Source of the DNA: Acidobacteriota bacterium
GTDB taxonomy: Bacteria > Acidobacteriota > CAIWXX01
DNA length: 64,000 nt
NCBI GenBank assembly: GCA_016191015.1
Contig: JACPPM010000301.1
Coordinates: forward strand, 5,472 to 69,471
Reading direction: 5' to 3'
The translations under genes were made by a program, and so were the position numbers. Positions 1-64,000 of this stretch are shown piece by piece (within the stretch, counting starts at the first letter, position 1; the number at the start of each line of letters is the position of its first letter). Under the pieces are notes generated by a model. It saw only the letters and a program-made list of their open reading frames with translations. It was not told the origin of the DNA and ran no database searches.

Positions 1-239
1 AAAGCAAAAGTGAGCCGAAACGGCCCTCTCTGAAACAGAGGACCGAGGTGCTCGTGCGTGAGATGCTCGAGCGCGGCATCTACCTGGAGGAGGCAAAGAA
101 GGAGTTCGAGAAATCCTTCCTGTCGCTCGCCCTTGGCATGGCCTCGCAGAACCAGTGCAAGGCGGCCAAGATCCTGGGCCTCCACCGGAACACGCTTCGT
201 TCCAAACTTCGCCTCTTCGGGCTCGACCACAAGAAGTAG
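1..239 (+). CDS. C-terminal fragment of a sigma-54-dependent Fis-family transcriptional regulator (HTH_8 domain); 5' end lies outside the window
   Basis: Open frame from position 3 to TAG at 237-239. AAKILGLHRNTLRSKL is the Fis-type HTH typical of NtrC-family activators. Confidence 0.6.
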   Translation, partial: SKSEPKRPSLKQRTEVLVREMLERGIYLEEAKKEFEKSFLSLALGMASQNQCKAAKILGLHRNTLRSKLRLFGLDHKK

Positions 240-375
240 CCATTAGTCTTTAGCCCTTAGCCATTAGCTGAGGAACGGGATTCAGGTCATCGGCCGCGGC
301 AGACGGACCACGCCCGAGTGCTATTCGCGCCGGTGGGCCGTTCGGAGCTAGTAGCTAACGGCTAAGGGCTAGCAA
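239..375. repeat. Extragenic palindrome, TTAGCC-heptamer type (copy A). Left arm 239-271 overlaps the TAG stop; right arm 345-375; spacer about 73 bp
   Basis: Left arm agccattagtctttagcccttagccattagctg. The reverse complement of right arm gagctagtagctaacggctaagggctagcaa matches it with 1-2 mismatches. Period-7 NNNTTAG units. Confidence 0.8.
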
Positions 376-459
376 TCTGAATCGCCCCGCTACACTGAGG
401 CATATCTTCAGTGCTCAAGTTTCTCTTGCCAAAACGGTGTCGCTCAAGTAAAAACGGAG

Positions 460-1950
460 TTGGAGACAGTCCGACCGATGTCCGTGCATATAGTTGAAAT
501 CCCTCACCGCGATCTGTTCGTGCGCCTCTTCGGCCCCAATGCGTATGTTGTCGGAGGCCATGTCCGCGACCTGCTGATGGGAAGGGTCAGCAAGGATTTC
601 GACATCCTGATCGCCGGCTTGCCGCTGGAAGAGATCGCCGAGCGGCTGAGGCTGCACGGGCGCCTCGACCTGGTCGGCAGGAGCTTCGGCGTGGTGAAGT
701 TCACGACCAGCGAAGGTGTCGAGTCGCCGATCACATACGATGTGGCGCTGCCCCGGACTGACTACGTCTCCGACTCGAAGACGCGTGACCACCGAGGTTT
801 CGTGGTCCGGGCCGACCCATCGCTTCCGGTGACTGCCGATCTCGAGCGGCGGGACTTCACGATCAACAGCATGGCCATGAGGATATCGGACGGCGAGCTG
901 ATTGACCCGCTCGGCGGGGCGCAAGACATCCAACGGCGGTTGATCCGCATCACGAACCCGGCCACCTTCACGGATGATCCCCTGCGCGTTGTGCGGCTCG
1001 CCCGTTTCGCATCGACTCTGAGCTTCGCTGTCGACCCGGGCCTTTATGAAATGTGCAAGGAGGTGGATCTGATCGGGCTGAGCGTCGAGCGGATTGCCGA
1101 CGAGATGACGAAGATGATCCTGCGTTCGCCCCGCCCCGGTGTCGGCTTCCAGCAGCTGCTGAAGGTGGGGGCACTGAAACAGCTCTTCCCCGAGCTCTAT
1201 GCAATGGCACTGTGCATCCAGGACGCCGTCTTCCATCCGGAAGCGGATGAATATGGGCATCACACGGTTTTTCATCACACGCTTCTGGTGATGGACCAGG
1301 CGCAGCGGCTTTCGGATCTGTTCGATCTGGACGCGCCGCGCCGGATGGTGATGGGGCTCTCAGCGCTCCTTCACGATGTCGCCAAGCCTCAGACGACGGC
1401 CTGGGAGTACAAGCACGGCAGGCTCTGCCTCACCTCGGCCAAGCATGACGTCCTGGGGGCGCAGATGGCCGAGCAGTTTTTAAAGCGGTTCAGAGTCTTC
1501 TCATATGAAGGGATCGATGTGCAGCAACTGGTGTGCTCAATCGTGAGAGCGCACTTGCGACCCCTTGAGTTATGGGCAAATCGGGACTCGGTCACAAAGA
1601 AGGCCTTCGCACGGCTCGCTACCGACGTGGATGGCGAGACCGATTTGCTGGTGCTCTTCGACCAGGCGGATCGGGCCGGGCGGCGTGAGGAGCTCATAGA
1701 AAAGCTCGACGACATCGCCGCGTGGCTCATGGCGACTTTTCGCGAATACAAGATCAGCCGCGAGACGCTGCGGCCGGTCGTCCATGGACGCGATCTGCTC
1801 GAGATCGGCTTCCTCCCGGGTCCCGAGATGGGACGGGTCCTGAAAGAGCTGCACGGCATGCAGATCGACGGAGTGTTCGAGACGCGTGAACAGGGCGTGG
1901 AATTGGCCCGAGGGGTCTCCTTGAGGCTTTTCGGCAGGGAAGTGTGTTGA
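460..1950 (+). CDS. cca: CCA-adding tRNA nucleotidyltransferase (poly(A) polymerase head domain plus HD domain)
   Basis: GGHVRDLLMG...DFDI nucleotidyltransferase motif, RRDFTINSMA, and an HD motif (HHTLLV...LLHDVAKP). Confidence 0.85.
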   Translation: METVRPMSVHIVEIPHRDLFVRLFGPNAYVVGGHVRDLLMGRVSKDFDILIAGLPLEEIAERLRLHGRLDLVGRSFGVVKFTTSEGVESPITYDVALPRTDYVSDSKTRDHRGFVVRADPSLPVTADLERRDFTINSMAMRISDGELIDPLGGAQDIQRRLIRITNPATFTDDPLRVVRLARFASTLSFAVDPGLYEMCKEVDLIGLSVERIADEMTKMILRSPRPGVGFQQLLKVGALKQLFPELYAMALCIQDAVFHPEADEYGHHTVFHHTLLVMDQAQRLSDLFDLDAPRRMVMGLSALLHDVAKPQTTAWEYKHGRLCLTSAKHDVLGAQMAEQFLKRFRVFSYEGIDVQQLVCSIVRAHLRPLELWANRDSVTKKAFARLATDVDGETDLLVLFDQADRAGRREELIEKLDDIAAWLMATFREYKISRETLRPVVHGRDLLEIGFLPGPEMGRVLKELHGMQIDGVFETREQGVELARGVSLRLFGREVC

Positions 1951-2651
1951 ACGAGACGCTCTCGGCCGGCTCGGTGGGGGACGCTCTCCTTGCCCGTCGG
2001 TTCATGATCCTCTGCGGAGTGCTCCTCGCCGCCTCCTTCTACTATCTGCTCCGGTCGATCGTGCTCGCGGTCCGATCAGCGTATCGTCGGCTCAGCCGGC
2101 AGCCCGGATGGGCGGTCGAACGAGTCGGGGCGCATTTTGCGATGATCGCGGCATGGGCATTCGTGCTTGCCATCGCTGGTATCCTCCTGGCATTCGCCGT
2201 GAATCTCGGCTCGTCGTACCAGCCGATCCAGGGGGCACGAGCGGCCGGGAGCGTCGTATTTTCGAAGGGGAGCGTGGTTTTCAGTCCGGGTCCCGGCTAT
2301 CCGGGCAGACCTGCGAAAATACCTCTTGCGAAAAGGCAGTATGCCGTCGAAGGCAATATTCTACTGTTCCACCGCGTTTTGGAGATTGCGGGCCTGCCCT
2401 CTTCACACCGCATCGTCGCGATCGTGGGCCGGGATGGTCCGGCGATACCTGACCGAGCCTCCCGCCAGGGCGCCGTCGGGAATCACGACCCGTTCTTCGG
2501 GGCCATTCAGAAGATCGACCCGTACATTCCGTTCATCCAGGCCCGGGTCGTGAGATCTCCCTTCATGAATCGATCAGACGGGAAGCTCACCCTCTACGCT
2601 TTCGAAGGCGGCTACTCTTTCCTATCACCGGGAAAACCGGAGGATCTGTAG
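1944..2651 (+). CDS. Hypothetical membrane protein
   Basis: Long ORF overlapping the cca stop by 7 bp; two predicted TM helices; no recognisable domain. Confidence 0.35.
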   Translation: MLNETLSAGSVGDALLARRFMILCGVLLAASFYYLLRSIVLAVRSAYRRLSRQPGWAVERVGAHFAMIAAWAFVLAIAGILLAFAVNLGSSYQPIQGARAAGSVVFSKGSVVFSPGPGYPGRPAKIPLAKRQYAVEGNILLFHRVLEIAGLPSSHRIVAIVGRDGPAIPDRASRQGAVGNHDPFFGAIQKIDPYIPFIQARVVRSPFMNRSDGKLTLYAFEGGYSFLSPGKPEDL

Positions 2652-2652
2652 G

Positions 2653-3186
2653 GTGTTGGAGCCGGCCAGAGAGGAGCTGTTCGAAAAGGTCTTCAGGGAG
2701 CAGGCGACAAAAATCTTCAGGTGGGTGTACAAGAGATGCGGGAGCCGCGAGGTAAGCCAGGACGTGACATCGGAATGCTTCATCCGGACCTTCGAGCGGT
2801 ACTCGGGGAGCGAGACCGACATTACCCGGATTCTGTTCCGGGTTGCGGATAACCTACTGAAGGATCACTTCCGCGAACGATTGCGAAAGGACCGCTTGGC
2901 GGATCGGCTGCGCACAGAGAGGGACGAACAGATCAATCCGAGCCCCGAGACAGATGCGGTCGAGGCCGAGGACGAGTGTGAGACGGTGAGCGCGGCCGGC
3001 AGGATCAGGAGTATTCTCGAGGGCTCCGAGCGTCTGAACGAAAACCACAAGCGCTATCTGTTCATGCGCCTCTTTCAGAACAAGATGCCCAAGGAGATTG
3101 CCAGCGAACTGTCCACGGATTACGTACAAGTGAAGAACTATCTCCAGTACGGCCTCAAGATACTCAAAGAGGAGCTGAAACGGTGA
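2653..3186 (+). CDS. ECF-family RNA polymerase sigma-70 factor
   Basis: Sigma-70 region 2 and region 4 like layout; GTG start; followed by a cognate anti-sigma gene. Noticeably lower GC than neighbouring genes. Confidence 0.75.
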   Translation: MLEPAREELFEKVFREQATKIFRWVYKRCGSREVSQDVTSECFIRTFERYSGSETDITRILFRVADNLLKDHFRERLRKDRLADRLRTERDEQINPSPETDAVEAEDECETVSAAGRIRSILEGSERLNENHKRYLFMRLFQNKMPKEIASELSTDYVQVKNYLQYGLKILKEELKR

Positions 3187-3345
3187 TCGGCGTGGGTCAG
3201 ACTGGGAGCGGCGCGACCTTCTACTTCCAAAACTTTTTTCATGCTCCCCGGGACCGATGGCGTTATAGTATTGGATGGAAGTGATGTGCAAGAGGTTGAG
3301 CGAAGAGGTGAGTGGGAGCTAAGTGGTTGAAATAGCGGAGGCAAT

Positions 3346-4080
3346 ATGGCAGATCGACTGAGCGAAATGGAATGCGAGATCATCAAACAGTACAGCGCTG
3401 ACTTCTCGGAGGGTACTGTCGATCGACGCCTCGGCTGCGCCGGAGAGGTTGAGCTCCGTGCATACCAATTCGGTTACATGCCGCTTGTTGAAAGAATTCG
3501 TACGTATTTCCACGTGCGCGGATGCGTCCACTGTTATGCCCGGACAACCGCTCTCGAAGCCGATGACTCTTGTCCGGACGTTCCGATGAGCCTGATCCGA
3601 GCGCGAGCACTTACGAAGCTCTCGGAAGGTACTGTGACGACGAGGTCGTGGTGGAAGGCACCCTCCTTCGCGGGCGCGGCGGCGACACTGGCGATCGTGG
3701 CGCTTTCGGCCGGCATCTTCATGCGCGGGACAGCCGAGCATTCGCCGGTCTACCGCGGGACTGAGTACCTCATCACAGCCCAGGTCGATCGTGCACCGGG
3801 GAAGGCAGTGGTCATCCGGTGGAAGAGCATTGCGAACGCCGCCTACTACAATCTGGATATTTACCGAGCGGACCTCGAGGGCGTGGTTTTCAAGACACGG
3901 CTGACTACGACGAAATACGGGCTGAGCGATGAAGAGATGGGCCAGCTGGAAACGGGAAAGTCATACTACTGCCGGATCGAGGCGATGAACGACCTGAACG
4001 AACGGCTCGCCGCGTCGCGCAGCATGTCGTTCTCGGTCGGACCCGGGACCTCGGGCATCCTTGCGACATCGGCCGAATAA
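3346..4080 (+). CDS. Anti-sigma factor, zf-HC2 type, with one TM helix and a periplasmic domain
   Basis: HVRGCVHCY zinc-finger (HxxxCxxC) motif and the TM helix APSFAGAAATLAIVALSAGIF. Sits directly downstream of the ECF sigma gene. Confidence 0.7.
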   Translation: MADRLSEMECEIIKQYSADFSEGTVDRRLGCAGEVELRAYQFGYMPLVERIRTYFHVRGCVHCYARTTALEADDSCPDVPMSLIRARALTKLSEGTVTTRSWWKAPSFAGAAATLAIVALSAGIFMRGTAEHSPVYRGTEYLITAQVDRAPGKAVVIRWKSIANAAYYNLDIYRADLEGVVFKTRLTTTKYGLSDEEMGQLETGKSYYCRIEAMNDLNERLAASRSMSFSVGPGTSGILATSAE

Positions 4081-4387
4081 GTTGACCGTCGCGCGTGAGG
4101 GCGGTAGGCGCCGACCCAGGCAGCTGTGTCGATCCGTCTGGTCCTGCTTTCCTGAAAGGCGCCCGTAGGGCTCTAGGCTCGTCGCAGGATTGCGCCTGCG
4201 ACGAGAGGCCGCGTTGTGGCGCCGGGAGACCGGAAGGGAAAACTGCAGATTGCGCGGATTCCGCAGAGTTCCCGGAGCACGCATCTCGCTTCCGTTTGCG
4301 CTCAGCGGTCGGATCTCTGTAACGCCTCAGTGGAGTGGGGCGACTGTCCATCCTTGAACCAGACGTGGGCAAGTCCCCTTCCGGTCC

Positions 4388-4454
4388 AACGCAAAGACGC
4401 AAAGCCACCAAGATCGGTCCAGAGCTTCTTTGCGGCTTTGCGCCTTTGCGTTTG
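4388..4454. repeat. Palindrome with CGCAAAG(N) octamer-repeat arms (copy K)
   Basis: caacgcaaagacgcaaagcc ... ctttgcggctttgcgcctttgcgtttg; arms are reverse complements; 20 bp spacer. Confidence 0.7.
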
Positions 4455-4651
4455 AAAGGGTCTCGATACAATGCCGCTATCCCGACCTCGTCACAACCCA
4501 TGCGATCACCCCCACACCACTGAGGCACTACGGATCACTGAAATCTGCGGTTGTCCGGCTTCGGTCTCCTGATATAAGATCCCCTGCGGACTGATGGCAT
4601 TCCCGGTGATCTGCAAGCACTCTGAAAGGAGCATCCGAGGTGGGTAGGACG

Positions 4652-5689
4652 ATGAAGGCAATCGTCAAGGAGACGGCGGGCCCAGGGCTGCGGTTGGTCG
4701 ACCGACCCGTGCCCGACTACGGGCCCGGGGAGGTACTGATCAAGGTTGATTCCGCATCGATCTGCGGCACGGACGTCCACATCTACGACTGGGACCGGTG
4801 GAGCTCAGAGAGGCTGCACCCACCTCTGATCGTCGGACATGAATTCTGTGGAACGATCGATTCATCTGGGCTCGGTGTGAAAGGATTGGCGGCCGGGGAC
4901 CGGGTCACCGCCGAGATGCACATCAGTTGCGGGGTTTGCTATCAATGCAAGACCGGGCAGGCCCACATCTGCAAAGACGTCGTGATCAAAGGTGTCGACG
5001 GAGACGGCTGCTTTGCAGAGTACGTGGTGATGCCGTTCGCGAATGTCTGGAAGCTCCATGCGTCGATCCCCGATGAGATCGGTTCGATCCACGATCCCCT
5101 GGGGAATGCGGTGCACACCGTCTTTTCGGCGGAAGTCACGGGATGCTCAGTCGGTGTCCTCGGCTGTGGCCCGATCGGTTGCGCCGCCGTCGCGATTGCC
5201 CGGGCGTGCGGCGCAACTCAGGTGCTCGCCGTGGACATCAACCCGTATCGCCTCGACATCGCTCGTCGGATGGGTGCGGACCGGCTGATAGACTCCCGGG
5301 AGGCATCAGCCCTGCAGTCGGCCGTGGCTGAGACGACGGGTGGAAAAGGGCTGGATGTCATACTAGAGATGTCCGGGAACCCGGACGCCATCCGTGCGGG
5401 GCTCGCGTCTCTGCGCGGGGGCGGCCGCATCGCGCTGCTTGGGCTCCCAAGCAAGCCCGTGGAGATCAACCTTTCGAAGGATGTCATTTTTAAGGGCGCG
5501 ACCGTGCTCGGCATCAATGGCCGCAAGATGTTCGAGACGTGGTACCGGATGGAGGCGCTCATCGCGAGCAAGCGCGTCGATTTCTCGCCCCTGGTCACGC
5601 ACCGGCTTCCGATGAGCGGGTTTGAGCGCGGGATGGAGCTGATGAAATCCGGGAACAGCGGCAAAGTCATCCTCGATCCGCGGAGCTGA
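4652..5689 (+). CDS. tdh: L-threonine 3-dehydrogenase (zinc-dependent MDR family)
   Basis: MKAIVKE...ICGTDVHIY...VGHEFCG; strong global resemblance to Tdh. Alternative GTG start at 4640. Confidence 0.9.
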   Translation: MKAIVKETAGPGLRLVDRPVPDYGPGEVLIKVDSASICGTDVHIYDWDRWSSERLHPPLIVGHEFCGTIDSSGLGVKGLAAGDRVTAEMHISCGVCYQCKTGQAHICKDVVIKGVDGDGCFAEYVVMPFANVWKLHASIPDEIGSIHDPLGNAVHTVFSAEVTGCSVGVLGCGPIGCAAVAIARACGATQVLAVDINPYRLDIARRMGADRLIDSREASALQSAVAETTGGKGLDVILEMSGNPDAIRAGLASLRGGGRIALLGLPSKPVEINLSKDVIFKGATVLGINGRKMFETWYRMEALIASKRVDFSPLVTHRLPMSGFERGMELMKSGNSGKVILDPRS

Positions 5690-5724
5690 AGTCGGCGCCG
5701 GGGATTGTGGTTTTCGGAGGAGAA

Positions 5725-5895
5725 ATGGCGATCGATGCAGAGCTGCTCGAGATTCTGGCGTGCCCCGTGTGCAAGACCGGTCTGGAATTGAAACCCGACC
5801 AGTCCGGCCTGAAATGCAATCAATGCAAGCGGGTCTACCCGATCAAGGACGACATACCGGTCATGCTGGTCGACGAAGCTACGATCGAGGAGTAG
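5725..5895 (+). CDS. Trm112/YcaR-family small zinc-ribbon protein
   Basis: LLEILACPVCK...LKCNQCKRVYPIKDDIPVML is the UPF0434/Trm112 signature. SD sequence ggagga upstream of ATG 5725. Confidence 0.7.
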   Translation: MAIDAELLEILACPVCKTGLELKPDQSGLKCNQCKRVYPIKDDIPVMLVDEATIEE

Positions 5896-5931
5896 CGCGC
5901 AGGAACAAGGGTCCCGCCCCCCGGCGATCAG

Positions 5932-7047
5932 ATGACGCGTGCCTTCTCGGACCCGTCGGCGAGAATCCTCGCACTTCGATTTCGGCTTCTCGGCGACATC
6001 ATTCTGACGACTCCGGCGCTTCGACTCCTGCGTGATCGGTTTCCGAATGCGACGATCGATTACGTGGCGGAGCCGGAATTTGATGAGGTTCTCCGCGGGT
6101 TGCCGTCGATCGACGAGGTCGTGCGCTACGATCGAGCGCGCATCAAGAATTCGGTGATGGGTGCCGCCGGCATCGCGTTTGCTCGCTCACTCCGCGGACG
6201 TTCCTATGATGTGGCGATCGACCTGCACGGCGGACCGCGCAGCGCGCTCCAGACCCTCGCCAGCGGCGCCCCGTTGAGGATCGGGTACTCGGGCCCTCAC
6301 GGGGTATTTTGCTACAACAGTAGAATTCCAAGACGACCTCCCGGGGGTCGCATCCACAGCGTTCTCCAGCAGCTACGGCTCCTCGCCCCGCTCGGCATCC
6401 ATCCCGGCCAGCGGATTCCGTGCGTGGAGATGGCCGAGCCTGGCGGGGAGGCGCACGAGAGGGCGGAGAGACTGGTCGCGCGGGCCAGGGAGTCCGGCTG
6501 CGAAGGTATCGCGGCGATCCACGTTCCGTCGGCCAATCCATTTCGCAACTGGGGCGTGGAGAGGATCGCCGGTGTCGCTCGCGGGGTCGCCGCGCTCGGC
6601 CTGCGGCCTGTTTTCGTCGGAGGGGCGGATGGGGAGAGCGTGTATCGGCAGATGGTGAGCAGGATTGGGGTGCAGGCTGTGTCGCTCCTGGCCCAGACGA
6701 CGCCGCTCGAGCTTCGAGCCGTGGTTGCGAGGAGCCGAGTCTTCATCGGCGTGGACAGCGGGCCGATGCATGTGGCCGCCACGACGCCGACGCCGATCGT
6801 TGCCGTGTTCGGTCCGAATGTGCCGGAGACGAGTGGACCGTGGACCGACAGGGCGACGATCGTGCAGGAAGCGGTCGACTGTCGTCCCTGCGACCAGAGT
6901 CGCTGTGTCTACGGTGACTATCGGTGCTTCGGCAGATTGGACTCGGACCGGATTGTGGGAGCGGTCGAGCGCTGGGTAAAGGCTGACTTGTCGCCGCGCC
7001 CGCGGGATCTCCCGGCCAGCCTGTACGGGAACGCGGTCTCGGGATAG
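5932..7047 (+). CDS. Glycosyltransferase family 9 (ADP-heptose:LPS heptosyltransferase-like)
   Basis: RFRLLGDIILTTPALRLLRDRFP N-terminus and a C-terminal GVDSGPMHVAA motif typical of RfaF/RfaC-type GT9 enzymes. Confidence 0.8.
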   Translation: MTRAFSDPSARILALRFRLLGDIILTTPALRLLRDRFPNATIDYVAEPEFDEVLRGLPSIDEVVRYDRARIKNSVMGAAGIAFARSLRGRSYDVAIDLHGGPRSALQTLASGAPLRIGYSGPHGVFCYNSRIPRRPPGGRIHSVLQQLRLLAPLGIHPGQRIPCVEMAEPGGEAHERAERLVARARESGCEGIAAIHVPSANPFRNWGVERIAGVARGVAALGLRPVFVGGADGESVYRQMVSRIGVQAVSLLAQTTPLELRAVVARSRVFIGVDSGPMHVAATTPTPIVAVFGPNVPETSGPWTDRATIVQEAVDCRPCDQSRCVYGDYRCFGRLDSDRIVGAVERWVKADLSPRPRDLPASLYGNAVSG

Positions 7048-7082
7048 AATGCTCGGGATGTTGTGGATGACTGGTTCTTGGC

Positions 7083-8237
7083 ATGAGCTGGCGTGATCAT
7101 CCGATCCTGCTGAAGGGGCTTCCGGCCTGCTTCATCCTTCTCTTTGTTCTCTCCCTCCCCGTGTCGATCGCGGCAGCGGAGATCTGCCTCGCGGTTCTCT
7201 TCGCTCTTCTCGTCGTGACCTTCCGCGGCCGACGTCTCTCGGATGCCGGGACGATCACGGTTCCGCTCATCCTGTACTCAGGCTTCTCGATGATATCGGC
7301 CGTATTTTCGCTCAACCTCGAACACAGCCTGCCGGACATCAGGAGCCTGCTGCTGTTCGCGACCCCGTTCATCATCGCCTATTTCAAGGCGTCGATCCCG
7401 CGCCTGCGCGATCAGGTGATGGTGCTCTACGTCGGTGCCGGTGCCAGTTCGGCTTACGGTCTCTACCAGTACTGGACGAGCGATGGAGAGCGTGCGACCG
7501 GGTTCATGAGTCACTACATGACATTCGCTGAGCAGATGATGATGGTCGGCGGGGTCGCCTTCGCCGCCGTTTTGTACGAGAAGGGGAAATGGCGCTGGGT
7601 CTCAGGGTTCGTTCTGGTCCTGCTCGTGGCCGGCTGCGCCGCGTCTCTGACGCGATCCGCCTGGATCGCAATCGTCGCCGGTGTCGTCGCACTCGTCGCG
7701 GTCAAGAAACCGCTGTTGACCCTGGCGATCCCACCCGCGGCGGCTCTGATCCTGCTGGTGGCGCCTCCCGAGGTACGGCAGCGTGCGTCTACGATTTTCG
7801 ATCCGACCATGACGACCAACCGCGATCGGATTCTCATGGTCAAGAGTGGTCTGGCGATGGTGCGAGACCACCCGTTGTTGGGCGTGGGGCCTGACGTCGT
7901 CGGGCTCGCCTATCCAGAGTACAAGGCCCCGGAGGCAACACCCGGGGCGGTCCACCTGCACAACAACATCATCCAGATCGCGGCCGAGCGCGGTCTGCCC
8001 GCGCTGGCCGCCTGGTTGTACCTCATGGCCGCGGCAGGAATCGCCAGCTACCGGCTCATCCGCAGCAGGCCTGCCGCAGCGCCCTACGCCGCGTCCGCCC
8101 TCTTCGCCGTCGTCGGGATGTTTGTGTCGGGTCTGTTCGAGTTCAATTTCGAGGATTCGGAAATCAAGCTGCTCTTCCTCTTTCTCCTCACCCTCATGTT
8201 TCTCGCGCGCGAGGGCCATGGAACTGAAGCGCGCTAG
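7083..8237 (+). CDS. O-antigen ligase-like (Wzy_C / WaaL family) polytopic membrane protein
   Basis: About 10 TM helices; LTRSAWIAIVAGVV motif region; flanked by the GT9 and heptose kinase genes. Confidence 0.65.
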   Translation: MSWRDHPILLKGLPACFILLFVLSLPVSIAAAEICLAVLFALLVVTFRGRRLSDAGTITVPLILYSGFSMISAVFSLNLEHSLPDIRSLLLFATPFIIAYFKASIPRLRDQVMVLYVGAGASSAYGLYQYWTSDGERATGFMSHYMTFAEQMMMVGGVAFAAVLYEKGKWRWVSGFVLVLLVAGCAASLTRSAWIAIVAGVVALVAVKKPLLTLAIPPAAALILLVAPPEVRQRASTIFDPTMTTNRDRILMVKSGLAMVRDHPLLGVGPDVVGLAYPEYKAPEATPGAVHLHNNIIQIAAERGLPALAAWLYLMAAAGIASYRLIRSRPAAAPYAASALFAVVGMFVSGLFEFNFEDSEIKLLFLFLLTLMFLAREGHGTEAR

Positions 8238-9189
8238 GCGGATCGTCTCGGCATTCAGAGGGGCGAGAATCTGCGTCCTCGGTGACGTGATGCTCGACCT
8301 CTTCGTGCGCGGCACGGTGAGCAGGATTTCGCCTGAGGCGCCTGTCCCGGTCGTCGAAATCGTCTCGGAGGATTTCTGTCTTGGCGGCGCCGGCAATGTC
8401 GCTCACAACATCGCCTCCCTGGGCGGCGACCCGTTCCTGGTCTCCGTGACCGGGAGCGATCACAATGGAGAACGACTCCGCGCGGTGATGGGCCAGTGCG
8501 GGCTGCGTACCGATGGTATCTTGAGCGATCCCAGGCGCCCGACTGTCGTCAAAAGCCGCATCATCGCTCACAACCAGCAGATGATCCGCGTGGACCGCGA
8601 ATGTCAGTCGCCGGTCGCCGCGGGTGTCGTACGCCGACTGGTCGCGATCCTTGAAGAGAACATCAGAGGCTCACGAGCGGTGCTGGTGTCCGACTACGCC
8701 AAGGGGACCGTCACACGCGCCACCATTGCGCCGGCTCGCCGCGCCGGCGGAATCCCGGTCCTCGTGGACCCCAAAGTTGCAAGCGCCAACCTCTACAAGG
8801 GCGCGACGATCGTGACCCCGAACCTCAAGGAGGCGGAGAGGATGGGTTTGGGGGAGATCGTGGATGACGCCAGCCTGAAGAGGGTGGCCCGGCGAATCAT
8901 GAGCCGATTGCAGTGCCCGCACTTGCTGATCACGAGAGGCGAGGACGGTATGACGCTCTGCGATCGCGCGTCCGGGGAAGTCACCCACATTCCCGCCCAA
9001 GCGCGCGAGGTCTATGACGTGACGGGTGCCGGTGACACCGTGATAGCGACACTTGCCCTGGCCCGCGCGGCGGGAGCCACCTGGCTGGAGGGCGCAACGC
9101 TCGCAAACCATGCTGCCGGTATCGTAGTCGGCAGGCTTGGCACCGCGACGGTCACATCGGAGGAGCTGCTGGCGAGTGTCGGCGCGTGA
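8218..9189 (+). CDS. hldA: D-glycero-beta-D-manno-heptose-7-phosphate kinase (RfaE domain I only; monofunctional HldA-type)
   Basis: PfkB/ribokinase-family carbohydrate kinase with GAGNVA and DVTGAGD motifs. The ATG at 8218 overlaps the upstream gene end by 20 bp. The ORF-track start at 7846 is an N-terminal over-extension. Confidence 0.8.
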   Translation: MELKRARRIVSAFRGARICVLGDVMLDLFVRGTVSRISPEAPVPVVEIVSEDFCLGGAGNVAHNIASLGGDPFLVSVTGSDHNGERLRAVMGQCGLRTDGILSDPRRPTVVKSRIIAHNQQMIRVDRECQSPVAAGVVRRLVAILEENIRGSRAVLVSDYAKGTVTRATIAPARRAGGIPVLVDPKVASANLYKGATIVTPNLKEAERMGLGEIVDDASLKRVARRIMSRLQCPHLLITRGEDGMTLCDRASGEVTHIPAQAREVYDVTGAGDTVIATLALARAAGATWLEGATLANHAAGIVVGRLGTATVTSEELLASVGA

Positions 9190-9388
9190 CACGGGGCCGT
9201 GCAGAGCGTGGAGGCGGAGCCCTGAGCGAAGCGAAGGGGTGAGAGCGTTCTTCCGAGCCACTCTGGTAGGTTCGAGGCGACTGCTCCGTTCCTGCATTCC
9301 TCTCCTCCTGCTTTCCTTAGAGGGATCGGGAGGATTCAGCATTGTCAAGAATCTTGCGATTTCGTGTCAACACGCAACCTGTAAGACA

Positions 9389-10306
9389 CTACATCTTCGA
9401 GAGTGCGTCGAGCATCAGCTTCGCTTGAGGCACATTCGGGTCGTTCGCTGGCGCGATCTGCAAGAATTTCTCGAATGTGGCTTTCGCCTCCGGTATCTTA
9501 CCCAGGTTCACGTACGCGGTTCCGAGCCAGTAGTGAGCGGAGGCGTGGTCAGGCTTGAGCTGGATTGCCTTTTCCCAGGCGGTGACGGCTTCCGGGATCC
9601 TGGAGTTGTTGAAATTCGCCGACCCCAGGTTGAAGAAGGTCTCGGGTTCGCCGGGGTCCACCTTCGCCGCCTGTTCGAAGGCATCGATGGCTGCCGGATA
9701 CTTCTTGAGATCCATGCTGACGTGTCCGAGATTGAACCACCCGGCAAAGCTCGACGGATCCGCCTGAGTGGCTCTCGCAAATGCGGCCTCGGCCTCGGCG
9801 AGTTTGTTCAGCTTCTCGAGGGCGAGGCCGAGACGGGTGAGGTAGGCGGGGTTGTCCGGCTCGGCCTCGAGCGCTCGGGCGAACGCCGCGACCGCCTCCT
9901 CGTGCTTCCCCTCTTCGAAGAGGGTTGTTCCCTGCATGGCGTCCTTTGTTCCGGGACTCTCTTTGACTGCAGCCATTTTCGGCATCTCGATGAGCTCGAG
10001 ATCGAGGACGGTCGCTTCGCCCAGCCCAACCTTCCACTCAGCGGACTGCGGAAGATAGCCCTCCATGCTGGCTTCGACAACGTACGTACCCACGGCCAGG
10101 CCAATTTGCGAGTAGAGCCCTTTCTTGTCGGTCTTCACATTGAAGGTGATCTTCGACGAGCCCTTGGCCGATATTTTGACGTTCGCCCCGGTCAGCGGCC
10201 CGATTCCCTTGGCTGTGACGGTACCCGTGAGCCGGCCGGTGGTGTCCGCGAAAGCGATGAATGCAAACAGGCACATCAGAGCCGTGACAAGAGTCTTCCT
10301 CATCAT
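9389..10306 (-). CDS. Secreted TPR-repeat protein with an N-terminal carboxypeptidase-regulatory-like (CarboxypepD_reg) beta-sandwich domain
   Basis: Signal peptide MMRKTLVTALMCLFAFIAFA preceded by a GGAGG SD. About 6 TPR repeats (AWxxLGxxY pattern). Start trimmed from 10438 to 10306 to avoid overlap with glyA. Confidence 0.75.
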   Translation of the reverse strand: MMRKTLVTALMCLFAFIAFADTTGRLTGTVTAKGIGPLTGANVKISAKGSSKITFNVKTDKKGLYSQIGLAVGTYVVEASMEGYLPQSAEWKVGLGEATVLDLELIEMPKMAAVKESPGTKDAMQGTTLFEEGKHEEAVAAFARALEAEPDNPAYLTRLGLALEKLNKLAEAEAAFARATQADPSSFAGWFNLGHVSMDLKKYPAAIDAFEQAAKVDPGEPETFFNLGSANFNNSRIPEAVTAWEKAIQLKPDHASAHYWLGTAYVNLGKIPEAKATFEKFLQIAPANDPNVPQAKLMLDALSKM

Positions 10307-10319
10307 TGCCTCCCTCAAG

Positions 10320-11585
10320 CTAGAGTCTGTGCGCGTAAATGGGGAAACCCCGCACCAGCTCGCGCACCTTTTCTCCGACCATCTTCTGAATCGATTCATC
10401 GTCGACCTTGTCGAGCACGTCGGCGATGAGAGTACCAATCGTCTCCATCTCGGGTTCCTTCATGCCACGCGTGGTCAACGCTGGTGTGCCGATGCGCAGG
10501 CCGCTCGCCACCATCGGCGGGTTCTTGTCGAACGGGATCGTGTTCTTGTTCACGGTAATCCCGGCGCGGTCCAGGGCTGCCTCGGCCTGTTTCCCCGTCA
10601 GCCCTTTCGAGAAGACATCGACGAGGAAAAGGTGATTGTCGGTTCCTCCGGAGACGATTCGATACCCTCTCTCGGCAATGACCCTGGCCATCGTGGCGGC
10701 GTTAGCGCAGACCTGCTTCTGGTACTCCACGAATCCAAGCTCCATGGCCTCCTTGAGGCAGACGGCCTTCGCCGCGATGACGTGCTCAAGCGGGCCCCCC
10801 TGGCCGCCCGGGAAGACCTGCCTGTCCAGCTCCTTGGCGAACCGCTCGCGGCAGAGGATCAGTCCACCCCGCGGTCCGCGCAAGGTCTTGTGCGTGGTGG
10901 TTGTTACGAGGTCAGCGTGAGGCACAGGCGACGGATGGACCCCAGCTGCGACCAGCCCCGCGATGTGCGCCATGTCGACGATCATGATGGCGCCGGCTCG
11001 GCTGCATGTCTCCTGGATCCGCGCGAAATCGATCACACGCGGATAGGCGCTCGCCCCGACCATGATCACCTTCGGTCGGTGCTGGTCGGCCAAGGAATCC
11101 AGCTCATCGTAGTCCAGGAGCTCGGTCTCCTGCCGGACACCGTACGGGACGACCTTATACATCTGGCCGGAGAAGTTCAGGGGATGACCATGGGTCAGGT
11201 GACCTCCGTGAGAGAGGTTCATTCCCATGAGCGTATCGCCGTGCCGCATGGTGGCCATGTAGGCCGCGATATTCGCCTGGGTTCCGCTGTGTGGCTGCAC
11301 GTTGGCATGTTCGGCCGCGAAGAGCTTCTTGGCGCGGTCTCTCGCGAGGCTCTCGGCGACGTCGACGAATTCGCAGCCGCCGTAATAGCGGCGCCCGGGA
11401 TACCCTTCAGCGTACTTGTTGGTGAAGATCGATCCCAGGGCCTCCAGGACTGCCTCGGAAACGAAATTCTCGGATGCGATCAGCTCGAGCTGGGTCTCGA
11501 GGCGACGGGTCTCGGCGAGAAGTGCCGCATGGATTTCGGGGTCGGCGGCGGCCAGATTTCGTCTGATGTGTTCATGTGCGTTCAC
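10320..11585 (-). CDS. glyA: Serine hydroxymethyltransferase
   Basis: Full-length collinear similarity to GlyA, including the [11 protein letters not shown] pyridoxal-phosphate lysine region. GTG start with a GGAGAG SD. Confidence 0.95.
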
Positions 11586-12025
11586 GTTTGCTCTCCGTCT
11601 ATTTTGTTAATGCGGCGCAGATGCCTGCCGCCCTCGAATCCGGTCGCCATCCATTTCTCGACGATGCGGCGTGCTTGTTCGGCGGTTGTCAACCGAGCTC
11701 CCAGCACCAGAATATTGCTGTCATTGTGCTGGCGCGAAAGGCGAGCCATGTCTTCGTCACAGCAGAGCGCCGCGCGGACACCGGGGAACCGATTCGCCGC
11801 GATCGACATCCCGATTCCGCTCCCGCAGATCAGGATCCCCTGTTCGTATCGGCCGGCCGAAACGCCCCCGGCGAGCTCGCGGGCCACATCAGGGTAGTCG
11901 TTCGGATTCTCGTCGGGACACCCGAGGTCGAGCACCTCGATCGACTGCGCCTCCAGGAACCGCTTCAGCTCGCTCTTGAGTTTGAACCCGGCGTGATCCG
12001 AGCCGATCGCTACCATCATGCGCAA
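11582..12025 (-). CDS. rpiB: Ribose-5-phosphate isomerase B
   Basis: [17 protein letters not shown]...[14 protein letters not shown] is the RpiB/LacAB signature. Overlaps the glyA start by 4 bp. Confidence 0.9.
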
Positions 12026-12100
12026 TATAGCCCACTGCTCGCCGCTGAATCAAACGAGTTGCGCATGGTGGTGTTTGAACGTAGAATTTGTCCCAAGCAG

Positions 12101-12856
12101 ATGGCACAGTTGAAGGTCCTGGTCGTCGAGGACAGCCCGACGCAACAACTCAAGACTCGTCTTCCCTTACTCAATGCGGGCTACGAAGTGGTCGTCGCGG
12201 CAAACGGCGAGGAGGGGTACCAGGCCGCGCTGGCAAACAAGCCGTCCGTGATCCTGCTCGACATGGTCATGCCCGTTTGTGACGGACCCGGCATGCTGGC
12301 CAAGATCAAGGACGCTCCCGAGCTCCGCGACATTCCCGTGATCATGCTGACGGCCACCTCCGAATCAGAATCCATCATGAATGCGATTTCGATGGGGGCG
12401 AAGGACTATATAGTCAAGCCATTCTCGATCGAGGTGTTTGAACAGAAGCTGACCAAGTTCTTCCGCCATCTCAACCCCAATCTGAGCCAGACCGAACGGA
12501 TCGCGGCCGAGATCGACCGGAAGATCATCCGATACGACGAGTACGAGGGGGCGCACTTGTTCGAGGTCAAACCGGACAATATGAAGCTCGGCCTCAAGTT
12601 GGTCTTCTCCTATATCCGGCGCTTCCTGGCCATCGGCGAGCGTAATTTCGTGATCGACTTCTCTTCGTACCCGTCGCTTCCGGATGAGGCGATGACTACG
12701 CTCGTGGCCTGCATGTCCTCGCTGCAGAAGGGATCTGAGATCGTTCGCTTCATCGTGACGAATCCCAAGGTCCAAGGGCAGCTCCAAAGCGCGCCGGACA
12801 CGGCCTACGTCGGGATTCTGCGAAGTCGGAAAGAAGTCGTGCGGCACGGCTTCTGA
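12101..12856 (+). CDS. Response-regulator receiver domain fused to a STAS (anti-sigma-antagonist-like) domain
   Basis: KVLVVEDS...ILLDMVMP...DYIVKPF is a REC domain. The C-terminal FVIDFSSYPSLPDEAMTTLV region is STAS-like. Alternative start at 12065. Confidence 0.7.
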   Translation: MAQLKVLVVEDSPTQQLKTRLPLLNAGYEVVVAANGEEGYQAALANKPSVILLDMVMPVCDGPGMLAKIKDAPELRDIPVIMLTATSESESIMNAISMGAKDYIVKPFSIEVFEQKLTKFFRHLNPNLSQTERIAAEIDRKIIRYDEYEGAHLFEVKPDNMKLGLKLVFSYIRRFLAIGERNFVIDFSSYPSLPDEAMTTLVACMSSLQKGSEIVRFIVTNPKVQGQLQSAPDTAYVGILRSRKEVVRHGF

Positions 12857-13027
12857 GTTCAAAGTTCAAAGTTCAATGCTCCACCCCGGAACGGCGGGCG
12901 CCGGTGTGGGCCTGAGCGCCGTCGGTCCCGTCGCATGAACATATTGCGGTCTGGGCACTCTCGCTTCACCCGAATCACCCGGGGCGCCTCCGGGTACTTT
13001 GAACTTTGAACTTTGAACTTTGAACTT
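12855..13027. repeat. Extragenic palindrome, GTTCAAA-heptamer type (copy B), filling the whole intergenic space
   Basis: Left arm gagttcaaagttcaaagttcaatg overlaps the TGA stop at 12854-12856. Right arm ctttgaactttgaactttgaacttc runs into the start of the next ORF. Spacer about 118 bp. Confidence 0.85.
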
Positions 13028-14801
13028 CTTGCACTATGTTATCGCGGTGACAGAGCACCAGATTCGGAGTGATGCGGAATTCATCCTGAGGGCGAGCAAG
13101 GTCCTCAACTCGACACTGGATTTCGATGAGCTGCTGACGCGGATTGTTGAGCTCACGGCCGAGGCGGTCGGTGCCGAGACCGGTTCGCTCCTTCTCTACG
13201 ACGAACGGCGCGGCGGACTGATCTTCGAGGTCGCGTTGGGTGAGAAGGGGGATCTGATCAAGGAGTTCGTCGTCGGGCCGGGCCAAGGAGTGACGGGAAG
13301 GGTGTTCGAGACCGGAGAGCCTGCGGTCGTCAACGACACTCAGTCGTACGCCGCGTTCTCGGGGACGATCGACAAGAAGGTGGGGTTCGAGACCCGTTCG
13401 ATCCTTTGCGTTCCTCTCCTGCTGCGCGGAAGGACGATCGGCGTGGTCGAAGCGATCAACAAATCGCGGGCCCGGCTTTTCGACGATCAGGATCTGCGGA
13501 TGATGCGATCTCTCGCGGACCTCATCGCCATCGCGATCGACAACAGCCGACTGTACTTGCAGGCCAGGTTGGAGAGGCTCGAGAACCAGTCGCTTCTGGA
13601 AGTGGCCAAGCGGGTCAACTCGGCCCTGAAGCTCGACCAGGTCCTCCAGATGATCGCCGACTCGATGCATCAGGTCATCCACTTCGACGCGCTGGCCATC
13701 TACCTGGTCAGACCAGGCACACGGGACATAGACCGCCTCATCCTGAACGGCTTCGACGAGCACCAGCACGATTCTGTGAGGCTGAAGGTGGGAGAAGGGA
13801 TCGTGGGGTGGTGCATCAGCAATGGCGAGTCCACTCTCGTGGCCGATGTTTCCCGCGACCCACGATACGTGAAGGCGCGCGACGAGACGCGTTCAGAGAT
13901 TGTCGCGGCTCTGTTTGTCGGGGGCCGCTGCATCGGTGCGATCAACCTCGAGAGCAACCGCATGTCCGCCTGGGATCAGCACCAGCTCGAGCTGCTCCGC
14001 GCATTTGCCGGACAGGTGTCTATCGCGATCGAGAAGGCGATGCTGCACCAGGAGCTCCTCGAGAAGAAGGAGCTCGAGCAGGAGCTCAACGTGGCCCACC
14101 GCATCCAGCGCACGTTCCTGCCGCGTCACCAGCCCGTCATCCCTGGCTACGATGTCGCCGGCCTGAACATCCCATCCGAGAAAGTCGGCGGTGACTACTA
14201 CGATTTCATCCGGATCATCGACACACAGCTCGGAATCGTGATCTCCGACGTCTCCGGAAAGGGGATCCCGGCCGCGCTGATCATGGCGAGCTTCAGGGCG
14301 AGCCTGTTGGCCGAAATCCGGAACAACTTCGCCATCCGCACGATCATGGCCAAGGTCGGGAAGCTTCTGCGGGAGTCCATTGAGCCACACCACTTCGTGA
14401 CGGCTCTGTACGGAGTCCTCGACATCCCCAACCGTGTTTTCACTTACGCAAACGCGGGGCACAACCCGGCAATCCTCATCCGCGCAGATGCGAGTGTCAA
14501 GTTCCTCAAAGACGGCGGCCTGCCCCTCTGCGTCCTCGAACAAGCCACCTACGCTGAAAAGCGCTTGCAACTGCGGGTCGGAGACCTCCTCGTGTTCTAC
14601 ACCGACGGAGTGACCGAGGCGTTCAACGAGCAGGAGGAGGAGTTCGGGCTCGAACGCCTCATCGCGGCTCTCCTGGCCGTCTACCCTCTGAGCGCTCGAG
14701 ACATCGTGGGGAGTGTCGCACAGGTCATCAGGGAATTCAACGGTACCGCTAGCCCCTCCGATGACCTCACTCTCGTAGCCCTCAAGTGCGTCCCCATTTG
14801 A
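13020..14801 (+). CDS. GAF-GAF-PP2C (SpoIIE/RsbU-like) serine phosphatase
   Basis: Two GAF domains (LLYDERRGGLIF...; ...IGAINLES...) followed by a PP2C domain (GGDYYDF...ISDVSGKG...YTDG). Start is uncertain: TTG 13020 lies inside the repeat, and GTG 13050 is possible. Confidence 0.85.
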   Translation: MNFLHYVIAVTEHQIRSDAEFILRASKVLNSTLDFDELLTRIVELTAEAVGAETGSLLLYDERRGGLIFEVALGEKGDLIKEFVVGPGQGVTGRVFETGEPAVVNDTQSYAAFSGTIDKKVGFETRSILCVPLLLRGRTIGVVEAINKSRARLFDDQDLRMMRSLADLIAIAIDNSRLYLQARLERLENQSLLEVAKRVNSALKLDQVLQMIADSMHQVIHFDALAIYLVRPGTRDIDRLILNGFDEHQHDSVRLKVGEGIVGWCISNGESTLVADVSRDPRYVKARDETRSEIVAALFVGGRCIGAINLESNRMSAWDQHQLELLRAFAGQVSIAIEKAMLHQELLEKKELEQELNVAHRIQRTFLPRHQPVIPGYDVAGLNIPSEKVGGDYYDFIRIIDTQLGIVISDVSGKGIPAALIMASFRASLLAEIRNNFAIRTIMAKVGKLLRESIEPHHFVTALYGVLDIPNRVFTYANAGHNPAILIRADASVKFLKDGGLPLCVLEQATYAEKRLQLRVGDLLVFYTDGVTEAFNEQEEEFGLERLIAALLAVYPLSARDIVGSVAQVIREFNGTASPSDDLTLVALKCVPI

Positions 14802-14999
14802 GGGACTAGGGGCTAGGGACTAGGGTCCGGACCGATCTTGGCGCGGATCGGACACCACGTGGGTGCGACGCTTGCCTGACCCCCGGTGGGGTGGCTTCTT
14901 GATGGTCCGGAGATCGGTTCAATCCTTCACGGTGCTGACAATCTCTTGTCAAGGTCTCGGCGCTGTGGGCGTAGTCCCCAGCCCCTAGCCCCTAGCGCC
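14802..14999. repeat. Extragenic palindrome, CTAGCCC-heptamer type (copy C)
   Basis: Left arm gggactaggggctagggactagggtcc begins 1 bp after the TGA stop. Right arm gtagtccccagcccctagcccctagcgcc. About 142 bp spacer that holds a perfect TGACAA-N4-TTGTCA palindrome. Confidence 0.85.
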
Positions 15000-15280
15000 T
15001 ACTTTTCATTCTGGCAGCCGGCACGGGCGTTATAGGAATGTATGCCTGTGCGGACGGGTCTGGAGAATTGACGAACCCCTCGTTGCCACGCATCGTGAAG
15101 GCCAGGACTTTTGGCTCTCTGGCGGGAGCTGGGTCTTCAGCCGCGGGCTCGGCGTGCCCCACAGAGATTCCGAAGCGCATACAGAGCACCACAGAAGACG
15201 CGCTCCCTCAGAGAGATCATGAGAGGGGCGATTCCGGTATTCCAATCAACTTATCCCATGGGGAGAGGAGACCAGGCGAG

Positions 15281-15994
15281 ATGAAGAAGTGGTTTGGGGC
15301 CACGTTCCTGGCCGTGATGGTCGGGGGGACGGCGTCGGCCGCGGTCCGGTTCGTGCCGATGGAGGAGATCGCGGCCGAGGCGGACACGGGAGTCGTCGGG
15401 CGGGTTGTTGACAAGTATTGTGCGTGGGACAACGAGCACAAGATGATCTGGACTCACTACATCGTGGACCAGATGCAGCACGTATTCGGCAAAGACGTTG
15501 AGGCCCGGTTCGAGCTCAACTTCGCCGGCGGCACGGTTGACGGCAAGACGATGATTGTCACCGAGACGCCGGAGCCCGAGATCGGTCAGGAGTACGTTTT
15601 CTTCGTGTACGACGCCACGAAGAAGTTCTCGGCGGCGACAGTCGGGCACTTCCAGGGCCTTTTCAAGATTGTCCGGAACCCGCAGACCGGCTTCACGCAG
15701 CTCGTCAACGGCGAAAACCGGCTCGTGGGTGGAGACGAAGATGGCCGGATCATTGCCGGCCCCGGCGTGACCGTGGATGCAGACAACCACATTCATCTCG
15801 CCCCGCTCAGCAGGGAGGAAGCCGGCACGCCTGAAGCCGAGCCGGTCATCCGCGACTATCGCGGCCAGATCGTCCCGGAGGGCGCGCGCGCCATCGCCGA
15901 TGCGCCAGGAGAGAAGCCCCTGGCCCCGATCGACGCCGACGCGTTCATTGACTATATGCGCGATCTGCGCGCACGCATCCGCGGTGAGAAGTAG
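15281..15994 (+). CDS. Secreted hypothetical protein, co-transcribed partner of the downstream metzincin
   Basis: Signal peptide MKKWFGATFLAVMVGGTASAA with a GGAGA SD. Stop lies 9 bp before the metalloprotease start. Confidence 0.6.
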   Translation: MKKWFGATFLAVMVGGTASAAVRFVPMEEIAAEADTGVVGRVVDKYCAWDNEHKMIWTHYIVDQMQHVFGKDVEARFELNFAGGTVDGKTMIVTETPEPEIGQEYVFFVYDATKKFSAATVGHFQGLFKIVRNPQTGFTQLVNGENRLVGGDEDGRIIAGPGVTVDADNHIHLAPLSREEAGTPEAEPVIRDYRGQIVPEGARAIADAPGEKPLAPIDADAFIDYMRDLRARIRGEK

Positions 15995-16003
15995 GAGGGC
16001 GCG

Positions 16004-17491
16004 ATGAAGAAAACACTCGTTTCCCTGGTTCTCCTTCTCATCGCGGTTTCCCCAGCTCTGGCCCAGAACAGCGCCGACTGGCACGGGTGCTGGTGCGGCG
16101 GCTATTCGACCTCGCCCAAGACAGTGTACTGCTACGAGGGCTCCGGGTTCTCCGGCGGCTGCACGTCGCAGATCAACTACTGGAACACCCACGCGGGGGT
16201 GTTCAGCCTGGGAGCCAACCTGAGCGCGATCGGTGCCCCGGGCAACGGCAAGAGTGAAGTCAACTGCCCGATCACGACATCGCAGGCAAGCAGCGTATAC
16301 GGATACTCGATGCAGTCGTCTCTGTACGGTGTCGCCTTGATGGAGCCTTCCTCAGCCTTCGGGAACTTCAACGAGTGCGAGTCGATCGGTTCACCGAACG
16401 GCCAGCCCTCCGGCCAAGGATGCACCACCTGGACGCAGGCTGACGTGCTCATCAACGCCAGCTTCTCGTCGGGCTGGACTACCTCGTACACCGCCTATGA
16501 CGGCAAGGCCGTCGTCGCCACGACCGTGCTCCACGAAGTGGGTCACACCCTCGGCTTCCATCACGTCTTCCAGCACTTCTCGACAATGAACTACATGGAA
16601 GACGACAGCGGATGGTTCGTGACGCGGATCGACGCCAATTCCGTGCGCGACCATTATCCGACGGTCGCCAAGAGCGTGACCGACGCGGCCGTGTATCCGT
16701 TCAAGTACGGGTCGAGCCAGTACGCCGAGACCTACGCCACCTTTTCGCCGACCTCCGTCGCGGCGGGCGGCACCGTGTCGGTATCGAACCTGCGAGTGGA
16801 GAACGTCGGCAACGCGTCGAGCCTTTCGAACGTTGTGGTGACCTTCTACCTCTCCACCGACAGCAGCATCACCACCTCGGACACGGCGATCGGGACCATG
16901 AGCTGGTCCTCGTTCTCGACCTGGTGGGAGTCATCCTCGGCCATCAATCTGACGGTTCCGACTGGCACAACGGCGGGCACGTACTACATCGGTGGAATCG
17001 TGACCGTGAACGGGTCACAGGATTCCGTAAGCCTCAACAATTCCTTCGTGGTCCGCACCCGTAGCGGCTCGTCGGGAACCCCCCGCGCGCTCACGGTTTC
17101 CACGGGCGGCGGCGGCGGCGGCGGCACGACGATGAACGAAACCGAGTCGAATAACTCGCGGACATACGCCAACGTCGTTTCGACCTCCGGCACACAGGTC
17201 ACCGGCTATATCAGCAGCTCGAGCGACGTCGACTACTTCAAGGTGACGATTCCGGGGAAGAAAACGCTCTCGGTGGCTGTCACGGTCCCGGCGACGACCT
17301 CGATCGACTACGACGTCCGCCTCTACAACAGCAGCGGCTCTTACCTGACGGGCTCGGAGCAGGATGCCGGCATCAACGAGGCCTTCACCTACTACAACTC
17401 ATCCAGCTCCTCACGGGTGTACTACATCAAGGTCTATCGCTACACGGGGTACTCGACGACCCTGCCCTATGTGATGACCGTGAGCTGGTAG
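16004..17491 (+). CDS. Secreted zinc metalloprotease (metzincin, HExxHxxGxxH) with a C-terminal PPC/pre-peptidase-like domain
   Basis: Signal peptide; HEVGHTLGFHH motif; Ser/Thr-rich linker; a poly-Gly stretch encoded by (GGC)7; C-terminal beta-domain. Confidence 0.85.
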   Translation: MKKTLVSLVLLLIAVSPALAQNSADWHGCWCGGYSTSPKTVYCYEGSGFSGGCTSQINYWNTHAGVFSLGANLSAIGAPGNGKSEVNCPITTSQASSVYGYSMQSSLYGVALMEPSSAFGNFNECESIGSPNGQPSGQGCTTWTQADVLINASFSSGWTTSYTAYDGKAVVATTVLHEVGHTLGFHHVFQHFSTMNYMEDDSGWFVTRIDANSVRDHYPTVAKSVTDAAVYPFKYGSSQYAETYATFSPTSVAAGGTVSVSNLRVENVGNASSLSNVVVTFYLSTDSSITTSDTAIGTMSWSSFSTWWESSSAINLTVPTGTTAGTYYIGGIVTVNGSQDSVSLNNSFVVRTRSGSSGTPRALTVSTGGGGGGGTTMNETESNNSRTYANVVSTSGTQVTGYISSSSDVDYFKVTIPGKKTLSVAVTVPATTSIDYDVRLYNSSGSYLTGSEQDAGINEAFTYYNSSSSSRVYYIKVYRYTGYSTTLPYVMTVSW

Positions 17492-17511
17492 CTCAGAGTC
17501 TCGCACCGACG

Positions 17512-17546
17512 AGGGGAGCCTGGTTCCCGCCAAGCTCCCCTTTTTC
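17512..17546 (+). terminator. Rho-independent terminator downstream of the metalloprotease
   Basis: gaggggagcctggttcccgccaagctcccc followed by ttttt. Confidence 0.6.
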
Positions 17547-17658
17547 GTCTTCGGACGGACGCGCCGCAGCGATCGTACCCCCAGACATGCATGGACACGG
17601 GCAATGATGCCGGGTACTATCTTCTCGAAGCCGGCGATTTGGGCAAGGGAGCGATCTG

Positions 17659-20600
17659 GTGCTACTGCGCGCTGCGAAAGTCTTCTGTCTCCTCTTCTTG
17701 GTCTTCATCGGCACGCCCTGCTGGGGGCTCGATCCGTCGAAGGCCTTGACACAGTACCGGCATGATGTCTGGCAGACCCGCGACGGGCTGCCCCAGAGCA
17801 GCGTCGAGTCGATGGTGCAGACCCGGACCGGGTATCTGTGGCTCGGCACGCAGGAGGGGCTCGCTCGTTTCGATGGCGTTCGATTCGCGGTGTATGACAA
17901 GAGCAACACCAAGGCCATTCGGCACAATCGCATCCTCGCTCTCCTCGAGGACCGCCGAGGGTCACTCTGGATTGGAACGGAAGGCGGAGGCCTTGTCGAG
18001 CTCAGCGACGGGCTTTTCCGCAACTTCTCCAAGAGTGAGGGGTTGCCCGACGAGCGCGTATTAGCGCTGGCGGAGGATCATGATGGCAGGCTCTGGGTGG
18101 GCACCGGCAGCGGGCTTGCGTGCTACCGGGACGGTACGGTCGACGCGGGAAGGAGCGTGCCGGAGCTCATCGGCACGCCCATCGAGTCGCTGGCGGTCGC
18201 CGCAAATGGGAAGCTCTGGATCGGCACGGCAGGACGTGGGCTCTTTCGTTACGATCATGCGCAGGTCGAGCGGGTGGGGCCCGATGGAGAGGCTCAGAGC
18301 ACGGTCGCCAAGGTCTTCTGCGACGCGGACGGGAGCGTCTGGTTCGCCTCGAATGCGCGTCTCTATCGCCTCCAAGAGGGACCGAGCGCGCGGGTTGATG
18401 AGCAGTCGTGGGCCCGCTGGGGGAGCATCGGCGAAATCTACCGGGACCGCCAAGGCTCTCTCTGGGTTGGAACCGACGCCGGCGTTGTGAGGTTTCGGGA
18501 TGGTCGTGTGGAGTCCTACTCGGTCAAGGACGGTCTCTCCAACGACGTCATCCACTGCATTCTCGAAGACCACGAAGGCAGCCTCTGGATCGGTACGATG
18601 GACGGCGGCTTGAACAGATTCGCAGACGGTGCCTTCACGACGTACTCGACGGCTGAAGGGCTCTCCCACGACATCGTCAGTCCGATCTATCAGGATCGGG
18701 AAGGGCGCATCTGGATCGGGACGCGCGGAGGCGGCGTCAACTGCTATGCACGCGAGGGATTCACGACCTACACAGCGAGGGACGGGCTGGCCGACGACTT
18801 CGTCCAAGCCATCGTCCAGGATCGCGAGGGGACACTGTGGTTCGGCACGAAACGCGGCGGCCTTTGCAGCCTCCGCGAAGGCAGGTTCAAAACCTACACC
18901 GATCGCGACGGTCTTCCGATCGCATCCGTGCGCGCGCTCTTCGAGGATCGGCGCGGCGATCTTTGGGTTGGGACTCTGAACCACGGCCTCGCCCGATTTC
19001 GGGACGGCGGATTCCAGTTGTTCACGACGAAGGACGGCCTGACCAACAACACCGTCTTTTTCATCCTCGAAGACCATGAGGGTACCGTCTGGTTCGCCAC
19101 CAACGGCGGCGGTCTCAACTACTACCGCGACGGCCGATTCGGCGCGATCACGACGAAAGAGGGTCTCTCGATCGACATCGTCAACACACTCCATGAAGAC
19201 GCCGCCGGCACACTGTGGATCGGAACATATGGCGGCGGGCTCAACCGGCTGACGCACGGGCGCCTGTCCTCCTACACGACCCGCGAGGGTCTTTTCGATG
19301 ATGCCGTCTTCCGAATCCTCGAGGACGGCAGCGGCAATCTCTGGATCTCGTGCAACAAAGGAATCTACCGCATCGCGAAGCATCAGTTCGATGAGCTGGA
19401 TCGGGGCGGGAGGCGTTTGCTCGAACCCGCCGCGTTTGGCGTCGTTGACGGGATGAAAAACCGTGAATGCAACGGTGCCGATCAGCCGACCGGCTGGAAG
19501 ATGCGCGACGGGACGCTCTGGTTCCCGACCATCCAAGGTGCCGTGATGGTCGACCCCGCGCATCTGCCCACGAACACGCTTCCCCCGGCGGTTGTCATCG
19601 AGGAGCTGCGCGTGGACGACCGCGTTGCCGGCATCGCCGCAACCCCGGAAATCCCTCCCGGGGCTCAGAGGGTCGACATCCAGTACGCGGGGCTGAGCTT
19701 CCGGGTGCCGGCGAGGGTTCGTTTCCGCTACAAACTCGAAGGGTTCGACGGCGACTGGGTCGATGCGGGCGCACGGCGGACTGCCTACTACACGCGCCTG
19801 CCACCGGGCTCATACCGGTTTCGCGTTCAGGCCTGCAACGATAGTGGTGTCTGGAACACGGTCGGTGCCACGCTCGGCCTCGTGATCATTCCCCACATCT
19901 ATCAGAGGCCGTTATTCTACTTCGCGCTCATGGCGGTCGCTGCCATCCTCGTGATTTCTATCCATCGCCTACGGGTACAGCGGCTGAAGAGACGCGAACG
20001 AGAGCTCGTCGAGATCGTTGAACAGCGAACGCAGAGTCTGCGGCTGGAGATGGAGAGGACCGCCCGGGCGCTCCGCGAGGCGGAGGAGCAGCGGGAAATC
20101 GCACATGCGGCCAAGACCGAGGCCGAAGCGGCCAACCGGATCAAGAGCTGGTTTGTGGCGAACACGAGCCATGAGCTGCGCACGCCGATCAACTCGGTCC
20201 TCGGCTATAGCGAGATGCTGATAGAGGAGGCCGAGGAGAGCGGGAATCTCGTCGCCATCCCTGACCTGAGAAAGATCCACGCCGCCGGGCGACATCTTCT
20301 CGGGTTGATCAACGACATCCTGGACCTTTCGAAGATCGAGGCCGGCAAGCTGGACCTGCAACTCGACACTTTTGACCTGGGCGCGTTGGTCGAAGAGGTC
20401 GCTGCGAGTGTGCGGCCGCTCATCGAGAAAAACGGCAACGCGCTTGCCGCCGATGGAACTGATGTGGCCGGATCGATCTGCGCCGACCCCGCTCGCGCCC
20501 GCCAGATCCTGTTGAACCTCTTGAGCAACGCGGCGAAGTTCACGCGTGACGGGGAGGTGCGTCTCGAGGTGAGGCGCGAGACGGATCGCGTGTTGATGCG

Positions 20601-20871
20601 TGTCATCGATACGGGCATTGGAATGACGTCCGATCAAATCGCGCGGCTCTTCCAGGCGTACACTCAAGCTGGCGCAGATACGAGCCGCAAGTACGGCGGC
20701 ACCGGCCTCGGGCTCGTCATCAGCAGGCGTCTCGCCCAAATGATGGGCGGCGAGATCTCGGTGGAAAGCGCGCCGGGCAAAGGCTCCACGTTCACCCTGA
20801 CGCTCCCGGCGCGAACACCGGCGGGCGAAAAGGAGGATCGCGGTGGCTCGAGGATGGCCGCTGCACAGTAG
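17659..20871 (+). CDS. Hybrid sensor histidine kinase with periplasmic two-component-regulator propeller repeats and a Y_Y_Y domain, one TM segment, HisKA and HATPase_c
   Basis: About 14 Reg_prop repeats (GxLWIGTxxGGL); a TM helix near aa 750; H-box [10 protein letters not shown]; a G-box ATPase domain. Confidence 0.85.
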
Positions 20872-21065
20872 TCCACACTAGTCCGGAGGCGCACCGCCGC
20901 GCACGCAGGTCCCATCCTCACTACCACCAAGTCACCATGGCACCAAGAAACTACCAAGGGGTTTCTCTCCCTCATTCGTGCCCCTTGATGTCTTCGTGGT
21001 CCGGACGTCAGCTCCGGCATCCAGACGGTTGAGATGACCTGGGCCAGGAATGAGCGAGAAGGCAC

Positions 21066-22328
21066 CTATTGGCCGGGCCTGAGCACCTGGCGTATCGCGT
21101 CCAGCCGGGTCGTCCCTTCAGAGTGAGTGGGCACGATCCAACCCCCTTCCGAGAGCTCGTTCCACGCATACATGATGATCGTGCTGGCCTCAGCGGATGC
21201 AGGATTGCCCCTGATCCACTGTACGCCTTCGCCCAGGTGCGTCGCTATCTGCTCGGCGGTCGCGTACTCCACAACAGGGCCTGAGGTATACCCGCCATAT
21301 CCCCAGACATCATCCCGATGCGGTCTCGGATCCCAGCCGGCGCTCACGGTAGGGATCGCTTTGAGTCCCGCATCTCGAAAGCTATTCCACAGTGCGCTGT
21401 CTGCCTGCGCCAAGGCATCATAGGGGAACCAAGTATAGTTGTCCGGGTCCTCGTAGCCCCCGGGAATCGGGCTCGTATAGGACGTCACCGCATTCACACC
21501 GAGCTCCGCGACAGCCCGTTCCCCCTCATCGGCTGACCAGACCAACGCGGCGATGTACGGGTTCTTCATCCCGGCGCGTCGCGCCTTCTTGCGAAAATCG
21601 TCCAACATCTGCCGCAGCTTCCGCCAACTGCCCAAGATCTTTTCCGGATCTTCTCCCGCCAGCCAGAAGAACACGAGTGGCCTGCGTCTCATGACCCTCT
21701 GGTAGGACGGTTCCTGCATCTGGCCTATTGCCTCCTGCACTTCGAAGTCCCAGTTGTGCTGGCCGAAGTAGTAGTCACCGGACCCCGGCATCCCCATCAT
21801 CAGCGAAAACTTCACCTTGGACTTGAGCTGGCTGGAGAGGTAGTACTTCCGACTGCGGTTCATGTCCTCTGCCTTCCACCCGTTTGTGGGGTCGACCAGC
21901 GGATTGCCTTGTGGGTCCCGAAGGACGTACATGTTGAAGATCCAGAAATCGATGCCACCCGCGGCCGCATACGCGATCTCCTGATCCATGACCTCCTGAG
22001 AATCGGAGAAGGCCTCGAGCTGTCCGTCCGCGAGCGTCCTGGCATAGAAGGGATGGCGGTAGCGCCACTCATCGGGTGCCAGGACTGAAACGTACGGAGA
22101 GCCGCGGTACCAACCGTCCCAGCGGATCGCCCCCACAAGAGCGTTTCCCTTCTTCACCGGTACACCTGCGTGGCGGGGGGCGGCGGTCTCGAGATGTGGA
22201 CAGCGGTCACCCGACCCGCTGCGATCCCGGGCCACGCTAGCCGATGCATGCCCGCTCGCGAAGACGGGCTCGATGGGCGGCGCGAAGGCGATCGCGATTG
22301 AGAGCGAGAGTGGGGCGCAGGGTTTCAT
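21066..22328 (-). CDS. Secreted glycoside-hydrolase-like protein (family not assignable by eye)
   Basis: Signal peptide MKPCAPLSLSIAIAFA with a GGAGG SD. Trp/Tyr-rich TIM-barrel-like composition. Start trimmed from 22937 to 22328. A paralogous C-terminal remnant lies at 27230-27484. Confidence 0.65.
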   Translation of the reverse strand: MKPCAPLSLSIAIAFAPPIEPVFASGHASASVARDRSGSGDRCPHLETAAPRHAGVPVKKGNALVGAIRWDGWYRGSPYVSVLAPDEWRYRHPFYARTLADGQLEAFSDSQEVMDQEIAYAAAGGIDFWIFNMYVLRDPQGNPLVDPTNGWKAEDMNRSRKYYLSSQLKSKVKFSLMMGMPGSGDYYFGQHNWDFEVQEAIGQMQEPSYQRVMRRRPLVFFWLAGEDPEKILGSWRKLRQMLDDFRKKARRAGMKNPYIAALVWSADEGERAVAELGVNAVTSYTSPIPGGYEDPDNYTWFPYDALAQADSALWNSFRDAGLKAIPTVSAGWDPRPHRDDVWGYGGYTSGPVVEYATAEQIATHLGEGVQWIRGNPASAEASTIIMYAWNELSEGGWIVPTHSEGTTRLDAIRQVLRPGQ

Positions 22329-22617
22329 CCTATCCTCCTTGGTGGTACGTCGTACTGAGTCATATCTGCCATTCCCGAATACAGAGGGTGCACAACCCAT
22401 GCCAGCGGCCGAATCGACCCCATCTGCATGCCAACTCTCGCGGTTCCGGCGATGCGACGGGAGTCCGAATTCGAATTTCAGAGAGTCGAGATCGAAAGCC
22501 GTATGGTGTCGCAGAATTTCCTCACTCGCGCTGGCGTCTCTACCATCCGGCACGTTCATGCCCGCTTTGCCAGCATGAGCCCGCTTTGCTAGTATTGCGC
22601 CCTTCGGTGGAGGGAGG

Positions 22618-23490
22618 ATGGAGGAGTCGCGGGCGATCGGAGCAGCGCGTGAGGTGCCGCGTGCAATTGATGTTGCCAACTTCGTGCGCCTGGAACACAC
22701 GCTTTTCTCTCTGCCCCTGTTGTTTGCGGGGGCGCTGCTGGCTGAACAGGCCTGGCCATCGGTGCGGACTTCACTCCTGATCGTCGCCGCAGGGACCGGC
22801 GCTCGCACCGCCGCCCTCGCCCTGAACCGCATCATCGACCGCCGGATCGACGCGGCCAATCCGCGGACTCGCGTGCGCGAGCTGCCGGCCGGGAAACTGA
22901 AGATCGGGCAGGCGTGGGGCGTCTGCGTCGCGGGCATCGCTCTCTACCTCGCCTCCGCGGGCTTGCTCGGGCGCCTGACCCTCCTCCTCTCCCCAATCCC
23001 CCTCATCGTCTTCACCTGCTACCCGTATCTGAAGCGATTCACGACCCTCGCTCACTTCGGCGTCGGTCTCGGCCTGGCCCTGGCTCCTCTCGGCGCCTGG
23101 GTTGCAGTGACGCAGCGGATCCTGCCAGACCTGCCTATCGGGTTGCTCACGCTGTTTACACTCCTGTGGGTCGCAGGATTTGACATCATCTATGCCACGC
23201 TCGACATCGAGTTCGACCGCAGCCATGGGCTTCACTCGATACCCGCGCGCATCGGATCAAAAGCCTTGTTGATCGCGGCCTTTCTGCACCTGCTCGCCCT
23301 GCTGTGCCTGCTCGCTCTCGCGATGACCTCTCTGGACGGCTTCTATCGCTACTACGCGCTGGGCGCCGTTGGTGTGCTTTTCGCCGTCGAGCACTTCTTC
23401 TCCCGTAAGGTCAACTTCGCATTCTTCCACGTCAATTCGGTATTAGGATTCTTCGTTCTCCTGTTCATTGTCGCGGGGGTGCAACGGTGA
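22618..23490 (+). CDS. UbiA-family polyprenyltransferase (MqnP-like, late futalosine pathway)
   Basis: About 8 TM helices; NRIIDRRIDAANPRT and a second Asp-rich motif; sits immediately upstream of the UbiX- and UbiD-like genes. Confidence 0.75.
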   Translation: MEESRAIGAAREVPRAIDVANFVRLEHTLFSLPLLFAGALLAEQAWPSVRTSLLIVAAGTGARTAALALNRIIDRRIDAANPRTRVRELPAGKLKIGQAWGVCVAGIALYLASAGLLGRLTLLLSPIPLIVFTCYPYLKRFTTLAHFGVGLGLALAPLGAWVAVTQRILPDLPIGLLTLFTLLWVAGFDIIYATLDIEFDRSHGLHSIPARIGSKALLIAAFLHLLALLCLLALAMTSLDGFYRYYALGAVGVLFAVEHFFSRKVNFAFFHVNSVLGFFVLLFIVAGVQR

Positions 23491-24038
23491 GGGTCCTCGT
23501 CGGTGTGACAGGGGCGTCGGGGGCACCGTATGCTCTGGAATTCCTGAAGCGCTGCCACGAGGAGAAATACGTCGTCTTCAGCCGCTGGGGGCGGGAGGTG
23601 TTCTTCGAGGAGACCGAGATCAAGCCATCCGATTTGGACCCGCTCGTTTCCAAGATCTTCAGAGACGAGGATCTGCGCGCGCCGTTTTCGTCGGGCAGCA
23701 ACTTTTTCGATGCCTACGTCATCATCCCTTGCTCGACCTCTACGTTAGGCAAGATCGCGGCCGGTTTCGGCGACACGCTGATCACGCGGTGCGCGCAGGT
23801 GGCCATGAAGGAACGGCGCAGGATGGTCCTCTGTGTTCGCGAAACCCCGATGTCCAGCCTGCAGCTCGAGAACGCGCTCGAGCTCTCCCGGAACGGAGTC
23901 ATCATCATGCCTGCCTCTCCGCCCTTCTATTCGAAGCCCAAGGACAAGGATGAGCTGATTGGCGGGTACGTCGAGCGCGTCTGTCAGGTCCTGGGGCTCC
24001 CTTCGAACTACCACTATCGCGAGGAAGAGCTCGATTGA
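23487..24038 (+). CDS. UbiX-family flavin prenyltransferase (MqnL-like)
   Basis: MRVLVGVTGASGAPYALEFL N-terminus; 4-bp overlap with both flanking genes. Confidence 0.85.
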   Translation: MRVLVGVTGASGAPYALEFLKRCHEEKYVVFSRWGREVFFEETEIKPSDLDPLVSKIFRDEDLRAPFSSGSNFFDAYVIIPCSTSTLGKIAAGFGDTLITRCAQVAMKERRRMVLCVRETPMSSLQLENALELSRNGVIIMPASPPFYSKPKDKDELIGGYVERVCQVLGLPSNYHYREEELD

Positions 24039-25804
24039 GCACGCAGCCCCCTTACGAAAGCTTGAGAGAATTCGTCGCGACGCTCAAGCGGGAGGGTGAG
24101 CTCGTCGAAGTCAGCACTCCCGTCGATCCGGCTCTCGAGGCCGGTGAGATTTCGATGCGGGTGGTCAGAGAGGGCGGACCGGCACTGCTTTTCAGGAACC
24201 CTTCCGGAGCGGCGTGTCCACTGCTCACGAACCTGTTCGGAACGAGTCGGAGGATCGAGCTGGCGCTCGGTGAGGCACCGGCGGCATTGGGCGCCAGGCT
24301 CCTCGAGTTCCTCGAGGCTCTGCAGCCGCCGACGATCAAGGCGCTGATCGCGCGCCGCAAGCTCGGGATGCGCCTCCTAGCCGCGAGAACCCGGGTCGCC
24401 TCCGAGAATCAGGACTTCGTCTACGAAGACCCCGATCTCGCACGACTCCCGATCCTCACGTGCTGGCCCGAAGATGGCGGCCGCTTCGTTACGTTCCCGC
24501 TCGTTCTGACACATCATCCCCACACGGGCCGGCGCAATCTCGGCATCTACCGGATGCACGTCTTCGACCGCGCCACCACCGGTATGCACTGGCAGATCGA
24601 GAAGGGGGGCGGATTTCACTACGCGGCAGCGGAGCGTGATGGGCGGAGCCTGCCCGTGGCGGTTGTCATCGGGGCCGATCCCGCGGTCATGCTCTCCGGC
24701 GTCTTTCCTCTGCCTGAAAACGTCGACGAGCTCGCTTTCGCCGCCTTCCTCAGAGGCAAGCCGCTCAGGCTGGCGAAATCACCATCCTTCCCGCATCCGT
24801 ATCCGCTCGAGGCCGAGCTCGTGCTCGAGGGCGAGGTGGCTCCGCGAGAGCGCCGGATGGAGGGGCCGTTCGGTGACCATTTCGGGCACTACTCGGGCGC
24901 GGCTGAATTCCCGGTCTTCCGCGTGAATCGTGTGCGGAGGCGCAGGGATGCAGTCTTCGTTGCGACGATCGTCGGGAAGCCGCCGCAGGAGGACAAATAC
25001 CTGGGGATGGCAGTGAACGAAATGATGGCCCCGCTTGTGCGGCTTGTTCACCCTGAGGTCAGCGATCTGTGGGCGTATCCGGGCGCTGGCTTCCACAATC
25101 TGGCCGCGGTGGCGGTGGGCGAGCGGTACCACAAGGAAGCCATCAAGACGGCGCTGGGGTTGATGGGGCAGGGACAGATGAGTCTGACCAAGTGCATGGT
25201 GCTGGTCGGGGAGGGCGTGAATGTCAGATCCTTTCCCGCGCTGCTCAGGGAGATGCGGCACTATTTCGATCCCGCGCGGGATTTCATTCTTCTCAAGACG
25301 ACGCCATACGACACGCTGGACTTCTCCAGCTTCGAGATGAACCTGGGAAGCAAGATGATTGTCGACGCGACGCCGGGACCGAAGGTTTCGGTGAACGGCG
25401 CGGGGCCGGCCGCGTTTCCGGGGGCGATCGAAGAGCGGTTCATTGAAGACATGCTATTCGTTGTGAAAGTGCGCGACAGGGATGCGGCAGTGGCAGCCCT
25501 GCCGGGCTACCTCAAAAGTGGTCGCGGAACTGCTAGAATCGTTGCCTTGGTTGGAACGGACACGGATCTGGCTGATGAGGAAAACCTGCTCTGGGGCATC
25601 TTCACCAGGTTCGAGCCGGCCAGGGACGTGTACTTCGAGGAGATCGAGATGAGAGGGGTAGCGCCGGTTTACCGAGGCGGGATGGGAATTGACGCGACCT
25701 GGAAGCCAGGCTATCCGAAGCCGTTGTCGATGGACGAGGAGATCGTCCGGAAGGTGGACCGGAGATGGAACGAATACGCAATCGAGTCACGGACCCGGCG
25801 CTGA
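24035..25804 (+). CDS. UbiD-family prFMN-dependent decarboxylase (MqnM-like)
   Basis: Full-length UbiD-like protein, about 590 aa. Confidence 0.85.
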   Translation: MSTQPPYESLREFVATLKREGELVEVSTPVDPALEAGEISMRVVREGGPALLFRNPSGAACPLLTNLFGTSRRIELALGEAPAALGARLLEFLEALQPPTIKALIARRKLGMRLLAARTRVASENQDFVYEDPDLARLPILTCWPEDGGRFVTFPLVLTHHPHTGRRNLGIYRMHVFDRATTGMHWQIEKGGGFHYAAAERDGRSLPVAVVIGADPAVMLSGVFPLPENVDELAFAAFLRGKPLRLAKSPSFPHPYPLEAELVLEGEVAPRERRMEGPFGDHFGHYSGAAEFPVFRVNRVRRRRDAVFVATIVGKPPQEDKYLGMAVNEMMAPLVRLVHPEVSDLWAYPGAGFHNLAAVAVGERYHKEAIKTALGLMGQGQMSLTKCMVLVGEGVNVRSFPALLREMRHYFDPARDFILLKTTPYDTLDFSSFEMNLGSKMIVDATPGPKVSVNGAGPAAFPGAIEERFIEDMLFVVKVRDRDAAVAALPGYLKSGRGTARIVALVGTDTDLADEENLLWGIFTRFEPARDVYFEEIEMRGVAPVYRGGMGIDATWKPGYPKPLSMDEEIVRKVDRRWNEYAIESRTRR

Positions 25805-26865
25805 AAGGGATCCTGCAAAAGTTGCAGGATGGGCGGCGACTGGACTTCGAAGACGGCATGGCTCTGTTCGCGACGCCGGACTTTCTGGGCCTGGGCGCGA
25901 TGGCGAACGATGTCAAGGAGCAGAAGACTGGGGAGGATGCGTACTTCGTCGTCAATCGCCAGATCAACCCGTCGAATATTTGCGTCCTGAGCTGCAAGTT
26001 CTGCGAGTTCGCGGCGAAGAAGGGCGACTCGAAGGCATACGAGATGAGCCTCGACGAGATCCTCGCGCGGTGCGGCGACGATGTCGCCGAAGTCCATATC
26101 GTCGGCGGGCTGCACCCGGACTGGCCTTTCGACGTGTATCTCGACATCGTCCGCACGATCAGGAAGAATTTTCCGAGGATTCAGATCAAGGCGTACACTG
26201 CTGTCGAAGTGGATTTCTTCTCCCGAATCGCAAAGTTGTCGGTGGAGAAGGTGCTGGAGAGGCTCCGGGAGGCCGGCATGGACACGATGCCGGGCGGAGG
26301 TGCCGAGGTGTTTTCCGAACGCGTGAAGAAGGATCTGTTTCCGCAGAAGATCGGCGCCGAGCCATGGCTGCGGATCCACCGCCTCGCGCACAGGATGGGC
26401 ATCCGGAGCAACGCGACGCTCCTCTATGGTCATATCGAGACCCGCGAAGAACGGGTCCGCCATATGCTCCTCCTGAGAGATCTCCAGGATGAAACCCACG
26501 GCTTCCTCTCATTCATACCGCTCTCCTTCCAGGTTGGCACCACACAGATCGTAGACCGCCCGGCCTCCGCCATGGAGGACCTGCGGACGATCGCAGTCGC
26601 GCGACTCCTGCTCGACAACTTCGTCCACATTAAGGCCTACTGGGTCATGCTCGGCCTGGACGTCACCGCCATGGCCCTCAACTTCGGCGCCGACGATCTG
26701 GACGGCACAATCGGCAAGGAAACGATCGCGCACATGGCCGGGGCCGATTCGCCGGCGGGCCTCACACGCAACTTCCTCGTCGGCATGATCCGCGAAGCGG
26801 GTCGTGTGCCCGTTGTCCGGGATGGGCTCTATAACAAACTTGAAGTTATCGGTTCCGTTGCGTGA
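25765..26865 (+). CDS. Radical-SAM menaquinone biosynthesis enzyme, MqnC/MqnE family (paralog 1)
   Basis: CVLSCKFCEF is a CxxxCxxC cluster. Collinear with the second paralog at 30749-31849. Confidence 0.85.
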   Translation: MERIRNRVTDPALKGILQKLQDGRRLDFEDGMALFATPDFLGLGAMANDVKEQKTGEDAYFVVNRQINPSNICVLSCKFCEFAAKKGDSKAYEMSLDEILARCGDDVAEVHIVGGLHPDWPFDVYLDIVRTIRKNFPRIQIKAYTAVEVDFFSRIAKLSVEKVLERLREAGMDTMPGGGAEVFSERVKKDLFPQKIGAEPWLRIHRLAHRMGIRSNATLLYGHIETREERVRHMLLLRDLQDETHGFLSFIPLSFQVGTTQIVDRPASAMEDLRTIAVARLLLDNFVHIKAYWVMLGLDVTAMALNFGADDLDGTIGKETIAHMAGADSPAGLTRNFLVGMIREAGRVPVVRDGLYNKLEVIGSVA

Positions 26866-26872
26866 TCCTTTT

Positions 26873-26901
26873 CAACGCAAAGGCGCAAAGACGCAAAGAA
26901 G
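26873..26901. repeat. Single-arm CGCAAAG(N) octamer repeat array, 7 bp after the radical-SAM gene stop
   Basis: caacgcaaaggcgcaaagacgcaaagaag; no inverted partner found nearby. Confidence 0.6.
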
Positions 26902-27229
26902 AAAAGCGGATTCCTGCGAGATGGCGGGCGGCAGAGGCCGTGTTCGTCGTCCGCTTGTGGGGGCGTGACGTTTTTTGCACCGTGCGGCCGACCGGCTTGC
27001 TTCCCGATTGAGAGTCGCAGCTCACCGCAGAGCGGTGGGAGTCGACGGGGCGATCGACGCGACGCTCAACGGGACCGAGGCAGACAGGGACATACCGGCA
27101 CGGTTACTCCGTCCAGCATGGCAAAGTCACCGCGCGGCCGCGCCGCGATCGACGCCGACGACACGACCGACACCTTCGCCGAGGGACGCGCCGCCGGCCA
27201 TCAGCTCCAGGCGCTCGTGGCATGTCCGA

Positions 27230-27484
27230 GACACCACAGACTGGGGCTACATGATCCAGAACGCGGGAAACCGGCTGCGATACATAGCCGAGCGTCACAA
27301 GATCGATTCGCGTTGTCGTGAGACAGTACACACGAATTCGAACTACACCTCAATCATTTGGGTGTACGCTTACAACGAATGGGGAGAGGGTGCAGGGATC
27401 GAACAGCTTACGCAGGGAACGCCCAAATTCCCTTACCGTTTCGGCCTCGATATGCTTGATACCCTCAAGAACACACGGCCATGA
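27230..27484 (+). pseudogene. C-terminal remnant of a paralog of the 21066-22328 secreted hydrolase
   Basis: ...TSIIWVYAYNEWGEGAGIE... aligns with STIIMYAWNELSEGGWI near the C-terminus of the full-length gene. No N-terminal catalytic part is present. Confidence 0.4.
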
Positions 27485-28104
27485 GACCACGAGCACTTGG
27501 CCGGTCGGGATCGTACGTTGTGTTGGCGATGACCCTCTGGCTGGCTGGGTGTGAGGACTCACCAACGACTCCGGATCCGCTGCCGACTGGCCTGCCCAAT
27601 GCGAAGATCTTCGACAACCTGCAGCTTGCTCGTCAGTTGGAAGCAAAGCAAAGGACGGACACTATATTCACCGAGATGAGCGGCGACTTCGACTTGGACG
27701 GAACGTGCAGCGAAGGCGGCGGGATCACGTACGAGTTCACTCGCGTTCAGACGTTGGAGAGGTTCGATTGGGCTGTCTACTGCGATGGCCAGATCGAATT
27801 GTATGGACCACTATCACCTGTCGGTTCGATTACTATCATTGACGTCGGTTCGATGATGAAGATCAATAGCGATGAGGCCATCCGGCTGGCAAGGAAGTAC
27901 GGTGGCGAGGCATTCGTAAAGCTCTATCCCGATGCGATCGCTGTCCTTCGCTACTCGATCATGAATGACTACCCGGTCTGCAAGGTCCAGTTCTTCAAGA
28001 TCGGCGTGCGGTGCGAGCCAGAATACTGGCTGCACGCCGGTACCGGGGAGCTCCTACAGAAAGCCGAGGATTGCATCTCGGCCGAGATGGACCAACGCCC
28101 CTGA
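27481..28104 (+). CDS. Hypothetical lipoprotein
   Basis: Lipobox LAGC after an N-terminal signal; lower GC than surroundings. Confidence 0.6.
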   Translation: MRPRALGRSGSYVVLAMTLWLAGCEDSPTTPDPLPTGLPNAKIFDNLQLARQLEAKQRTDTIFTEMSGDFDLDGTCSEGGGITYEFTRVQTLERFDWAVYCDGQIELYGPLSPVGSITIIDVGSMMKINSDEAIRLARKYGGEAFVKLYPDAIAVLRYSIMNDYPVCKVQFFKIGVRCEPEYWLHAGTGELLQKAEDCISAEMDQRP

Positions 28105-28237
28105 TCAGGATGGAGGCGCCGGGGTTCCGCGATAGCACGGAGCCCCGGTGCTCCTGCCCTGTCGGCTCGCCGCTGACGCACGGGGCAGCGCGCCGCAGAG
28201 GACCTTACGCCCGATCACGAGAGAACCCGCGACCGTA

Positions 28238-29512
28238 ATGAGACGGCATTTGATGGATGCGCTAGGCCGAGTAGCCAGTCAGTGGGAGCTCCTTGGGAGT
28301 CAAGATCCCCTGTGGGCAGTTTTGACACACTCGGGGAAGCAAGGTGGTCGTTGGTCGTTGGAGGAGCTCATGGCGACCGGTGTGGAAGAGGTGGACAACA
28401 TCCTTCGAGAGACGGCAGAACTGCGAATCGCCGTGCCGCCCCGGAGAGCCTTGGACTTCGGATGTGGCGTCGGGCGTCTCACACAGGCGCTTTGCCGTCA
28501 CTTCGATCATTGCGACGGGGTCGATGTCGCCACATCCATGATCGCGGCCGCAAGGCGGATCGACGCGTATCCGGACCGCTGCTCCTATCACCTGAACAGG
28601 TCTCCAGACCTGCGGCTCTTCTCTGAGGGAAGCTTCTCTTTCATCTACTCGTCCCTGGTGCTCCAACACATGCATCCCGATCTCGCCTGCCGCTACATAC
28701 GCGAGCTCATCCGGGTTCTCGCCGGCGACGGCGTACTCGTCTTCCAGATCCCGACCGCGGGTCATTCATCGGCCTCGGACGCTCAGACAAGCTCATGCTA
28801 CCCGCACCCGTTACCGGAGTCCGCGCTTCGAGCGACGATAGCAGTATCGATGGCAGCATCGCGCGCATCGGCCGGAGAGCAGGTCTTGATCACCGCAACC
28901 GTGGAGAATTCTGGGACCTGCACATGGCCCTCATCACCATCCTGTAACGCCCGATACCGCATACAGATGGCGAACCGTTGGCTGACCCCACAGGGATGTG
29001 TCTACCAACAGGACGACGGGAGATGCCCTTTGCCGCGGGACCTTGCTCCTAGTGATCGAATCGAGCTGACTCTGCTCGCCACCGCGCCTGGCGCCCAAAT
29101 CTTGGAACTGGACATGGTGCCGGAGGATGTGTGCTGGTTTCAGGCAGTCGGCTCCACGCCTGCTCGTCTGTGGTTCGATGTCCTGACGCCTGGGTCCGTG
29201 AGTACCCCGATCATCCACCCGACACACACGCCGCCTGTGCCCCGTCCGATAATGCGGCGGCCGTTTCGGTACCGCTGGCCACGTACGACGGATCTTCTCG
29301 AAAGGCTGCGGCTATGGGGCTGCCTCCGGTCAGTCAGGGGCTGGTTTCGTAGGGATGTCCGAGCCGGCGTGTCAGTTTCGATGGACATGTGCGAGGTCCC
29401 AAGGTGTACGTCCGAAAACCTGATCAGAGATTGCCATGCCGAACTGCGGGCAGCGCGGACGGAAATCTGGGATGCTGGCATCCACAGCACCCGTTACTGG
29501 GTGACGAAATAA
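28238..29512 (+). CDS. Class I SAM-dependent methyltransferase with a long Cys/Trp-rich C-terminal extension
   Basis: Motif I LDFGCGVGRL and post-I DVATSM. Start chosen at MRRHLMDAL. Confidence 0.65.
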   Translation: MRRHLMDALGRVASQWELLGSQDPLWAVLTHSGKQGGRWSLEELMATGVEEVDNILRETAELRIAVPPRRALDFGCGVGRLTQALCRHFDHCDGVDVATSMIAAARRIDAYPDRCSYHLNRSPDLRLFSEGSFSFIYSSLVLQHMHPDLACRYIRELIRVLAGDGVLVFQIPTAGHSSASDAQTSSCYPHPLPESALRATIAVSMAASRASAGEQVLITATVENSGTCTWPSSPSCNARYRIQMANRWLTPQGCVYQQDDGRCPLPRDLAPSDRIELTLLATAPGAQILELDMVPEDVCWFQAVGSTPARLWFDVLTPGSVSTPIIHPTHTPPVPRPIMRRPFRYRWPRTTDLLERLRLWGCLRSVRGWFRRDVRAGVSVSMDMCEVPRCTSENLIRDCHAELRAARTEIWDAGIHSTRYWVTK

Positions 29513-29554
29513 TCCTGAGTAGGATCACAACCATCGACGGCAGGAACCACTCTG

Positions 29555-29659
29555 ATGGAACGAATACGGGATCGAATCGCAGACCCGGCGCTGATGGCGA
29601 TCTTGGGGAAGCTGCAGGATGAGCAGCGACTGGACTTCGTGAAGAAGAGTGCGCGGTGA
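29555..29659 (+). pseudogene. 5' remnant (34 codons, then stop) duplicated from the radical-SAM MqnC/E gene at 25765
   Basis: MERIRDRIADPALMAILGKLQDEQRLDF versus MERIRNRVTDPALKGILQKLQDGRRLDF; about 80% nucleotide identity over about 85 bp. Confidence 0.65.
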
Positions 29660-30012
29660 TGAAGATGCCGAACCACTGTGGCAGATTATTTCGGAGTGCG
29701 GGAGCGCAGCTCCCGCTTTCTCGGGACCGAGTACCTGTGTGAACCCGAAAGCGGCAGCTTCGCTGCCGCACTCCAAAGGCCGTCCCGCCGGTCGGCTGCG
29801 AGCAGCGGGCGCAGCGGAGATGGGGCTTTCTTGGCACGAGGCCGCGTTGGGGGCGGCTGCTGTACCCATCATTCCAGCATTCCACTATTCCTCTCGCTCC
29901 GTCCACAGGTTCGCCGCGAGCCATTGATTCTCAATTGGCTATAGAGTTTCCGAGACGAGATCGCCTTTGCGCGCCCGGCGCCTTTGCGCTAGAGTTCCGC
30001 TGGGTTGTGACA

Positions 30013-30774
30013 ATGACTGACGCGCGCATATTGCGGATCGGGCGAATGCCTTACCTCAATGTCGCACCCTTCTACTTCGATCTCGAAGCCCTCCGGCCTT
30101 ACGAGATCATCATGGGCAGTCCGCTGGAACTGGGCGAGATGGCCCGCCGCGACGAGATTGACATGGGTCCGCTATCTCTGCTCGACACTCTCTCGCTTCC
30201 GGAGATGGAGCCGATCGACGACCTCGCTGTGGCGTGTGAGGGGCCGGTGGGCAGCGTTCTGCTGTTCAGCGATCGTCCTTTCGCTGATCTTGGAGCCGCG
30301 AGAATAACGGCGACGACGGAGAGCGTGACGTCCATTCGTCTCCTGGAGGTTCTCCTGCGGCGCGCAGGCATCAACGGTTTCCACCTTCAAAGGAGTGGCG
30401 AGGCCGCGGACGCCCTCCTGCTCATCGGCGATTCCGCGCTGGCCGAGGTGCGGCGCGGGGTCTGGAGTTTCGTTACTGACCTGTGCGAAGAGTGGACGCG
30501 GCTCGAGCATCTCCCGTTCGTTTTCGCTCGGTGGGTCGTTCGGATCGGGACGCCCCGCATCGATCTCATCGCGCGGACATTACAAGAATCTCTCGACAAA
30601 GGACTCTCCGACCTGCCGGCCGTCCTGAAGGCCTTCCCGTCGCCCGTCAGCAGCGATGAAGCGCGTGCCTACCTGAACGGGTTCCTGTACAGGCCGGGCA
30701 GTCGAGGGGATCAGGCCATTGCGCGATTCCAAACTCTCCTGGGGGAATATGGAAATCAGCGGGCTCCTCGATAA
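30013..30774 (+). CDS. mqnA: Chorismate dehydratase MqnA (futalosine pathway)
   Basis: ILRIGRMPYLNVAPFYF N-terminus and periplasmic-binding-protein-like MqnA/MqnD fold. ORF-track start at 29935 is probably over-extended. Confidence 0.75.
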   Translation: MTDARILRIGRMPYLNVAPFYFDLEALRPYEIIMGSPLELGEMARRDEIDMGPLSLLDTLSLPEMEPIDDLAVACEGPVGSVLLFSDRPFADLGAARITATTESVTSIRLLEVLLRRAGINGFHLQRSGEAADALLLIGDSALAEVRRGVWSFVTDLCEEWTRLEHLPFVFARWVVRIGTPRIDLIARTLQESLDKGLSDLPAVLKAFPSPVSSDEARAYLNGFLYRPGSRGDQAIARFQTLLGEYGNQRAPR

Positions 30775-31849
30775 AGCGGCGTCGGGAGAACGACTGACGG
30801 CTGGGGAAGCGTTGCAAACGTTCCGTTCAGCACCCCTCCTGGATCTCGCCCACGCCGCGCACGGCATCCGCAACCGGAGGGCACCCCAGGGTCAGGTGAC
30901 ATTCGTCATCGACACAAACCCCAACTACACCAACATCTGCGACACTGACTGCACGTTTTGTGCGTTCTACCGGAAGCCGGGCGACAACGAGGAAGGGTAC
31001 ACACTCACGGTCGACCAGATAGCAGCCAAGATCCAACCTGCCGTGGATGCGGGAGCATCGACGCTTCTCATGCAGGGAGGTCACAATCCGGCTCTTCCGC
31101 TCTCGTACTATATCGACCTGATCCGAGGTCTCCGCGAGCGTTTCCCGCGGCTCCATCTGCACCTGTTTTCGGCGCCCGAGGTCAGGGCCATCGCGAAGTT
31201 CTGCGCTCTCACTGTGAGGGAGGTGCTCGCCGCGTTCTGGGACGCGGGGCAGCGGACCCTGCCTGGGGGAGGAGCCGAGATCCTGACGCAACGCGTCCGC
31301 CGGAAGATCAGCCCGAAGAAGGGCGCGCCCGAGGAATGGCTCGACGTGATGCGGATCGCGCACCAGATCGGATACCGGTCGACGGCGACGATGATGTTCG
31401 GCCACGTCGAAGCCGACGAGGACATCATCGAGCATCTGGATGCCCTCCGGCGGCTGCAGGATGAGACGGGTGGTTTCATGAGCTTCATTCCCTGGAGCTT
31501 CAAGAAAGGCGACACACCTCTGTCGAGGATCGTTAAGACCGAGGTGGCGCCGGCGCGCTATCTGAGGATCCTTGCCGTCGCGAGGCTCTTTCTGGACAAC
31601 TTCGCGCACATACAGTCATCCTGGTTTTCCGAAGGGCGCAAGGCCGGGCAGCTCGGGTTGTGGTTTGGCGCGGATGATTTCGGAGGAACGATTCTCGAAG
31701 AAAATGTGCTCCGATCCGCGAAGTTCGTGAATACTACTTCTGTAGAGGAAGTGAAGATGCTGATCCGGGAAGCCGGCTTCACGCCGGCTCGGCGCAACTC
31801 ATTTTTCGAGGTCCAGGAAACGTTGAGTGTCCAAGAAGTTGGGTATTGA
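30749..31849 (+). CDS. Radical-SAM menaquinone biosynthesis enzyme, MqnC/MqnE family (paralog 2)
   Basis: CDTDCTFCAF cluster; start at MEISGLL; 26-bp overlap with mqnA. Confidence 0.85.
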   Translation: MEISGLLDKAASGERLTAGEALQTFRSAPLLDLAHAAHGIRNRRAPQGQVTFVIDTNPNYTNICDTDCTFCAFYRKPGDNEEGYTLTVDQIAAKIQPAVDAGASTLLMQGGHNPALPLSYYIDLIRGLRERFPRLHLHLFSAPEVRAIAKFCALTVREVLAAFWDAGQRTLPGGGAEILTQRVRRKISPKKGAPEEWLDVMRIAHQIGYRSTATMMFGHVEADEDIIEHLDALRRLQDETGGFMSFIPWSFKKGDTPLSRIVKTEVAPARYLRILAVARLFLDNFAHIQSSWFSEGRKAGQLGLWFGADDFGGTILEENVLRSAKFVNTTSVEEVKMLIREAGFTPARRNSFFEVQETLSVQEVGY

Positions 31850-32086
31850 CATGAAATGGCAAGAACCTCGCCGGGGCGAGATCTTCCGGACTCCTCTCAG
31901 GAAAGCAGGAAGTGAGGAAGGCAGGAAAGGACCCGTCATATCGGACGCTCAGGGTGGCACGGACCGCTCTCACGCTCTCACGCTCCAGGCGCGCGAAGCG
32001 CGCCGGACGCTCTCACGCGCGGCCGGTGTTACGACGGCGGTGGTGGCCGGGGCGAGGCGCTGACAGTGAACGAATCGAAGGTGGTG

Positions 32087-32908
32087 ATGCAGGCCGGATG
32101 CAGTCCCGATCCTGACGATGTTTTTATGTTCTACGGATTCGAGAAGGGCCTTGTCGAAACGCCTTTCAGGATCGAGCCGCGATACGAGGATATCCAGACG
32201 CTGAACCGCAAGGCACTTGACGGTGTGTACGAGATCTCAGCCATATCAGCCTACATGTATCCGTTTGTCTGCCACCGCTACGCCTTGCTCGCCGCCGGGG
32301 CCAGCGTCGGGAGGGGCTACGGACCGGTTATCGTGGCGAACCGCCGCTATGATGCCGACGATTTGAGGAAGCTGAGCGTGGCGATCCCGGGCAGGTTCAC
32401 AACATCGTATCTGCTCTGCCGCATGTATCTGCCGGCCTTCAAAGAGATCGAGATGCCATTCGAGGATGTCGTGCCGGCGCTGATGGACCGGGACGTGGAT
32501 TGCGCCCTTCTCATCCACGAAGCTCAGATCACCTACAGAGAGCTCGGTTTCTACAAAGTAGTCTCTCTCTACGACCTCTGGCATGGTTCCACGGGTCTCC
32601 CGCTGCCACTCGGACTCGAGGCGGTCCGATTGGCGGAGGCCGATCGCTGGGGCCGCGCGATCAACGATGCTCTCGTCCTCAGCATCGAGCTGGCGAAGCG
32701 GGACTTCGAACCCGCCATGGAGCATGCGATCTCTCATCGGCAGACCGGTCTCGCTCCCGCCCAGGGGCGGAGGTACCTGGAGATGTACGTGAACGACGAC
32801 ACCTTGGGGATGCCGGCGGACGTTCGCAAGGCCCTTGAAATGATGTACACGACGGCACACGAGCTGGGGCTGATTCCGGAAGTGCCTCCGCTCAGGATCG
32901 TGGAATGA
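32087..32908 (+). CDS. mqnD: 1,4-dihydroxy-6-naphthoate synthase MqnD
   Basis: MQAGCSPDPDDVFMFYGF matches the MqnD SPCPNDTF N-terminal signature. Confidence 0.75.
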   Translation: MQAGCSPDPDDVFMFYGFEKGLVETPFRIEPRYEDIQTLNRKALDGVYEISAISAYMYPFVCHRYALLAAGASVGRGYGPVIVANRRYDADDLRKLSVAIPGRFTTSYLLCRMYLPAFKEIEMPFEDVVPALMDRDVDCALLIHEAQITYRELGFYKVVSLYDLWHGSTGLPLPLGLEAVRLAEADRWGRAINDALVLSIELAKRDFEPAMEHAISHRQTGLAPAQGRRYLEMYVNDDTLGMPADVRKALEMMYTTAHELGLIPEVPPLRIVE

Positions 32909-32917
32909 CGATGAATC

Positions 32918-33019
32918 AGAGTTCAAAGTTCAAAGTTCCAAGTTCAAGCCCGCGTCGATCCTGTGGGCGTGGACCTGCGGGTCCCGTTGAGCTCTGAACT
33001 TTGAACTTTGAACTCATGC
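32918..33019. repeat. Extragenic palindrome, GTTCAAA-heptamer type (copy D)
   Basis: agagttcaaagttcaaagttccaagttcaag ... ctgaactttgaactttgaactcatgc; begins 10 bp after the mqnD stop and ends 31 bp before the pyk start. Confidence 0.85.
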
Positions 33020-33050
33020 TGCGACACGCAGAAAGGGTTGCGTCCCGGAC

Positions 33051-34472
33051 ATGACTCGGAAGACGAAGATCGTGGCCACGATCGGCCCTGCCTCGGGGTC
33101 GCTCGAGATGCTCCTGCGCCTGATCGAGACGGGGCTTGACGTTGCGCGGCTGAACTTCTCGCACGGGACGCACGATGACCACTCACGAGTGATCGAGAAC
33201 ATCATGGAAGCGCGCCGGAGGACGGGTCGTGCGATTCCGATCTTGCAGGATCTTCAGGGTCCGAGGGTTCGGATCGGGTCCCTGGCTTCGCCTGTGGACC
33301 TGGTCCCTGGGGCGGATGTTACGATTTCGAGCAGGGATGATGCGGCCGCGCGGGGGATGATTCCGACCGACTACGACGCGCTGGGACAGGACCTCGCCGG
33401 CGGCAATCGGATTCTGATCGACGATGGCTCGATGGAGCTCAATGTGCAGTCGACTGACGGTAGGGACGTGCGATGCACGGTTGTGCGCGGCGGGCTGCTG
33501 AAGAGTCACAAGGGGATGAACTTCCCGGGGGTGCGGGTGAGCGCGCCCGCGTTGACGGCGAAGGACCTCGACGATCTCGCCTTCGGTCTCTCTCGGGGCG
33601 TCGACGCCGTGGCTCTCAGTTTCGTGGGTGTTCCTGACGACGTGACAAACCTGCAGGAGGAGATCGCGCGGCGCGGGGGCGACGCATGGGTGATAGCGAA
33701 GATCGAACGGAAGGAGGCGGTGGACTCGATCGAGGAGATCATCGAAGCTGCCGACGGGGTCATGGTGGCGCGTGGCGATCTCGGAGTCGAGCTTCCGGGG
33801 GAGACCGTGCCGTTTCTTCAGAAGATGATCATTGCCCGGTGCAACCACAACAGCACGCCTGTGATCACGGCGACGCAGATGCTGGAGTCGATGATCGGAT
33901 CGCAGCGCCCGACGCGCGCCGAGCTGACTGACGTGGCCAATGCGGTTCTCGACGGTACCGATCTCGTGATGCTCTCGGCTGAGACCTCGACAGGGAAATA
34001 CCCGGTCGAGACTGTGGCGATGATGGACCGGATCATTCGCGAGGCGGAATCGCACGGCGCCCGATCGAATCCGCCTGTGCTTCCACCGCCGGGGATGGGC
34101 GAAGACGTGTTCATGGCCGTCGCCCACGCAGCCTGTGTCCTGGCGAAGCAGGTCGGTGCCAAAGCCATCGTGCCGTTCACGCATTCCGGCAAGACTGCGC
34201 AAGCCATCTGCGCCTATCGACCGGCGGCGAGCATCGTCGCGGCCACGAGCAGCCCGCGGACACTACCGAAACTCAATCTGTTGTGGGGAACGACGGGGTT
34301 GTTGGTCGAGCCGGCGCAGGACAGCGACACGACGATGAACATGTTGGAGCAGGAGATCCTCCGGCGCGGACTGCTTTTGCCCGGAGACATCGTGGTCTTG
34401 ACGGCCGGGATACCGCTGTTCGTCAAGGCGAGGACGAACACGGTGAGAGCTCACAGAATCGGGGAGGGGTAG
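33051..34472 (+). CDS. pyk: Pyruvate kinase
   Basis: MTRKTKIVATIGPAS...NFSHG...MVARGDLGVE are canonical PK motifs. Confidence 0.95.
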   Translation: MTRKTKIVATIGPASGSLEMLLRLIETGLDVARLNFSHGTHDDHSRVIENIMEARRRTGRAIPILQDLQGPRVRIGSLASPVDLVPGADVTISSRDDAAARGMIPTDYDALGQDLAGGNRILIDDGSMELNVQSTDGRDVRCTVVRGGLLKSHKGMNFPGVRVSAPALTAKDLDDLAFGLSRGVDAVALSFVGVPDDVTNLQEEIARRGGDAWVIAKIERKEAVDSIEEIIEAADGVMVARGDLGVELPGETVPFLQKMIIARCNHNSTPVITATQMLESMIGSQRPTRAELTDVANAVLDGTDLVMLSAETSTGKYPVETVAMMDRIIREAESHGARSNPPVLPPPGMGEDVFMAVAHAACVLAKQVGAKAIVPFTHSGKTAQAICAYRPAASIVAATSSPRTLPKLNLLWGTTGLLVEPAQDSDTTMNMLEQEILRRGLLLPGDIVVLTAGIPLFVKARTNTVRAHRIGEG

Positions 34473-34477
34473 GGCCG

Positions 34478-35122
34478 GTGATCGTCGATTCGATTCCAGT
34501 AGGGATGTTTCAGTGCAACTGCTATCTGATCGGGGATGAGAAGCGGCGGACGGGTGTGCTCATCGATCCCGGCGCTGAGGGCGACGAGATCCTCGCCATG
34601 GTTGCGAGGCATGGTGTCGAGATCACAGACATCATTGTGACCCACGCACATCTGGACCACGTCTGCGCGCTGGATCCCGTGCGCGCCGCAACGAATGCGC
34701 GCGTGCACATGAACCCGCGCGACCTGCCGCTGTTTCGTGAGGTTTCAGCGCAAGGCAAGCTCTTTGGGCTCCGCGTGGAGAAGCCTGCGGATCCCGAGAA
34801 TTCTCTGGCCCACGAGCAGAGGATCGCATGCGGCGATCTCACCCTTCGGATCATCGAGACCCCGGGCCACTCCCCGGGCAGCGTCAGCGTGCTCGTTGAG
34901 GATCAGGCCGGGATCGTGTTCACGGGAGATACGCTGTTTGCGGGGAGCATCGGGCGGACTGACCTCTGGGGCGGCTCATATGAAGAGATTATCGAGTCGA
35001 TCAAAGCGCGACTCCTGCCGCTCGGCAGAGACGTGACCGTTTATCCGGGTCACGGTTGCGCGACGACCGTGGGGGAAGAGAAGGAGAGCAATCCGTTCCT
35101 CGTACCGGGACTTGCGATCTGA
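34478..35122 (+). CDS. MBL-fold metallo-hydrolase (glyoxalase-II-like)
   Basis: THAHLDH motif and ...TPGHSPGS; GTG start with a GGGGAGGGG SD. Confidence 0.8.
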   Translation: MIVDSIPVGMFQCNCYLIGDEKRRTGVLIDPGAEGDEILAMVARHGVEITDIIVTHAHLDHVCALDPVRAATNARVHMNPRDLPLFREVSAQGKLFGLRVEKPADPENSLAHEQRIACGDLTLRIIETPGHSPGSVSVLVEDQAGIVFTGDTLFAGSIGRTDLWGGSYEEIIESIKARLLPLGRDVTVYPGHGCATTVGEEKESNPFLVPGLAI

Positions 35123-35306
35123 TCCTTGACCACCGTCCTGTGCTACCCGTCACATGTCGTGTCGGCCACTATTGACGGAGGAGGGATTGCGGGTATCATA
35201 TGGATCTTGTGCACCTTGTTTTCGGTTCTGCCTGCGGAGCTCCGCGGGGTGATTGTGTTTTGGGCCGGTTGAAGGGAACTATTTAACGCTCATAGGAGGA
35301 TTCGAG

Positions 35307-36437
35307 ATGATGTCGAGGGTACGACGATCGATGGTGTTTGCGATGCCCGTCGTGGCGTGGCTTGGTGCCGGGGCTGTCAATGCGCTTGCGGGCTCGAAGC
35401 CCGCCTACGCACCACCGCCGGGGTGGAATGCGTACTTCAAGGACGACAAAGGTGAAACGAAGCCTCTCCAGCAACCTGCCGAGAAGAACAAAGACAAGGA
35501 CTGGATGTTCCTCCAGTTCACCGACTACACCGGCGTCAAGAACACGCTGGCCGTCATGCGAGTCGAAAACAAGACGGCGAACGTCGAGCAGGCAGAGAAC
35601 ACAAAGAATACGACGCTCTGGACCGGTCGCATCGCGGAGGTGCCGGTCGCGGCTATCGAGGAGCTGATGACGACGTCGCTCTTCAATACTCACCGCTATA
35701 TCCTCGTCGAGCGCAAGCAGCTCGAATCGATACTGGCGGAGCAGGACTTCGCCGCGAGCGACCGGGCTGCGAAATCCCAATCCGCTCAGACAGGCAAGAT
35801 GCCACCTGCCCAGTTCCTGATCATGGTGGCGGTGAATGAGTACACGCCTGAGAAGGGCAAGACCGGCGTGGGTGGCGGCGGGATCGGCGGCGGATTCCTC
35901 GGAGGCTTGGGCGTCAGCAAGAGTGATGCTGAAGTGTCGATGTCCTTCCGGATCGTGGATTCGAGCTCGGGCCAGGTGATCGACTCGATCACGGCCAAGG
36001 CGACGGCTGGGAGCTGGGGGCTCGGTGTCGGTGCAGGCGGCTACGGTGGCGGTGGTGCGGGCGGTGGAGCGCTGGGTATCGAGCGCAACTCGCCGATTGG
36101 GTATGCCGTGCAGTCGTGCATCAACAAGGCCGTCTACCAGATCGCGATGAAGTTGAGAGACAAGCCGTGGGCCGGCTCGGTGGTGAAAGTTTCCTCACCG
36201 GAGAAGGTCTATCTGAATTGGGGATCGAATGCCGGTCTCGCGGCCGGGATGAGCCTTCGGGCCTTGTCGAAGGGCGAAGAGTTGGTCGATCCGGAGACGG
36301 GAATGAGCCTCGGCAGCGAGACAACCGAGATCGGATCGTTGCAGATTGTCTCGGTGCAGGACAAGGTCTCAGTCGCGCGGATCACAGTCGGTTGCAAGGG
36401 CCTCAAAGCCGGCGACCGCGTTGAGCTGTCCCAGTAG
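35307..36437 (+). CDS. CsgG/HfaB-family secreted protein with two Gly-rich low-complexity inserts
   Basis: Signal peptide with an AGGAGG SD; ILVERKQLESILAEQ matches the CsgG-family core; GGGGIGGGFLGG and GGYGGGGAGGG tracts. Confidence 0.55.
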   Translation: MMSRVRRSMVFAMPVVAWLGAGAVNALAGSKPAYAPPPGWNAYFKDDKGETKPLQQPAEKNKDKDWMFLQFTDYTGVKNTLAVMRVENKTANVEQAENTKNTTLWTGRIAEVPVAAIEELMTTSLFNTHRYILVERKQLESILAEQDFAASDRAAKSQSAQTGKMPPAQFLIMVAVNEYTPEKGKTGVGGGGIGGGFLGGLGVSKSDAEVSMSFRIVDSSSGQVIDSITAKATAGSWGLGVGAGGYGGGGAGGGALGIERNSPIGYAVQSCINKAVYQIAMKLRDKPWAGSVVKVSSPEKVYLNWGSNAGLAAGMSLRALSKGEELVDPETGMSLGSETTEIGSLQIVSVQDKVSVARITVGCKGLKAGDRVELSQ

Positions 36438-36458
36438 TTCGTTGTCGTTCGAGGCGAA

Positions 36459-36483
36459 GGCCGGGGCGCTGGTCGCCCCGGCC
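36459..36483. terminator. GC-rich hairpin between convergent genes (possible bidirectional terminator)
   Basis: ggccggggcg ctggt cgccccggcc is a 10-bp perfect stem. Confidence 0.4.
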
Positions 36484-36491
36484 TGCCCCAC

Positions 36492-37265
36492 TCACCTCAG
36501 CACGGCTCTGGGATCTGCGCGGATCTGCTCGTAGAGGCGCGCGATAGAATCGACCGACAGGGCTTCGACCCGCAGGTCGCGATCGAGCCATCCGTAGTCG
36601 GCGGGGAGTGCTTCCTCGAAAAGACGCTTCAGGCTGTTCGAGAGCTTCTTGCGGCGCTGCGAGAAGAGCGCTTTGAGGAAGGCGGCGTAGTCGGCGGGCG
36701 CCTCGACGAGTGGCCGTTCGCGCATGCGCAGGACGATCACCGTACTGTCGACCTGCGGCTGCGGGCGGAAATGCCTGCGGTGGACATCGAACGCGCGGGC
36801 GGCGTGGGCGAACGTGGAGACCATCACGGACAGGGCCGAGTAGTTGCGGGTGCGGGGTCGCCCACAGATCCGGTCAGCGACCTCCCGCTGCACCATCAGC
36901 ACCATCCCGCTCCATCTGTGCCATTCCAGGAGGAGCCTCTCGATCAGGGGCGACGTGATCTGGTAGGGAATATTCCCGACCACGAACGATCTTGCCTCGC
37001 CAAGCTTGTCGAAATCGAAATCGAGGATGTCGCTGCGATGAAGCCTGAGGCGGGGCTCGGACGTAGACGTAGACAGGTCTTCACAAAGGCGTGGGTCGAT
37101 CTCGACGGCGTGAACCGCCGCCACTCCTCGCGTGAGCAGCTCACGAGTAAGGATGCCGCGCCCGGGCCCGATCTCCAGGACCGTTCCTGATAGATCCGCC
37201 TCATCGACGATTCGCCGGGCATACTGGGTCGAAACCAGGAAGTTCTGCCCCCATTTCCTACCCAC
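36492..37265 (-). CDS. rsmA: 16S rRNA (adenine1518/1519-N6)-dimethyltransferase
   Basis: QNFLV...VLEIGPGRGILT...VEIDP are KsgA motifs. Confidence 0.9.
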   Translation of the reverse strand: MGRKWGQNFLVSTQYARRIVDEADLSGTVLEIGPGRGILTRELLTRGVAAVHAVEIDPRLCEDLSTSTSEPRLRLHRSDILDFDFDKLGEARSFVVGNIPYQITSPLIERLLLEWHRWSGMVLMVQREVADRICGRPRTRNYSALSVMVSTFAHAARAFDVHRRHFRPQPQVDSTVIVLRMRERPLVEAPADYAAFLKALFSQRRKKLSNSLKRLFEEALPADYGWLDRDLRVEALSVDSIARLYEQIRADPRAVLR

Positions 37266-37485
37266 GTGACCTCACCGTCGACGCGGAAGGCGTGGAGCCG
37301 AAGCCCTGCGCGGAGCGAAGGGGCCCACAGTAACCCCGGGTACGATCAGAAAGTGAAAGGGTGAAAGACCGGAAGCGTGGAGCGATTCGGACCTGTCTCA
37401 CCCGCCCTGCGTCGGCCACGCCAGCTTCCATGGCGTGCCTACGCGCCCGATGCAAGCAGATCCTCGCAGAATCCCACGATCGCCT

Positions 37486-37517
37486 CCGGCCCTAGCCCCT
37501 AGCCCCCAGCCCCTCTC
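37486..37517. repeat. Single-arm CTAGCCC heptamer array abutting the dapF stop (copy E)
   Basis: ccggccctagcccctagcccccagcccctctc lies immediately 3' of the dapF TGA on the minus strand. Confidence 0.7.
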
Positions 37518-38372
37518 TCAAGAGGGATCGGGCCATGCGCCGTCGAACACGATCTCGGCCGGGCCTGTGACGAAGAGTGGCTCGCCCTGGTGCCACTCGA
37601 CCAGCATGTCCCCGCCCGCCGCGTGGATCGTCACGCTCTCCCCCACAAGTCCCTGGACCATCGCGGCCGTGGCGGCAGCGGATGCTCCTGTCCCGGATGA
37701 GAGCGTCTCCCCCGCGCCGCGCTCCCAAAAGACCACGATCATCTCCTCCTTGTTCAGCACCTGGACGAACTCCACATTCGTTTTGTTCGGGAACAAGGGA
37801 TGGTTTTCGACGACGGGTCCCAGGTCGCGAACTGGGATTCCCTCGAGGGATTCGAAAAACAGAACGCAGTGTGGGTTGCCCATCGAAACGGCCGTGATGG
37901 GGAGGCTGGAATTCCCGATTGGCAGAGGGAAATTCACGACCCGATCAGTCCCATCGGGGGACTTGAAGGGGATCGAATCCGGTGCGAGGACCGGATTTCC
38001 CATGTCGGCGATGAACGAGTACCGATGGGCGTGATGGCTGAGAAGCTCCAGCTGGCACCAGCCGCTCTGCGTAGTGATCTCCACCTTCGGTGTCTTGACG
38101 AGACCGCGGTGGAAAAGGAAGGCGGCGCAGCAGCGAAGTCCATTGCCTGAGGTCTCGGCTTCCGTGCCGTCACTGTTGAAGATCCTCAGGAAGTAGGCTC
38201 CGCGCTTCGTCACATGCGGGAAGATCAAGAGCATCCCGTCAGCACCGACGCCGTAGTGCCGGTTGCAGATCTTCAGGGACATATCGGAGAAGGAATCGGT
38301 CTGAGCGGGGACGTCCTTCTCTTCGACGATGATGAAATCGTTCCCGAGTCCCTGGGCCTTGGTGAACTTCAT
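37518..38372 (-). CDS. dapF: Diaminopimelate epimerase
   Basis: MKFTKAQGLGNDFIIVE N-terminus and a second active-site Cys region. Confidence 0.9.
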   Translation of the reverse strand: MKFTKAQGLGNDFIIVEEKDVPAQTDSFSDMSLKICNRHYGVGADGMLLIFPHVTKRGAYFLRIFNSDGTEAETSGNGLRCCAAFLFHRGLVKTPKVEITTQSGWCQLELLSHHAHRYSFIADMGNPVLAPDSIPFKSPDGTDRVVNFPLPIGNSSLPITAVSMGNPHCVLFFESLEGIPVRDLGPVVENHPLFPNKTNVEFVQVLNKEEMIVVFWERGAGETLSSGTGASAAATAAMVQGLVGESVTIHAAGGDMLVEWHQGEPLFVTGPAEIVFDGAWPDPS

Positions 38373-38540
38373 GAGGTCGACATTATAGCGCAGCCGGGTG
38401 CCGGCACGGAAATTTTGTGCATCGTGGTGTCCAGGCGGGATGGTCGGCCACTTCTATCTGTCATCGGCGTCCGAGCTGTTCGCCGGAATTCGGCGCTCCA
38501 GCGCCACACGTGACCACAGCCCCTTCGCCTGCGCCCTCCT

Positions 38541-39923
38541 TCATTGCATGGCCAGCACGAGATCGAGCATGCGCTTGACCCCCCCGACAAAACTGCTCAC
38601 GGCGATCCGCTCGTTATGGGCGTGTCCCAGCTCCTGGTCCTCGGTCAGCTTGAACGGCTCGAACCCGTAGCAGGTGATTCCCAACTTGCGGAAATACACG
38701 GAATCGGTGCTACTCGCCAGGAGCGGAGTGGTGACGAGGGCGCCCTTGTCGTACTGACCGGCGACCCTCGCGATGGCCTTGAAGAGGTCGGTGTTGATGG
38801 GCGAAGAGCTGCTCTCGCCGATCGAGATGGGGCGGATCTCGACCCCTGTGCCTTCGAGCAGTCCCTGGAGCTTGGCCACGAAATCCGTCGGGTTTGCGCC
38901 CGGCAACAATCTGCAATCGAGAGTGGCCGTGGCCTCAGAAGGGATGACGTTCACCTTCGCAATCGGAGTGCTGACGGATGTGAGCGCGATGGTGTTGTGC
39001 AGGATTGACGCGTAGGAGGGCTGTTTCATGATCTCCTGTGCGAAGGTCGGGTCTTTGAGGCTCTCTCGGATGTTTGCGAACTTCATCTTCATAGTCGGTG
39101 TCTGTTGCTTCGCAATATCCGCGAAGAACTTCTCGACAGCCGGCACGACTTCGGTTTGGGGATGGTACTCCGTGATCCTGTTGATTCCGACTACAAGCTT
39201 CTGCAGGGCCGTGGGCTCGAACGGAGGGAACGCTCCGTGCCCCGCCGGACCGCTCGCCTTCAGCTCCAGCCAGCACACCGCCTTCTCCGCAGGGCTCACG
39301 CCGTAATACGAGACACGTCCATCGGGCAAGGTGCGGATGACGCTTCCCTCGTTGATCAGAAACTCGGCCTTTTGGACAAGCTCCGGATGCGCTTTCGTGA
39401 TCCATTCGGCGCCGACGCCAGTCCCGGCCTCCTCGTCCGCGACGGCCAGAAAGATGACGGTCCGGTTGAGCTTCATTCTCGAGCGCTTGAGGATGAGCAT
39501 CGTCATGAGCTGCGCGATTGCCAGGTTCTTTGTGTCGGTCGCCCCCCGTCCCCAGATCTCGCCCTCTTTCAACACGCCGGAAAACGGGTCCTCCTTCCAG
39601 AACTTCTTCTCCGCCGGGACCACATCGATGTGATTCAGCAGGATGAGCGGGCGCTTCTTTCCGCCGGTGTCGATGTACGCGTACAGGTTGCCTCTGCCCG
39701 GCTTGGCCTCGAAGATCGCGCAGCGGATCGCCTCCTTCTCGAGCAGAGACTGCAGATACTTCGCGCCCGCCGTCTCGTTCCCCGGCGGGTTCGTCGTGTC
39801 GATCCTGAGGTACTGTTGGAGATACTCCACGGCCTCTTTCTCGGCGGCCTTCCAGTCCACCTTCGGCGCCGCCCATGCAATGTGCGAGCTCAGAATGATG
39901 AGAATCGTTGCCAGCCTGATCAT
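38541..39923 (-). CDS. Secreted M20-family metallopeptidase (ArgE/DapE/CPG2-like)
   Basis: Signal peptide MIRLATILIILSSHIAWA; HIDVVP and ADEEAG motifs; start trimmed from 40244. Confidence 0.8.
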   Translation of the reverse strand: MIRLATILIILSSHIAWAAPKVDWKAAEKEAVEYLQQYLRIDTTNPPGNETAGAKYLQSLLEKEAIRCAIFEAKPGRGNLYAYIDTGGKKRPLILLNHIDVVPAEKKFWKEDPFSGVLKEGEIWGRGATDTKNLAIAQLMTMLILKRSRMKLNRTVIFLAVADEEAGTGVGAEWITKAHPELVQKAEFLINEGSVIRTLPDGRVSYYGVSPAEKAVCWLELKASGPAGHGAFPPFEPTALQKLVVGINRITEYHPQTEVVPAVEKFFADIAKQQTPTMKMKFANIRESLKDPTFAQEIMKQPSYASILHNTIALTSVSTPIAKVNVIPSEATATLDCRLLPGANPTDFVAKLQGLLEGTGVEIRPISIGESSSSPINTDLFKAIARVAGQYDKGALVTTPLLASSTDSVYFRKLGITCYGFEPFKLTEDQELGHAHNERIAVSSFVGGVKRMLDLVLAMQ

Positions 39924-40396
39924 GTGATTTCTCCAGGGAATGTGCTTCGCCTCTCTGCGCTGACCATCGGGCCCCGAGGCTCGTCGACCCACGGAACCCC
40001 CCGACCTCTCCCGAAAACGCTTAGCTGCTGGTCCTGACCCGGTTCGTGCCTGTCCGGCGGCTCCAACGGTGTCCAGATTATAGCTGTCGCTACTTCCCAA
40101 GGGAAGTGACGACCGAGCGACCCTCGCGATGGGGGGCCGAGGCGGGAAGCGGGGTCCGGCGAGTTTCTTCCGATCCCCCGCCGCAGATTGCGCCGACCGG
40201 CCAGCCCTTTCAGCGACCAGGAACCGAGCTCGCCCTGGCATCAACTCCGTTCAATCGGGAAACCTGCGAGTCGATCTGTGATATCTTCGGTTTGCGGGAA
40301 GATGGGCGGTGCGCTGCCGATTCTTTTCTGTTGACAGTCCCCCCTGCCTGTATTATCCTTCGATTTTGCGCTCTGGCTTTGGAGAGAACAGGAGTT

Positions 40397-40837
40397 ATGA
40401 AGACATATTTCCCGAAAGATGGGGACGTGAAGCTCGGCTGGAAACTACTGAACGCCGAAAACGTTGTGCTCGGAAGGCTCGCCACAGTTGCAGCGCGCAT
40501 CCTGTTGGGGAAAGACAAGCCGCAGTACACGCCCTTTCTCGCTGTGGGCGACGGGGTGATCATCGTCAATGCCGACAAGATCAAAGTGACCGGCAAGAAG
40601 TTGACGGACAAGAAGTACTATCACTACAGTGGTTACCCGGGGGGCATGAAAGAGACGAGCCTGGAGGCTCTCTTCGCCCAATCGCCGGCCAAGGTCGTGG
40701 AAGAGGCGATTTACGGAATGTTGCCGAAGAACAAGCTTGGCAAGCAGCTCCGGACTCGCATCAAAGTCTACACCGGCTCGGATCATCCCCACGCAGCCCA
40801 GACACCGGAGCCGGTTGCGCTCCCGACCCGATACTAG
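40397..40837 (+). CDS. rplM: 50S ribosomal protein L13
   Basis: MKTYFPKDGDVKLGWKLLNAENVVLGRLAT. Confidence 0.95.
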   Translation: MKTYFPKDGDVKLGWKLLNAENVVLGRLATVAARILLGKDKPQYTPFLAVGDGVIIVNADKIKVTGKKLTDKKYYHYSGYPGGMKETSLEALFAQSPAKVVEEAIYGMLPKNKLGKQLRTRIKVYTGSDHPHAAQTPEPVALPTRY

Positions 40838-40849
40838 GAGGAGATCAGT

Positions 40850-41242
40850 TTGGCTAGGATAGAATACAACGGTATTGGACGGCGAAAGTCCTCGACTGCC
40901 AGGATATGGCTGCGGCCCGGTAAGGGAGTTTTCACGGTCAACAATCGCCCGTTCGACGAGTACTTCGTGACGCCGAGTCAGAAGATGTCCGTGAAGCAGC
41001 CTTTGCTGCTCACCGAGACCGTCGACAAGTTTGACATTCTCGCGCTCTGCGACGGCGGCGGTGTAACGGGGCAGGCCGGTGCAATGCGCCTTGGGATTGC
41101 CAACGCGCTGGTCTCGTTCAACACCGAGCTGCGCAAGAAATTGAAGAAAGCCGGGTTCCTCACCAGGGACAGCCGGTCGAAGGAACGGAAGAAATACGGG
41201 CAGAAGGGTGCCCGGAAGCGCTTCCAGTTCTCCAAGCGGTAA
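40850..41242 (+). CDS. rpsI: 30S ribosomal protein S9
   Basis: [19 protein letters not shown]...KRFQFSKR. Confidence 0.95.
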
Positions 41243-41253
41243 TCAAAGGAGGT

Positions 41254-42084
41254 TTGTCCTTGTCGTCTGTCACGATGAAAGAGCTGCTGGAAGCCGGAGT
41301 CCACTTCGGTCATCAGACCAAGAAGTGGAATCCCAAGATGAAGGAATATATTTTCGGCGAGCGCAACGGGATCTACATCATCGACTTGAAGAAAACCCTG
41401 GCGCTCTTCAAGACCGCATGCAACTTCACCTTGGATCTGGCCTCGCACGGTGGGCGGCTCCTCTTTATCGGTACGAAGCGGCAGGCCAAGGACATCATCG
41501 CGGAAGAGGCGTCGCGAGCCGCGGCGTTCTACGTCAATCAGCGATGGTTGGGCGGTCTGCTGACTAACTTCTCCACGATTCAGCGTTCGATCGAGCGCCT
41601 CAAGGAGCTCGAGGAGATGAAGAGGGACGGGCGCTGGGAAGAGGTGTTCACGAAGAAGGAACAGACCCGGATGGAGAAGGAGAAGAAGAAACTCGAGAAG
41701 AACCTCGCGGGGATCCGCGATTTGACCGCCCGGCCCGACGCGATCTTCGTGATCGACTCCAAGAAGGAGACGATCGCGATCAGCGAGGCGAGACGGCTCG
41801 GCATCCCCGTCATCGCCGTGGTCGACACCAATTGCGACCCCGAAGACGTCGATTACCCGATCCCGGGCAACGACGACGCGATCCGTGCCATCAAACTCTT
41901 CGTCTCCAAGATCGCCGATTCGATTATCGAAGGCAGGGGCGTCCTCCAGGGGGCGAAGGCCGTCGAGGAGAAGATCGCAGCAGATGAGGAAGCCGGCGGG
42001 ACAAATGTGCCGTCGGATCTGGCCGGTGTCGGGGCGATGTCGCCTGCGGGCTCAGCAGCTCACACTGCGCACGCCCGCGTCTAG
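41254..42084 (+). CDS. rpsB: 30S ribosomal protein S2
   Basis: [22 protein letters not shown]; start is either TTG 41254 or ATG 41275. Confidence 0.95.
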
Positions 42085-42189
42085 CCGTCACGAGAGGAGG
42101 TGCCGGTTCGCGGCATCGCCTGCGTGAGCACAAGAGCTTTGTTCGGTGTTCAACGGGAACACCGCTGATTTGCAGGAAGAGGTAGGAAC

Positions 42190-42789
42190 ATGGAGATTAC
42201 GTCTGGAATGGTCAAGGACCTCCGTGAACGCACCGGGCTCGGAATCATGGAGTGCAAGATGGCCCTCGGTGAGACCAAGGGCGACATGGAAGAAGCGATT
42301 GTGTACCTGAGGAAACGCGGGCTGAAGATCGCGGAAAAGAAGTCCGGCCGGACGACCTCTGAGGGAGTCATCGGAGCCTACATTCATGCTGGCGGCAAGA
42401 TCGGGGTCATGGTGGAGGTGAACTGCGAGAGCGATTTCGTGGCGAAGAACACGGATTTCGCATCGCTGGTCAAGGACATAGCGATGCACATTGCGGCTTC
42501 CGATCCGCGGTTCATCGCCAAGGAGGATGTCACCGAGCAGGTTCTGGCACGCGAGCGGGAGATCATCGCCGAGCAGCTGAAGAGCTCCGGCAAACCCCCC
42601 GACATGATCCCCAAGATCGTTGAGGGGAAGCTGCAGAGCTATTACTCCGAAGTGTGTCTGCTCGAGCAGCCGTTCGTGAAGGACCAGGCCCTCAAGGTGA
42701 GGGACGTGCTGGCGGCCTTTATCGCGAAGAGCGGTGAGAATGTCACCATTCGGCGCTTCACGCGTTATCGGATGGGTGAGGACGTCTAA
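42190..42789 (+). CDS. tsf: Elongation factor Ts (short form)
   Basis: [19 protein letters not shown]. Confidence 0.95.
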
Positions 42790-42824
42790 TTGGTCTGGAC
42801 TCCGTCGGAGCGGGACAGCCGATA

Positions 42825-43547
42825 ATGGCCGAGAGCGCGACCGCCGTCTACAAACGGATCCTCCTAAAACTGTCCGGCGAGGCGCTGATCGGGGAGAGAG
42901 GCTACGGCATCGATTCTGCGATGACACAGTCGATCGCGGGAGAGATCCGCGAGGTCAGGGAGCTCGGCACCGAGGTTGCGATCGTCATCGGCGGAGGCAA
43001 CATTTTTCGTGGCGTAGCCGCCACTGCGGCCGGCATGGAGCGCGTCGCGGGGGATCACATGGGCATGTTGGCGACGGTCATCAACGGTATCGCCCTCCAG
43101 GATGCGCTCGAGAAACAGAATGTCTTCACGCGCCTCATGACCGCCATCGAGATGCGCGAGGTCGCGGAACCCTACATCAGAAGACGCGCGGTGAGACACC
43201 TCGAAAAGGGCCGTGTGGTCATTCTCGCGGGCGGCACGGGCAATCCGTATTTCACGACCGATACTGCCGCGGCGCTGCGCGCGATGGAGATCAAGGCTGA
43301 AGCGATCCTGAAGGCGACCCGAGTTGATGGCGTCTACACGGCCGATCCGAAGCTCGACAAGACTGCAATGAAGATCGACCAGATCAGCCATCTCGATGTC
43401 CTCAAGCGAGGGCTAAAGGTCATGGATGCCACCGCCATCTCGCTTTGTATGGACAACCAACTCCCCATTCGTGTCTTCGATCTGCGGGTTCGAGGGAACA
43501 TTCTCAGAATCGTGCGCGGCGAGCCGATCGGCTCGTCAGTGTCTTGA
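42825..43547 (+). CDS. pyrH: UMP kinase
   Basis: [12 protein letters not shown]...GGGNIFRG. Confidence 0.95.
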
Positions 43548-43548
43548 T

Positions 43549-43668
43549 CAGCCATTAGCCCTTAGCTCCGGACCGGACTTGCGCGTGAGCACGAAATAGA
43601 TGGCGGGCGAACACATGTTGCGCCTCTGCGCTAAAGGATAACGGCTACGGGCTAATCGCTGACGGCTG
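43549..43668. repeat. Extragenic palindrome, TTAGCC type (copy F), 2 bp after the pyrH stop
   Basis: cagccattagcccttagctccgg ... taacggctacgggctaatcgctgacggctg. Confidence 0.8.
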
Positions 43669-43748
43669 CTTCGCCGCCGTCCGCGGTTTTGTCCGCACGC
43701 GCGCCCCTGTGATAGAATCTCATTTCTTCTGCAGACGAGGAGGCGGAA

Positions 43749-44303
43749 ATGAAGGACGTCATCACCAGGAACAAGGCCAGGATGGAGCAGTCCATTGACG
43801 TGTTCAAACGTGAGCTGGCCGGGGTGCGGAGCGGCCGGGCGACAATCAGCATTCTCGACGGGATTCACGTCGAATACTACGGGACAATGACGCCGCTGAA
43901 TCAGGTGGCGACTCTGCAGGCTCCCGATGCCAATCTCCTGACCGCCCAGCCCTGGGACCTCAGCCTTCTCGCCGCGATCGAAAAGGCGATCCGCAAGAGC
44001 GATCTGGACCTGAATCCGGCCAACGATGGAAAGGTCATCAAAATCCCCATCCCGCCGCTCAACGAAGAACGCCGGCAGAAGCTGATCAAGCACATCCACA
44101 AGCTCGCAGAGGACTCGCGCAACGGTCTCCGTATGATCCGCCGGGATGCAAACGAGGAGATCAAGAAACTCGAAAAAGAGAAGAAGATCAGCCAGGATGA
44201 CGAGCGTCGCGGTCTCGAGCAGATCCAGAAACTCACCGACGACCACACCACCAGGATCGAAGAGCTGCTCAAGAAGAAGGAACAGGATCTCAAGACTGTT
44301 TAG
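43749..44303 (+). CDS. frr: Ribosome recycling factor
   Basis: Full-length Frr similarity. Confidence 0.95.
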   Translation: MKDVITRNKARMEQSIDVFKRELAGVRSGRATISILDGIHVEYYGTMTPLNQVATLQAPDANLLTAQPWDLSLLAAIEKAIRKSDLDLNPANDGKVIKIPIPPLNEERRQKLIKHIHKLAEDSRNGLRMIRRDANEEIKKLEKEKKISQDDERRGLEQIQKLTDDHTTRIEELLKKKEQDLKTV

Positions 44304-44305
44304 AG

Positions 44306-44455
44306 CTGGCAGCCGTTAGCCCGAAGCGTCTGGTTCGGAGACTCTGGGCGAACGGATACGGGCTCTGCTGGCATTCCCGCTGCAGCGAGAGGGCCGCCGT
44401 TACAGGTCCGGTCCGGAGCTAATAGCTAACGGCTGATAGCTAATGGCTAACCAGC
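44306..44455. repeat. Extragenic palindrome, TTAGCC type (copy G), 3 bp after the frr stop
   Basis: ctggcagccgttagcccgaagc ... ggagctaatagctaacggctgatagctaatggctaaccagc. The right arm overlaps the 3' end of the convergent gene. Confidence 0.8.
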
Positions 44456-45403
44456 TACCGGTTTCGGAGCGAACCACGGCTGGCCCGTACCGAACTTGGT
44501 CGCGAGGGTCGCGCCCATGCCGATGATTCCGAGGATCGTCCAGATCAACCAGCCGATGACAGGCAGGAACTGGACGAGGCCGAGTAGGGAGAGGCCTGCC
44601 AGCACGGCCAGCACGTCGGAATTCGCATCCCAGCGCAGGGCGTTGAGGATCCTCGTACCACAAAAGTAGTAAATAGAGACATTCCCGAAAACTTTGATGA
44701 GGACGGCGAAGACGCTCAGGAGCAGGAGCAGAGGGATTCCGACGAGGACGAGACAGAGGAGGGCGAGCAGAACGACCATGACGATCAGGGCCATGAACCA
44801 GAGGAAGCCGACGAGGGCAAATCGCCCGAAATGCGCCGGGATCTCCGAGGCCGTGTGGCGGATCTGAACCGGAAACGCCAGGACGACAGCGGCGGCGATC
44901 AGGAACCAGGTGAAGAGCATGATGATTCGAATGCCGACCACGAGCGGCGTCCAGCTCTGTTTCAGCGGATCGAAGGAGACCGCCTTGATGACCCAGTCGC
45001 CGAGCTCTTCAGAGGTCTTGATGTAGACGAATTCCCCCAGGACCCGCGACCCTTCCGCTCTCTGCGGCCTGGGACCGATGCAGACCAGATCACCGCGGAC
45101 GATCGCATGGGGCCCGAGCTTCACATCGGCTCCAACGCCAACGACGTCTCCGTCGGCGGTCCCGTTCAGCTCGAGGCTTCCTCCGATCGCGGCGACAGTC
45201 TTCCGTGCAGTGCCGTCGACGCTGATGTGACCGCCGATGGCCACCAGGTCCTCTTTGGCCTCTTCGCCCGATGCGATGTGGATCTCGCGCTGCAGCGGCT
45301 GCAGCGGCTCGGGACCGACCCTGGCGCGAGCCATCCCCGCCGCCGCCAACACCAGCAGGGCGGCGGCCGGGAGCGTCGGCGCGGGGAAGTGGAAAGCCTT
45401 CAT
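44447..45403 (-). CDS. Membrane protein with an N-terminal beta-helical (bactofilin/DUF4097-like) repeat region and a multi-TM C-terminus
   Basis: Signal peptide, then GxxVxGDxV repeats, then 4-5 TM helices. 4-bp overlap with the upstream anti-sigma gene. Confidence 0.6.
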   Translation of the reverse strand: MKAFHFPAPTLPAAALLVLAAAGMARARVGPEPLQPLQREIHIASGEEAKEDLVAIGGHISVDGTARKTVAAIGGSLELNGTADGDVVGVGADVKLGPHAIVRGDLVCIGPRPQRAEGSRVLGEFVYIKTSEELGDWVIKAVSFDPLKQSWTPLVVGIRIIMLFTWFLIAAAVVLAFPVQIRHTASEIPAHFGRFALVGFLWFMALIVMVVLLALLCLVLVGIPLLLLLSVFAVLIKVFGNVSIYYFCGTRILNALRWDANSDVLAVLAGLSLLGLVQFLPVIGWLIWTILGIIGMGATLATKFGTGQPWFAPKPVAG

Positions 45404-45963
45404 GCGGCTCGGCCTCGCTGATACGTGCTGATGCTACGCTGGAGGAGAAAGGTGAGACTGGCGGCGAGGAGGACGAGCGCCACGAGGAGCACGGATCCGA
45501 CCCGTGAGAGAATGAGAGCCACCGTGCCCGTCAGGACCACTGCGATATTCGCTCCGATGCGCATGACGATGATCGCCGTGCGGATCACCGAAAGCATCGA
45601 CTCGAGGGATGCCGTGACGGCCGAGGCTGCGCGTGCCCCGATGTCAGCGTCGGTGAGGATGCCCCACGCGATGAGCCCCGTTCCGCTGGCCAGCGTGAGA
45701 AGCGCGAAGACAGCCGATGCGGCCAGCGTGACGCGCCGCGCCACAGGACGATAGGGGTTCAGGTGCGCAAGGACGCGCGACGCGAAATCATGGGGCGGCT
45801 GGACCTGAGGCAGCTCCTCCACTGCCGCAGCGATCTTCTGAAACGTCGCCGTCTGCGCCCGGCAGGGCTCACACACCCGCAGATGTTCAGCGATCTCGTC
45901 CGATCCTGCCAGCTCGCCGTCCACGTAAGCCGAAATCTCAGCCGGGGCCGGATGATGTGTCAC
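45400..45963 (-). CDS. Anti-sigma factor (zf-HC2) with a TM helix
   Basis: HLRVCEPCRA zinc finger; the GTG start overlaps the sigma gene stop (GTGA); start trimmed from 46248. Confidence 0.7.
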   Translation of the reverse strand: MTHHPAPAEISAYVDGELAGSDEIAEHLRVCEPCRAQTATFQKIAAAVEELPQVQPPHDFASRVLAHLNPYRPVARRVTLAASAVFALLTLASGTGLIAWGILTDADIGARAASAVTASLESMLSVIRTAIIVMRIGANIAVVLTGTVALILSRVGSVLLVALVLLAASLTFLLQRSISTYQRGRAA

Positions 45964-46538
45964 AGTATCCCCTCCAGACTGGCTCGCAGCATCTCCCTCG
46001 CCCTGAACAGGCGATTCTTGACGGTCCCGAGCGGGATTGAGCAGATCCGCGCCATCTCCTCGTAGCTGCAGTCGTTCACATGCCTGAGCACAATGAGCCT
46101 TCGATAGGTGGGAGGCAACCTCATGATGGCCTCCTCGATCCTCTCCTGCTTGTCCGCGAACACCGCATCCCGCTCGCCCATCGCGCTCGGATCCCGGATC
46201 TCGATCGGACGGTTTCCCTCTTCCAGCGACTGCTCGATCGATACCCATCGCGGCTCTTTCTTCCGCAAGTGGTCAATCAGATGGTTTGAGGCAATCTTGT
46301 AGAGCCATGTGCTGAGCTTGTAGCGTGGATCGTACGAACGCAGCGAGTTGTAAGCCTTGATGAAGACCTCCTGCGCCAGGTCGGTCGACACCTCGTAGTT
46401 CCTCACCATCCGGTAGCAGTAGTTCACAATCGGTCGTTGATAGCGCTGCATGATTCCACCGAATGCCTCCTTGTCGCCCCTCAGCACTCGTTTGACCAGA
46501 TCGTGGTCGCTTTCCCCCCTGTTCGCACTCTCTTTCAC
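45960..46538 (-). CDS. ECF-family RNA polymerase sigma factor
   Basis: Sigma-70 region 2 (YRMVRNYEVSTDLAQEVFIKAY) and region 4 (YEEMARICSIPLGTVKNRL). Confidence 0.85.
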   Translation of the reverse strand: MKESANRGESDHDLVKRVLRGDKEAFGGIMQRYQRPIVNYCYRMVRNYEVSTDLAQEVFIKAYNSLRSYDPRYKLSTWLYKIASNHLIDHLRKKEPRWVSIEQSLEEGNRPIEIRDPSAMGERDAVFADKQERIEEAIMRLPPTYRRLIVLRHVNDCSYEEMARICSIPLGTVKNRLFRAREMLRASLEGIL

Positions 46539-46568
46539 GACGTACTACGGCTGTCGCCGCCCGATGTT

Positions 46569-47201
46569 TCAGCGGCGCTCAATGATTTCGGCCCCGGGAG
46601 CGAGGTCGATCACACCCGCACCGGCGGGGAGTCGCGAGGACCGCTTCTGACCCGAGAGGCGGATCTCGACGCGGTTGCGAAGATCATCGTAGAACAGGAC
46701 CCGGTTGACCGACCCGCTGCTGTCAGCCTCTACATAGAAATCTCCGGGCGCATCCCCGGCTGCGATCATTTGCAGGTGAAGCAGCTCGCTCGGCGCCTTC
46801 TCCGCACGCTCATGATCCGGTGGCAGGATCAGACACTCCGACAGCCGCCGCTGGCCCAGAAGGAATAGGTAGGGCAGAACCCGACTGTCATCGTCGATGG
46901 TGTAGCGCATGAGCTGCCGGTCGGCGGGGATGTAGAATTCCACGGACCCGCCCCTGTACAGGAAGACCTTCTTCTCAGGCTGGAGGTAGTCGAACCTGAG
47001 AATCCCTTCCTTGCGACCAACCGTGAGTTGCCCTTTTTCGATCTTCGCAACGCGGGTGGCCATCGATTCCGTGCGCTGCTCGAAAGCAGCCTGCATGACA
47101 TCCATCTTTGCATAGTACGCGTCAATCCGTGCGACCGCTGCGACGGCGTGGGGATCAGCTGCCAAAAGGAGAGAGATGAAAGCCGCAATCATCCGCATCA
47201 T
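46569..47201 (-). CDS. LolA-like outer-membrane lipoprotein carrier / DUF4367-like periplasmic protein
   Basis: Signal peptide and LolA-like beta-barrel sequence pattern; sits upstream of the ECF sigma gene. Confidence 0.55.
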   Translation of the reverse strand: MMRMIAAFISLLLAADPHAVAAVARIDAYYAKMDVMQAAFEQRTESMATRVAKIEKGQLTVGRKEGILRFDYLQPEKKVFLYRGGSVEFYIPADRQLMRYTIDDDSRVLPYLFLLGQRRLSECLILPPDHERAEKAPSELLHLQMIAAGDAPGDFYVEADSSGSVNRVLFYDDLRNRVEIRLSGQKRSSRLPAGAGVIDLAPGAEIIERR

Positions 47202-47508
47202 TGTATCACGCGCTCACAAGTCGACTCCAACCCTTCGGCGCGTCTACGACGATGATGCTGGTCGTGCTGCGATAGCTGCCCGGCAACAGTCGGCCTCGAC
47301 AGAACCAGATACACCGCCACCGAAGCGATCTTCTACGCCGAGTCTGCTTCGAGTATGGGACCGAACCTCTACGACGCTGTCTGATTTCCTACGTTTCGAC
47401 CTGCAGGCGCCTATCCACTGTAAGTGTAAATTTTTCAATACTTTGCCTAATCAGAGCCCGAATAGGCTTGCGCACAAAGCTTGAGCCTTAACCACTAAGA
47501 TTTTATGC

Positions 47509-47538
47509 TTGACAAGTGCTCATTGGAGGTCTATATTT
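47509..47538 (+). promoter_or_regulatory. Putative sigma-70 promoter for groES-groEL
   Basis: TTGACA-18nt-TATATT sits 33 bp upstream of a perfect AAGGAGG SD. No CIRCE inverted repeat was seen. Confidence 0.5.
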
Positions 47539-47570
47539 CGTCTGGCTATTTTTTGTAAGGAGGTAATGAG

Positions 47571-49515
<1,945 letters not shown>

Positions 49516-49546
49516 TCCGGCCCCCGGTTTTCGGTTCGATCGAGCA

Positions 49547-49580
49547 GGCGGGAGGGCCACGCGGCTCTCCCGCCGTTTTT
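49547..49580 (+). terminator. Rho-independent terminator after groEL
   Basis: ggcgggagggccacgcggctctcccgcc followed by gttttt. Confidence 0.6.
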
Positions 49581-49627
49581 CCTTCAGCGATCTGCGGGGA
49601 ATCCGGTATCGGACCCAACGAGGACTC

Positions 49628-49996
49628 GTGAATCGCAAAGCATTCGAACGAATGGTTGCGGACGCAATCTCGGAAATACCCGACGAGCTACGCGACCGGC
49701 TCGAGAACGTCGAGATCGTGATCGAAGACGAGCCTGATCCAGCACTTCTCGAGGATATGGGGCTCGATCCTGATGAGGATACGCTCCTGGGCCTCTATCA
49801 GGGCGTGCCCCTCACACAACGAACATCACAATACGGCCTGGTCCTCCCCGACAAGATCAGCATTTACCAGTTCCCCATAGAGGACAGCTGCGAGACGCTC
49901 GCCCAGATGAAGCTCGAGGTTCAGCGGACCGTCGTCCACGAGATCGCACACCACTTCGGAATCAGCGACGAGAGGCTCGAAGAGCTCGGATTCTGA
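49628..49996 (+). CDS. Metallopeptidase-family protein (DUF1025, HExxH)
   Basis: TVVHEIAHHFG motif and typical acidic N-terminal half. Confidence 0.7.
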   Translation: MNRKAFERMVADAISEIPDELRDRLENVEIVIEDEPDPALLEDMGLDPDEDTLLGLYQGVPLTQRTSQYGLVLPDKISIYQFPIEDSCETLAQMKLEVQRTVVHEIAHHFGISDERLEELGF

Positions 49997-50203
49997 GGCC
50001 AGAATAGCGCCTCGCAAGGGGGCGGGGCTCAGCCGCGAGGGTTTTGGAGCCGCGGGAGTGCGGAATCGGGAATCCGTTCCAGCATCGGCTTGACGCCGAT
50101 CATCGCCGAGGCCCCCAGCGCGGTCTGGACAGGAAAAAGGGGAGGCCAGAATGCCTCCCCTCGTAGTCGCGGCGGCCAGCGGCCCTACCGCACAACTTGG
50201 GTC

Positions 50204-51571
50204 CTACTGCACGGCCCTTTGCGCGTTGACGAAGCCGCGGCCGTAGAAGGGATCGTTACCCTTCTTACCCTCGTCATCGGCGCTCTGAGCGAGCTTCGTT
50301 TTGAGGGCGCCGAGCGAGATGCCCGGGTTGGCCTGCTTGATGAGCGCGGCAACGGCCGCCGCCGCCGGCGCGGCCATGCTGGTGCCCGCTGCCCAGGCGT
50401 AGCTCGCCACGCTCGCCCCGCTGCCACGGGCCGTGCTCAGGACCATATCGAACACCCAGCACGGACGCGTCACGGGCCCCCCGGTGGAAGTCAGCTTCGT
50501 GCAAAGCGCGCTGCCGGGAAGCGTGAAGTCGCCGCCGGGAGCCGCCACATAGATGGCGGAGTTGCCGTAGTTGGTGTAGGACGACATACGGCGGAAGTTC
50601 GTCGCGCCCAGACCGAAGCCCTCCGGGCCGGTCGCCGAGATCGCGATGCCGCTGCCCGACTGGGCCGGTACGGCGATCAGGCTTCCCGTGTGGTCGAGGT
50701 CGTTGGCGCTGTTGCCCGCCGCGGAAACGACGAGCACACCGAACCGGTCGGCATAGTTCACGGCCTTGTTCAGCGCCGCGATCAGCGGGCCCGCGCCGGT
50801 GTTGCCGCCCCCGCGTGGGAACTCGGAACCGAGGCTCATGTTGATGATGTCGGCGCCGCCGCCGCCCTCGGCGAGGGACGTCGCGGCGTAGAGGATCCCC
50901 GAGATCACGGCGCCGAAAGAGCCGCTGCCCGCGTGGAGCACCTTGACGCCGACGATGGTAGCCTCCGGCGCGATCCCGACCGTTCCGATGGTGTTGTCGG
51001 CGGCGGCCACGATGCCGGCGACGTGCGTCCCGTGCCAGAACGTGCCCGTGTCTTGGTTGAAGGCGAAACCGGGGACGAAGGAGCGGGACGCCGCGACGTC
51101 GAGGTTGGGGGCGATGTCGACGTGGGCCGAGTGGATGCCGCCATCGAGGACCGCCACGCGGACGCCAAGGCCGGTATACCCGGCCGCCCAAGCCGCGGGC
51201 GCGTTGACCGCTTGCGGGGCCCACTGGACGTTGGTGTAGAACGTGTCGTCGTTGGGGTTGACGGCGGCGTCCACCAGCAGGACCTCGTTGACGGGCTGCT
51301 GCCACTGGACGACCTGATCTTCATCGATGCTGATGAAAGCGCCGCTCGCCCGAAGGCGGTCGGCGAAGTCCGGAGCGTCCGACGTGACCATGCCGAGACC
51401 GGCGCCGTCATGGCTGTACGTCACCGAGCCGCCGGCGTTCCGCACGGCGGCCTCCTGGTCCTGGCCCCAGCGGGCCGCGCTGAGCACGTATGTCTTTTCT
51501 CCTGCGAAGGCGGGCACGGCGATGGCGAGTGCGAGGGCCGCCACAGCCATGGCCCGAACAGTCGTTTTCAA
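50204..51571 (-). CDS. Secreted S8-family subtilisin-like serine peptidase
   Basis: Catalytic triad motifs VAVLDGG, HGTHVAG and GTSMAAP; signal peptide. Confidence 0.9.
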   Translation of the reverse strand: MKTTVRAMAVAALALAIAVPAFAGEKTYVLSAARWGQDQEAAVRNAGGSVTYSHDGAGLGMVTSDAPDFADRLRASGAFISIDEDQVVQWQQPVNEVLLVDAAVNPNDDTFYTNVQWAPQAVNAPAAWAAGYTGLGVRVAVLDGGIHSAHVDIAPNLDVAASRSFVPGFAFNQDTGTFWHGTHVAGIVAAADNTIGTVGIAPEATIVGVKVLHAGSGSFGAVISGILYAATSLAEGGGGADIINMSLGSEFPRGGGNTGAGPLIAALNKAVNYADRFGVLVVSAAGNSANDLDHTGSLIAVPAQSGSGIAISATGPEGFGLGATNFRRMSSYTNYGNSAIYVAAPGGDFTLPGSALCTKLTSTGGPVTRPCWVFDMVLSTARGSGASVASYAWAAGTSMAAPAAAAVAALIKQANPGISLGALKTKLAQSADDEGKKGNDPFYGRGFVNAQRAVQ

Positions 51572-51981
51572 GGGTCGACCTCCTTGGTTCTCTCCTCCCG
51601 GCGGTCGGCCGAGAGGATGGCGGATTAGTAACTACTCAGGTAGGCATCACCATGATGCCACCAACAGCGCAGTACTCTACTCCCCCTCTCCCCCACGCGC
51701 AAGACAAGCGAGAAGGATAATTGTTTTTGCTGGACCCGGACGTCAGGGATACGGAATCGGATGAACCATGACAGATGGCTAGATCGCTGCTTGACCGCGG
51801 AAGGATGAAAAATGGATTGCGCTGCAAAACCCCGCCTTCCAGATCGTGATTGGCGACTGAATGGAAGCAATCCCACCCTGAGGGTGAATGGCCTCATTTC
51901 CGAGGCCCGCAGGCCGGCCAGTTAATGGTGACTGGGGGCGGAACAATTGGCCCGCCTGTTTACGTCCAGATCGCTGTGGGC

Positions 51982-52314
51982 TCACAGCCGAGGAGCGGTC
52001 GGGACATGCCTGATGAGTGTGCATCGCAGGGCAAAGGCGGCCCAGCCAATCAAGGCGGTGGCCAGCAAGAAGATCGCCACAAGCGGTGTCGCCCGCCCCA
52101 TTGGATCGGAGAGCAGCGCGATCCCAAGCCACTCCTCAAGACATACGGTGGTGAAGAAGATGGCCGCGACGAGAAGCAGGGGCGCGCAGGCCCAGCAACC
52201 GTAGCGAGCGACAGCCTGAAGCTTGGTCAGGTTCCCGAAGCTCACTCGCCCGACCAAGCGCTTCCATGTCCAGATCTGTAGTGCAACGGTCCCGACCAGC
52301 ACCACGATGAGCAT
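51982..52314 (-). CDS. Hypothetical small membrane protein
   Basis: Three predicted TM helices; lies between the PKD-lipase and S8 genes; weak call. Confidence 0.3.
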   Translation of the reverse strand: MLIVVLVGTVALQIWTWKRLVGRVSFGNLTKLQAVARYGCWACAPLLLVAAIFFTTVCLEEWLGIALLSDPMGRATPLVAIFLLATALIGWAAFALRCTLIRHVPTAPRL

Positions 52315-52368
52315 CCCGCCTGCGCCTCACTCTGCCTGCAGTCTCGACCGCAGCATCTCCCCTGGTCC

Positions 52369-54333
52369 CTAGAAATCGTCCAGCCCGTTACAGTTCGAGT
52401 CCTTGTTGTCTCCCGGCGACTCGAACGCCCCGGGGTGGACCGTGGCGTCGGCGTCATTGCAGTCGCTACCGCGCACGTCCCCCTGGTACCGGTTTGCATA
52501 TTGGTCTCCATCGACGTCGTAGAGCTTGAGTGTGTTGCTGGTGCTGGTCGCGCCGCTATTGTCAGTGGCTGTTCCAACGATCGAGAAGATGCCCGACCCG
52601 GCGTAGATGTGGTAGTAGGAGAGGCCCGGGGTGATTGTCACCACACCGCCCTCACCGAAGTCGATCGTCGCGGACGTCACAGTTCCGTCGCTGTCTGACG
52701 CCGTGAGCATGACCACCACCTTCAGCGGGTTCTCAGTCCCGCCCTGCTGTGCCGTCAGTATGGCCGAAGGCGGCTGGTTGGGCGCGCTGACCCTCACCTG
52801 AGCCGTCTCGGTGTCGCTGGATCCCTTGTTGTCCTTGACCGTGAGGATCACGCTATACGTCCCGTTGGTCGCGTATTTGTGTGTCGTCGTCGCCCCCGAG
52901 CCCTTGGTCGAATTGTCCCCGTAATCCCAGGAATAGCTGGCGATCTGTCCATCAGGATCAGACGAGGACGTCCCGTTGAATGCGAAGGTCGTGTTCGTGT
53001 CTCCCTGGGTCGGTGAAACCGTGAAGCCGGCAACCGGCGGCTTGTTGGGACCCGTGACGTTGATGGTGGCCGCATCGGTCCCTGTGAGGTCGTCGTCGTC
53101 GGTCACGGTGAGAGTGGTGGTGTAGATGCCCTCCGCGACGTATGTGTGCTGGACGTTCGAGCCGCTGCCCTGTGTATTGTCCCCGAAGGTCCAGCTCCAT
53201 TCAGTGACATCGCCATCATCGTCGTGACTGCTCGTGCCGTCGAACGACACCGCCAGGGGCACAGGTCCGGAGGACGGTGTCGATCGGATGATGGCCGTGG
53301 GCGGCTGCATTCCGGGGAGCGGCGCCTGCGTCTCGATGAGCTGGGCCGGCCCCACTGCGATCTCGCCACCATCCTTGTCGTCGACAAAAATATGGTAGCG
53401 GCTCGGCTCGAGCCCCTCGACATAGCAACGCTTGGTCGTCTCGTTCTTCTTCAGCTCGACAAGTTGGGTCTTCCCGTTTTGCTTCAGGTAGGCTTCCGTG
53501 CCCTTCAGCTCCACCACGACTTCCCCACGATCCTTCCCATTGACGTTGCGCCCAATCGTCTGCCACAGGGGGTTGTCCTCGAGAAAGAGGCGCGAGAGCT
53601 TGAAAACGGGGTCATCGGAGTTCTTGATATCGAGGATCGGCCGCTTGCCCGTCACGAATCTGCCGTGTCGCAATCCGAGCCGCACCTTGAAGCCGGAGAC
53701 GAACGGCAAAATCGTCGCGTTCGACGCGCTGACCGGAATCATCCCGTCGTCCTTGGATGTGATGATGAGCAGCTTCGGGTATTTGGTCAGCAGATCAGGA
53801 TCGTTCGCGATCTTTGTCGCCGTGTTCCTGATCTGCGTGTAATAACTGTCGAAATAGTTCGATCCCTTCGAAACGGCCGGTGTCAGGTTCTTGGACATGC
53901 CGGTGAAGGTGAGAATCGCGTCGATATCCTGTGCCTGGGAATCGACACCGTCGATCAGAGGACTGATCAGCACAACCCGATCCACCATCTGTTCACGGAT
54001 CGCCTTGTCTTTGAGAACGGCTTCCAGGACAGACGTCGCGGCGATCGAGTGCGCCACGATTCCGATCTTCTCGCGTCCCGATTTCTGAAACGCCTCGCGA
54101 ATCTCCGCTTTCACCGAGCTGGAATAGGCGGCGATCGAGGCTGATTTCAGATTCGGCTTTCCAACCAGGGCCGACGATCCCATTGCGGCGACCCACTTCT
54201 CCCACGCCACATCCGGATCAGGCTCGCCCAGCCCGCTCAGCAACAGCACCTTCTTCTGCAACGCAGATTCAACGGCCGGCCCGCCGCTCAGGAAGACCAT
54301 CCCCAGCATCATCACAAACACCTTCTTCATCAC
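52369..54333 (-). CDS. Secreted alpha/beta-hydrolase (lipase/esterase-like) with three PKD domains
   Basis: Signal peptide; GIVAHSIAA nucleophile-elbow-like motif; three repeats of about 90 aa with the PKD pattern WxFGDxxxxxGxxxxHxY; lower GC than the flanks. Confidence 0.75.
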   Translation of the reverse strand: MMKKVFVMMLGMVFLSGGPAVESALQKKVLLLSGLGEPDPDVAWEKWVAAMGSSALVGKPNLKSASIAAYSSSVKAEIREAFQKSGREKIGIVAHSIAATSVLEAVLKDKAIREQMVDRVVLISPLIDGVDSQAQDIDAILTFTGMSKNLTPAVSKGSNYFDSYYTQIRNTATKIANDPDLLTKYPKLLIITSKDDGMIPVSASNATILPFVSGFKVRLGLRHGRFVTGKRPILDIKNSDDPVFKLSRLFLEDNPLWQTIGRNVNGKDRGEVVVELKGTEAYLKQNGKTQLVELKKNETTKRCYVEGLEPSRYHIFVDDKDGGEIAVGPAQLIETQAPLPGMQPPTAIIRSTPSSGPVPLAVSFDGTSSHDDDGDVTEWSWTFGDNTQGSGSNVQHTYVAEGIYTTTLTVTDDDDLTGTDAATINVTGPNKPPVAGFTVSPTQGDTNTTFAFNGTSSSDPDGQIASYSWDYGDNSTKGSGATTTHKYATNGTYSVILTVKDNKGSSDTETAQVRVSAPNQPPSAILTAQQGGTENPLKVVVMLTASDSDGTVTSATIDFGEGGVVTITPGLSYYHIYAGSGIFSIVGTATDNSGATSTSNTLKLYDVDGDQYANRYQGDVRGSDCNDADATVHPGAFESPGDNKDSNCNGLDDF

Positions 54334-54408
54334 GCTGCCTCCTGCAAGTCGCTGGCAACAATACTACATGCCGAAGCAACGCGGGGCAAATTGTTGAGCA
54401 GGAGCAAG

Positions 54409-54575
54409 GTGGAGCGTAGAGCGTGGAGCGTGGAGCGTGGAGCATGCAGGTAGTGGCGAAGCAGGGTCGTGCACGATGACGGATGCCTACAGGGATCAGG
54501 AACCCGAATCGTCTGGTCCGGCCTAGCCCCTAGCCCCTAGTCCCTGGTCCCTAGTCCCAAGTCCCTAGCCCCTGG
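54409..54575. repeat. Composite array: (GGAGCGT)x5 at 54409-54448, then (CTAGYCC)x7 at 54522-54575 abutting the stop of the upstream minus-strand gene (copy H)
   Basis: ggtggagcgtagagcgtggagcgtggagcgtggagc ... tccggcctagcccctagcccctagtccctggtccctagtcccaagtccctagcccctgg. Confidence 0.8.
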
Positions 54576-54579
54576 ATCG

Positions 54580-56190
54580 TCACGCGAATCGTTTGTTCGT
54601 CACGAAATCGGACATCAACGATGCGAGCTGGACGGGTCTGTCGGTCTTGACGGGAAACCCGATCTTGACCTCCTCCGCCTCCAAAACCACACTCATACGT
54701 GGCCTCGCCATCTCCCCCTGTTTCTCGCCGATCGTGATCGACAGATTTCGGATCTGGGGGTAGGTCATCTTCCGGTTCACCGAACCATTCGAGAAGACGA
54801 GGGATTTCTCGGTGACAAAGAAGGACCCGGCGACCTTGCTGTCCCGCAGTTCGAGCTCGGCCCGTTCCCCCCACCACAGCCGGGGCGCAACAGATCCCAT
54901 GTAGACCGTGCCTTCCCCTCGCAGCAACGGGAAGCGGCGGGTGACCTTCTCCGGCACGCGGGTGATTCCCAGCTTGCGCAACCCCTCCTCGAACTCGCGA
55001 TCCACGATCACCTGCCTGCCAGGCAGGGGATATCCACAGTGGAAGCACCCCGAGCTTTCGGCGGGATTGCGGCGCTGACATCGAGGGCATGATTGGAAGA
55101 CGAGGAATCCGCAGAAGGCGCATCGCGCGCTGGGGCTGCCGACATGCTGGCAGGAGGGGCACTGAACCTGTTCCTGCTCGATCTGCTTCTCGGTCTTGTT
55201 GCCGAGCGATTGTCCGCACTGGGGGCAGCTCTCATCGGTCGCCTTCACCCGCTTGCCGCAGCCGGAGCACTGATACGTTCGGCGCTTGTGGCCCTTCGAT
55301 TCCATGAAATTGAAATAGTGAAAAAGCTCGCCGCTCCTCGTCATGTCGTTCGTCGCTTGCGACACCTCACCGAAATCGATCTTCTGACTCCGCAAGCTAT
55401 GACCGACAAGCAGTGAGAGGTCGGCGATCGAGCAGATCACGCGCGGGACCCCCTGGCTGAACCGGTGAATGCCTTCGATCGCCGTGGCTGTGAAGACCTC
55501 CCGATCGAGCTGCCCTGCTGCACGGACGCGGTACTTGATGAGGTCGCCGGTGTCACGCAGATCGAGGTTCTTGAGGAAGAACCGGACGGGTAGCCGCTGC
55601 CAGAATTCAGGCATCTTCTTGACCGCGCCTTCCAGCGGCTTCTGTCCAGAAAAGACGAAGGAGAGCAGGAAGGTATCGGAGACACAGAAGTTGAGGAGGA
55701 TCCGGAGCTCCTGCAGGATGTCGGGTTTGTGGACCAGCATCTGGCCTTCATCGACGATGACCAGCGCTTTCGTGCCGGCGTGATGCAGCTCTTCGAGCTT
55801 CACCCTGAGAGCATTCAGGTTGTCGATCTTCTCTTTGCGGACGCGAGCGACCCCGAGCTGTCTGGCGATCTCCGCGATCATCTGATTGACGGTGAGGGTC
55901 GGGTGATCGATGAAGGCGATCTTGATGTTCCCTTCGTACTCCTCGGTCAACTCCTCTACAAGTCTGCGCAGGATCGATGTCTTCCCATCCCCGGCGTTTT
56001 CCGAGATCAGAAGTACTCCACCCTTGTTCGACACCACGCCATACTTGAGGCGCATCAGCGCCTCCTGGTGCTGAGCGCTGAGGAACAGCATGTCCGGGTC
56101 CGGGGAGAGCGAAAAGGGGTGCCGGGCAAACCCCCAGTAAGAGAGGTACTCTGGGACCATTATCCGTTCCAAAAAAGCAAGCCACGGCAT
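54580..56190 (-). CDS. ExeA/GspA-like AAA ATPase fused to three zinc-ribbon modules and a C-terminal PH-like domain
   Basis: YWGFARHPFSLSPDPDMLFLSAQHQEALMRL plus the Walker A GDGKTS is the ExeA signature. Three CxxC...CxxC ribbons. The C-terminal domain of about 150 aa is unassigned. Confidence 0.7.
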   Translation of the reverse strand: MPWLAFLERIMVPEYLSYWGFARHPFSLSPDPDMLFLSAQHQEALMRLKYGVVSNKGGVLLISENAGDGKTSILRRLVEELTEEYEGNIKIAFIDHPTLTVNQMIAEIARQLGVARVRKEKIDNLNALRVKLEELHHAGTKALVIVDEGQMLVHKPDILQELRILLNFCVSDTFLLSFVFSGQKPLEGAVKKMPEFWQRLPVRFFLKNLDLRDTGDLIKYRVRAAGQLDREVFTATAIEGIHRFSQGVPRVICSIADLSLLVGHSLRSQKIDFGEVSQATNDMTRSGELFHYFNFMESKGHKRRTYQCSGCGKRVKATDESCPQCGQSLGNKTEKQIEQEQVQCPSCQHVGSPSARCAFCGFLVFQSCPRCQRRNPAESSGCFHCGYPLPGRQVIVDREFEEGLRKLGITRVPEKVTRRFPLLRGEGTVYMGSVAPRLWWGERAELELRDSKVAGSFFVTEKSLVFSNGSVNRKMTYPQIRNLSITIGEKQGEMARPRMSVVLEAEEVKIGFPVKTDRPVQLASLMSDFVTNKRFA

Positions 56191-56245
56191 ACTACCACAA
56201 AACCTCCCCGCCGGGGCGAATCAGATTTGCCGACTCGCGTCGGCG

Positions 56246-57448
56246 CTATTTCTGCGCGGGCTGGCTTTGGGCCGCGGGCTGCGACTGCGCGGCGGGTTGC
56301 GATTGTGCCGCCGCCGGTTGGCTCTGCGGAGCCGGGGGCGGCGGCGGAGGTTGCATCACGTACGCCGTCAGAATTCCCTCGCCGCTCTCCGCATCGTACG
56401 TGGCGGCGTAGAGCACACGGTTGGCCAGCAGTGGAGTCGTCCGAGACTCGGCCCCCAAGTCAACGACCCCGCTCGGGATTGCGGCCCCCGTGATCGGGTC
56501 GACGGCGGTAAGCCGGTTGGAAAATGAAGCGACGACAATCATGTGATCGAAGACGAGCAGCTGGTCGTACATCCGGGCCGGGATGGGTGTCCGGAATACC
56601 CAGGCTCCGTTGTCCTTCAAGCAGTAGAGAAAATTATCGTACCCGGCGACAAAGACCCGCTCCCTGCCATCGATCATAGCTACCACGGGAGGTGCGACAA
56701 CGTCCGCCTCGGTCCTGACTCGCCACTTCACCGTGCCCTTCTCCTTGTCCACTCCGTAGATGAAATTGTCGGTCGAGCCTGCGACGATGACCTCTCGGAG
56801 AACCGCAGGCCGGCTCCGCATCTCTCCTCCTCCCGCGCATGTCCAGACGGTGGTGCCGTCACCCGCGCGGAGGCAATGGATCTCGCCGGCGAGCGTCGCG
56901 ACGTAGAGCCGGTCTCCCTCGATCGCCGGTGGGCTCACGATCTTGCCGCCCGGTGAGGCCTTCCAAACAAACCGATGCTCCTTGATCGAGTAACAGCGGA
57001 GCTGTGACTCGCCGGCTATGAAGTAGAGCGATTCACCGGCAAGCACTCCGGGCGTCGAGGGGGCACCGAACTTGAGCTGCTTGTAGACCACCTCACCGGT
57101 CGAGGCGCTCAGCTCAAAGTACTCGTCATCCCGGCTGAACAGGAGGATGCGATCCCCCGACAGGACGGGCTGAGTCGGGATCTCATGCATCGCCTTGAAC
57201 ATCCACCGCGCTTGGCCGGTCGATGGGTCAAGCGCGTAACCGTACCCCTTGGACGTCGTCACGTAGACGCGATCCGCGTCGGCCACAGGTGGACCGACGA
57301 TCAGCCCGGGCCCGCGCCATTGCCACTTGAGGATCAGGGGAAAATCGATCGGGTAGGGGGACGGAAGCGGGGTCGAAGGCTGCTCGGGTTTGCTGAGAAT
57401 CCCGCATCCGGCGAGCAGGACCAGTGGGAGTATGACGGCGTAGCGCAT
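56246..57448 (-). CDS. BamB-like PQQ beta-propeller lipoprotein with a C-terminal Pro/Gln-rich repeat tail
   Basis: Lipobox LLAGCG; repeated GxxVWxx...LY(V/A)(A/G) PQQ blades; tail PPPPPPAPQSQPAAAQSQPAAQSQPAAQSQPAQK. Confidence 0.7.
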   Translation of the reverse strand: MRYAVILPLVLLAGCGILSKPEQPSTPLPSPYPIDFPLILKWQWRGPGLIVGPPVADADRVYVTTSKGYGYALDPSTGQARWMFKAMHEIPTQPVLSGDRILLFSRDDEYFELSASTGEVVYKQLKFGAPSTPGVLAGESLYFIAGESQLRCYSIKEHRFVWKASPGGKIVSPPAIEGDRLYVATLAGEIHCLRAGDGTTVWTCAGGGEMRSRPAVLREVIVAGSTDNFIYGVDKEKGTVKWRVRTEADVVAPPVVAMIDGRERVFVAGYDNFLYCLKDNGAWVFRTPIPARMYDQLLVFDHMIVVASFSNRLTAVDPITGAAIPSGVVDLGAESRTTPLLANRVLYAATYDAESGEGILTAYVMQPPPPPPAPQSQPAAAQSQPAAQSQPAAQSQPAQK

Positions 57449-57517
57449 GCAAAAACCGGGACATACTATCCCCCGGCGCAGAGGGGAGTCAATCGCACTT
57501 GGAGCGGCTTCGACGCG

Positions 57518-57922
57518 CTAGGGCTCCGCGGGAGGAGCACTGTGGGGGCGCAGTGACTTGGCGATGAGCCCGAGTCCGGCTGCGAGGAGGCCGAGCATGA
57601 TGAGCGTATTGAACAAACTTGTCGGCTGGAAATAGATGTGCATGTTCATCATCACGCCGGCGATGATGATTCCGAAGCCCAGGAGGGTGAGGACCCAACC
57701 GGAGGCCGACCGGCCGTTGAAAAACAGAATGCCGATCCCGACAAGCATCGGCAGGAGGCTCAGCCCGAAGGCGTTCATCCCGTAAAACCGCCAGTATCCC
57801 GTCGTGACCTCTACCTGATTCATGAAAAGGTAGGCCCCGATACCGGACATCATCAACCCGGCAAAAAACTCCAACACGCCACCGGGCGTGCCCCCGGCCC
57901 CTCGTTGCTGGTCATTGCTCAT
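57518..57922 (-). CDS. Hypothetical 4-TM small membrane protein
   Basis: Hydrophobic segments; sits upstream of the BamB-like gene in the same orientation. Confidence 0.5.
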   Translation of the reverse strand: MSNDQQRGAGGTPGGVLEFFAGLMMSGIGAYLFMNQVEVTTGYWRFYGMNAFGLSLLPMLVGIGILFFNGRSASGWVLTLLGFGIIIAGVMMNMHIYFQPTSLFNTLIMLGLLAAGLGLIAKSLRPHSAPPAEP

Positions 57923-58086
57923 GCTCTCATCCTCCGGCGCTGCGCACGCGCTCCGACGATCAACGTGCAGCAGTGATTTTGATGACGATGATATTCACGG
58001 GCAGCGAGCCTGTCAAACCGGAGGCGCCTTGTCTTCCCCCCTCCCCTCCGCTAGAATTCGCGCGGTTCACACTTAGCGAGGAGAAC

Positions 58087-59088
58087 ATGCCTGAGCTCCG
58101 AAAAGATCCTGTGATCGGACGATGGGTCATCATCTCGAGCGAACGCGGGAAGCGCCCGACTGACTACAAGTCCGAGGCGGCGCCGCGCCGCAACGGTGGA
58201 TTCTGCCCGTTCTGTCCGGGCCACGAGGACAAGACGCCCCCCGAGGTTCTCTCGTATCGCAAGGATGGGAGTGCGCCCAACACCGCCGGTTGGGACCTGC
58301 GGGTCGTTCCCAACAAGTTCCCGGCGCTGCAGATCGAAGGTGGCCTGAACCGTCAGGGTGAGGGGATCTTCGATAGGATGAACGGCATCGGCGCACACGA
58401 GGTGATTATCGAGACCCCCCTCCACGATGCCACGCTCGCGAGTCTCGGCGAAAAAGATGTGGAGAACGTGCTGTGGAGCTTCCACGACAGGGTGCTGGAT
58501 TTGAAGAAGGATCGCCGATTCAAGTACATCCTCCTGTTCAAGAACCACGGTGAGGCGGCCGGCGCCTCGCTCGAGCACACTCACTCGCAGCTGATCGCCC
58601 TCCCGATCCTGCCCAAGCGTGTGCGCGAAGAGATCGACGGATGCAAGACCTACTTCAGCTTCAAGGAGCGATGTATCTACTGCGACATCATCAAACAGGA
58701 GACCGACGCGGGTGTGCGCGTCATCGCCGAGAATTGGGATTTCATCGCGATCTCGCCCTACGCTCCCCGGTTTCCGTTCGAAATGTGGGTTCTGCCCAAG
58801 AACCATGGAGCCTCGTTCGAGTCTGCCCAGAAGCACGAATACGAAAACCTCGCCAAGATCCTGAAGGATCTCCTCGTCCGCATGGACCGGGTTCTCGACT
58901 CGCCCCCTTACAATCTGATCGTGCAGACATCTCCTTTCCACGAGCTGGTGGCCGACTTCTACCACTGGCGGATCGAGATCATGCCGAAGCTCACCAAGGT
59001 TGCCGGCTTCGAGTGGGGCACCGGATTCTACATAAATCCGACGCTGCCGGAAGAGGCCGCAACGTTCATGCGCGAGGTGGTTCTCTAG
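58087..59088 (+). CDS. galT: Galactose-1-phosphate uridylyltransferase-like HIT-family enzyme
   Basis: CPFCPGHE zinc motif and HTHSQL (HxHxQ) active site. Start chosen at MPELRKDPVIGRW. Confidence 0.75.
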   Translation: MPELRKDPVIGRWVIISSERGKRPTDYKSEAAPRRNGGFCPFCPGHEDKTPPEVLSYRKDGSAPNTAGWDLRVVPNKFPALQIEGGLNRQGEGIFDRMNGIGAHEVIIETPLHDATLASLGEKDVENVLWSFHDRVLDLKKDRRFKYILLFKNHGEAAGASLEHTHSQLIALPILPKRVREEIDGCKTYFSFKERCIYCDIIKQETDAGVRVIAENWDFIAISPYAPRFPFEMWVLPKNHGASFESAQKHEYENLAKILKDLLVRMDRVLDSPPYNLIVQTSPFHELVADFYHWRIEIMPKLTKVAGFEWGTGFYINPTLPEEAATFMREVVL

Positions 59089-59173
59089 GAACCCGCCGGA
59101 TGGCGCGGATTCAGGGCAGCCTATTGTGCCCGGCATTGCATCCCTGTATACTCCGCGTTCGAACGAACGTTCG

Positions 59174-59863
59174 ATGGATATGAAGACGAATTCGCCGAGG
59201 TCCTCTGGACGGCGCGCCGGGAGGGTGTCGATTCGGGCAGAGCTGTCTGCGCCCCGGCCGTCGGAAAAGCTGCGGGAGATCAAGCGCCACGCCGCCGACG
59301 TGTTCGCGGACCGGGGGTTCCACCGGGCCGGGATGCGAGATATTTCGAGTGCGACGGGGATGTCGCTGGCGGGCCTGTATTACTACTTCAGTAGTAAAGA
59401 TGAGTTGCTCTACCTGATTTCCGAAAGCGCCTTTTCGACTCTACTGAGCAACCTGGAGGGCCCTTTCGCGACGACACAGCGGCCCGATGAGCGGCTGAGG
59501 ATCTTCGTCTTCCAGCACCTGGACTATTTCCTTGCGAACAAGAACGAGATGAAGGTCATCTCGCACGAGGCTCAGTCGTTGACTCAGGAGTATGCCGATC
59601 AGGTGGCCGATAAGAAACAGCGCTATTTCAAAGTCCTTGCGACTCTGATAGCGAGTCTGCTGAGGGAGTCGGCTGGAGCGGAACCGGGCCGGCGGGTGGT
59701 CCGGGTGGTCACCTTGTCCCTCTTCGGGATGATGAACTGGATCTACAACTGGCACGACCCGGCCAAGGACGGCGACGCCCGCTACCTGGCCGATTGTATG
59801 ACTGGCATCTTCCTGAACGGCCTCACGAGCCTGGCCGCCGCCCGAAAAGCAAACCATGATTGA
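59174..59863 (+). CDS. TetR/AcrR-family transcriptional regulator
   Basis: N-terminal HTH (FADRGFHRAGMRDISSATGMSLAGLYYYF). Confidence 0.8.
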   Translation: MDMKTNSPRSSGRRAGRVSIRAELSAPRPSEKLREIKRHAADVFADRGFHRAGMRDISSATGMSLAGLYYYFSSKDELLYLISESAFSTLLSNLEGPFATTQRPDERLRIFVFQHLDYFLANKNEMKVISHEAQSLTQEYADQVADKKQRYFKVLATLIASLLRESAGAEPGRRVVRVVTLSLFGMMNWIYNWHDPAKDGDARYLADCMTGIFLNGLTSLAAARKANHD

Positions 59864-59867
59864 CTTT

Positions 59868-59920
59868 TGGAACTTTGAACTTTGAACTTTGAACTTTGAA
59901 CTTTGAACTTTGAACTCATC
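59868..59920. repeat. (TTTGAAC)x7 single-arm array between the TetR and ADH genes (copy I)
   Basis: ttggaactttgaac... x7, ending in aactcatcatgc; shares its tail with copy D. Confidence 0.85.
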
Positions 59921-59940
59921 ATGCGATCGTGGAGGCACTC

Positions 59941-60963
59941 ATGAAAGCCGCCGTCTACTATTCCGGCGAGAAGAACCTGAAAATCGAGGACTGGCCGCGC
60001 CCTGAGCCACGGGCCGGTGAGGTGCTCGTCAAGATCACCGCCTGCGGTGTCTGCCACACCGATCTCCATTACCTGGAGCACGGGGTGCCGACGTTTAAGA
60101 AGCCCCCACTTGTCCTCGGTCACGAAGGAGCGGGTGTGGTGACCGAGGTCGGGCAGGGCGTCGAGGGGATCAAGGTCGGGCAGCGTGTGCTGATTCCAGC
60201 CGTGATTTCGTGCGGGCGGTGCGAATACTGCCGGCGCGGCCGGGAGAACATCTGCGTTTCGATGGAGATGTTCGGCAATAATCGAGACGGCTGCTATGCG
60301 GAATACGTGACCGCGCCGGCGAAGGACGTTTTTGCAATGCCGGACGGCATCCCGCTGGAAGAGGGCTGCGTCATCGCTGACGCGCTGTCGACGCCTTACC
60401 ATGCTGTGAGGAATCGCGGGCAGGTACAGGCCGGTGAAGTCGTGGTCGTGCTCGGGTGCGGCGGGGTCGGGATCAATGTGGTCCAGGTGGCCGCCGCCTC
60501 GGGCGCAATCGTCTTCGCCGTCGATGTGTCAGACCGAAAGCTCCAGTGGGCCAAGGATTTCGGCGCTGCCCATGTCTACAACACCTCGGGCCGCGAGGCG
60601 CTGAAGGAGCTCCGCAAGCTCACCGGCGGCGGCGGGCCCGACATCGTGTTCGAAGCGATCGGGAAGACTGCCACGATCCAGCTCGCCTACGATCTCGTCC
60701 GCCCCGGAGGACGTGTCTGCGTGATCGGCTATACGGCCGAGACGATGCCGTTCAGCCCAGCCAAGCTGATGTACCGCGAGGTCTCCATCTTCGGATCGCT
60801 CGGATGTCGTGGCGTCGATTACCCGCCGCTGATCCGGCTGGTGGAACGCGGGAAGCTGGACTGCAAGCGGCTCGTCACGCACCGGTTCCCGCTCGATCGG
60901 ATCGCCGAAGCGTTTGAGCTGATGAAGGCGGGAGAGTCTTTGAGGAGTGTCGTGCTTCCATGA
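59941..60963 (+). CDS. Zinc-dependent alcohol dehydrogenase (MDR family)
   Basis: CGVCHTDLH and GHEGAG motifs; GGAGG SD 5 nt upstream of ATG 59941. Confidence 0.85.
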   Translation: MKAAVYYSGEKNLKIEDWPRPEPRAGEVLVKITACGVCHTDLHYLEHGVPTFKKPPLVLGHEGAGVVTEVGQGVEGIKVGQRVLIPAVISCGRCEYCRRGRENICVSMEMFGNNRDGCYAEYVTAPAKDVFAMPDGIPLEEGCVIADALSTPYHAVRNRGQVQAGEVVVVLGCGGVGINVVQVAAASGAIVFAVDVSDRKLQWAKDFGAAHVYNTSGREALKELRKLTGGGGPDIVFEAIGKTATIQLAYDLVRPGGRVCVIGYTAETMPFSPAKLMYREVSIFGSLGCRGVDYPPLIRLVERGKLDCKRLVTHRFPLDRIAEAFELMKAGESLRSVVLP

Positions 60964-60994
60964 GAGAGGCAGCTGGCCCGAGAAGGAGGTTTTT

Positions 60995-61957
60995 ATGACA
61001 TATTTCGAACCCAAATCCCCCGGAGAATTCGGATTCAAGGACATCATCTATGAGAAGAAGGACGGTGTGGCGCGCGTCACGATCAACCGTCCCAAGTTTT
61101 ACAACGCCTATTCCTCGCTGGCGCTCGAGGAGATGACGAAGGCCTTCACGGACGCGTCATGGGACGACTCGATTGCGGTCGTTGTGTTGACGGGCGCAGG
61201 GGACAAGGCCTTCTGCACCGGTGGCGACGTGAAGGAGTACGCGACCAGCTACACGCGCCGGCCGCACGACTACTGGAAATGGATGGGACTGTTCAATGGG
61301 GCACACGATGTGCTGCGCAACATCGGCAAGCCGACGATTGCCCGGTTGAATGGAATGGTGGTTGGAGGCGGCAACGAATTCAACATGGCCTGCGATCTGG
61401 CAGTGGCGGCCGAGCACGTCGTGATTCGGCAGGTGGGTCCGCGGGTGGGCTCGGTCCCGGCCGGGGGTGCCACCCAGTGGCTCCCGATCATGGTCGGCGA
61501 TCGGCGCGCGCGTTGGATGCTCTACATGTGCGAAGAGCTCGATGCAACGACCGCGCTCGACTGGGGTCTCGTCAACTTCGTCGTTCCTCTGGACAAGCTG
61601 GATGAGAAGGTCAACGAGATCTGCGAAAAGCTGAAGGACAAGTTTCCCGAGTGCCTTCGCTATACCAAGCAGCAGACGAACTTCTGGAAGGATCTTTCCT
61701 GGCACACAACGATTGGTCACGCACGCGATTGGCTGTCGCTGCACTATCTCTCGGCCGAGGTGCACGAGGGGATGAACTCATTCGTCGAGAAGCGCCAACC
61801 GGACTATCGCGGGATGCGGCAGAAGGCCGCTGAAGGGAAGAGTAGCGAGTACGTCTGGGGGCCATACGCGAAGGTTTGCGGGAAATGCGGGGCGAAATAC
61901 ATTCCGGAGGACTTCAAGTTCTGCGGAGCGTGTGGGGAGGCGTTGGGGAGCAGTTAG
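60995..61957 (+). CDS. MenB/BadI-family crotonase (1,4-dihydroxy-2-naphthoyl-CoA-synthase-like) with a C-terminal CxxC...CxxC zinc ribbon
   Basis: DIIYEKKDGVARVTINRP, LTGAGDKAFCTGGD and EGMNSFVEKRQPDY track MenB closely. Extra tail CGKCGAKYIPEDFKFCGACG. Confidence 0.75.
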   Translation: MTYFEPKSPGEFGFKDIIYEKKDGVARVTINRPKFYNAYSSLALEEMTKAFTDASWDDSIAVVVLTGAGDKAFCTGGDVKEYATSYTRRPHDYWKWMGLFNGAHDVLRNIGKPTIARLNGMVVGGGNEFNMACDLAVAAEHVVIRQVGPRVGSVPAGGATQWLPIMVGDRRARWMLYMCEELDATTALDWGLVNFVVPLDKLDEKVNEICEKLKDKFPECLRYTKQQTNFWKDLSWHTTIGHARDWLSLHYLSAEVHEGMNSFVEKRQPDYRGMRQKAAEGKSSEYVWGPYAKVCGKCGAKYIPEDFKFCGACGEALGSS

Positions 61958-62115
61958 CAATTAGCCCTTTGCCGTTAGCTATTAGCTTCGAGCGGTCGTC
62001 CCCGTCTGAATGCCGGTCGCCGGCCGCTGGGAGCGTCGGCGCCGGGATGGTGCTCATCACACCCATGACCCGGGGACAACCGCACGGAGCTAATGGCTGA
62101 ACGCGAACGGCTACT
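61951..62115. repeat. Extragenic palindrome, TTAGCC type (copy J), between convergent genes
   Basis: cagttagcaattagccctttgccgttagctattagcttc ... ggagctaatggctgaacgcgaacggctac. The left arm contains the crotonase TAG stop and the right arm contains the acs stop. Confidence 0.8.
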
Positions 62116-64000
62116 CCTCCAACGTCGTCAGATCCTTCGGATCCTGACCGAGCGCCCGGGCGCGCAGGACCCGACGCATGATTTTTCCGCTGCGCGTCTT
62201 GGGGAGAGAGTCTACGATCTCGATGTGTTCGGGTTTGGCAATCGGGCCCATCTCATGGGCGACGTGATTGCGCAGCTCTTCAATCAGTCCGTCGTGGCGC
62301 TCGGCACCGGCCTTGAGGATGACGTAAGTATGGATCGCGTTTCCTTTAACCTCATGCGGCAGCCCGATAGCCGCGGCTTCGGCGACTGCGTGATGGCTGA
62401 CGAGGGCGCTTTCGATCTCCGCTGTGCCCAGTCTGTAGCCTGAGACCTTGATGACATCGTCGACCCGTCCGATCACCCAATAGTAGCCGTCTTCGTCGCG
62501 CCGAGCGGAGTCGCCCGTCAGATACACGCCAGGGAATCTAGTCCAGTACTGCTGCACATAGCGGCTGGGATCCTTGTAGATAGTCCGGAGCATGGCGGGC
62601 CACGGCGTCTTGACGACAAGGAGGCCTTCCTCGTTGGGAGCGACCGGCTCACCGTCTTCATTGTAGATATCCATCTGGAGCCCCGGGAACGGACGGGTGC
62701 CCGATCCAGGTTTCAACGGAACGCAGGGCATAGGCGTGATCATGAACATGCCGGTCTCCGTCTGCCACCAGGTATCCATGATCGGGCATTTCCCCTTGCC
62801 GATGACCCGGTGGTACCACTTCCACGCCTCCGGGTTGATCGGCTCGCCGACCGTCCCGAGCAGTCTCAACGACGAGAGGTCGTGGCGGTTCGGCCATGTC
62901 TCACCGAAGCGCATCAGTCCGCGGATCGCGGTCGGGGCTGTGTAGAGGATGTTGATGCCGTATTTCTCGATCATCTGCCACCAGCGATTCGGAAACGGGT
63001 GAGTGGGGGCGCCCTCGTACATGAACGACGTGGCGCCGGCCAGCAGGGGCCCGTAGACGATATAGCTGTGGCCCGTCACCCAGCCGGGGTCGGCAGCGCA
63101 CCAAAACCGGTCTTCATCGTGGAGGTCAAAGACGTACTTCAGGGTGGTGTAGACTCCGACCATGTAGCCGCCATGGGTATGCAGCACGGCCTTGGGCTTG
63201 CCGGTGGTGCCGGAGGTATAGAGGAGATAGAGGGGATCTTCCGCATCCATGACCTCGCATTGGCACGCATTCCCCGCGATCGGGAGGGCCATCAGGTCGT
63301 GGTACCACATGTCCCGTCCCGGTTCCATGTTCACATCGGCGCCAGTCCGCTTCACCACGAGCACGCTTTCGACCGACGCCGCCCGCTGAAGCGCTTCGTC
63401 GGCGATCTGCTTGAGCGGCACGATCTTGCCGCGCTGGTAGGAGCCGTCGGCGACGATGAGCACCTTCGAATGGCTGTCCTCGAGCCGCTCATGCAGGGCC
63501 TCGACCGTGAACCCGCCGTAGACCACCGAGTGGACGGCCCCGACTCGCGCGCAGGCCAGCATACCAATGGCAAGCTCCGGAATCCGACCCATGTACAACG
63601 TGACCCTGTCGCCTTTGCGCACCCCCAGGCTCCGCAGGACGTTCGCGAACCGGCATGTCTCGCGTCGCAAGGCATAGTACGAGTACGAACGGAACTCCCC
63701 GTTCTCGCCCTCCCACAGCAGTGCCAGCTTGTTGCGACGCGCCGTCCCGGCGTGACGGTCGAGGCAGTTGTAAGCGATATTGGTCTTCCCATCGACAAAC
63801 CATTTAAAGAAGGGTTTGCTCGAATCGTCCAATACCTTCGTCCAGGGTGCGAACCAGTGGAGCTCGGACGCTTCCTTCGCCCAGAACCCCTCGAGGTCCG
63901 CGGCGGCGAACGCCGCCATCTCGTCCCAGTCCTTGACGTGCGCTCGTGCCAGCACCTCCTCCGAAGGATAGAAGATCTCACCTCTGAGCTTCTTGTCATT
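62111..64000 (-). CDS. acs: Acetyl-CoA synthetase (AMP-forming); N-terminus continues beyond the window
   Basis: [15 protein letters not shown]-binding motif. The frame stays open upstream of M at 63955 (…[12 protein letters not shown]). Confidence 0.9.

Follow-up and report, generated by a model that had tools for sequence, protein, structure and literature searches.

About 3.1 kb of accessory DNA separates two normally adjacent menaquinone (vitamin-K2) genes, mqnE and mqnA, in a metagenome-assembled genome of an uncultured Acidobacteriota bacterium. We read this DNA, with a probability of about 0.55, as a three-gene cassette (WbsX-like hydrolase, lipoprotein, and SAM methyltransferase) that was relocated and truncated through recombination between repeats and reinsertion. 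Two scraps within it, a 3′ remnant of the hydrolase gene and a free-standing copy of the mqnE start, are confirmed as real scars of an old rearrangement; this is ordinary genome evolution, a known kind of event, and no new system is involved. An earlier note on this DNA had proposed a past duplication or insertion inside the mqn operon, a proposal supported here by synteny and by two genuine remnants and refined to relocation and truncation.

Layout of the locus

Coordinates refer to the window, i.e. the whole 64-kb stretch of DNA that was analyzed, in which mqnE and mqnA are 3147 nt apart. The features of the region are:

24035–25804, + strand: UbiD-like decarboxylase gene (Pfam UbiD_N/UbiD/UbiD_C)
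25764–25849, + strand: repeat copy 1 (w1; direct repeat D1, 86 nt), the functional mqnE 5′ end
25765–26865, + strand: mqnE, aminofutalosine synthase, intact (TIGR03700 466.8 bits, cut-off 434.55)
26866–26982, + strand: conserved mqnE 3′ flank, 117 nt, 91.5% identical to L082 3951–4067, which directly follows mqnE there
26867–26901: REP-like half element of tandem RCGCAAAG octamers, 91% identical to the reverse strand of window 4425–4459
26948–26975: terminator-like hairpin and T-run within the mqnE 3′ flank
26983–27214: filler j′, 70% GC, between the mqnE flank and the WbsX fragment
27215–27484, + strand: WbsX-family (PF14307) 3′ remnant, a pseudogene fragment with the last 89 of 324 codons
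27481–28104, + strand: lipoprotein gene, 207 aa, lipobox LAG|C, conserved in L082 and L083
28148–29512, + strand: class I SAM-dependent methyltransferase with a conserved C-terminal extension (Pfam Methyltransf_25/11/23/12)
29513–29553: filler k, between the methyltransferase stop and the mqnE 5′ copy
29554–29639, + strand: repeat copy 2 (w2), a free-standing, decaying mqnE 5′ copy and the core of a 34-codon ORF (29555–29659)
29640–29958: filler y, holding inverted repeat I1 (29690–29777, 31-nt arms, 87% complementary)
29959–30012, + strand: native mqnA leader, 84% identical to L089 from position 148, directly upstream of the sister-strain mqnA
29962–29989: two inverted GCGCAAAGGCG octamer motifs in the mqnA leader, found by motif search
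30013–30774, + strand: mqnA (PF02621)
30719–31849, following mqnA: mqnC (TIGR03699 451.6 bits)
32066–32908, 3′ of mqnC: mqnD-like gene; the order mqnA-mqnC-mqnD is the same in L084 and L089

The UbiD-like gene scored 491.8 bits against TIGR03701 (cut-off 495.9), and in the ORF table its 3′ end lies over the start of mqnE by 40 nt. It had been named mqnM, but the UbiD-like gene adjoining mqnE is mqnL in the nomenclature of Ravcheev & Thiele 2016 (PMC4746308). The ubiA-ubiX-ubiD-mqnE neighborhood of the window agrees with that of relatives, and the window MqnE has 94% amino acid identity to MqnE of L082 and L085, with dN/dS of 0.08.

The island previously noted between the first radical-SAM gene (mqnE) and mqnA is real. 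In L084, the closest island-free relative, mqnE and mqnA overlap by 4 nt and window 26836–30021 has no counterpart, and in 57 of 80 more distant genomes mqnE has mqnA as its immediate downstream neighbor, giving a compact ancestral order of overlapping genes, ubiA-ubiX-ubiD-mqnE-mqnA-mqnC-mqnD. The cassette genes were found in none of those 80 genomes. This comparison of the mqnE-mqnA junction supports a past insertion or duplication inside the cluster, and no relative was seen with the same gene order and intact, non-duplicated sequence. Transcription of the mqn cluster in the window lineage probably involves two or more units.

Three independent Logan contigs, assembled from this sample or a sister one, agree with the window at 100% identity over 23154–27165, 27136–29718, and 29879–31114, covering most of the junctions, and an assembly artefact is an unlikely source of the island layout. 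The reported absence of transposase, integrase, and tRNA holds up over a wider area: there were no recombinase or transposase domains in the island ORFs or the 13 neighboring ORFs scanned on either side (Pfam), no integrase or recombinase domains in the recovered parts of the L082 and L083 islands, no tRNA genes in the 64-kb window, and no Rfam families in 25000–31000. Probably no dedicated recombinase takes part.

Sister strains and divergence

Sister strains L082, L083, L086, and L089 have the cassette on the opposite side of mqnE, separating it from the UbiD-like gene, and there the cassette is bracketed by direct repeats of about 100 nt taken from the mqnE start (about −14 to +86). On the left, the first ~86 nt of mqnE are present as a decayed copy (L083 451–536) that continues to provide the C-terminus of ubiD, and on the right is complete mqnE with the functional copy (L082 2837–2934). 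The L083 contig holds the ubiD 3′ end and 85 nt of the mqnE 5′ end (536 nt, 86% identity to window 25313–25848), then orf153, orf388, orf236, the WbsX gene (324 aa), the lipoprotein, the methyltransferase, and a kinase-like ORF. The order in L082 is lipoprotein, methyltransferase, DUF433, DUF5615, mqnE, the 117-nt flank, and PDDEXK_3; L089 shares 20 nt with the end of L082 and carries the sequence on into mqnA-mqnC-mqnD. Three samples (L082+L089, L083+L086, and L085) supplied the short contigs from which this layout was pieced together. In the window, by contrast, ubiD and mqnE are adjacent, the cassette is downstream of mqnE in a pre-existing spacer with many REP-like elements, WbsX is cut at codon 236, and w2 follows the methyltransferase, with the result that w1 and w2 flank mqnE plus the cassette, unlike the copies in the sister strains. 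Both layouts occur among strains with 97% identical mqnE, as L085 has ubiD and mqnE adjacent when compared with L082 and L086.

Between the window and the sister strains, dS is 0.42–0.59 for the cassette genes and 0.41 for mqnE. These values are about equal, so the cassette was inherited rather than recently acquired, and its association with the mqn cluster appears to predate the split between the window lineage and the sister strains. It is not a fresh insertion at mqnE-mqnA but the product of secondary relocation and truncation. The window layout is the derived one, reached when the cassette shifted to the downstream side of mqnE, with loss of the 5′ part of WbsX and retention of one repeat copy, because WbsX is intact in L083 but truncated in the window, w2 is broken at both ends, and the L083 repeat copy is old.

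The two gene remnants

The parent gene of the hydrolase remnant is intact in L083, inside the same WbsX-lipoprotein-methyltransferase cassette, and its full-length protein scores 37.8 bits against PF14307 (cut-off 25.1). When compared with the window (tblastn), that protein matched only through residues 236–324, at 27215–27481, with 88.8% amino acid identity (E 7e-51), and this limit places the start of the remnant at 27215/27216 rather than at 27230. Its stop overlaps the lipoprotein start (ATGA). Alone, the remnant reached 15.8 bits (E 0.01), below the PF14307 cut-off and over profile positions 309–337 of 350 only, and it is therefore a fragment of a WbsX gene. The earlier note had described a C-terminal remnant of a paralog of the hydrolase at 21066–22328. 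The first half of that description is borne out by the match to the L083 orthologue and the second is not, since the remnant and this hydrolase share 29% identity over 99 aa (BLASTP E 0.001). The intact L083 protein gave E 3e-5 and 24% over 94 aa against the same hydrolase; close paralogy was rejected, and the relationship is a distant one within the same broad family. The remnant is also 92% identical to L083 (dS 0.14), compared with 83% for the neighboring genes.

The 34-codon 5′ duplicate of the radical-SAM gene is likewise genuine: w1 and w2 are 83% identical over 86 nt (blastn E 1.3e-19), and with this both remnants align significantly to full-length genes. Against the MqnE protein the ORF has 20 of 28 residues identical (E 1e-11). 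Only residues 1–28 align and the mqnE homology of w2 stops at nt +86, which means that the ORF is a fragment and not a gene; it contains neither the radical-SAM core nor the CofH_C domain. Relative to the mqnE start, w2 extends from −1 to +86 and is broken at both ends. Its longest identical run with w1 is 15 nt at the 5′ end (29554–29568), with another of 14 nt at the 3′ end, and the two copies have three derived bases in common within the last 14 nt. There are 3 synonymous-only codon differences against 8 that change an amino acid (pN/pS 0.58–0.68), and w2 thus shows relaxed constraint. Among mqnE starts w2 is closest to that of L085 (73/85 identical), and it is 68/85 identical to the mqnE-linked copy of L082 and L086, below its match to the window's own mqnE or to L085. 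The decayed L083 copy is old, at 56–59/85 compared with 70–73/85 for the window's copy, and both end at mqnE nt +85/+86. Both the WbsX remnant and the 34-codon ORF are non-functional scars, and pseudogene fragment is the better annotation for the latter as well as for the 169-codon ORF at 26975–27484.

The lipoprotein and methyltransferase genes

A lipoprotein gene of lower GC had been reported, and both the gene, with its lipobox, and the composition were found as described, with GC of 0.567 (4th percentile among 624-nt windows) and GC3 of 0.71 compared with 0.72–0.79 for the mqn genes; the deviation is modest. Its product has no Pfam domain, and shows 76–83% amino acid identity to L082 and L083 with dN/dS of 0.17–0.23. 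No relatives were found among the metagenome contigs searched, and the gene is confined to this lineage.

The methyltransferase matched PF13649 at E 1.5e-13 (51.7 bits, cut-off 27), as expected from its description as a SAM-methyltransferase. That description had also called its Cys/Trp-rich tail unusual, which does not hold: there were 2346 matches to the protein, many spanning about 90% of its length at about 40% identity, and a tail conserved across more than 2,300 homologues is a family feature. In the window sequence and 17 aligned homologues (18 sequences) the glycine-rich SAM motif LDFGCGxGR is the same throughout and tail residues W260, W278, W330, and W451 are invariant; the alignment also suggests ATG 28238 (M31) as the likely true start. 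Values of dN/dS against sister strains were 0.29–0.33, and the range across the two genes (0.17–0.33) points to purifying selection on both. A role as a menaquinone-pathway (UbiE/MenG) enzyme was rejected, as the protein scored 21 bits against TIGR01934 (cut-off 158) and has no conserved mqn linkage. Distant homologues occur in unrelated gene neighborhoods and the gene is missing from the compact operon of L084, and its position in the mqn cluster gives no reason to annotate it in that pathway.

The spacer

Filler j′ had no similarity to L082–L086 or to the rest of the window, and Pfam gave no matches for the two longest of its reading-frame fragments (+ strand in each case). Homology with L082 and L083 stops at 29505, and filler k had no matches elsewhere. 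Filler y had no homologues in L082–L086 or elsewhere in the window and no Pfam matches for its four longest reading-frame fragments (two per strand), and its folding energy is ordinary (z −0.26). The region upstream of mqnA in L089 has a single match in this part of the window, starting at 29959.

A hairpin element of about 85 nt, built of tandem RCGCAAAG octamers, is found at window 4375–4459 and in L089. Of this element the window has a single full copy plus two partial ones, with full copies also in L089, and the motif is enriched (13 matches in 64 kb compared with 4.6 expected). The partial copies are just after mqnE and before mqnA, either side of the variable spacer, and the end octamers also occur at the uninterrupted site in L089; a mqnE-mqnA spacer with REP-like hairpins already existed before the window and sister strains split. 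An IS element or composite transposon was rejected, with no transposase and only REP-like octamers at the ends that are present at the uninterrupted site as well.

Origin of the window layout

Under the preferred reading, a ~100-nt duplication of the junction would first have let DNA be tolerated at ubiD/mqnE, where the 40-nt overlap may otherwise preclude it. In the window lineage, homologous recombination between the repeats would then have released a circle carrying the cassette and one repeat, restoring ubiD-mqnE. The circle would have re-entered the genome by illegitimate recombination, with a break inside WbsX and the mqnE-mqnA spacer as target, and subsequent deletions would have removed the remaining island genes. 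The order of blocks that this predicts (mqnE, flank, WbsX 3′ part, lipoprotein, methyltransferase, repeat, island left end, and mqnA leader) agrees with the window, and the common +85/+86 end of the L083 copy and w2 is as expected from a single repeat-to-island junction on the circle. Several observations count against it. The predicted island left end (29640–29958) is unlike L083 537–667, which follows the copy there; about 70 nt preceding mqnE in L082 and L086 are missing before w2, requiring an extra deletion; and the model explains none of the fillers at the junctions (j′, 232 nt; k, 41 nt; y, 319 nt). No circular form was observed in the window lineage itself, nor any empty site, and the sister layout was pieced together from short contigs. 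The three derived bases shared by w1 and w2 would imply a conversion tract or crossover at that point, or a later intragenomic duplication.

Those shared bases would also fit a tandem duplication, mqnE-cassette-mqnE, followed by reciprocal loss in which the window lost most of the second copy, down to 86 nt, and the sisters most of the first, down to the 86 nt overlapping ubiD, as if two full copies had undergone conversion for a time. Deletions would suffice after the one duplication, cassette orientation and gene order are equal in both layouts, and the same 117-nt flank follows mqnE in the window and L082. Reciprocal loss is possible but on the unlikely side, in that two independent deletions must begin at the same nucleotide to within 3 nt (+85/+86) although the gene is 1.1 kb long, the L083 copy has diverged far more than that of the window, and further deletions are needed to remove the WbsX 5′ part with the upstream island genes and whatever lay between the methyltransferase and the copy. 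A second mqnE copy was seen in none of the relatives examined. It could also be that an L085-like strain acquired from a sister strain a fragment that began in the WbsX 3′ part, spanned the lipoprotein and methyltransferase, and ended 86 nt into mqnE, and received it in its mqnE-mqnA spacer by illegitimate or homology-facilitated recombination. Exchange is plausible given both layouts among strains with 97% identical mqnE, the low dS of the WbsX remnant suggests recent exchange of at least that segment, and w2 is nearest to the L085-type 5′ end. Such an acquisition is improbable, however, given that dS of the lipoprotein and methyltransferase argues against recent import of the whole cassette, that a fragment ending in an mqnE-linked copy should run on into mqnE rather than stop at +86, and that the L082/L086 copy matches w2 less well than do the window's own mqnE or L085.

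Gene-end direct repeats and an intact target gene are the hallmark of prophage and ICE integration, and both are seen here. A site-specific integrative element with an attachment site in the mqnE 5′ end and a replacement copy, its recombinase lost or outside the short contigs, would also fit the variable content (the toxin-antitoxin-like DUF433/DUF5615 pair of L082, the kinase-like ORF of L083) and GC3 below that of the mqn genes. It is nonetheless quite improbable: neither the window island nor the recovered parts of L082 and L083 contain an integrase or recombinase, the window has no tRNA gene, the ~100-nt repeats are 69–83% identical with no short identical core, and cassette divergence follows host divergence. 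A chimeric contig or chance similarity might be suspected from a metagenome-assembled genome and a remnant only weakly resembling the hydrolase at 21066–22328, but is scarcely credible considering the identical Logan contigs, the E values of both remnants against their full-length counterparts, and the same cassette in two other samples.

Relation to known systems

The cassette resembles a genomic island in its absence from close relatives that keep the flanking genes (L084, and all 80 other genomes) and, modestly, in composition (GC3 0.63–0.71 compared with 0.72–0.79 for mqn genes), with no mobility gene or tRNA target. Flexible genomic islets are strain-variable accessory cassettes at fixed sites between core genes, swapped by homologous recombination in the flanks. 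The present cassette is like them in that it is missing from L084 and the other surveyed genomes, varies in content among strains with 97% identical mqnE, has GC3 below that of flanking genes, and shows mosaic identity profiles, with homogenized flanks and old junction alleles. It differs in lying inside a cofactor-biosynthesis operon with overlapping genes and in being flanked by a ~100-nt gene-start duplication, on either side of mqnE depending on the strain.

In the Campbell model, prophages, ICEs, and IMEs insert into a gene end and bring a replacement copy of that end. The direct repeats at both ends in sister strains, the intact target, and w2 beside the cargo, resembling an attP-type junction, are similar. 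In contrast, no tyrosine or serine recombinase was found in the window island or the recovered L082/L083 parts, the copies are long and diverged (69–83% identical over ~85 nt) where a short identical core would be typical, cargo divergence equals that of the host, and relocation needs illegitimate recombination inside WbsX. It is conceivable, though improbable, that the cassette is a recombinase-free mobile unit using its ~86-nt mqnE-start copy as a homology handle by which host homologous recombination excises and reinserts it around an essential gene, in which case w2 would be an attP-like junction caught in a secondary, illegitimate insertion; or, as a weaker variant, that menaquinone or membrane modification by the methyltransferase and lipoprotein explains the mqnE linkage. 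REP/BIME landing pads may offer another parallel, with partial REP-like hairpin copies bracketing the variable spacer, but no RAYT-type transposase was seen and few copies are countable. Fragments left by duplication and degeneration are comparable in that both the 89-codon WbsX piece and the 86-nt mqnE copy are truncated and without catalytic parts, the latter under relaxed constraint; the WbsX fragment differs in coming from a truncated single-copy cassette gene, not from a duplicated 21066–22328 hydrolase.

Understanding of the futalosine pathway is unaffected. The locus documents well, from nature, how accessory DNA can still enter an operon whose genes overlap and are translationally coupled. 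The same cassette now occurs on either side of mqnE in close relatives, which would follow if the ubiD/mqnE overlap was first duplicated and the duplication then became a substrate for further recombination.

Results

The window belongs to a metagenome-assembled Acidobacteriota genome (locus tags HYX75_) and carries an mqn cluster in which the UbiX-like and UbiD-like genes are mqnM and mqnL after Ravcheev & Thiele 2016 (PMC4746308). The 3′ end of the UbiD-like gene overlaps the 5′ end of mqnE by 40 nt, and an island separates mqnE from mqnA.

Features of the mqn cluster and of the island within it
22618-23490, UbiA-type prenyltransferase
23487-24038, UbiX-type flavoprotein
24035-25804, UbiD-type decarboxylase
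25765-26865, mqnE (MBI2841161.1; TIGR03700, 466.8 bits, above cut-off)
26866-26982, native mqnE flank with half a REP-like element and a terminator-like hairpin
26983-27214, filler, 70% GC
27215-27484, WbsX 3′ fragment
27481-28104, lipoprotein gene (MBI2841162.1)
28148-29512, methyltransferase gene
29513-29553, filler
29554-29639, copy of the mqnE 5′ end
29640-29958, filler with an inverted repeat of 31-nt arms
29959-30012, native mqnA leader, homologous to sister-strain contig L089
30013-30774, mqnA (PF02621)
30719-31849, mqnC (TIGR03699, 451.6 bits)
32066-32908, MqnA/MqnD-family gene

An earlier note, made from the sequence alone, had proposed a past duplication or insertion inside the mqn operon, and this reading is supported and sharpened by the synteny of relatives and by two remnants that proved genuine. 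Comparison of the mqnE-mqnA junction was based on a scan of one genome per species, giving 80 MqnE loci, all at most 63% identical; mqnA came directly after mqnE in 57 of them (no more than 360 nt between matches), and the remnant, the lipoprotein and the methyltransferase had no match in any of the 80. The closest island-free relative, contig L084 (MqnE 80% identical), has the fully compact order ubiA-ubiX-ubiD-mqnE-mqnA-mqnC-mqnD-pyruvate kinase and a 4-nt overlap of mqnE with mqnA. Its DNA aligns to 22675-26836 of the window and then to 30021-31818, so all the DNA that separates mqnE from mqnA in the window is extra.

Searches with the methyltransferase, MqnE and MqnA also found contigs of sister strains, whose mqnE genes are 97% identical among themselves and 90% to that of the window. 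On L083 the ubiD 3′ end leads into 85 nt with homology to the mqnE start (together 536 nt, 86% identity to 25313-25848 of the window), a copy that is dead in the mqnE frame (GTG GGG TGA). Next come three hypothetical genes, a WbsX gene in intact form, the lipoprotein and methyltransferase genes, and a kinase-like ORF. L082 carries the lipoprotein, the methyltransferase, a DUF433/DUF5615 pair, about 70 nt, a complete mqnE, a 117-nt flank that is the window's own at 91.5% identity, and a PDDEXK_3 gene. The first 20 nt of L089 are the end of L082; a REP-like hairpin and mqnA-mqnC-mqnD-pyruvate kinase follow, and the last 51 nt before mqnA are homologous to 29959-30012. L086 has the same junction of 70 nt and mqnE. 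In these strains, therefore, the cassette lies upstream of mqnE, and on either side of it stands a direct repeat of the mqnE start that extends from about -14 to +86. On L085 ubiD and mqnE adjoin and overlap, with no island at that junction. Both layouts are present among near-identical strains.

The toxin-antitoxin-like DUF433/DUF5615 pair upstream of mqnE (L082 2319-2889) and the small nuclease-family PDDEXK_3 gene downstream of it (L082 4081-4488) are typical selfish or accessory genes and are missing from the window, where their ORFs had no match. The other island ORFs of L083 (orf153, orf388, orf236 and the kinase-like one) also had no match there.

The duplicate of the mqnE 5′ end that had been claimed is real. 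The direct repeat 25764-25849 / 29554-29639 spans 86 nt at 83% identity (blastn E 1.3e-19; as protein, 20 of 28 residues agree, E 1e-11), with homology beginning 1 nt before the ATG and ending at nt +86. From the functional 5′ end the copy differs by 3 synonymous-only and 8 amino-acid-changing codons. Its pN/pS comes to 0.58-0.68, and functional copies compared with one another at these positions give 0.26-0.35; the difference is consistent with relaxed constraint. The last 14 nt of the window's two copies are identical, including three shared derived bases. Orthology of the window copy with the ubiD-linked copy of L083, with which it exclusively shares two bases (positions 25 and 44), was rejected because that number lies within chance (by a rough estimate, about 0.8 expected).

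The other remnant is equally genuine, but its parent is not the secreted hydrolase at 21066-22328, of which it had been thought to be a paralogue's C-terminus. L083 encodes an intact 324-aa WbsX orthologue (PF14307, 37.8 bits) of which the window matches residues 236-324 alone (27215-27481, 88.8% identity, E 7e-51); the remnant's similarity to the hydrolase is weak (E 0.001, 29%), and the L083 orthologue itself is just 24% identical to that hydrolase over 94 aa. Across 27215-29512 identity to L083 is a mosaic: it reaches 93-100% in the WbsX fragment and in parts of the lipoprotein gene and falls to 62-80% in neighbouring stretches, and the L082 lipoprotein allele is unlike both the window and L083 alleles. 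This pattern suggests frequent recombination within the cassette.

The lipoprotein gene of lower GC is present as described (0.567, the 4th percentile of equal-size windows). It has a lipobox (LAG|C), and its dN/dS of 0.17-0.23, from a table in which two out-of-frame ubiD rows were left out, indicates purifying selection. It has no domain, and no relatives were found outside these strains, nor among JGI metagenome contigs. The methyltransferase is indeed a class I SAM enzyme; its tail, which had seemed unusual, is a family feature, the protein having 2346 database matches, many at about 40% identity over about 90% of its length, with the tail tryptophans and many other residues invariant across 18 aligned members. 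Judged from the alignment, its start is probably the ATG at 28238 (M31); the GenBank protein is even shorter (380 aa). A segment of about 30 residues (alignment columns 420-457) is missing in the window and L082 proteins and present in the other 16 aligned members. Methyltransferases of at least 75% identity came only from the window's own genome record (P0001), L082 and L083.

Three Logan contigs reproduce 23154-27165, 27136-29718 and 29879-31114 at 100% identity. All joins from the mqnE flank through the filler at 29640-29958 lie inside stretches that they cover, and the join of that filler to the mqnA leader (29958/29959) lies inside L088, the contig beginning at 29879; only 29719-29878 is without independent coverage. 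The independent Logan contig L001 breaks off at 29718, two bases short of the end of the left arm (29690-29720) of the inverted repeat 29690-29777 (31-nt arms, 87% complementary, 26-nt gap, unique in the window), and this assembly break may be due to the repeat. No tRNA gene was found in the window and no Rfam family in 25000-31000, and no integrase or transposase domain turned up in the island ORFs or in the 13 scanned ORFs that flank them; for tRNA, integrase and transposase this agrees with the earlier note.

None of the fillers had a homologue among the sequences searched. Searched by blastn (word size 7) against L082-L086 and the window, 26866-27230 and 29640-30012 gave only the known flank and REP matches, and leftover mqnE or other homology in them was accordingly rejected; their six longest reading-frame fragments had no Pfam match. 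Structured RNA in the island was also rejected (no Rfam family; fold z of -0.26 for 29640-30015). The filler 26983-27214 (232 nt, 70% GC vs 61% for the window; no homologue found) supplies the Pro/Arg/Ala-rich N-terminus of an ORF at 26975-27484.

The RCGCAAAG octamer arrays at 26875-26906 (+) and 29962-29989 (-) were considered as terminal inverted repeats of a mobile element and rejected, because they are part of a dispersed REP-like hairpin; they also follow mqnE on L082 and precede mqnA on L089, at a site that lacks the cassette. This element, about 85 nt of tandem octamers, has a full copy at 4375-4459 in an unrelated intergenic region and partial copies at 26867-26901, directly after mqnE, and at 29962-29989, before mqnA. 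Sister strains have it at L089 1-87 and L082 3951-3985, with full copies in one of them. The octamer motif had 13 matches against 4.6 expected. The RCGCAAAG flank follows mqnE in the window and L082; in L085 (1657-1704) and L086 (1207-1254) mqnE is followed by a different tandem array of GCACGGAG-like units, so the 3′ flank of mqnE is polymorphic as well.

Discussion

The island is an accessory islet that varies among strains and sits in a conserved operon, where recombination has left pseudogene scars. This is a known kind of event; what deserves to be remembered is that a duplicated overlap region flags the cassette whichever side of mqnE it lies on. Between window and sister strains dS is 0.42-0.59 for the cassette and 0.41 for mqnE; the cassette is as diverged as mqnE, so its linkage to the cluster goes back to the common ancestor. 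We read the window layout as the derived state on three grounds: L083 carries WbsX intact and the window carries it truncated; both ends of the mqnE copy in the window are broken; and the ubiD-linked copy on L083 is an old one, sharing 56-59 of 85 positions with any functional copy.

Since ubiD and mqnE overlap, DNA can enter between them without the loss of one gene only where the junction has first been duplicated. A tandem duplication of about 100 nt (-14 to +86) would make a neutral site and fits the repeat boundaries of the sister strains. From that layout to the window's, the most economical route that we infer has four steps. Recombination between the two repeat copies would restore ubiD-mqnE and release a circle with one repeat copy joined to the left end of the island at +86; the circle would re-enter downstream of mqnE, in the spacer, through an illegitimate join within WbsX; and deletions would then remove the remaining island genes and, lastly, the DNA from the methyltransferase up to the repeat copy. 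This route reproduces the observed block order, and the circle's single junction at +86 would explain why the L083 and window copies both end at +85/+86. Against it, the sequence after the window copy is unlike that after the L083 copy, the fillers are unaccounted for, and the three derived bases shared in the last 14 nt would need a conversion tract or crossover. The main rival, an ancestral mqnE-cassette-mqnE duplication followed by reciprocal loss, would require two independent deletions starting at the same nucleotide. A third possibility is that part of the cassette was imported from a sister strain, as L083 is matched far more closely by the WbsX fragment (92% nucleotide identity, dS 0.14) than by the adjacent genes (83%).

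Sequence comparison gave us nothing that ties the cargo to menaquinone synthesis: the score of the methyltransferase is far under the UbiE/MenG cut-off, the gene is missing from the compact operon of L084, its distant homologues have unrelated gene neighbours, and the lipoprotein is without a domain. A role in cell envelope or glycans would be a guess from the WbsX-family partner and the lipobox. Upstream of the cluster, about 7.9 kb of the window (14787-22674) is missing in L084, where a GAF-SpoIIE gene directly precedes the UbiA-type gene. This stretch, which contains the WbsX-like hydrolase gene 21066-22328, an ORF for a 1070-aa sensor histidine kinase and two hypothetical genes, is a second variable segment flanking the mqn cluster.

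Follow-up and report, generated by a model that had tools for sequence, protein, structure and literature searches.

The ribosome recycling factor gene (frr) in a contig of an Acidobacteriota bacterium is bracketed by two copies of a TTAGCC-type repeat, F after pyrH and G after frr, and the question raised by this locus is whether the bracketing represents a conserved regulatory design. The window (the whole stretch of DNA analysed, 64,000 nucleotides) contains the gene order rplM-rpsI-rpsB-tsf-pyrH-frr, with identities assigned by Pfam, and two further copies, A and J. A sequence-only reading of the window had treated the copies as a family of hairpin elements that share a core of about 20 nt and could decouple frr from a co-transcribed operon. 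The four copies belong to a type of intergenic hairpin that is common in the Acidobacteriota and evolves fast. They are, on balance, probably lineage-specific extragenic heptanucleotide-repeat hairpins of a REP/BIME-like nature, and the bracketing of frr by F and G is recent and does not reflect a conserved control device.

Each of A, F, G and J consists of a pair of inverted arms around a centre of 65–95 nt, in agreement with their description as a family of hairpins. In A, the left arm (237–269; TAGCCAT/TAGTCTT/TAGCCCT/TAGCCAT/TAGCT) opens with the stop codon of the upstream HTH_8 gene (TAG, 237–239). It is followed by a GC-rich centre (270–342) that is not homologous to those of F, G and J, and by a right arm (343–373) in which a CGGA junction precedes GCTAGTA GCTAACG GCTAAGG GCTAGC. 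F and G occupy the positions reported for them, F lying directly 3' of the pyrH stop codon (TGA, 43545–43547) and G directly 3' of that of frr (TAG, 44301–44303). The left arm of F (43548–43566; TCAGCCA TTAGCCC TTAGC) begins one base past the stop codon, and its inner edge carries an exact junction palindrome, TCCGGACCGGA (43567–43577), which is one of two exact copies in the window and is kept in L202, a relative with a 99% identical Frr. The centre of F (43578–43642) is not conserved, being 65 nt here and about 33 nt in L202, and the right arm (43643–43669; GGCTACG GGCTAAT CGCTGAC GGCTGC) lacks the CGGA junction. The frr gene itself (ribosome recycling factor, PF01765) lies at 43749–44303 on the plus strand. 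Beyond it, the left arm of G (44304–44322; AGCTGGC AGCCGTTAGCCC) is degenerate, the orthologous arm in L202 being more intact, and is followed by a degenerate junction palindrome with two mismatches (TCTGGTTCGGA, 44329–44339). The second exact copy of the palindrome (TCCGGTCCGGA, 44407–44417) forms the inner edge of the G right arm (44414–44458), where CGGA is followed by GCTAATA GCTAACG GCTGATA GCTAATG GCTAACC AGCTAC; this arm includes the stop codon of the convergent DUF8173 gene (CTA 44447–44449, minus strand). Similarly, the left arm of J (61954–61989; TTAGCAA TTAGCCC TTTGCCG TTAGCTA TTAGCTT) contains the stop codon of an enoyl-CoA hydratase gene (TAG 61955–61957), and its right arm (62085–62114; CGGA, then GCTAATG GCTGAAC GCGAACG GCTAC) that of a convergent acetyl-CoA synthetase gene (CTA 62111–62113). 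In relatives a small ferredoxin gene lies between frr and the DUF8173 gene. The G centre was considered as a relic of this gene and the idea was rejected, local alignment being marginal against L002 (p ~0.05) and giving nothing against L003.

The proposed core of about 20 nt is real in the sense that CGGAGCTARTRGCTAACGGCT (21 nt) recurs with at most 3 mismatches at five sites in the window, against 0.00 expected. Two of these are on the plus strand (343–363 and 44414–44434); the others are on the minus strand at 252–272 and, as had been described for the reverse complement of the core, in the left arms of F (43550–43570) and J (61970–61990). However, the core resolves into the heptamer repeat RGCTAAN together with the short CGGA junction, and no shared core beyond repeat unit and junction was found by alignment or by all-against-all blastn-short of A, F, G and J. 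It was also said to open the right arms of A, G and J, which holds for A and G; in J the match is limited to the first ~15 nt (CGGAGCTAATGGCT), diverges after that, and lies outside the matches with at most 3 mismatches. Alignment of the copies, suggested as the route to a consensus and a covariation model, recovers the heptamer unit and the CGGA junction with minimal conservation beyond them, and the covariation term from RNAalifold on the four copies is close to zero. By the same alignment and blastn-short comparisons the four centres are mutually unrelated. A conserved centre or small RNA was considered and rejected, the centres being dissimilar and Rfam giving no match at gathering thresholds; at E ≤ 1 only an unrelated weak match appears, at 40393–40496.

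The sole non-trivial match among the four elements joins the left arm of F (43547–43578) to the reverse complement of the right arm of G (44406–44437), with 90.6% identity over 32 nt. This match contains the exact 11-nt palindrome TCCGGWCCGGA, which is found only in those two places in the window. CGGA is present on only one arm of each hairpin, and GGTCCGG and TCCGGA are enriched in the elements of this genome. The junction motif was rejected as a general signal: in copies from metagenomes the bases that precede CGGA show no conservation, and the palindrome at up to 2 mismatches is no commoner than chance.

The unit logo reads G, C, T, A (.89), A (.83), a free position N (0.04 bit) and R. The 5' arm is built from N-TTAGC-Y and the 3' arm from R-GCTAA-N, with about 3–5 degenerate units per arm and a GC-rich spacer of ~40–150 nt between the arms across the population. 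At least a third of arrays have a partner within ~220 nt, compared with 0 in the control, and the pairs have a fixed polarity, 5'-TTAGC…GCTAA-3' (66 pairs vs 5; 35:0 in unselected pairs). They are thus extragenic inverted doublets that form predicted hairpins in a fixed orientation, as are REP/REPIN elements. Single arrays show no bias in orientation with respect to transcription (23 vs 23). The RGCTAAN unit is common to distant classes of Acidobacteriota, with RGCTAAN hairpins standing immediately 3' of frr in Terriglobia MAGs (L025, L041 and L044), and several unrelated unit families coexist within one genome; on inspection, neither a stop-codon nor a purine-richness rule accounted consistently for polarity across these families. 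Right arms often end 6–10 nt before a start codon and some supply AGGAG.

Predicted folds have z-scores of −1.3 to −6.6 and are alike on both strands. Stem mismatches are mostly of the transition type (98 vs 49 other). When these are oriented by the flanking genes, G.U-type and A.C-type mismatches number 45 and 53, with no bias to the sense strand, so that nothing here indicates selection specifically on RNA pairing. Between arms there is no covariation at the free position of the unit (0.56, the same as in the shuffled-unit null), and adjacent units are identical at this position at a frequency of 0.35, against 0.26 expected.

The frr locus is not special within the window, as hairpins of like build with other units are found at 12850–13030, 14800–15002, 32914–33016 and elsewhere. 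Arrays with a 7-nt period (TTAGC, CCCTAG and AGTTCAA units) occur in about 8 of the 29 window spacers and 8-nt arrays in a few more. Most form inverted pairs predicted to fold into long hairpins, which start at the stop codon of the preceding gene and reach the following one. Tandem 7-nt units were detected by TRF and lag-7 autocorrelation at 237–268, 44417–44450, 12856–12876, 14801–14825, 54522–54573, 59870–59916 and other sites, with at least 3 head-to-tail copies as in repeats of the LSSR/STRR type, and the pattern TAG-N4-TAG-N4-TAG occurs 10 times against 0 expected. Element C (12850–13030) fills the spacer between a response-regulator gene and a phosphatase gene with a hairpin whose arms are (AGTTCAA)3 and (TTGAACT)4.6, and E4 (32914–33016) is a hairpin of the same AGTTCAA type between an mqn gene and the pyruvate kinase gene; sequence comparison shows the centres of C and E4 to be unrelated. 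Homologous internal sequence, the mark of a MITE, is found in none of A, F, G, J, C and E4. Element D (14800–15002) starts at the stop codon of a SpoIIE-type phosphatase gene and has arms of (AGGGRCT)n and (AGYCCCT)n, giving a TAG every 7 nt, with the inner junction GGGTCCGGACC. Other sites carry unpaired arrays. E5 (37487–37515) is a single (CCCTAGC)n array with a CCGG junction that adjoins the dapF stop codon, in a spacer of 252 nt here and 28 nt in L203, and I (59865–59919) is a perfect single (GAACTTT)x6.7 array that fills the spacer between a TetR gene and an ADH gene. H (54408–54573) combines a (CCTAGYC)n array, with a GGTCCGG junction at 54515, and a non-complementary (GTGGAGC)n array. 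Pairing of these two unlike arrays through G.U was rejected, since on either strand shuffled sequence folds more stably (z ~+1.9).

The period-7 excess extends to other Acidobacteriota contigs. In an unselected set of Acidobacteriota frr loci (274 spacers), a lag-7 excess is seen in 39 of the 274 spacers, compared with 0–3 of 274 at lags of 5, 6, 8, 9 and 10 (Fisher p = 2e-11). Period-7 arrays are present in 35/192 co-directional, 3/42 convergent and 1/40 divergent spacers (p = 0.008 for divergent against co-directional). Among 82 hairpins, 49 lie between co-directional genes, 7 between convergent and 2 between divergent ones. The hairpin arms begin about 10 nt past the stop codon. Divergent spacers, which hold promoters only, are avoided, and the elements take up the room between the stop codon of the preceding gene and the following gene or, if that gene is convergent, its stop codon. 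As the sequence-only reading had supposed, these are places where an RNA hairpin could influence transcript 3' ends.

Comparison of relatives shows that the elements are gained and lost quickly among close relatives. L202 has both F and G, whereas neither occurs in the four next-nearest relatives (L203, L003, L204 and L002; Frr 80–85% identical), in which there is no intergenic array in 53 kb. The identity of F and G is 78–80% with many indels, compared with 93% for frr, and they evolve faster than the adjacent promoter region and coding sequence. F and G are therefore recent and dispensable, as they are missing from four relatives and change faster than their neighbours. The G right arm is not present in the orthologous element of L202. 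At orthologous sites the arms are 81–95% identical, flanking coding sequence 75–94%, and the centres 54–64% (gapped). What is conserved and copied is the arm, in some cases together with a few bases of the junction. Arms change in unit number by slippage of whole units, as in the 14-nt (two-unit) indel between L151 and L181.

A sigma-70-like extended −10 promoter, TTGTCC-18-TG-n-TAGAAT, is predicted on the plus strand at 43689–43718, between F and frr, and is the sole such match in 41000–45000. Its TGnTAGAAT box is kept in L202, which has F, and in L002 and L203, which do not. As the predicted box is retained with or without F, frr is most likely transcribed from its own promoter whether or not F is present. 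No canonical terminator was found on the plus strand of 41000–45000. Separate promoters serve pyrH and frr in E. coli, and the statement that rpsB-tsf-pyrH-frr are normally co-transcribed is only partly true. These observations bear on the proposal that the elements work between cistrons, dividing a co-transcribed rpsB-tsf-pyrH-frr mRNA and adjusting the expression of frr. It is true that F and G lie on either side of frr and that their predicted hairpins are stable, and heptamer arrays adjoin frr in other Acidobacteriota, upstream in 14/46 and downstream in 7/46 cases; but this rate is not clearly above the 18% of co-directional spacers in general, and the counts are phylogenetically non-independent. 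With a predicted promoter downstream of F that persists with or without the elements, F and G missing from four relatives, and rapid evolution of both, a role as operon-internal devices that decouple frr is highly unlikely.

Among the known systems that the elements resemble, they are best placed with the intergenic heptanucleotide tandem repeats (LSSR/STRR type), with a behaviour like that of REP/BIME elements. No long simple-sequence repeat is commoner in bacteria than the heptanucleotide type, according to the summary of Mrazek (2007) in PMC4679880. Named examples are GGGAATC/GGGGAYT of Xanthomonas and Nostoc (PMC4692102) and TAACTGA of Beggiatoaceae and cyanobacteria (PMC4679880). Those of Xanthomonas and Nostoc are intergenic, near ORF ends, rarer between divergent ORFs, variable among close relatives and of unknown function (PMC4692102). 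The present elements share with the LSSR and cyanobacterial STRR repeats the 7-nt period, few units per array, strong intergenic bias towards ORF ends and away from divergent genes, and variation in length and sequence among close relatives. However, inverted pairing, only occasional in those repeats, is the rule here and polarity is strict. Furthermore, the unit is not a perfect repeat, being degenerate and free at one position, these units have no G-quadruplex potential, and the host phylum is the Acidobacteriota, for which no description of such repeats was found in the literature searched.

The likeness to REP, BIME and REPIN elements of Proteobacteria lies in the extragenic position in transcribed co-directional or convergent spacers and rarely divergent ones, in inverted doublets of 20–35 nt modules around a less conserved spacer that form a long hairpin, and in fixed doublet orientation and lineage-specific copy number; the roles proposed, mRNA 3'-end stabilization, termination and protein binding, are likewise shared. 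In contrast to those elements, the arm here is a tandem heptamer array where theirs is an imperfect palindrome, a GT[AG]G foot is lacking and CGGA stands at one arm only, several unit families occur per genome, and no RAYT was found by Pfam among the ~58 window proteins. Intrinsic (Rho-independent) terminators, including bidirectional ones, similarly place a hairpin directly after stop codons and between convergent genes, and in the metagenome set a short T-rich tract borders about one third of GCTAA arrays on the outer side (79/243, ~33%, vs 23/243 on the inner side). Unlike terminators, the four window copies A, F, G and J lack U-tracts or T-runs, the loops are 40–150 nt, and the stems are much longer and interrupted every 7 nt.

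Mobility offers a further explanation, in which the elements are true non-autonomous REPIN- or MITE-like elements whose arms are recognition sites for a hairpin-recognizing enzyme encoded elsewhere, for example an acidobacterial TIRYT/class 3 Y1 HuH transposase. Distinct Y1 transposases with flanking repeats, some of high copy number, are known from Acidobacteria (PMC3733652; PMC6006769), and the repeats of class 3 are likewise high-copy extragenic structures with a 5' CnGA tetranucleotide, with which the CGGA before one arm of the window elements agrees. The patchy occurrence among close relatives, the REP-like polarity, the apparently recent copying of an arm-plus-junction module between F-left and G-right, and the conservation of arms around a decaying interior also fit. 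However, the likeness to class 3 is limited to four bases: the published cognate is a single hairpin of 25–29 nt, CnGA-GCCGCGACCGTNAGGGAGCG, and a motif of this type, taken from the supplement of PMC6006769, has 0 matches in the window at up to 3 mismatches, on which ground the link through a 'CnGA foot' was rejected. Nor was Y1_Tnp or any other transposase found in the Pfam scan of window proteins, no target-site duplication was seen in the flanks inspected by eye, no autonomous partner was noticed in 1.6 Mb of loci, the arms are tandem repeats and not single palindromes, and the copies have no homology between centres even within one 64-kb window. Mobility in this strict sense is possible but unlikely. 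Somewhat less probable still is that the arrays are periodic sites for a sequence-specific nucleic-acid-binding protein with one unit per ~7-nt footprint (for instance a cold-shock-domain protein that binds RNA or ssDNA), the inverted pairs acting as switchable hairpins that regulate termination or translation of flanking genes. This would agree with 5–6 fixed unit positions and one that is fully free and does not covary, a core conserved to the level of coding sequence, the recurrence of RGCTAAN in distant Acidobacteriota, strict polarity, and right arms that approach start codons and may provide AGGAG; binding by Csp, S1 and CsrA has been proposed for the TAACTGA heptamer arrays (PMC4679880). 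Against it, the arrays are absent from the nearest relatives and are therefore not part of a conserved regulon at these genes, single arrays are unbiased in orientation, unrelated units coexist in one genome, and no candidate protein was identified.

At the other extreme, the elements could be pure mutational by-products, in which replication slippage favours 7-nt units and template switching extends palindromes without function or selection. Slippage has been put forward in print (PMC4679880; PMC4692102), and unit-number indels, perfect arrays such as (GAACTTT)6.7 and a neutral-looking, strand-unbiased spectrum of stem mismatches are as expected from it. This explanation has the least probability of those considered, since core positions are conserved with one position free, at which neighbouring units are not identical, conservation of the arms contrasts with randomized centres, polarity is strict and divergent spacers are depleted. 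Slippage and tolerance do not explain the strict polarity, the sharing of RGCTAAN by distant classes and the conservation of the core, and these features point to a putative sequence-specific agent. Taken further, the RGCTAAN/NTTAGCY arrays and the sister units might constitute a phylum-wide recognition code. Its reader, either an RNA/ssDNA-binding protein with a heptad footprint or a new hairpin-processing enzyme, would maintain the core with its one free position and impose the 5'-TTAGC…GCTAA-3' polarity, and the hairpins would make up, for the Acidobacteriota, either a new class of intercistronic switch under control in trans or a novel kind of domesticated replicator. This is a speculative extension and rather improbable.

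Under the favoured reading of lineage-specific, REP/BIME-like heptanucleotide hairpins, the transcribed elements would form interrupted hairpins of 20–35 bp, that of F at the 3' end of the pyrH transcript and that of G where the convergent transcripts of frr and DUF8173 have their 3' ends. Judged by placement and predicted folding, the role of the hairpins is most plausibly that of a 3'-end barrier or insulator, which might act by protection from 3' exonucleases, by partial termination or as sites for a double-strand RNase. The frr gene would be driven by its own conserved promoter downstream of F, and its bracketing appears to include, at G-right, a fresh inverted copy of an arm module like F-left.

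For frr itself the outcome is deflationary, the bracketing being recent and the gene retaining a predicted promoter of its own. For annotation the elements matter more widely, as at least a quarter of this genome's longer spacers are filled by hairpins, which overlap stop codons and in some cases Shine–Dalgarno positions, break assemblies, and mislead gene callers and searches for non-coding RNA. Conservation of the core to the level of coding sequence, the one free position and the invariant polarity are not predicted by simple slippage. If a reader protein or enzyme exists, it should be possible to find it through cultured Acidobacteria (Terriglobia) that carry the RGCTAAN unit. The elements offer a tractable system in which to address an old question, namely why bacterial intergenic DNA favours 7-nt units among its long tandem repeats.

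Elements A, F, G and J, the four TTAGCC-type hairpin elements of the window, each consist of an inverted pair of arms around a centre of 65–95 nt. Each arm is a tandem array of heptamers that read TTAGCC-like in the 5′ arm and GCTAA-like in the 3′ arm, and when folded as single strands all four form long hairpins (z-scores −1.3 to −6.6), either strand alike. An element lies on each side of the ribosome recycling factor gene frr, as the sequence-only reading had stated: F starts one base past the pyrH stop codon and G immediately past that of frr. The upstream gene's stop codon (TAG) falls within the first repeat unit of A and J, and the convergent gene's within the last unit of G and J.

That reading had also described a conserved core of roughly 20 nt, opening the right arms of A, G and J and present as its reverse complement in the left arms. 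The 21-nt core CGGAGCTARTRGCTAACGGCT does occur at 5 sites in the window at ≤3 mismatches, against 0 expected. Two copies are exact (A-right, 343–363; G-right, 44414–44434), but J-right departs from the core after the first ~15 nt. The other three sites lie on the minus strand in the left arms of A, F and J. The observation is real, but the core is essentially repeat unit, two to three copies plus the four bases CGGA, and likeness beyond that is minimal. A four-way alignment and all-against-all blastn-short of the elements reveal no similarity between centres. RNAalifold on the four copies gives a structure in which the arms pair in three short helices with variable positions between them, and a covariation term of ~0. 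The sole non-trivial match between copies is that of F-left (43547–43578) with the reverse complement of G-right (44406–44437), 32 nt at 90.6% identity. It contains an 11-nt palindrome, TCCGGWCCGGA, found exactly at those two places only in the 64 kb.

The source of the window (61% G+C) is an uncultured member of Acidobacteriota. Frr of the window shares 80–83% identity with its counterparts in two Acidobacteriota MAGs (L002, L003), and run SRR12113390 holds an identical 4.8-kb contig (L001). The gene order rplM-rpsI-rpsB-tsf-pyrH-frr is confirmed by Pfam, as are DUF8173, an anti-sigma factor, an ECF sigma factor and LolA on the opposite strand 3′ of frr. The longest rplM ORF (40046–40837) encodes 263 residues, of which the L13 domain spans only 132–248, and the true start is therefore probably near 40440. 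Within this ORF lies the sole Rfam match at E≤1, to c-di-GMP-I-GGC (40393–40496; 22 bits, gathering score 59), which is probably due to chance.

The only sigma-70-like site in 41000–45000, TTGTCC-18-TAGAAT with an upstream TG (43689–43718), is a predicted frr promoter that lies past F, 30 nt ahead of the frr start codon. Its TGnTAGAAT box is kept in the related loci L002, L202 and L203. This placement suggests that F would sit where the pyrH transcription unit ends and would not, as had been proposed, lie inside a co-transcribed pyrH-frr mRNA. G would be situated between two convergent 3′ ends.

L202, a related contig whose Frr is 99% identical, has both F and G. Compared with the window, its frr coding sequence is 93% identical with 0 gapped columns and its frr promoter and 5′ UTR 89% identical (12 gapped columns), whereas F (80%, 26 gapped columns) and G (78%, 90 gapped columns) have changed much more than the sequence around them. 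L202 keeps the F-left junction but its G-right lacks the F-left-like module, which suggests that the 32-nt inverted repeat bracketing frr is a very recent arm copy. Both F and G are absent from the next four relatives (L203, L002, L003 and L204), in whose combined 53 kb no intergenic heptamer array was found. The pyrH-frr spacer is 75 nt in L203 (Frr 85%), where frr overlaps DUF8173, and 107 nt in L002 (Frr 80%); in L003 and L204 the gene upstream of frr differs. Between frr and DUF8173 (44304–44446 of the window compared with 6556–6910 of L002), a small 4Fe-4S ferredoxin gene in L002, L003 and L204 occupies the site of G, which is present in the window and L202; L203 has neither. Similarly, the ksgA-dapF spacer, which holds repeat element E5, is 252 nt long in the window, against 28 nt in L203. 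The bracketing of frr is thus recent and dispensable.

Elsewhere in the window there are hairpins built alike from other units, and the family is therefore not particular to frr; a lag-7 test detects heptamer arrays in 8/29 window spacers of 60–600 nt. AGTTCAA arms form hairpins at 12850–13030 and 32914–33016, and CCCTAGN arms are found at 14800–15002, 37487–37515 (E5) and 54520–54573. CCCTAG and TTAGC units are one base apart and interchangeable at orthologous positions (F-left CCTTAGC in the window, CCCTAGC in L202). A (T)CCGGA junction is often joined to both alike, and all 8/8 non-coding GGTCCGG sites lie within such elements. The spacer separating a TetR-family regulator gene from a zinc alcohol dehydrogenase gene is filled completely by a perfect single array, (GAACTTT)x6.7 (59865–59919), and unit-number slippage there would alter the stop-to-start codon distance. 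Element H (54408–54573) combines two unlike, non-complementary arrays, (GTGGAGC)5 and (CCTAGYC)7.4, in one spacer, and each of its strands folds less stably than shuffled sequence.

Octamers also occur. Within a 559-nt spacer, the hairpin ACGCAAAG / CTTTGCGN (4385–4455, 13-nt loop) is nested in another inverted repeat, whose arms are 25 nt long (4316–4340 / 4510–4534); ACGCAAAG recurs as a single array at 26874–26906. Repeat elements are scattered between the genes of a menaquinone (futalosine-route) and prenylated-flavin cluster (22618–32908) that comprises UbiA, a UbiX-like flavoprotein, UbiD, two radical-SAM MqnC/E-like and two VitK2_biosynth (MqnA/D-like) proteins. Here two different octamer arrays, (CAGGAAAG)4 and (CGCTCTCA)2.6 (31898–31985), lie in a 216-nt spacer between two mqn genes, with a TTCCGGA junction just upstream of the first. 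A GC-rich inverted repeat, TTCGGAGTGCGGGAGCGCAGCTCCCGC… (29690–29777; 31-nt arms, 87% complementary, 26-nt loop), in the 422-nt spacer that separates a methyltransferase gene from an mqnA-like one, is not heptamer-based and does not resemble the other window elements.

A metagenome scan with the core pattern matched at least 120 contigs; among the matches listed there is no conservation 5′ of CGGA. In 44 unselected Acidobacteriota frr loci with 274 spacers, lag 7 is detected in 39/274, against 0–3/274 at lags 5, 6, 8, 9 and 10 (p = 2e-11). These arrays favour co-directional (35/192) over convergent (3/42) and divergent (1/40) spacers (p = 0.008). A set of 82 heptamer-arm hairpins includes 49 co-directional, 7 convergent and 2 divergent cases, typically beginning roughly 10 nt past the upstream stop codon and finishing ~18 nt short of the next ORF. 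Arrays adjoin frr in other classes in 14/46 cases upstream and 7/46 downstream, the loci being phylogenetically non-independent, and this rate is not clearly above the general one. In five metagenome loci (L085, L098, L137, L167, L183) the last right-arm unit reads GCTAGGAGCT and ends 8–10 nt before ATG, such that the arm would supply a Shine-Dalgarno sequence, which the stem of the hairpin would sequester. Hairpins with heptamer arms are also found beyond Acidobacteriota, in a Nitrospirae MAG (L018) and a Thermomicrobiales MAG (L058; arms AGTGACG/CGTCACT and GAGTCGG/CCGACTC), the latter with its GTGAC unit in the acidobacterial polarity.

The unit logo is G-C-T-A(0.89)-A(0.83)-N-R, with position 6 free (0.04 bit). 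Neighbouring units agree at this position at 0.35 against 0.26 by chance, a near-chance likeness that is contrary to recent single-unit slippage; a clean two-unit (14-nt) indel separates one arm of two nearly identical contigs. Between arms, position 6 shows no covariation (0.56, null 0.56), nor are G.U mismatches in the stems in excess on the sense strand (45 vs 53). Arm pairs keep the polarity 5′-(NTTAGCY)n…(RGCTAAN)n-3′ on either strand (66 vs 5, p = 1e-14; 35:0 in pairs independent of the search pattern), and other unit families likewise hold to a single polarity, which arm pairing alone does not demand. At orthologous sites the arms are 81–95% identical, flanking coding sequence 75–94% and centres 54–64% with many gaps. 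A short T-rich tract adjoins the outer side of 79/243 GCTAA arrays (about one third), against 23/243 on the inner flank, and is absent from A, F, G and J.

The elements are most likely REP-like extragenic hairpins in which the arms are the module conserved and copied, lengthening and shortening by slippage, and which at the RNA level may act as 3′-end hairpins. They match REP/BIME/REPIN in architecture and genomic niche, but lack the palindromic module and GT[AG]G foot of REPs. A transposase-driven replicator is a live alternative; the window has no RAYT, and none of its ~58 proteins scanned with Pfam is a transposase. So is an array read by a protein. The strict polarity, and a unit whose core is fixed while a single position is free, point to a sequence-specific agent of some kind behind the arrays. 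Class 3 HuH-Y1 repeats have a CnGA resembling the CGGA here, but their cognate hairpin is absent from the window, and the copies lack the internal homology of MITEs. The elements thus fail the defining tests for both families, as they do for canonical terminators and Rfam families.

The REP-like hairpins are best placed among intergenic heptanucleotide tandem repeats, described as the commonest long simple repeat class in bacteria (Mrazek, 2007, as reported in PMC4679880). In Xanthomonas and Nostoc such repeats lie near ORF ends, are rare between divergent genes and vary among relatives, their function being unknown (PMC4692102). The bacterial heptanucleotide repeat is a known kind, of which the acidobacterial form is new.

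Follow-up and report, generated by a model that had tools for sequence, protein, structure and literature searches.

ATPases of the ExeA/GspA type are poorly understood even in model bacteria, and the role of their ATPase domain in the assembly of secretins or pili is unclear. GspA has, besides a transmembrane (TM) segment, C39-like and PG_binding_1 domains in the periplasm, and its partner is gspB (PMC9239104). ExeA-like ATPases also occur in connection with type IV pili: the gene for MshM lies between those for the secretin and the TPR protein MshN in the MSHA pilus operon (PMC4624765), and a Pseudomonas aeruginosa mutant in the ExeA-like PA5037/PA14_66580 has fewer pili and reduced twitching (PMC6321873).

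The protein considered here is encoded in a stretch of 64,000 nucleotides from an Acidobacteriota bacterium, the whole of which is referred to below as the window. It belongs to a family that retains the ATPase domain and swaps the envelope-anchoring half for a soluble module of zinc ribbons and a PH-like domain. Such a swap would uncouple what the ATPase does from the binding of peptidoglycan.

The ATPase gene and its chromosomal setting

The gene and the parts of its product are as follows.

54580..56190, (-) strand: ExeA-like ATPase, longest ORF, 536 aa (ORF list)
56160, (-) strand: ATG, probable true start of the ATPase, giving 526 aa (P0001 and homologue alignment)
55306..56160, (-) strand: AAA+ domain of the ExeA/GspA/MshM type, residues 11-295 (AAA_22, TIGR03015, ExeA alignment)
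55216..55269, (-) strand: zinc ribbon 1, C308, C311, C322 and C325 (CxxC pairs)
55111..55161, (-) strand: zinc ribbon 2, C344, C347, C357 and C360 (CxxC pairs)
55036..55089, (-) strand: zinc ribbon 3, C368, C371, C382 and C385 (CxxC pairs)
54583..55026, (-) strand: basic PH-like domain, residues 389-536 (AF2 model, Foldseek)

Translation probably starts at 56160 rather than at the start of the longest ORF, judging from the relatives: the identical deposited protein (P0001) has 526 aa, and M(L/V)PEYL forms the N-terminus in 27 of the 27 aligned homologues. The gene lies within the chromosomal core, with rpsI, rpsB, tsf, pyrH, frr and groEL among the genes of the region.

This setting bears on the idea that the protein is part of a mobile element or of anti-phage defence, for instance as a transposition ATPase like TniB/TnsC or as a defence NTPase of the STAND/AAA_22 kind. 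Weak, sub-threshold matches to nSTAND NTPase models and to TniB-like relatives can be quoted in its favour, and some plasmid-borne AAA_22 relatives do adjoin IS481/DDE transposases. However, the plasmid matches cover only the ATPase domain with at most 33% identity, no PADLOC match falls below 0.002, and there is no phage match. In 24 lineages no transposase, nuclease or effector gene adjoins the ATPase gene, which stands among core chromosomal genes, and its very high conservation across phyla is unlike that of defence genes. The idea is thus largely refuted and must be regarded as most improbable.

The AAA+ domain compared with known ExeA-like ATPases

The ATPase domain opens with the N-terminal motif YLxYWGxxxxPFSLxPDP and contains Walker A (GDGKTS), Walker B (VDEGQ) and GxPR motifs, the residues of the latter three being invariant among 28 homologues. 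In Pfam, the protein matches AAA_22 (8.8e-15) and DZR (2e-6). These are not the models named in the first-pass annotation: AAA_16 stays below threshold, and bPH_2 and zinc_ribbon_2 are not matched at all. For comparison with ExeA, an Aeromonas caviae ORF with AAA_22, GspA_C39-like and PG_binding_1 domains, followed by a T2SSB (ExeB) gene, was taken as a reference. The two proteins are 32% identical over 273 residues (E 6e-41), and the similarity ends where the linker and the TM segment of ExeA begin. The homologous N-terminal cytoplasmic AAA+ domain includes the Y..(F/W)G....PF, Walker A, Walker B and GxPR motifs in both.

Beyond residue 295, the protein is polar and Cys-rich, and no TM segment is found anywhere in it (19-residue window, mean Kyte-Doolittle hydropathy above 1.8). 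Neither the C39-like domain (PF21327) nor the peptidoglycan-binding domain (PF01471) is matched at E values up to 0.1, both being detected in E. coli GspA and Aeromonas ExeA by the same tool. The proposal that this is an ExeA-like ATPase deprived of its usual peptidoglycan-binding part is borne out by these comparisons, and the difference from ExeA/GspA is that zinc ribbons and a PH-like domain occupy the place of the anchor half. The observation that gsp genes are missing nearby holds as well, as there is no T2SSB match (Pfam) among the neighbours, i.e., the 4-TM, PQQ-propeller and PKD proteins described below, and no homologue of PilB/PilT/PilC (T2SSE, PilC) within the 64-kb window. An assignment as a GspA/ExeA orthologue was rejected on account of the lacking TM segment, C39-like domain, peptidoglycan-binding domain and adjoining ExeB gene. 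E. coli K-12 GspA gives no pairwise match to the window protein because it is divergent and N-terminally shorter.

The best-scoring curated family is the XrtA/PEP-CTERM ATPase (TIGR03015), a short cytoplasmic ExeA-like ATPase that likewise has no periplasmic part. The match (E 7e-48) spans profile positions 2-267 of 269, and its 163.4 bits are about half the family cutoff of 324.5. Unlike the window ATPase, the TIGR03015 proteins have neither zinc ribbons nor a PH-like tail. There is no hint of an EPS locus in the window, as viewed by Pfam for the immediate neighbours and from ORF starts for the rest.

In the full-length model, confident domains are joined by disordered linkers (287-303 and 333-338), with a pTM of 0.52. 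When the PDB was searched by sequence with the family profile, a zinc-ribbon match (DZANK1) and weak matches to Cdc6 were all that came up, and no structure of an ExeA-type ATPase domain was recovered either by this search or by Foldseek.

Neighbouring genes

The ATPase gene is accompanied by the following features.

57518..57922, (-) strand: small membrane protein with about four TM segments, 134 aa (hydropathy)
56246..57448, (-) strand: PQQ-like beta-propeller lipoprotein with a Pro/Gln-repeat tail, 400 aa (PQQ_2)
56161..56245, (-) strand: propeller-ATPase spacer, 85 nt, with two short hairpins, one of them followed by TTTTGT
52369..54333, (-) strand: downstream neighbour, 654 aa, with an alpha/beta-hydrolase-like N-terminus, three PKD domains and a MopE-like motif (Pfam)

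All three same-strand ORFs that the first-pass annotation had joined into an operon are present. The small membrane protein upstream was rightly described as 4-TM, having three hydrophobic segments above threshold and a weaker fourth; it falls into no Pfam family. As for the propeller, the lipobox (LLAGC), a PQQ_2 match (1.6e-31) and the Pro/Gln-repeat tail were all found, but the protein is not BamB: it reaches 103.7 bits against TIGR03300 (cutoff 285.2) and 71 bits against NF008351 (cutoff 423). BamB was therefore rejected in favour of a generic PQQ_2 propeller lipoprotein.

It was supposed that the products of these three genes make up a single module spanning the envelope, in which the 4-TM protein would couple the cytoplasmic ATPase to the periplasmic propeller. 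In the window the genes share strand and order and are separated by short spacers, 69 nt between the 4-TM and propeller genes and 55 nt between propeller and ATPase (85 nt if the latter starts at 56160). The order is kept in L001/L007 and in L006, with 53% identity for the propeller and 71% for the 4-TM protein, and canonical ExeA also has a small membrane partner (PMC9239104). However, when the 4-TM and propeller proteins were searched by tblastn against 85 loci and the contexts of seven close homologues were inspected, both genes adjoined the ATPase gene in only 2 of the 24 lineages (L001/L007 and L006). The trio is missing from the closest homologue, L086 (72% identity), and from homologues with 65, 63, 61, 58 and 56% identity. 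Co-conservation was the very test on which the first-pass annotation had staked its three-gene unit, and the trio was rejected as a conserved unit.

Other data also speak against the module. The 4-TM family is large (7,226 homologues) and is represented by a stand-alone gene in all three contexts inspected (L091-L093). The propeller-ATPase spacers, which are about 190-205 nt long in the trio-bearing L001 and L006, leave room for separate promoters from the 85 nt of the window upwards. Finally, the ATPase has no signal peptide, no TM segment and 12 zinc-ribbon cysteines, and is predicted to be cytoplasmic and soluble; as the propeller is a periplasmic lipoprotein, direct contact between the two would be impossible. 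The envelope-spanning module is accordingly rather improbable, and the 4-TM and propeller genes are best read as neighbours by local synteny, not as obligate partners. Since the trio is kept in two related lineages, a lineage-specific functional link is still conceivable. At the level of conservation, the attractive three-gene module is not real, and the outcome is a more modest one, an uncharacterised ExeA-like protein of altered architecture.

The PKD-protein gene also lies downstream of the ATPase gene in L086 and L006 (cluster c353). This synteny is confined to the closest relatives, and the PKD protein belongs to the context of the ATPase and is no part of it.

Distribution and variants of the family

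An ATPase joined to a PH-like tail, usually with zinc ribbons as well, is the mark of a family with no fewer than 24 lineages, among them Acidobacteriota, Nitrospirota, Gemmatimonadota, Planctomycetota and Latescibacterota. Between phyla, the ATPase domains share about 60% identity. The number of ribbons varies among loci from none, as in the ribbonless member P0090, to at least three, and the longer homologues sampled (515-859 aa) retain the ATPase and the PH-like tail with one to several ribbons. A sister clade with 45% identity has the ATPase-TM-SH3_3 arrangement, which is the canonical ExeA topology. No published description of the ATPase-ribbon-PH architecture was found in literature searches, in agreement with the initial impression that the ATPase is uncharacterised. 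The family is both widespread and uncharacterised. Its carriers belong mostly to uncultured soil and sediment phyla, in which accessory factors of pili and secretion are essentially unexplored.

All-against-all clustering of ORFs from 86 loci revealed no neighbour conserved across lineages, only lineage-specific blocks. One apparent cross-phylum neighbour, cluster c18 (TPR/FGE-sulfatase), was discarded as a product of single-linkage chaining: by direct tblastn it occurs in one lineage, with domain-only matches in two others. The ATPase is best read from these gene contexts as being inherited as an independent gene.

Zinc ribbons and the C-terminal PH-like domain

The prediction of three CxxC...CxxC ribbons after the ATPase domain proved correct: the protein contains exactly six CxxC pairs, i.e., 12 cysteines making three ribbons, and the DZR and Zn_Ribbon_1 matches cover residues 308-361. 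Of the aligned homologues, at least 90% keep ribbon 2 and at least 90% keep ribbon 3; ribbon 1 is variable or missing in the more distant ones.

The C-terminal domain of about 150 aa, suspected from the start to be PH-like, was modelled by AF2 with a pLDDT of 92.7 and a pTM of 0.88. In the model, an N-terminal helix precedes a beta-sandwich and a long C-terminal helix. The leading Foldseek matches in the PDB are all PH-like folds (best E 8e-5), among them 3hsa, GRK2 PH, Sin1 PH and MTMR2 GRAM-PH, with target-normalised TM-scores of up to 0.66 for single-domain targets. Like the bPH (e.g., PDB 3hsa) and GRAM/PH domains, the modelled domain is a seven-stranded beta-sandwich capped by a C-terminal helix; it differs from the bPH families by an extra N-terminal helical segment and by staying below threshold with every Pfam bPH model (bPH_1 to bPH_6). 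No Pfam model matches it above threshold, and the window member has no bPH match. The weak matches, including bPH_4, bPH_6 and DUF956, have best E values of 0.0075-0.25; the best bPH matches among 24 members are to bPH_6 (0.0075, one member) and bPH_4 (0.097, two members). A PilZ-like domain was also considered and rejected, as the sequence has neither RxxxR nor D/NxSxxG and the structural matches are PH-like, C-terminal helix included.

The model thus identifies the C-terminal domain as a PH-like fold distinct in sequence from the curated bPH families, and a sequence-distinct bacterial PH-like domain may be added to the known set. A profile search with this domain against 1.84 billion representatives gave 36 matches, and all of those inspected or having full-length coordinates belong to the ATPase family or are pieces of its members, so that the domain appears to be specific to this family. 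Its pI is about 10 in the window protein and 9.3-11.5 in 22 of the 24 members. Given the great versatility of the PH-like fold, the ligand is not predictable from it. Nucleic acids are as good a fit as membranes for zinc ribbons and basic domains.

Given these properties, the family might act on nucleic acids, as an AAA+ switch that polymerises on DNA in the manner of ORC/Cdc6, MuB, TnsC and DnaA and uses the ribbons and the PH-like domain as DNA- or protein-recruiting modules, e.g., in chromosome organisation or repair. Foldseek indeed matches the AAA+ core best to ORC1/Cdc6, MuB, TnsC and DnaA-III, which are DNA-bound initiator-clade ATPases, and many of the top matches of the PH-like domain come from factors that act in chromatin or transcription (FACT, Rtt106 and TFIIH p62). 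Zinc ribbons next to a domain of pI ~10, as well as an ATPase domain ~60% identical across phyla and encoded among housekeeping genes, as for a core cellular function, would suit such a role. On the other hand, fold similarity inside the AAA+ initiator clade is generic, and in sequence the ATPase sides with the envelope-associated ExeA and PEP-CTERM ATPases, not with DNA-binding members. A membrane anchor and a periplasmic SH3_3 domain are found in the sister clade, and the PH-type members come without any winged helix or other DNA-binding domain and without an associated nuclease or transposase. A DNA-associated switch is unlikely, if somewhat less so than the envelope-spanning module.

Possible function

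Our preferred, though tentative, reading takes the observed architecture, homology, fold, family distribution and lack of conserved neighbours as its basis; what we infer is oligomerisation, the surface on which the protein docks and a connection with type IV filaments. The protein would be a soluble cytoplasmic AAA+ ATPase of the ExeA/GspA/MshM branch, in which the TM helix and the periplasmic cell-wall-binding part have been replaced by a flexible linker with three zinc ribbons and a strongly basic, family-specific PH-like domain. Binding of ATP may lead the ORC/Cdc6/MuB/TnsC-like core to self-associate, giving an oligomer that serves as a scaffold. Aided by the zinc ribbons, the basic PH-like domain tethered to it could then dock the assembly on an anionic surface, for which the inner face of the cytoplasmic membrane, or a partner located there, is the likeliest candidate. 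By analogy with ExeA, MshM and PA5037, the assembly may help from the cytoplasmic side to build or regulate a type IV filament or a secretin-type machine. That the protein is an independent cytoplasmic switch or scaffold ATPase which docks via its PH-like domain and aids such machinery has, in our estimate, somewhat less than an even chance. The more far-reaching proposal, that the whole ATPase-(zinc ribbon)n-PH family, in Acidobacteriota, Nitrospirota, Gemmatimonadota, Planctomycetota and allied phyla, serves type IV filament/secretin machines as a cytoplasmic accessory factor that is deeply conserved and has gone unrecognised, its ExeA-type AAA+ scaffold being recruited to the membrane's inner face by a new kind of PH-like domain and not by a TM helix and a peptidoglycan anchor, is a speculative one and would more probably prove wrong than right by a wide measure. 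It counts against the preferred reading that the AAA+ core is structurally closest to DNA-binding proteins.

Like MshM and PA5037, which are ExeA-like ATPases associated with type IV pilus genes and are compared here by description and not by sequence, the family ATPase is found near PilB-type ATPases in three lineages. It differs from them in its tail architecture, and there is no pilus gene near the window ATPase or most of its relatives; the MshM-type setting, a pilus operon with the secretin MshL and the TPR protein MshN adjoining, is not seen in the window. No pilus or secretion neighbour was found in 21 of the 24 lineages, the window included. In the other three, the gene either ends a pilB-pilT-pilC-HK-RR-ATPase arrangement, adjoins a divergent GAF-MshEN-T2SSE gene, or lies 5 kb from a T2SSE gene. 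The proximity of a PilB/GspE-type ATPase in 3/24 lineages compares with ~0.5 expected by chance (P ~0.014), a rough estimate that rests on three lineages, and as a link to type IV filaments it is suggestive only. In one of the two lineages where the ATPase gene adjoins pilB-type genes, TPR proteins are encoded downstream.

The ATPase locus

The window, from an Acidobacteria metagenome-assembled genome, is ordinary core chromosome (rpsI, rpsB, tsf, pyrH, frr, groEL, pyruvate kinase). On its minus strand, the ORF list places a gene for a small protein with about four transmembrane segments (4-TM), a propeller gene and the ATPase gene head to tail.

Features of the ATPase locus
57922-57518, minus strand: small membrane protein, 134 aa; four hydrophobic segments, three of them above threshold and one weaker
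57448-56246, minus strand: propeller lipoprotein, 400 aa; PQQ_2, 1.6e-31
56190-54580, minus strand: ATPase, longest ORF, 536 aa
54522-54573: heptanucleotide tandem array CCTAGTC x7.4, intergenic, just 3' of the ATPase stop codon
54409-54443: heptanucleotide tandem array GTGGAGC x5, intergenic, just 3' of the ATPase stop codon
52369-54333, minus strand: secreted PKD/MopE protein, 654 aa; alpha/beta-hydrolase-like N-terminus, three PKD domains, MopE-like motif
59870-59916: perfect heptanucleotide tandem array GAACTTT x6.7, intergenic, between TetR-like and alcohol-dehydrogenase-like genes

The 134-aa membrane protein matched no family in a Pfam search. The propeller protein bears an N-terminal lipoprotein signal (MRYAVILPLVLLAGC) and a Pro/Gln repeat at its C-terminal end, and it scores far under the cutoff of the BamB equivalog models (103.7 vs 285.2 bits). 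The deposited protein identical to the ATPase has 526 aa, and every aligned homologue begins with M(L/V)PEYL, which makes the ATG at 56160 the likely true start.

The first-pass annotation had proposed that the 4-TM protein, a BamB-like propeller lipoprotein and the ATPase form a three-gene envelope module. ATPases sharing its C-terminal PH-like domain (the PH-type family) were clustered at 70% identity into 24 lineages, and the trio is found in two of them. When the 4-TM and propeller proteins were searched by tblastn against 85 homologue loci, the only loci where their genes adjoined the ATPase were L001/L007 (ATPase 68% identical) and L006 (70%), and the propeller-ATPase spacer, 85 nt in the window, is ~190-205 nt in L001 and L006. 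In the closest homologue (P0002, 72%) their place upstream is taken by a peptidase M1 gene, and neither gene occurs at the loci of homologues with 65, 63, 61, 58, and 56% identity. The 4-TM protein is one of a very large, highly conserved family for which Pfam has no model (7,226 homologues detected, 60-72% identity) and which JGI sometimes labels 'YqfA/hemolysin III family'; in Acidobacteriota its gene stands alone, as in three long contigs (L091-L093), where the contexts are unrelated. The trio is therefore not co-conserved elsewhere, the very outcome that the first-pass annotation had named as refuting its proposal, and an operon-level module is not supported. Moreover, a direct ATPase-propeller complex is topologically excluded because the ATPase resides in the cytoplasm, whereas the propeller is a lipoprotein. 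The gene for the PKD protein, whose MopE-like motif is putatively metal-binding, directly follows that of the ATPase in each of the three closest genomes (the window, L086 7728-9689, and L006 11914-13875), and it is retained in L086, the locus of P0002, although the 4-TM and propeller genes are missing there.

An ExeA-type ATPase with zinc ribbons

Residues 11-295 of the ATPase match AAA_22 in Pfam (8.8e-15) and span the entire profile of TIGR03015, the 'XrtA/PEP-CTERM system-associated ATPase' (7e-48; 163 bits vs a cutoff of 324.5). As a reference, tblastn against plasmid records identified an ORF on an Aeromonas caviae replicon that, by its AAA_22, GspA_C39-like and PG_binding_1 domains and by the T2SSB (ExeB) gene that follows, is a genuine ExeA. 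The window protein shares 32% identity with it over 273 residues (pairwise E 6e-41), in an alignment that opens at the extreme N-terminal Y..(F/W)G....PF motif, covers the AAA+ domain to its end and stops at the start of the ExeA linker and TM; the divergent GspA of E. coli K-12 gave no match in a pairwise comparison. No variation occurs among 28 homologues in Walker A (GDGKTS), Walker B (VDEGQ) or a GxPR motif.

C-terminal of the ATPase domain, six CxxC pairs form three zinc ribbons, as the first-pass annotation had described, and this region matches DZR (2e-6, Pfam). Ribbon 1 (C308/311/322/325) is variable among the aligned homologues; ribbon 2 (C344/347/357/360) and ribbon 3 (C368/371/382/385) are kept in at least 90% of them. 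A full-length model (pLDDT 87, pTM 0.52) arranges confident domains as beads on a string, with disordered linkers at 287-303 and 333-338. Four features define GspA: an AAA+ domain in the cytoplasm, a TM segment, a C39-like domain in the periplasm and a PG-binding domain; its partner in secretin assembly is GspB (PMC9239104). Of the four, the window protein has only the first, and a hydropathy scan found no hydrophobic segment in it.

A C-terminal CxxC...CxxC motif (VCGKCGAKYIPEDFKFCGACGEAL) resembling these ribbons is also seen, in translation only, in an enoyl-CoA hydratase-like ORF (60947-61957, plus strand, 336 aa), an unusual fusion for that family.

The C-terminal PH-like domain

Residues 388-536 were modelled from an alignment of 24 homologues (pLDDT 92.7, pTM 0.88) as a beta-sandwich flanked by an N-terminal helix and a long C-terminal one. 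The leading Foldseek matches in the PDB are PH-like throughout (best E 8e-5; target-normalised TM-scores up to 0.66 for single-domain targets), bearing out the earlier assignment; they include 4tyz, GRK2 PH, the FAK FERM domain, FACT Spt16/SSRP1, Sin1 PH, MTMR2, and the Shewanella bacterial PH domain 3hsa. No Pfam model was significant for this domain in the 24 members, bPH_6, bPH_4, and DUF956 being grazed by individual members alone (E 0.0075-0.1). Its profile retrieved only 36 matches from 1.84 billion representative proteins; the ten inspected and those previously known are the ATPase family or its fragments, one of them, P0126, with an ambiguous coiled-coil N-terminus. The domain is basic, with a pI of 9.3-11.5 in 22 of 24 members.

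Distribution and architecture of the family

Homologues range over Acidobacteriota, Nitrospirota/Leptospirillia, Gemmatimonadota, Planctomycetota, Latescibacterota, Nitrospinota, Tectomicrobia, and 'Glassbacteria', with ~60% identity between phyla in the ATPase domain. All ten longer homologues sampled (515-859 aa) have the ATPase and the PH-like tail, joined by acidic or Pro-rich linkers with one to several ribbons, and the 464-aa homologue P0090 has the tail without a ribbon, so the ATPase and the PH-like domain are the constant pairing and the ribbons a variable linker element. The architecture and distribution of the family are established. In a sister clade at 45% identity (Syntrophorhabdus and relatives), the ATPase is combined with a TM near residue 330 and an SH3_3 domain in the periplasm, which is the canonical ExeA topology; at 31 loci, a gene for a secreted SNase-Ada_Zn_binding fusion protein precedes the ATPase. 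The window protein is thus an ExeA-type protein whose envelope-anchoring half has been swapped for a soluble module. Source annotations call family members only 'AAA family ATPase' or 'ExeA/GspA', and a literature search for a zinc-ribbon/PH architecture on an ExeA-type ATPase found no describing paper. What the window encodes is a genuine variant, as yet uncharacterised, whose PH-like domain is distinct in sequence.

Genomic neighbours and a possible function

When the ORFs around 86 loci were clustered all against all, only lineage-specific blocks emerged, mainly housekeeping (ppdK, tmk, anmK, rseP, coaB-like), with PilB/GspE-type ATPases as the sole recurrent functional theme.

Homologue loci and their context
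L009, L010, L013-L019, L022, L025, L052: Holophagae-like acidobacteria; ATPase after a PilS-like multi-TM histidine kinase and an NtrC-type regulator
L021, L026-L028, L030, L031, L033, L038, L042 (e.g., L028 7412-17306): second lineage; GAF-MshEN-T2SSE gene adjacent, divergent
L055-L085 (e.g., L061 9387-11629): Syntrophorhabdus-type homologues; canonical ExeA topology

One Holophagae-like lineage has the order pilB-pilT-pilC-histidine kinase-sigma54 regulator-ATPase; pilB-pilT-pilC is upstream in one sub-lineage and missing there in another, and ppdK directly follows the ATPase at these loci, its start codon apparently overlapping the ATPase stop codon. The ATPase-PH gene of the second lineage heads a tight operon with genes for a TM/coiled-coil protein, an unassigned 263-aa protein (cluster c119) and two TPR proteins, the first of them TPR/FGE-sulfatase. 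Its members are labelled Glassbacteria, Gemmatimonadales and even 'archaeon', and some of these labels are probably wrong because the proteins are 80-85% identical. In a third lineage, a T2SSE gene lies 5 kb from the ATPase. Such neighbours thus occur in 3 of 24 lineages vs ~0.5 expected by chance, a rough estimate from the count of such genes per genome (Poisson P about 0.014). A search of the 64-kb window for PilB, PilT, and PilC homologues found none. The association of the family with type IV filaments is suggestive, not conclusive.

ExeA-type ATPases serve type IV pili too: MshM is encoded in the MSHA pilus operon, where piliation survives its deletion (PMC4624765), and P. aeruginosa needs PA5037, encoded upstream of pilMNOPQ, to make a normal number of pili and to twitch normally (PMC6321873). 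The favoured reading of the window protein is an ExeA-type oligomerising scaffold with a membrane-docking PH-like tail. The ATPase would oligomerise in an ATP-dependent manner, the flexible zinc-ribbon linker would tether the scaffold to the basic PH-like domain, and the latter might dock on an anionic surface or a partner at the cytoplasmic membrane; the scaffold may thereby help type IV filament or secretin machinery. The zinc ribbons, the basic tail and the modelled AAA+ core, which in a structure search resembles ORC1/Cdc6, MuB, TnsC, and DnaA domain III, hint at a role in association with DNA, the main rival; a role in defence or in a mobile element is essentially excluded.
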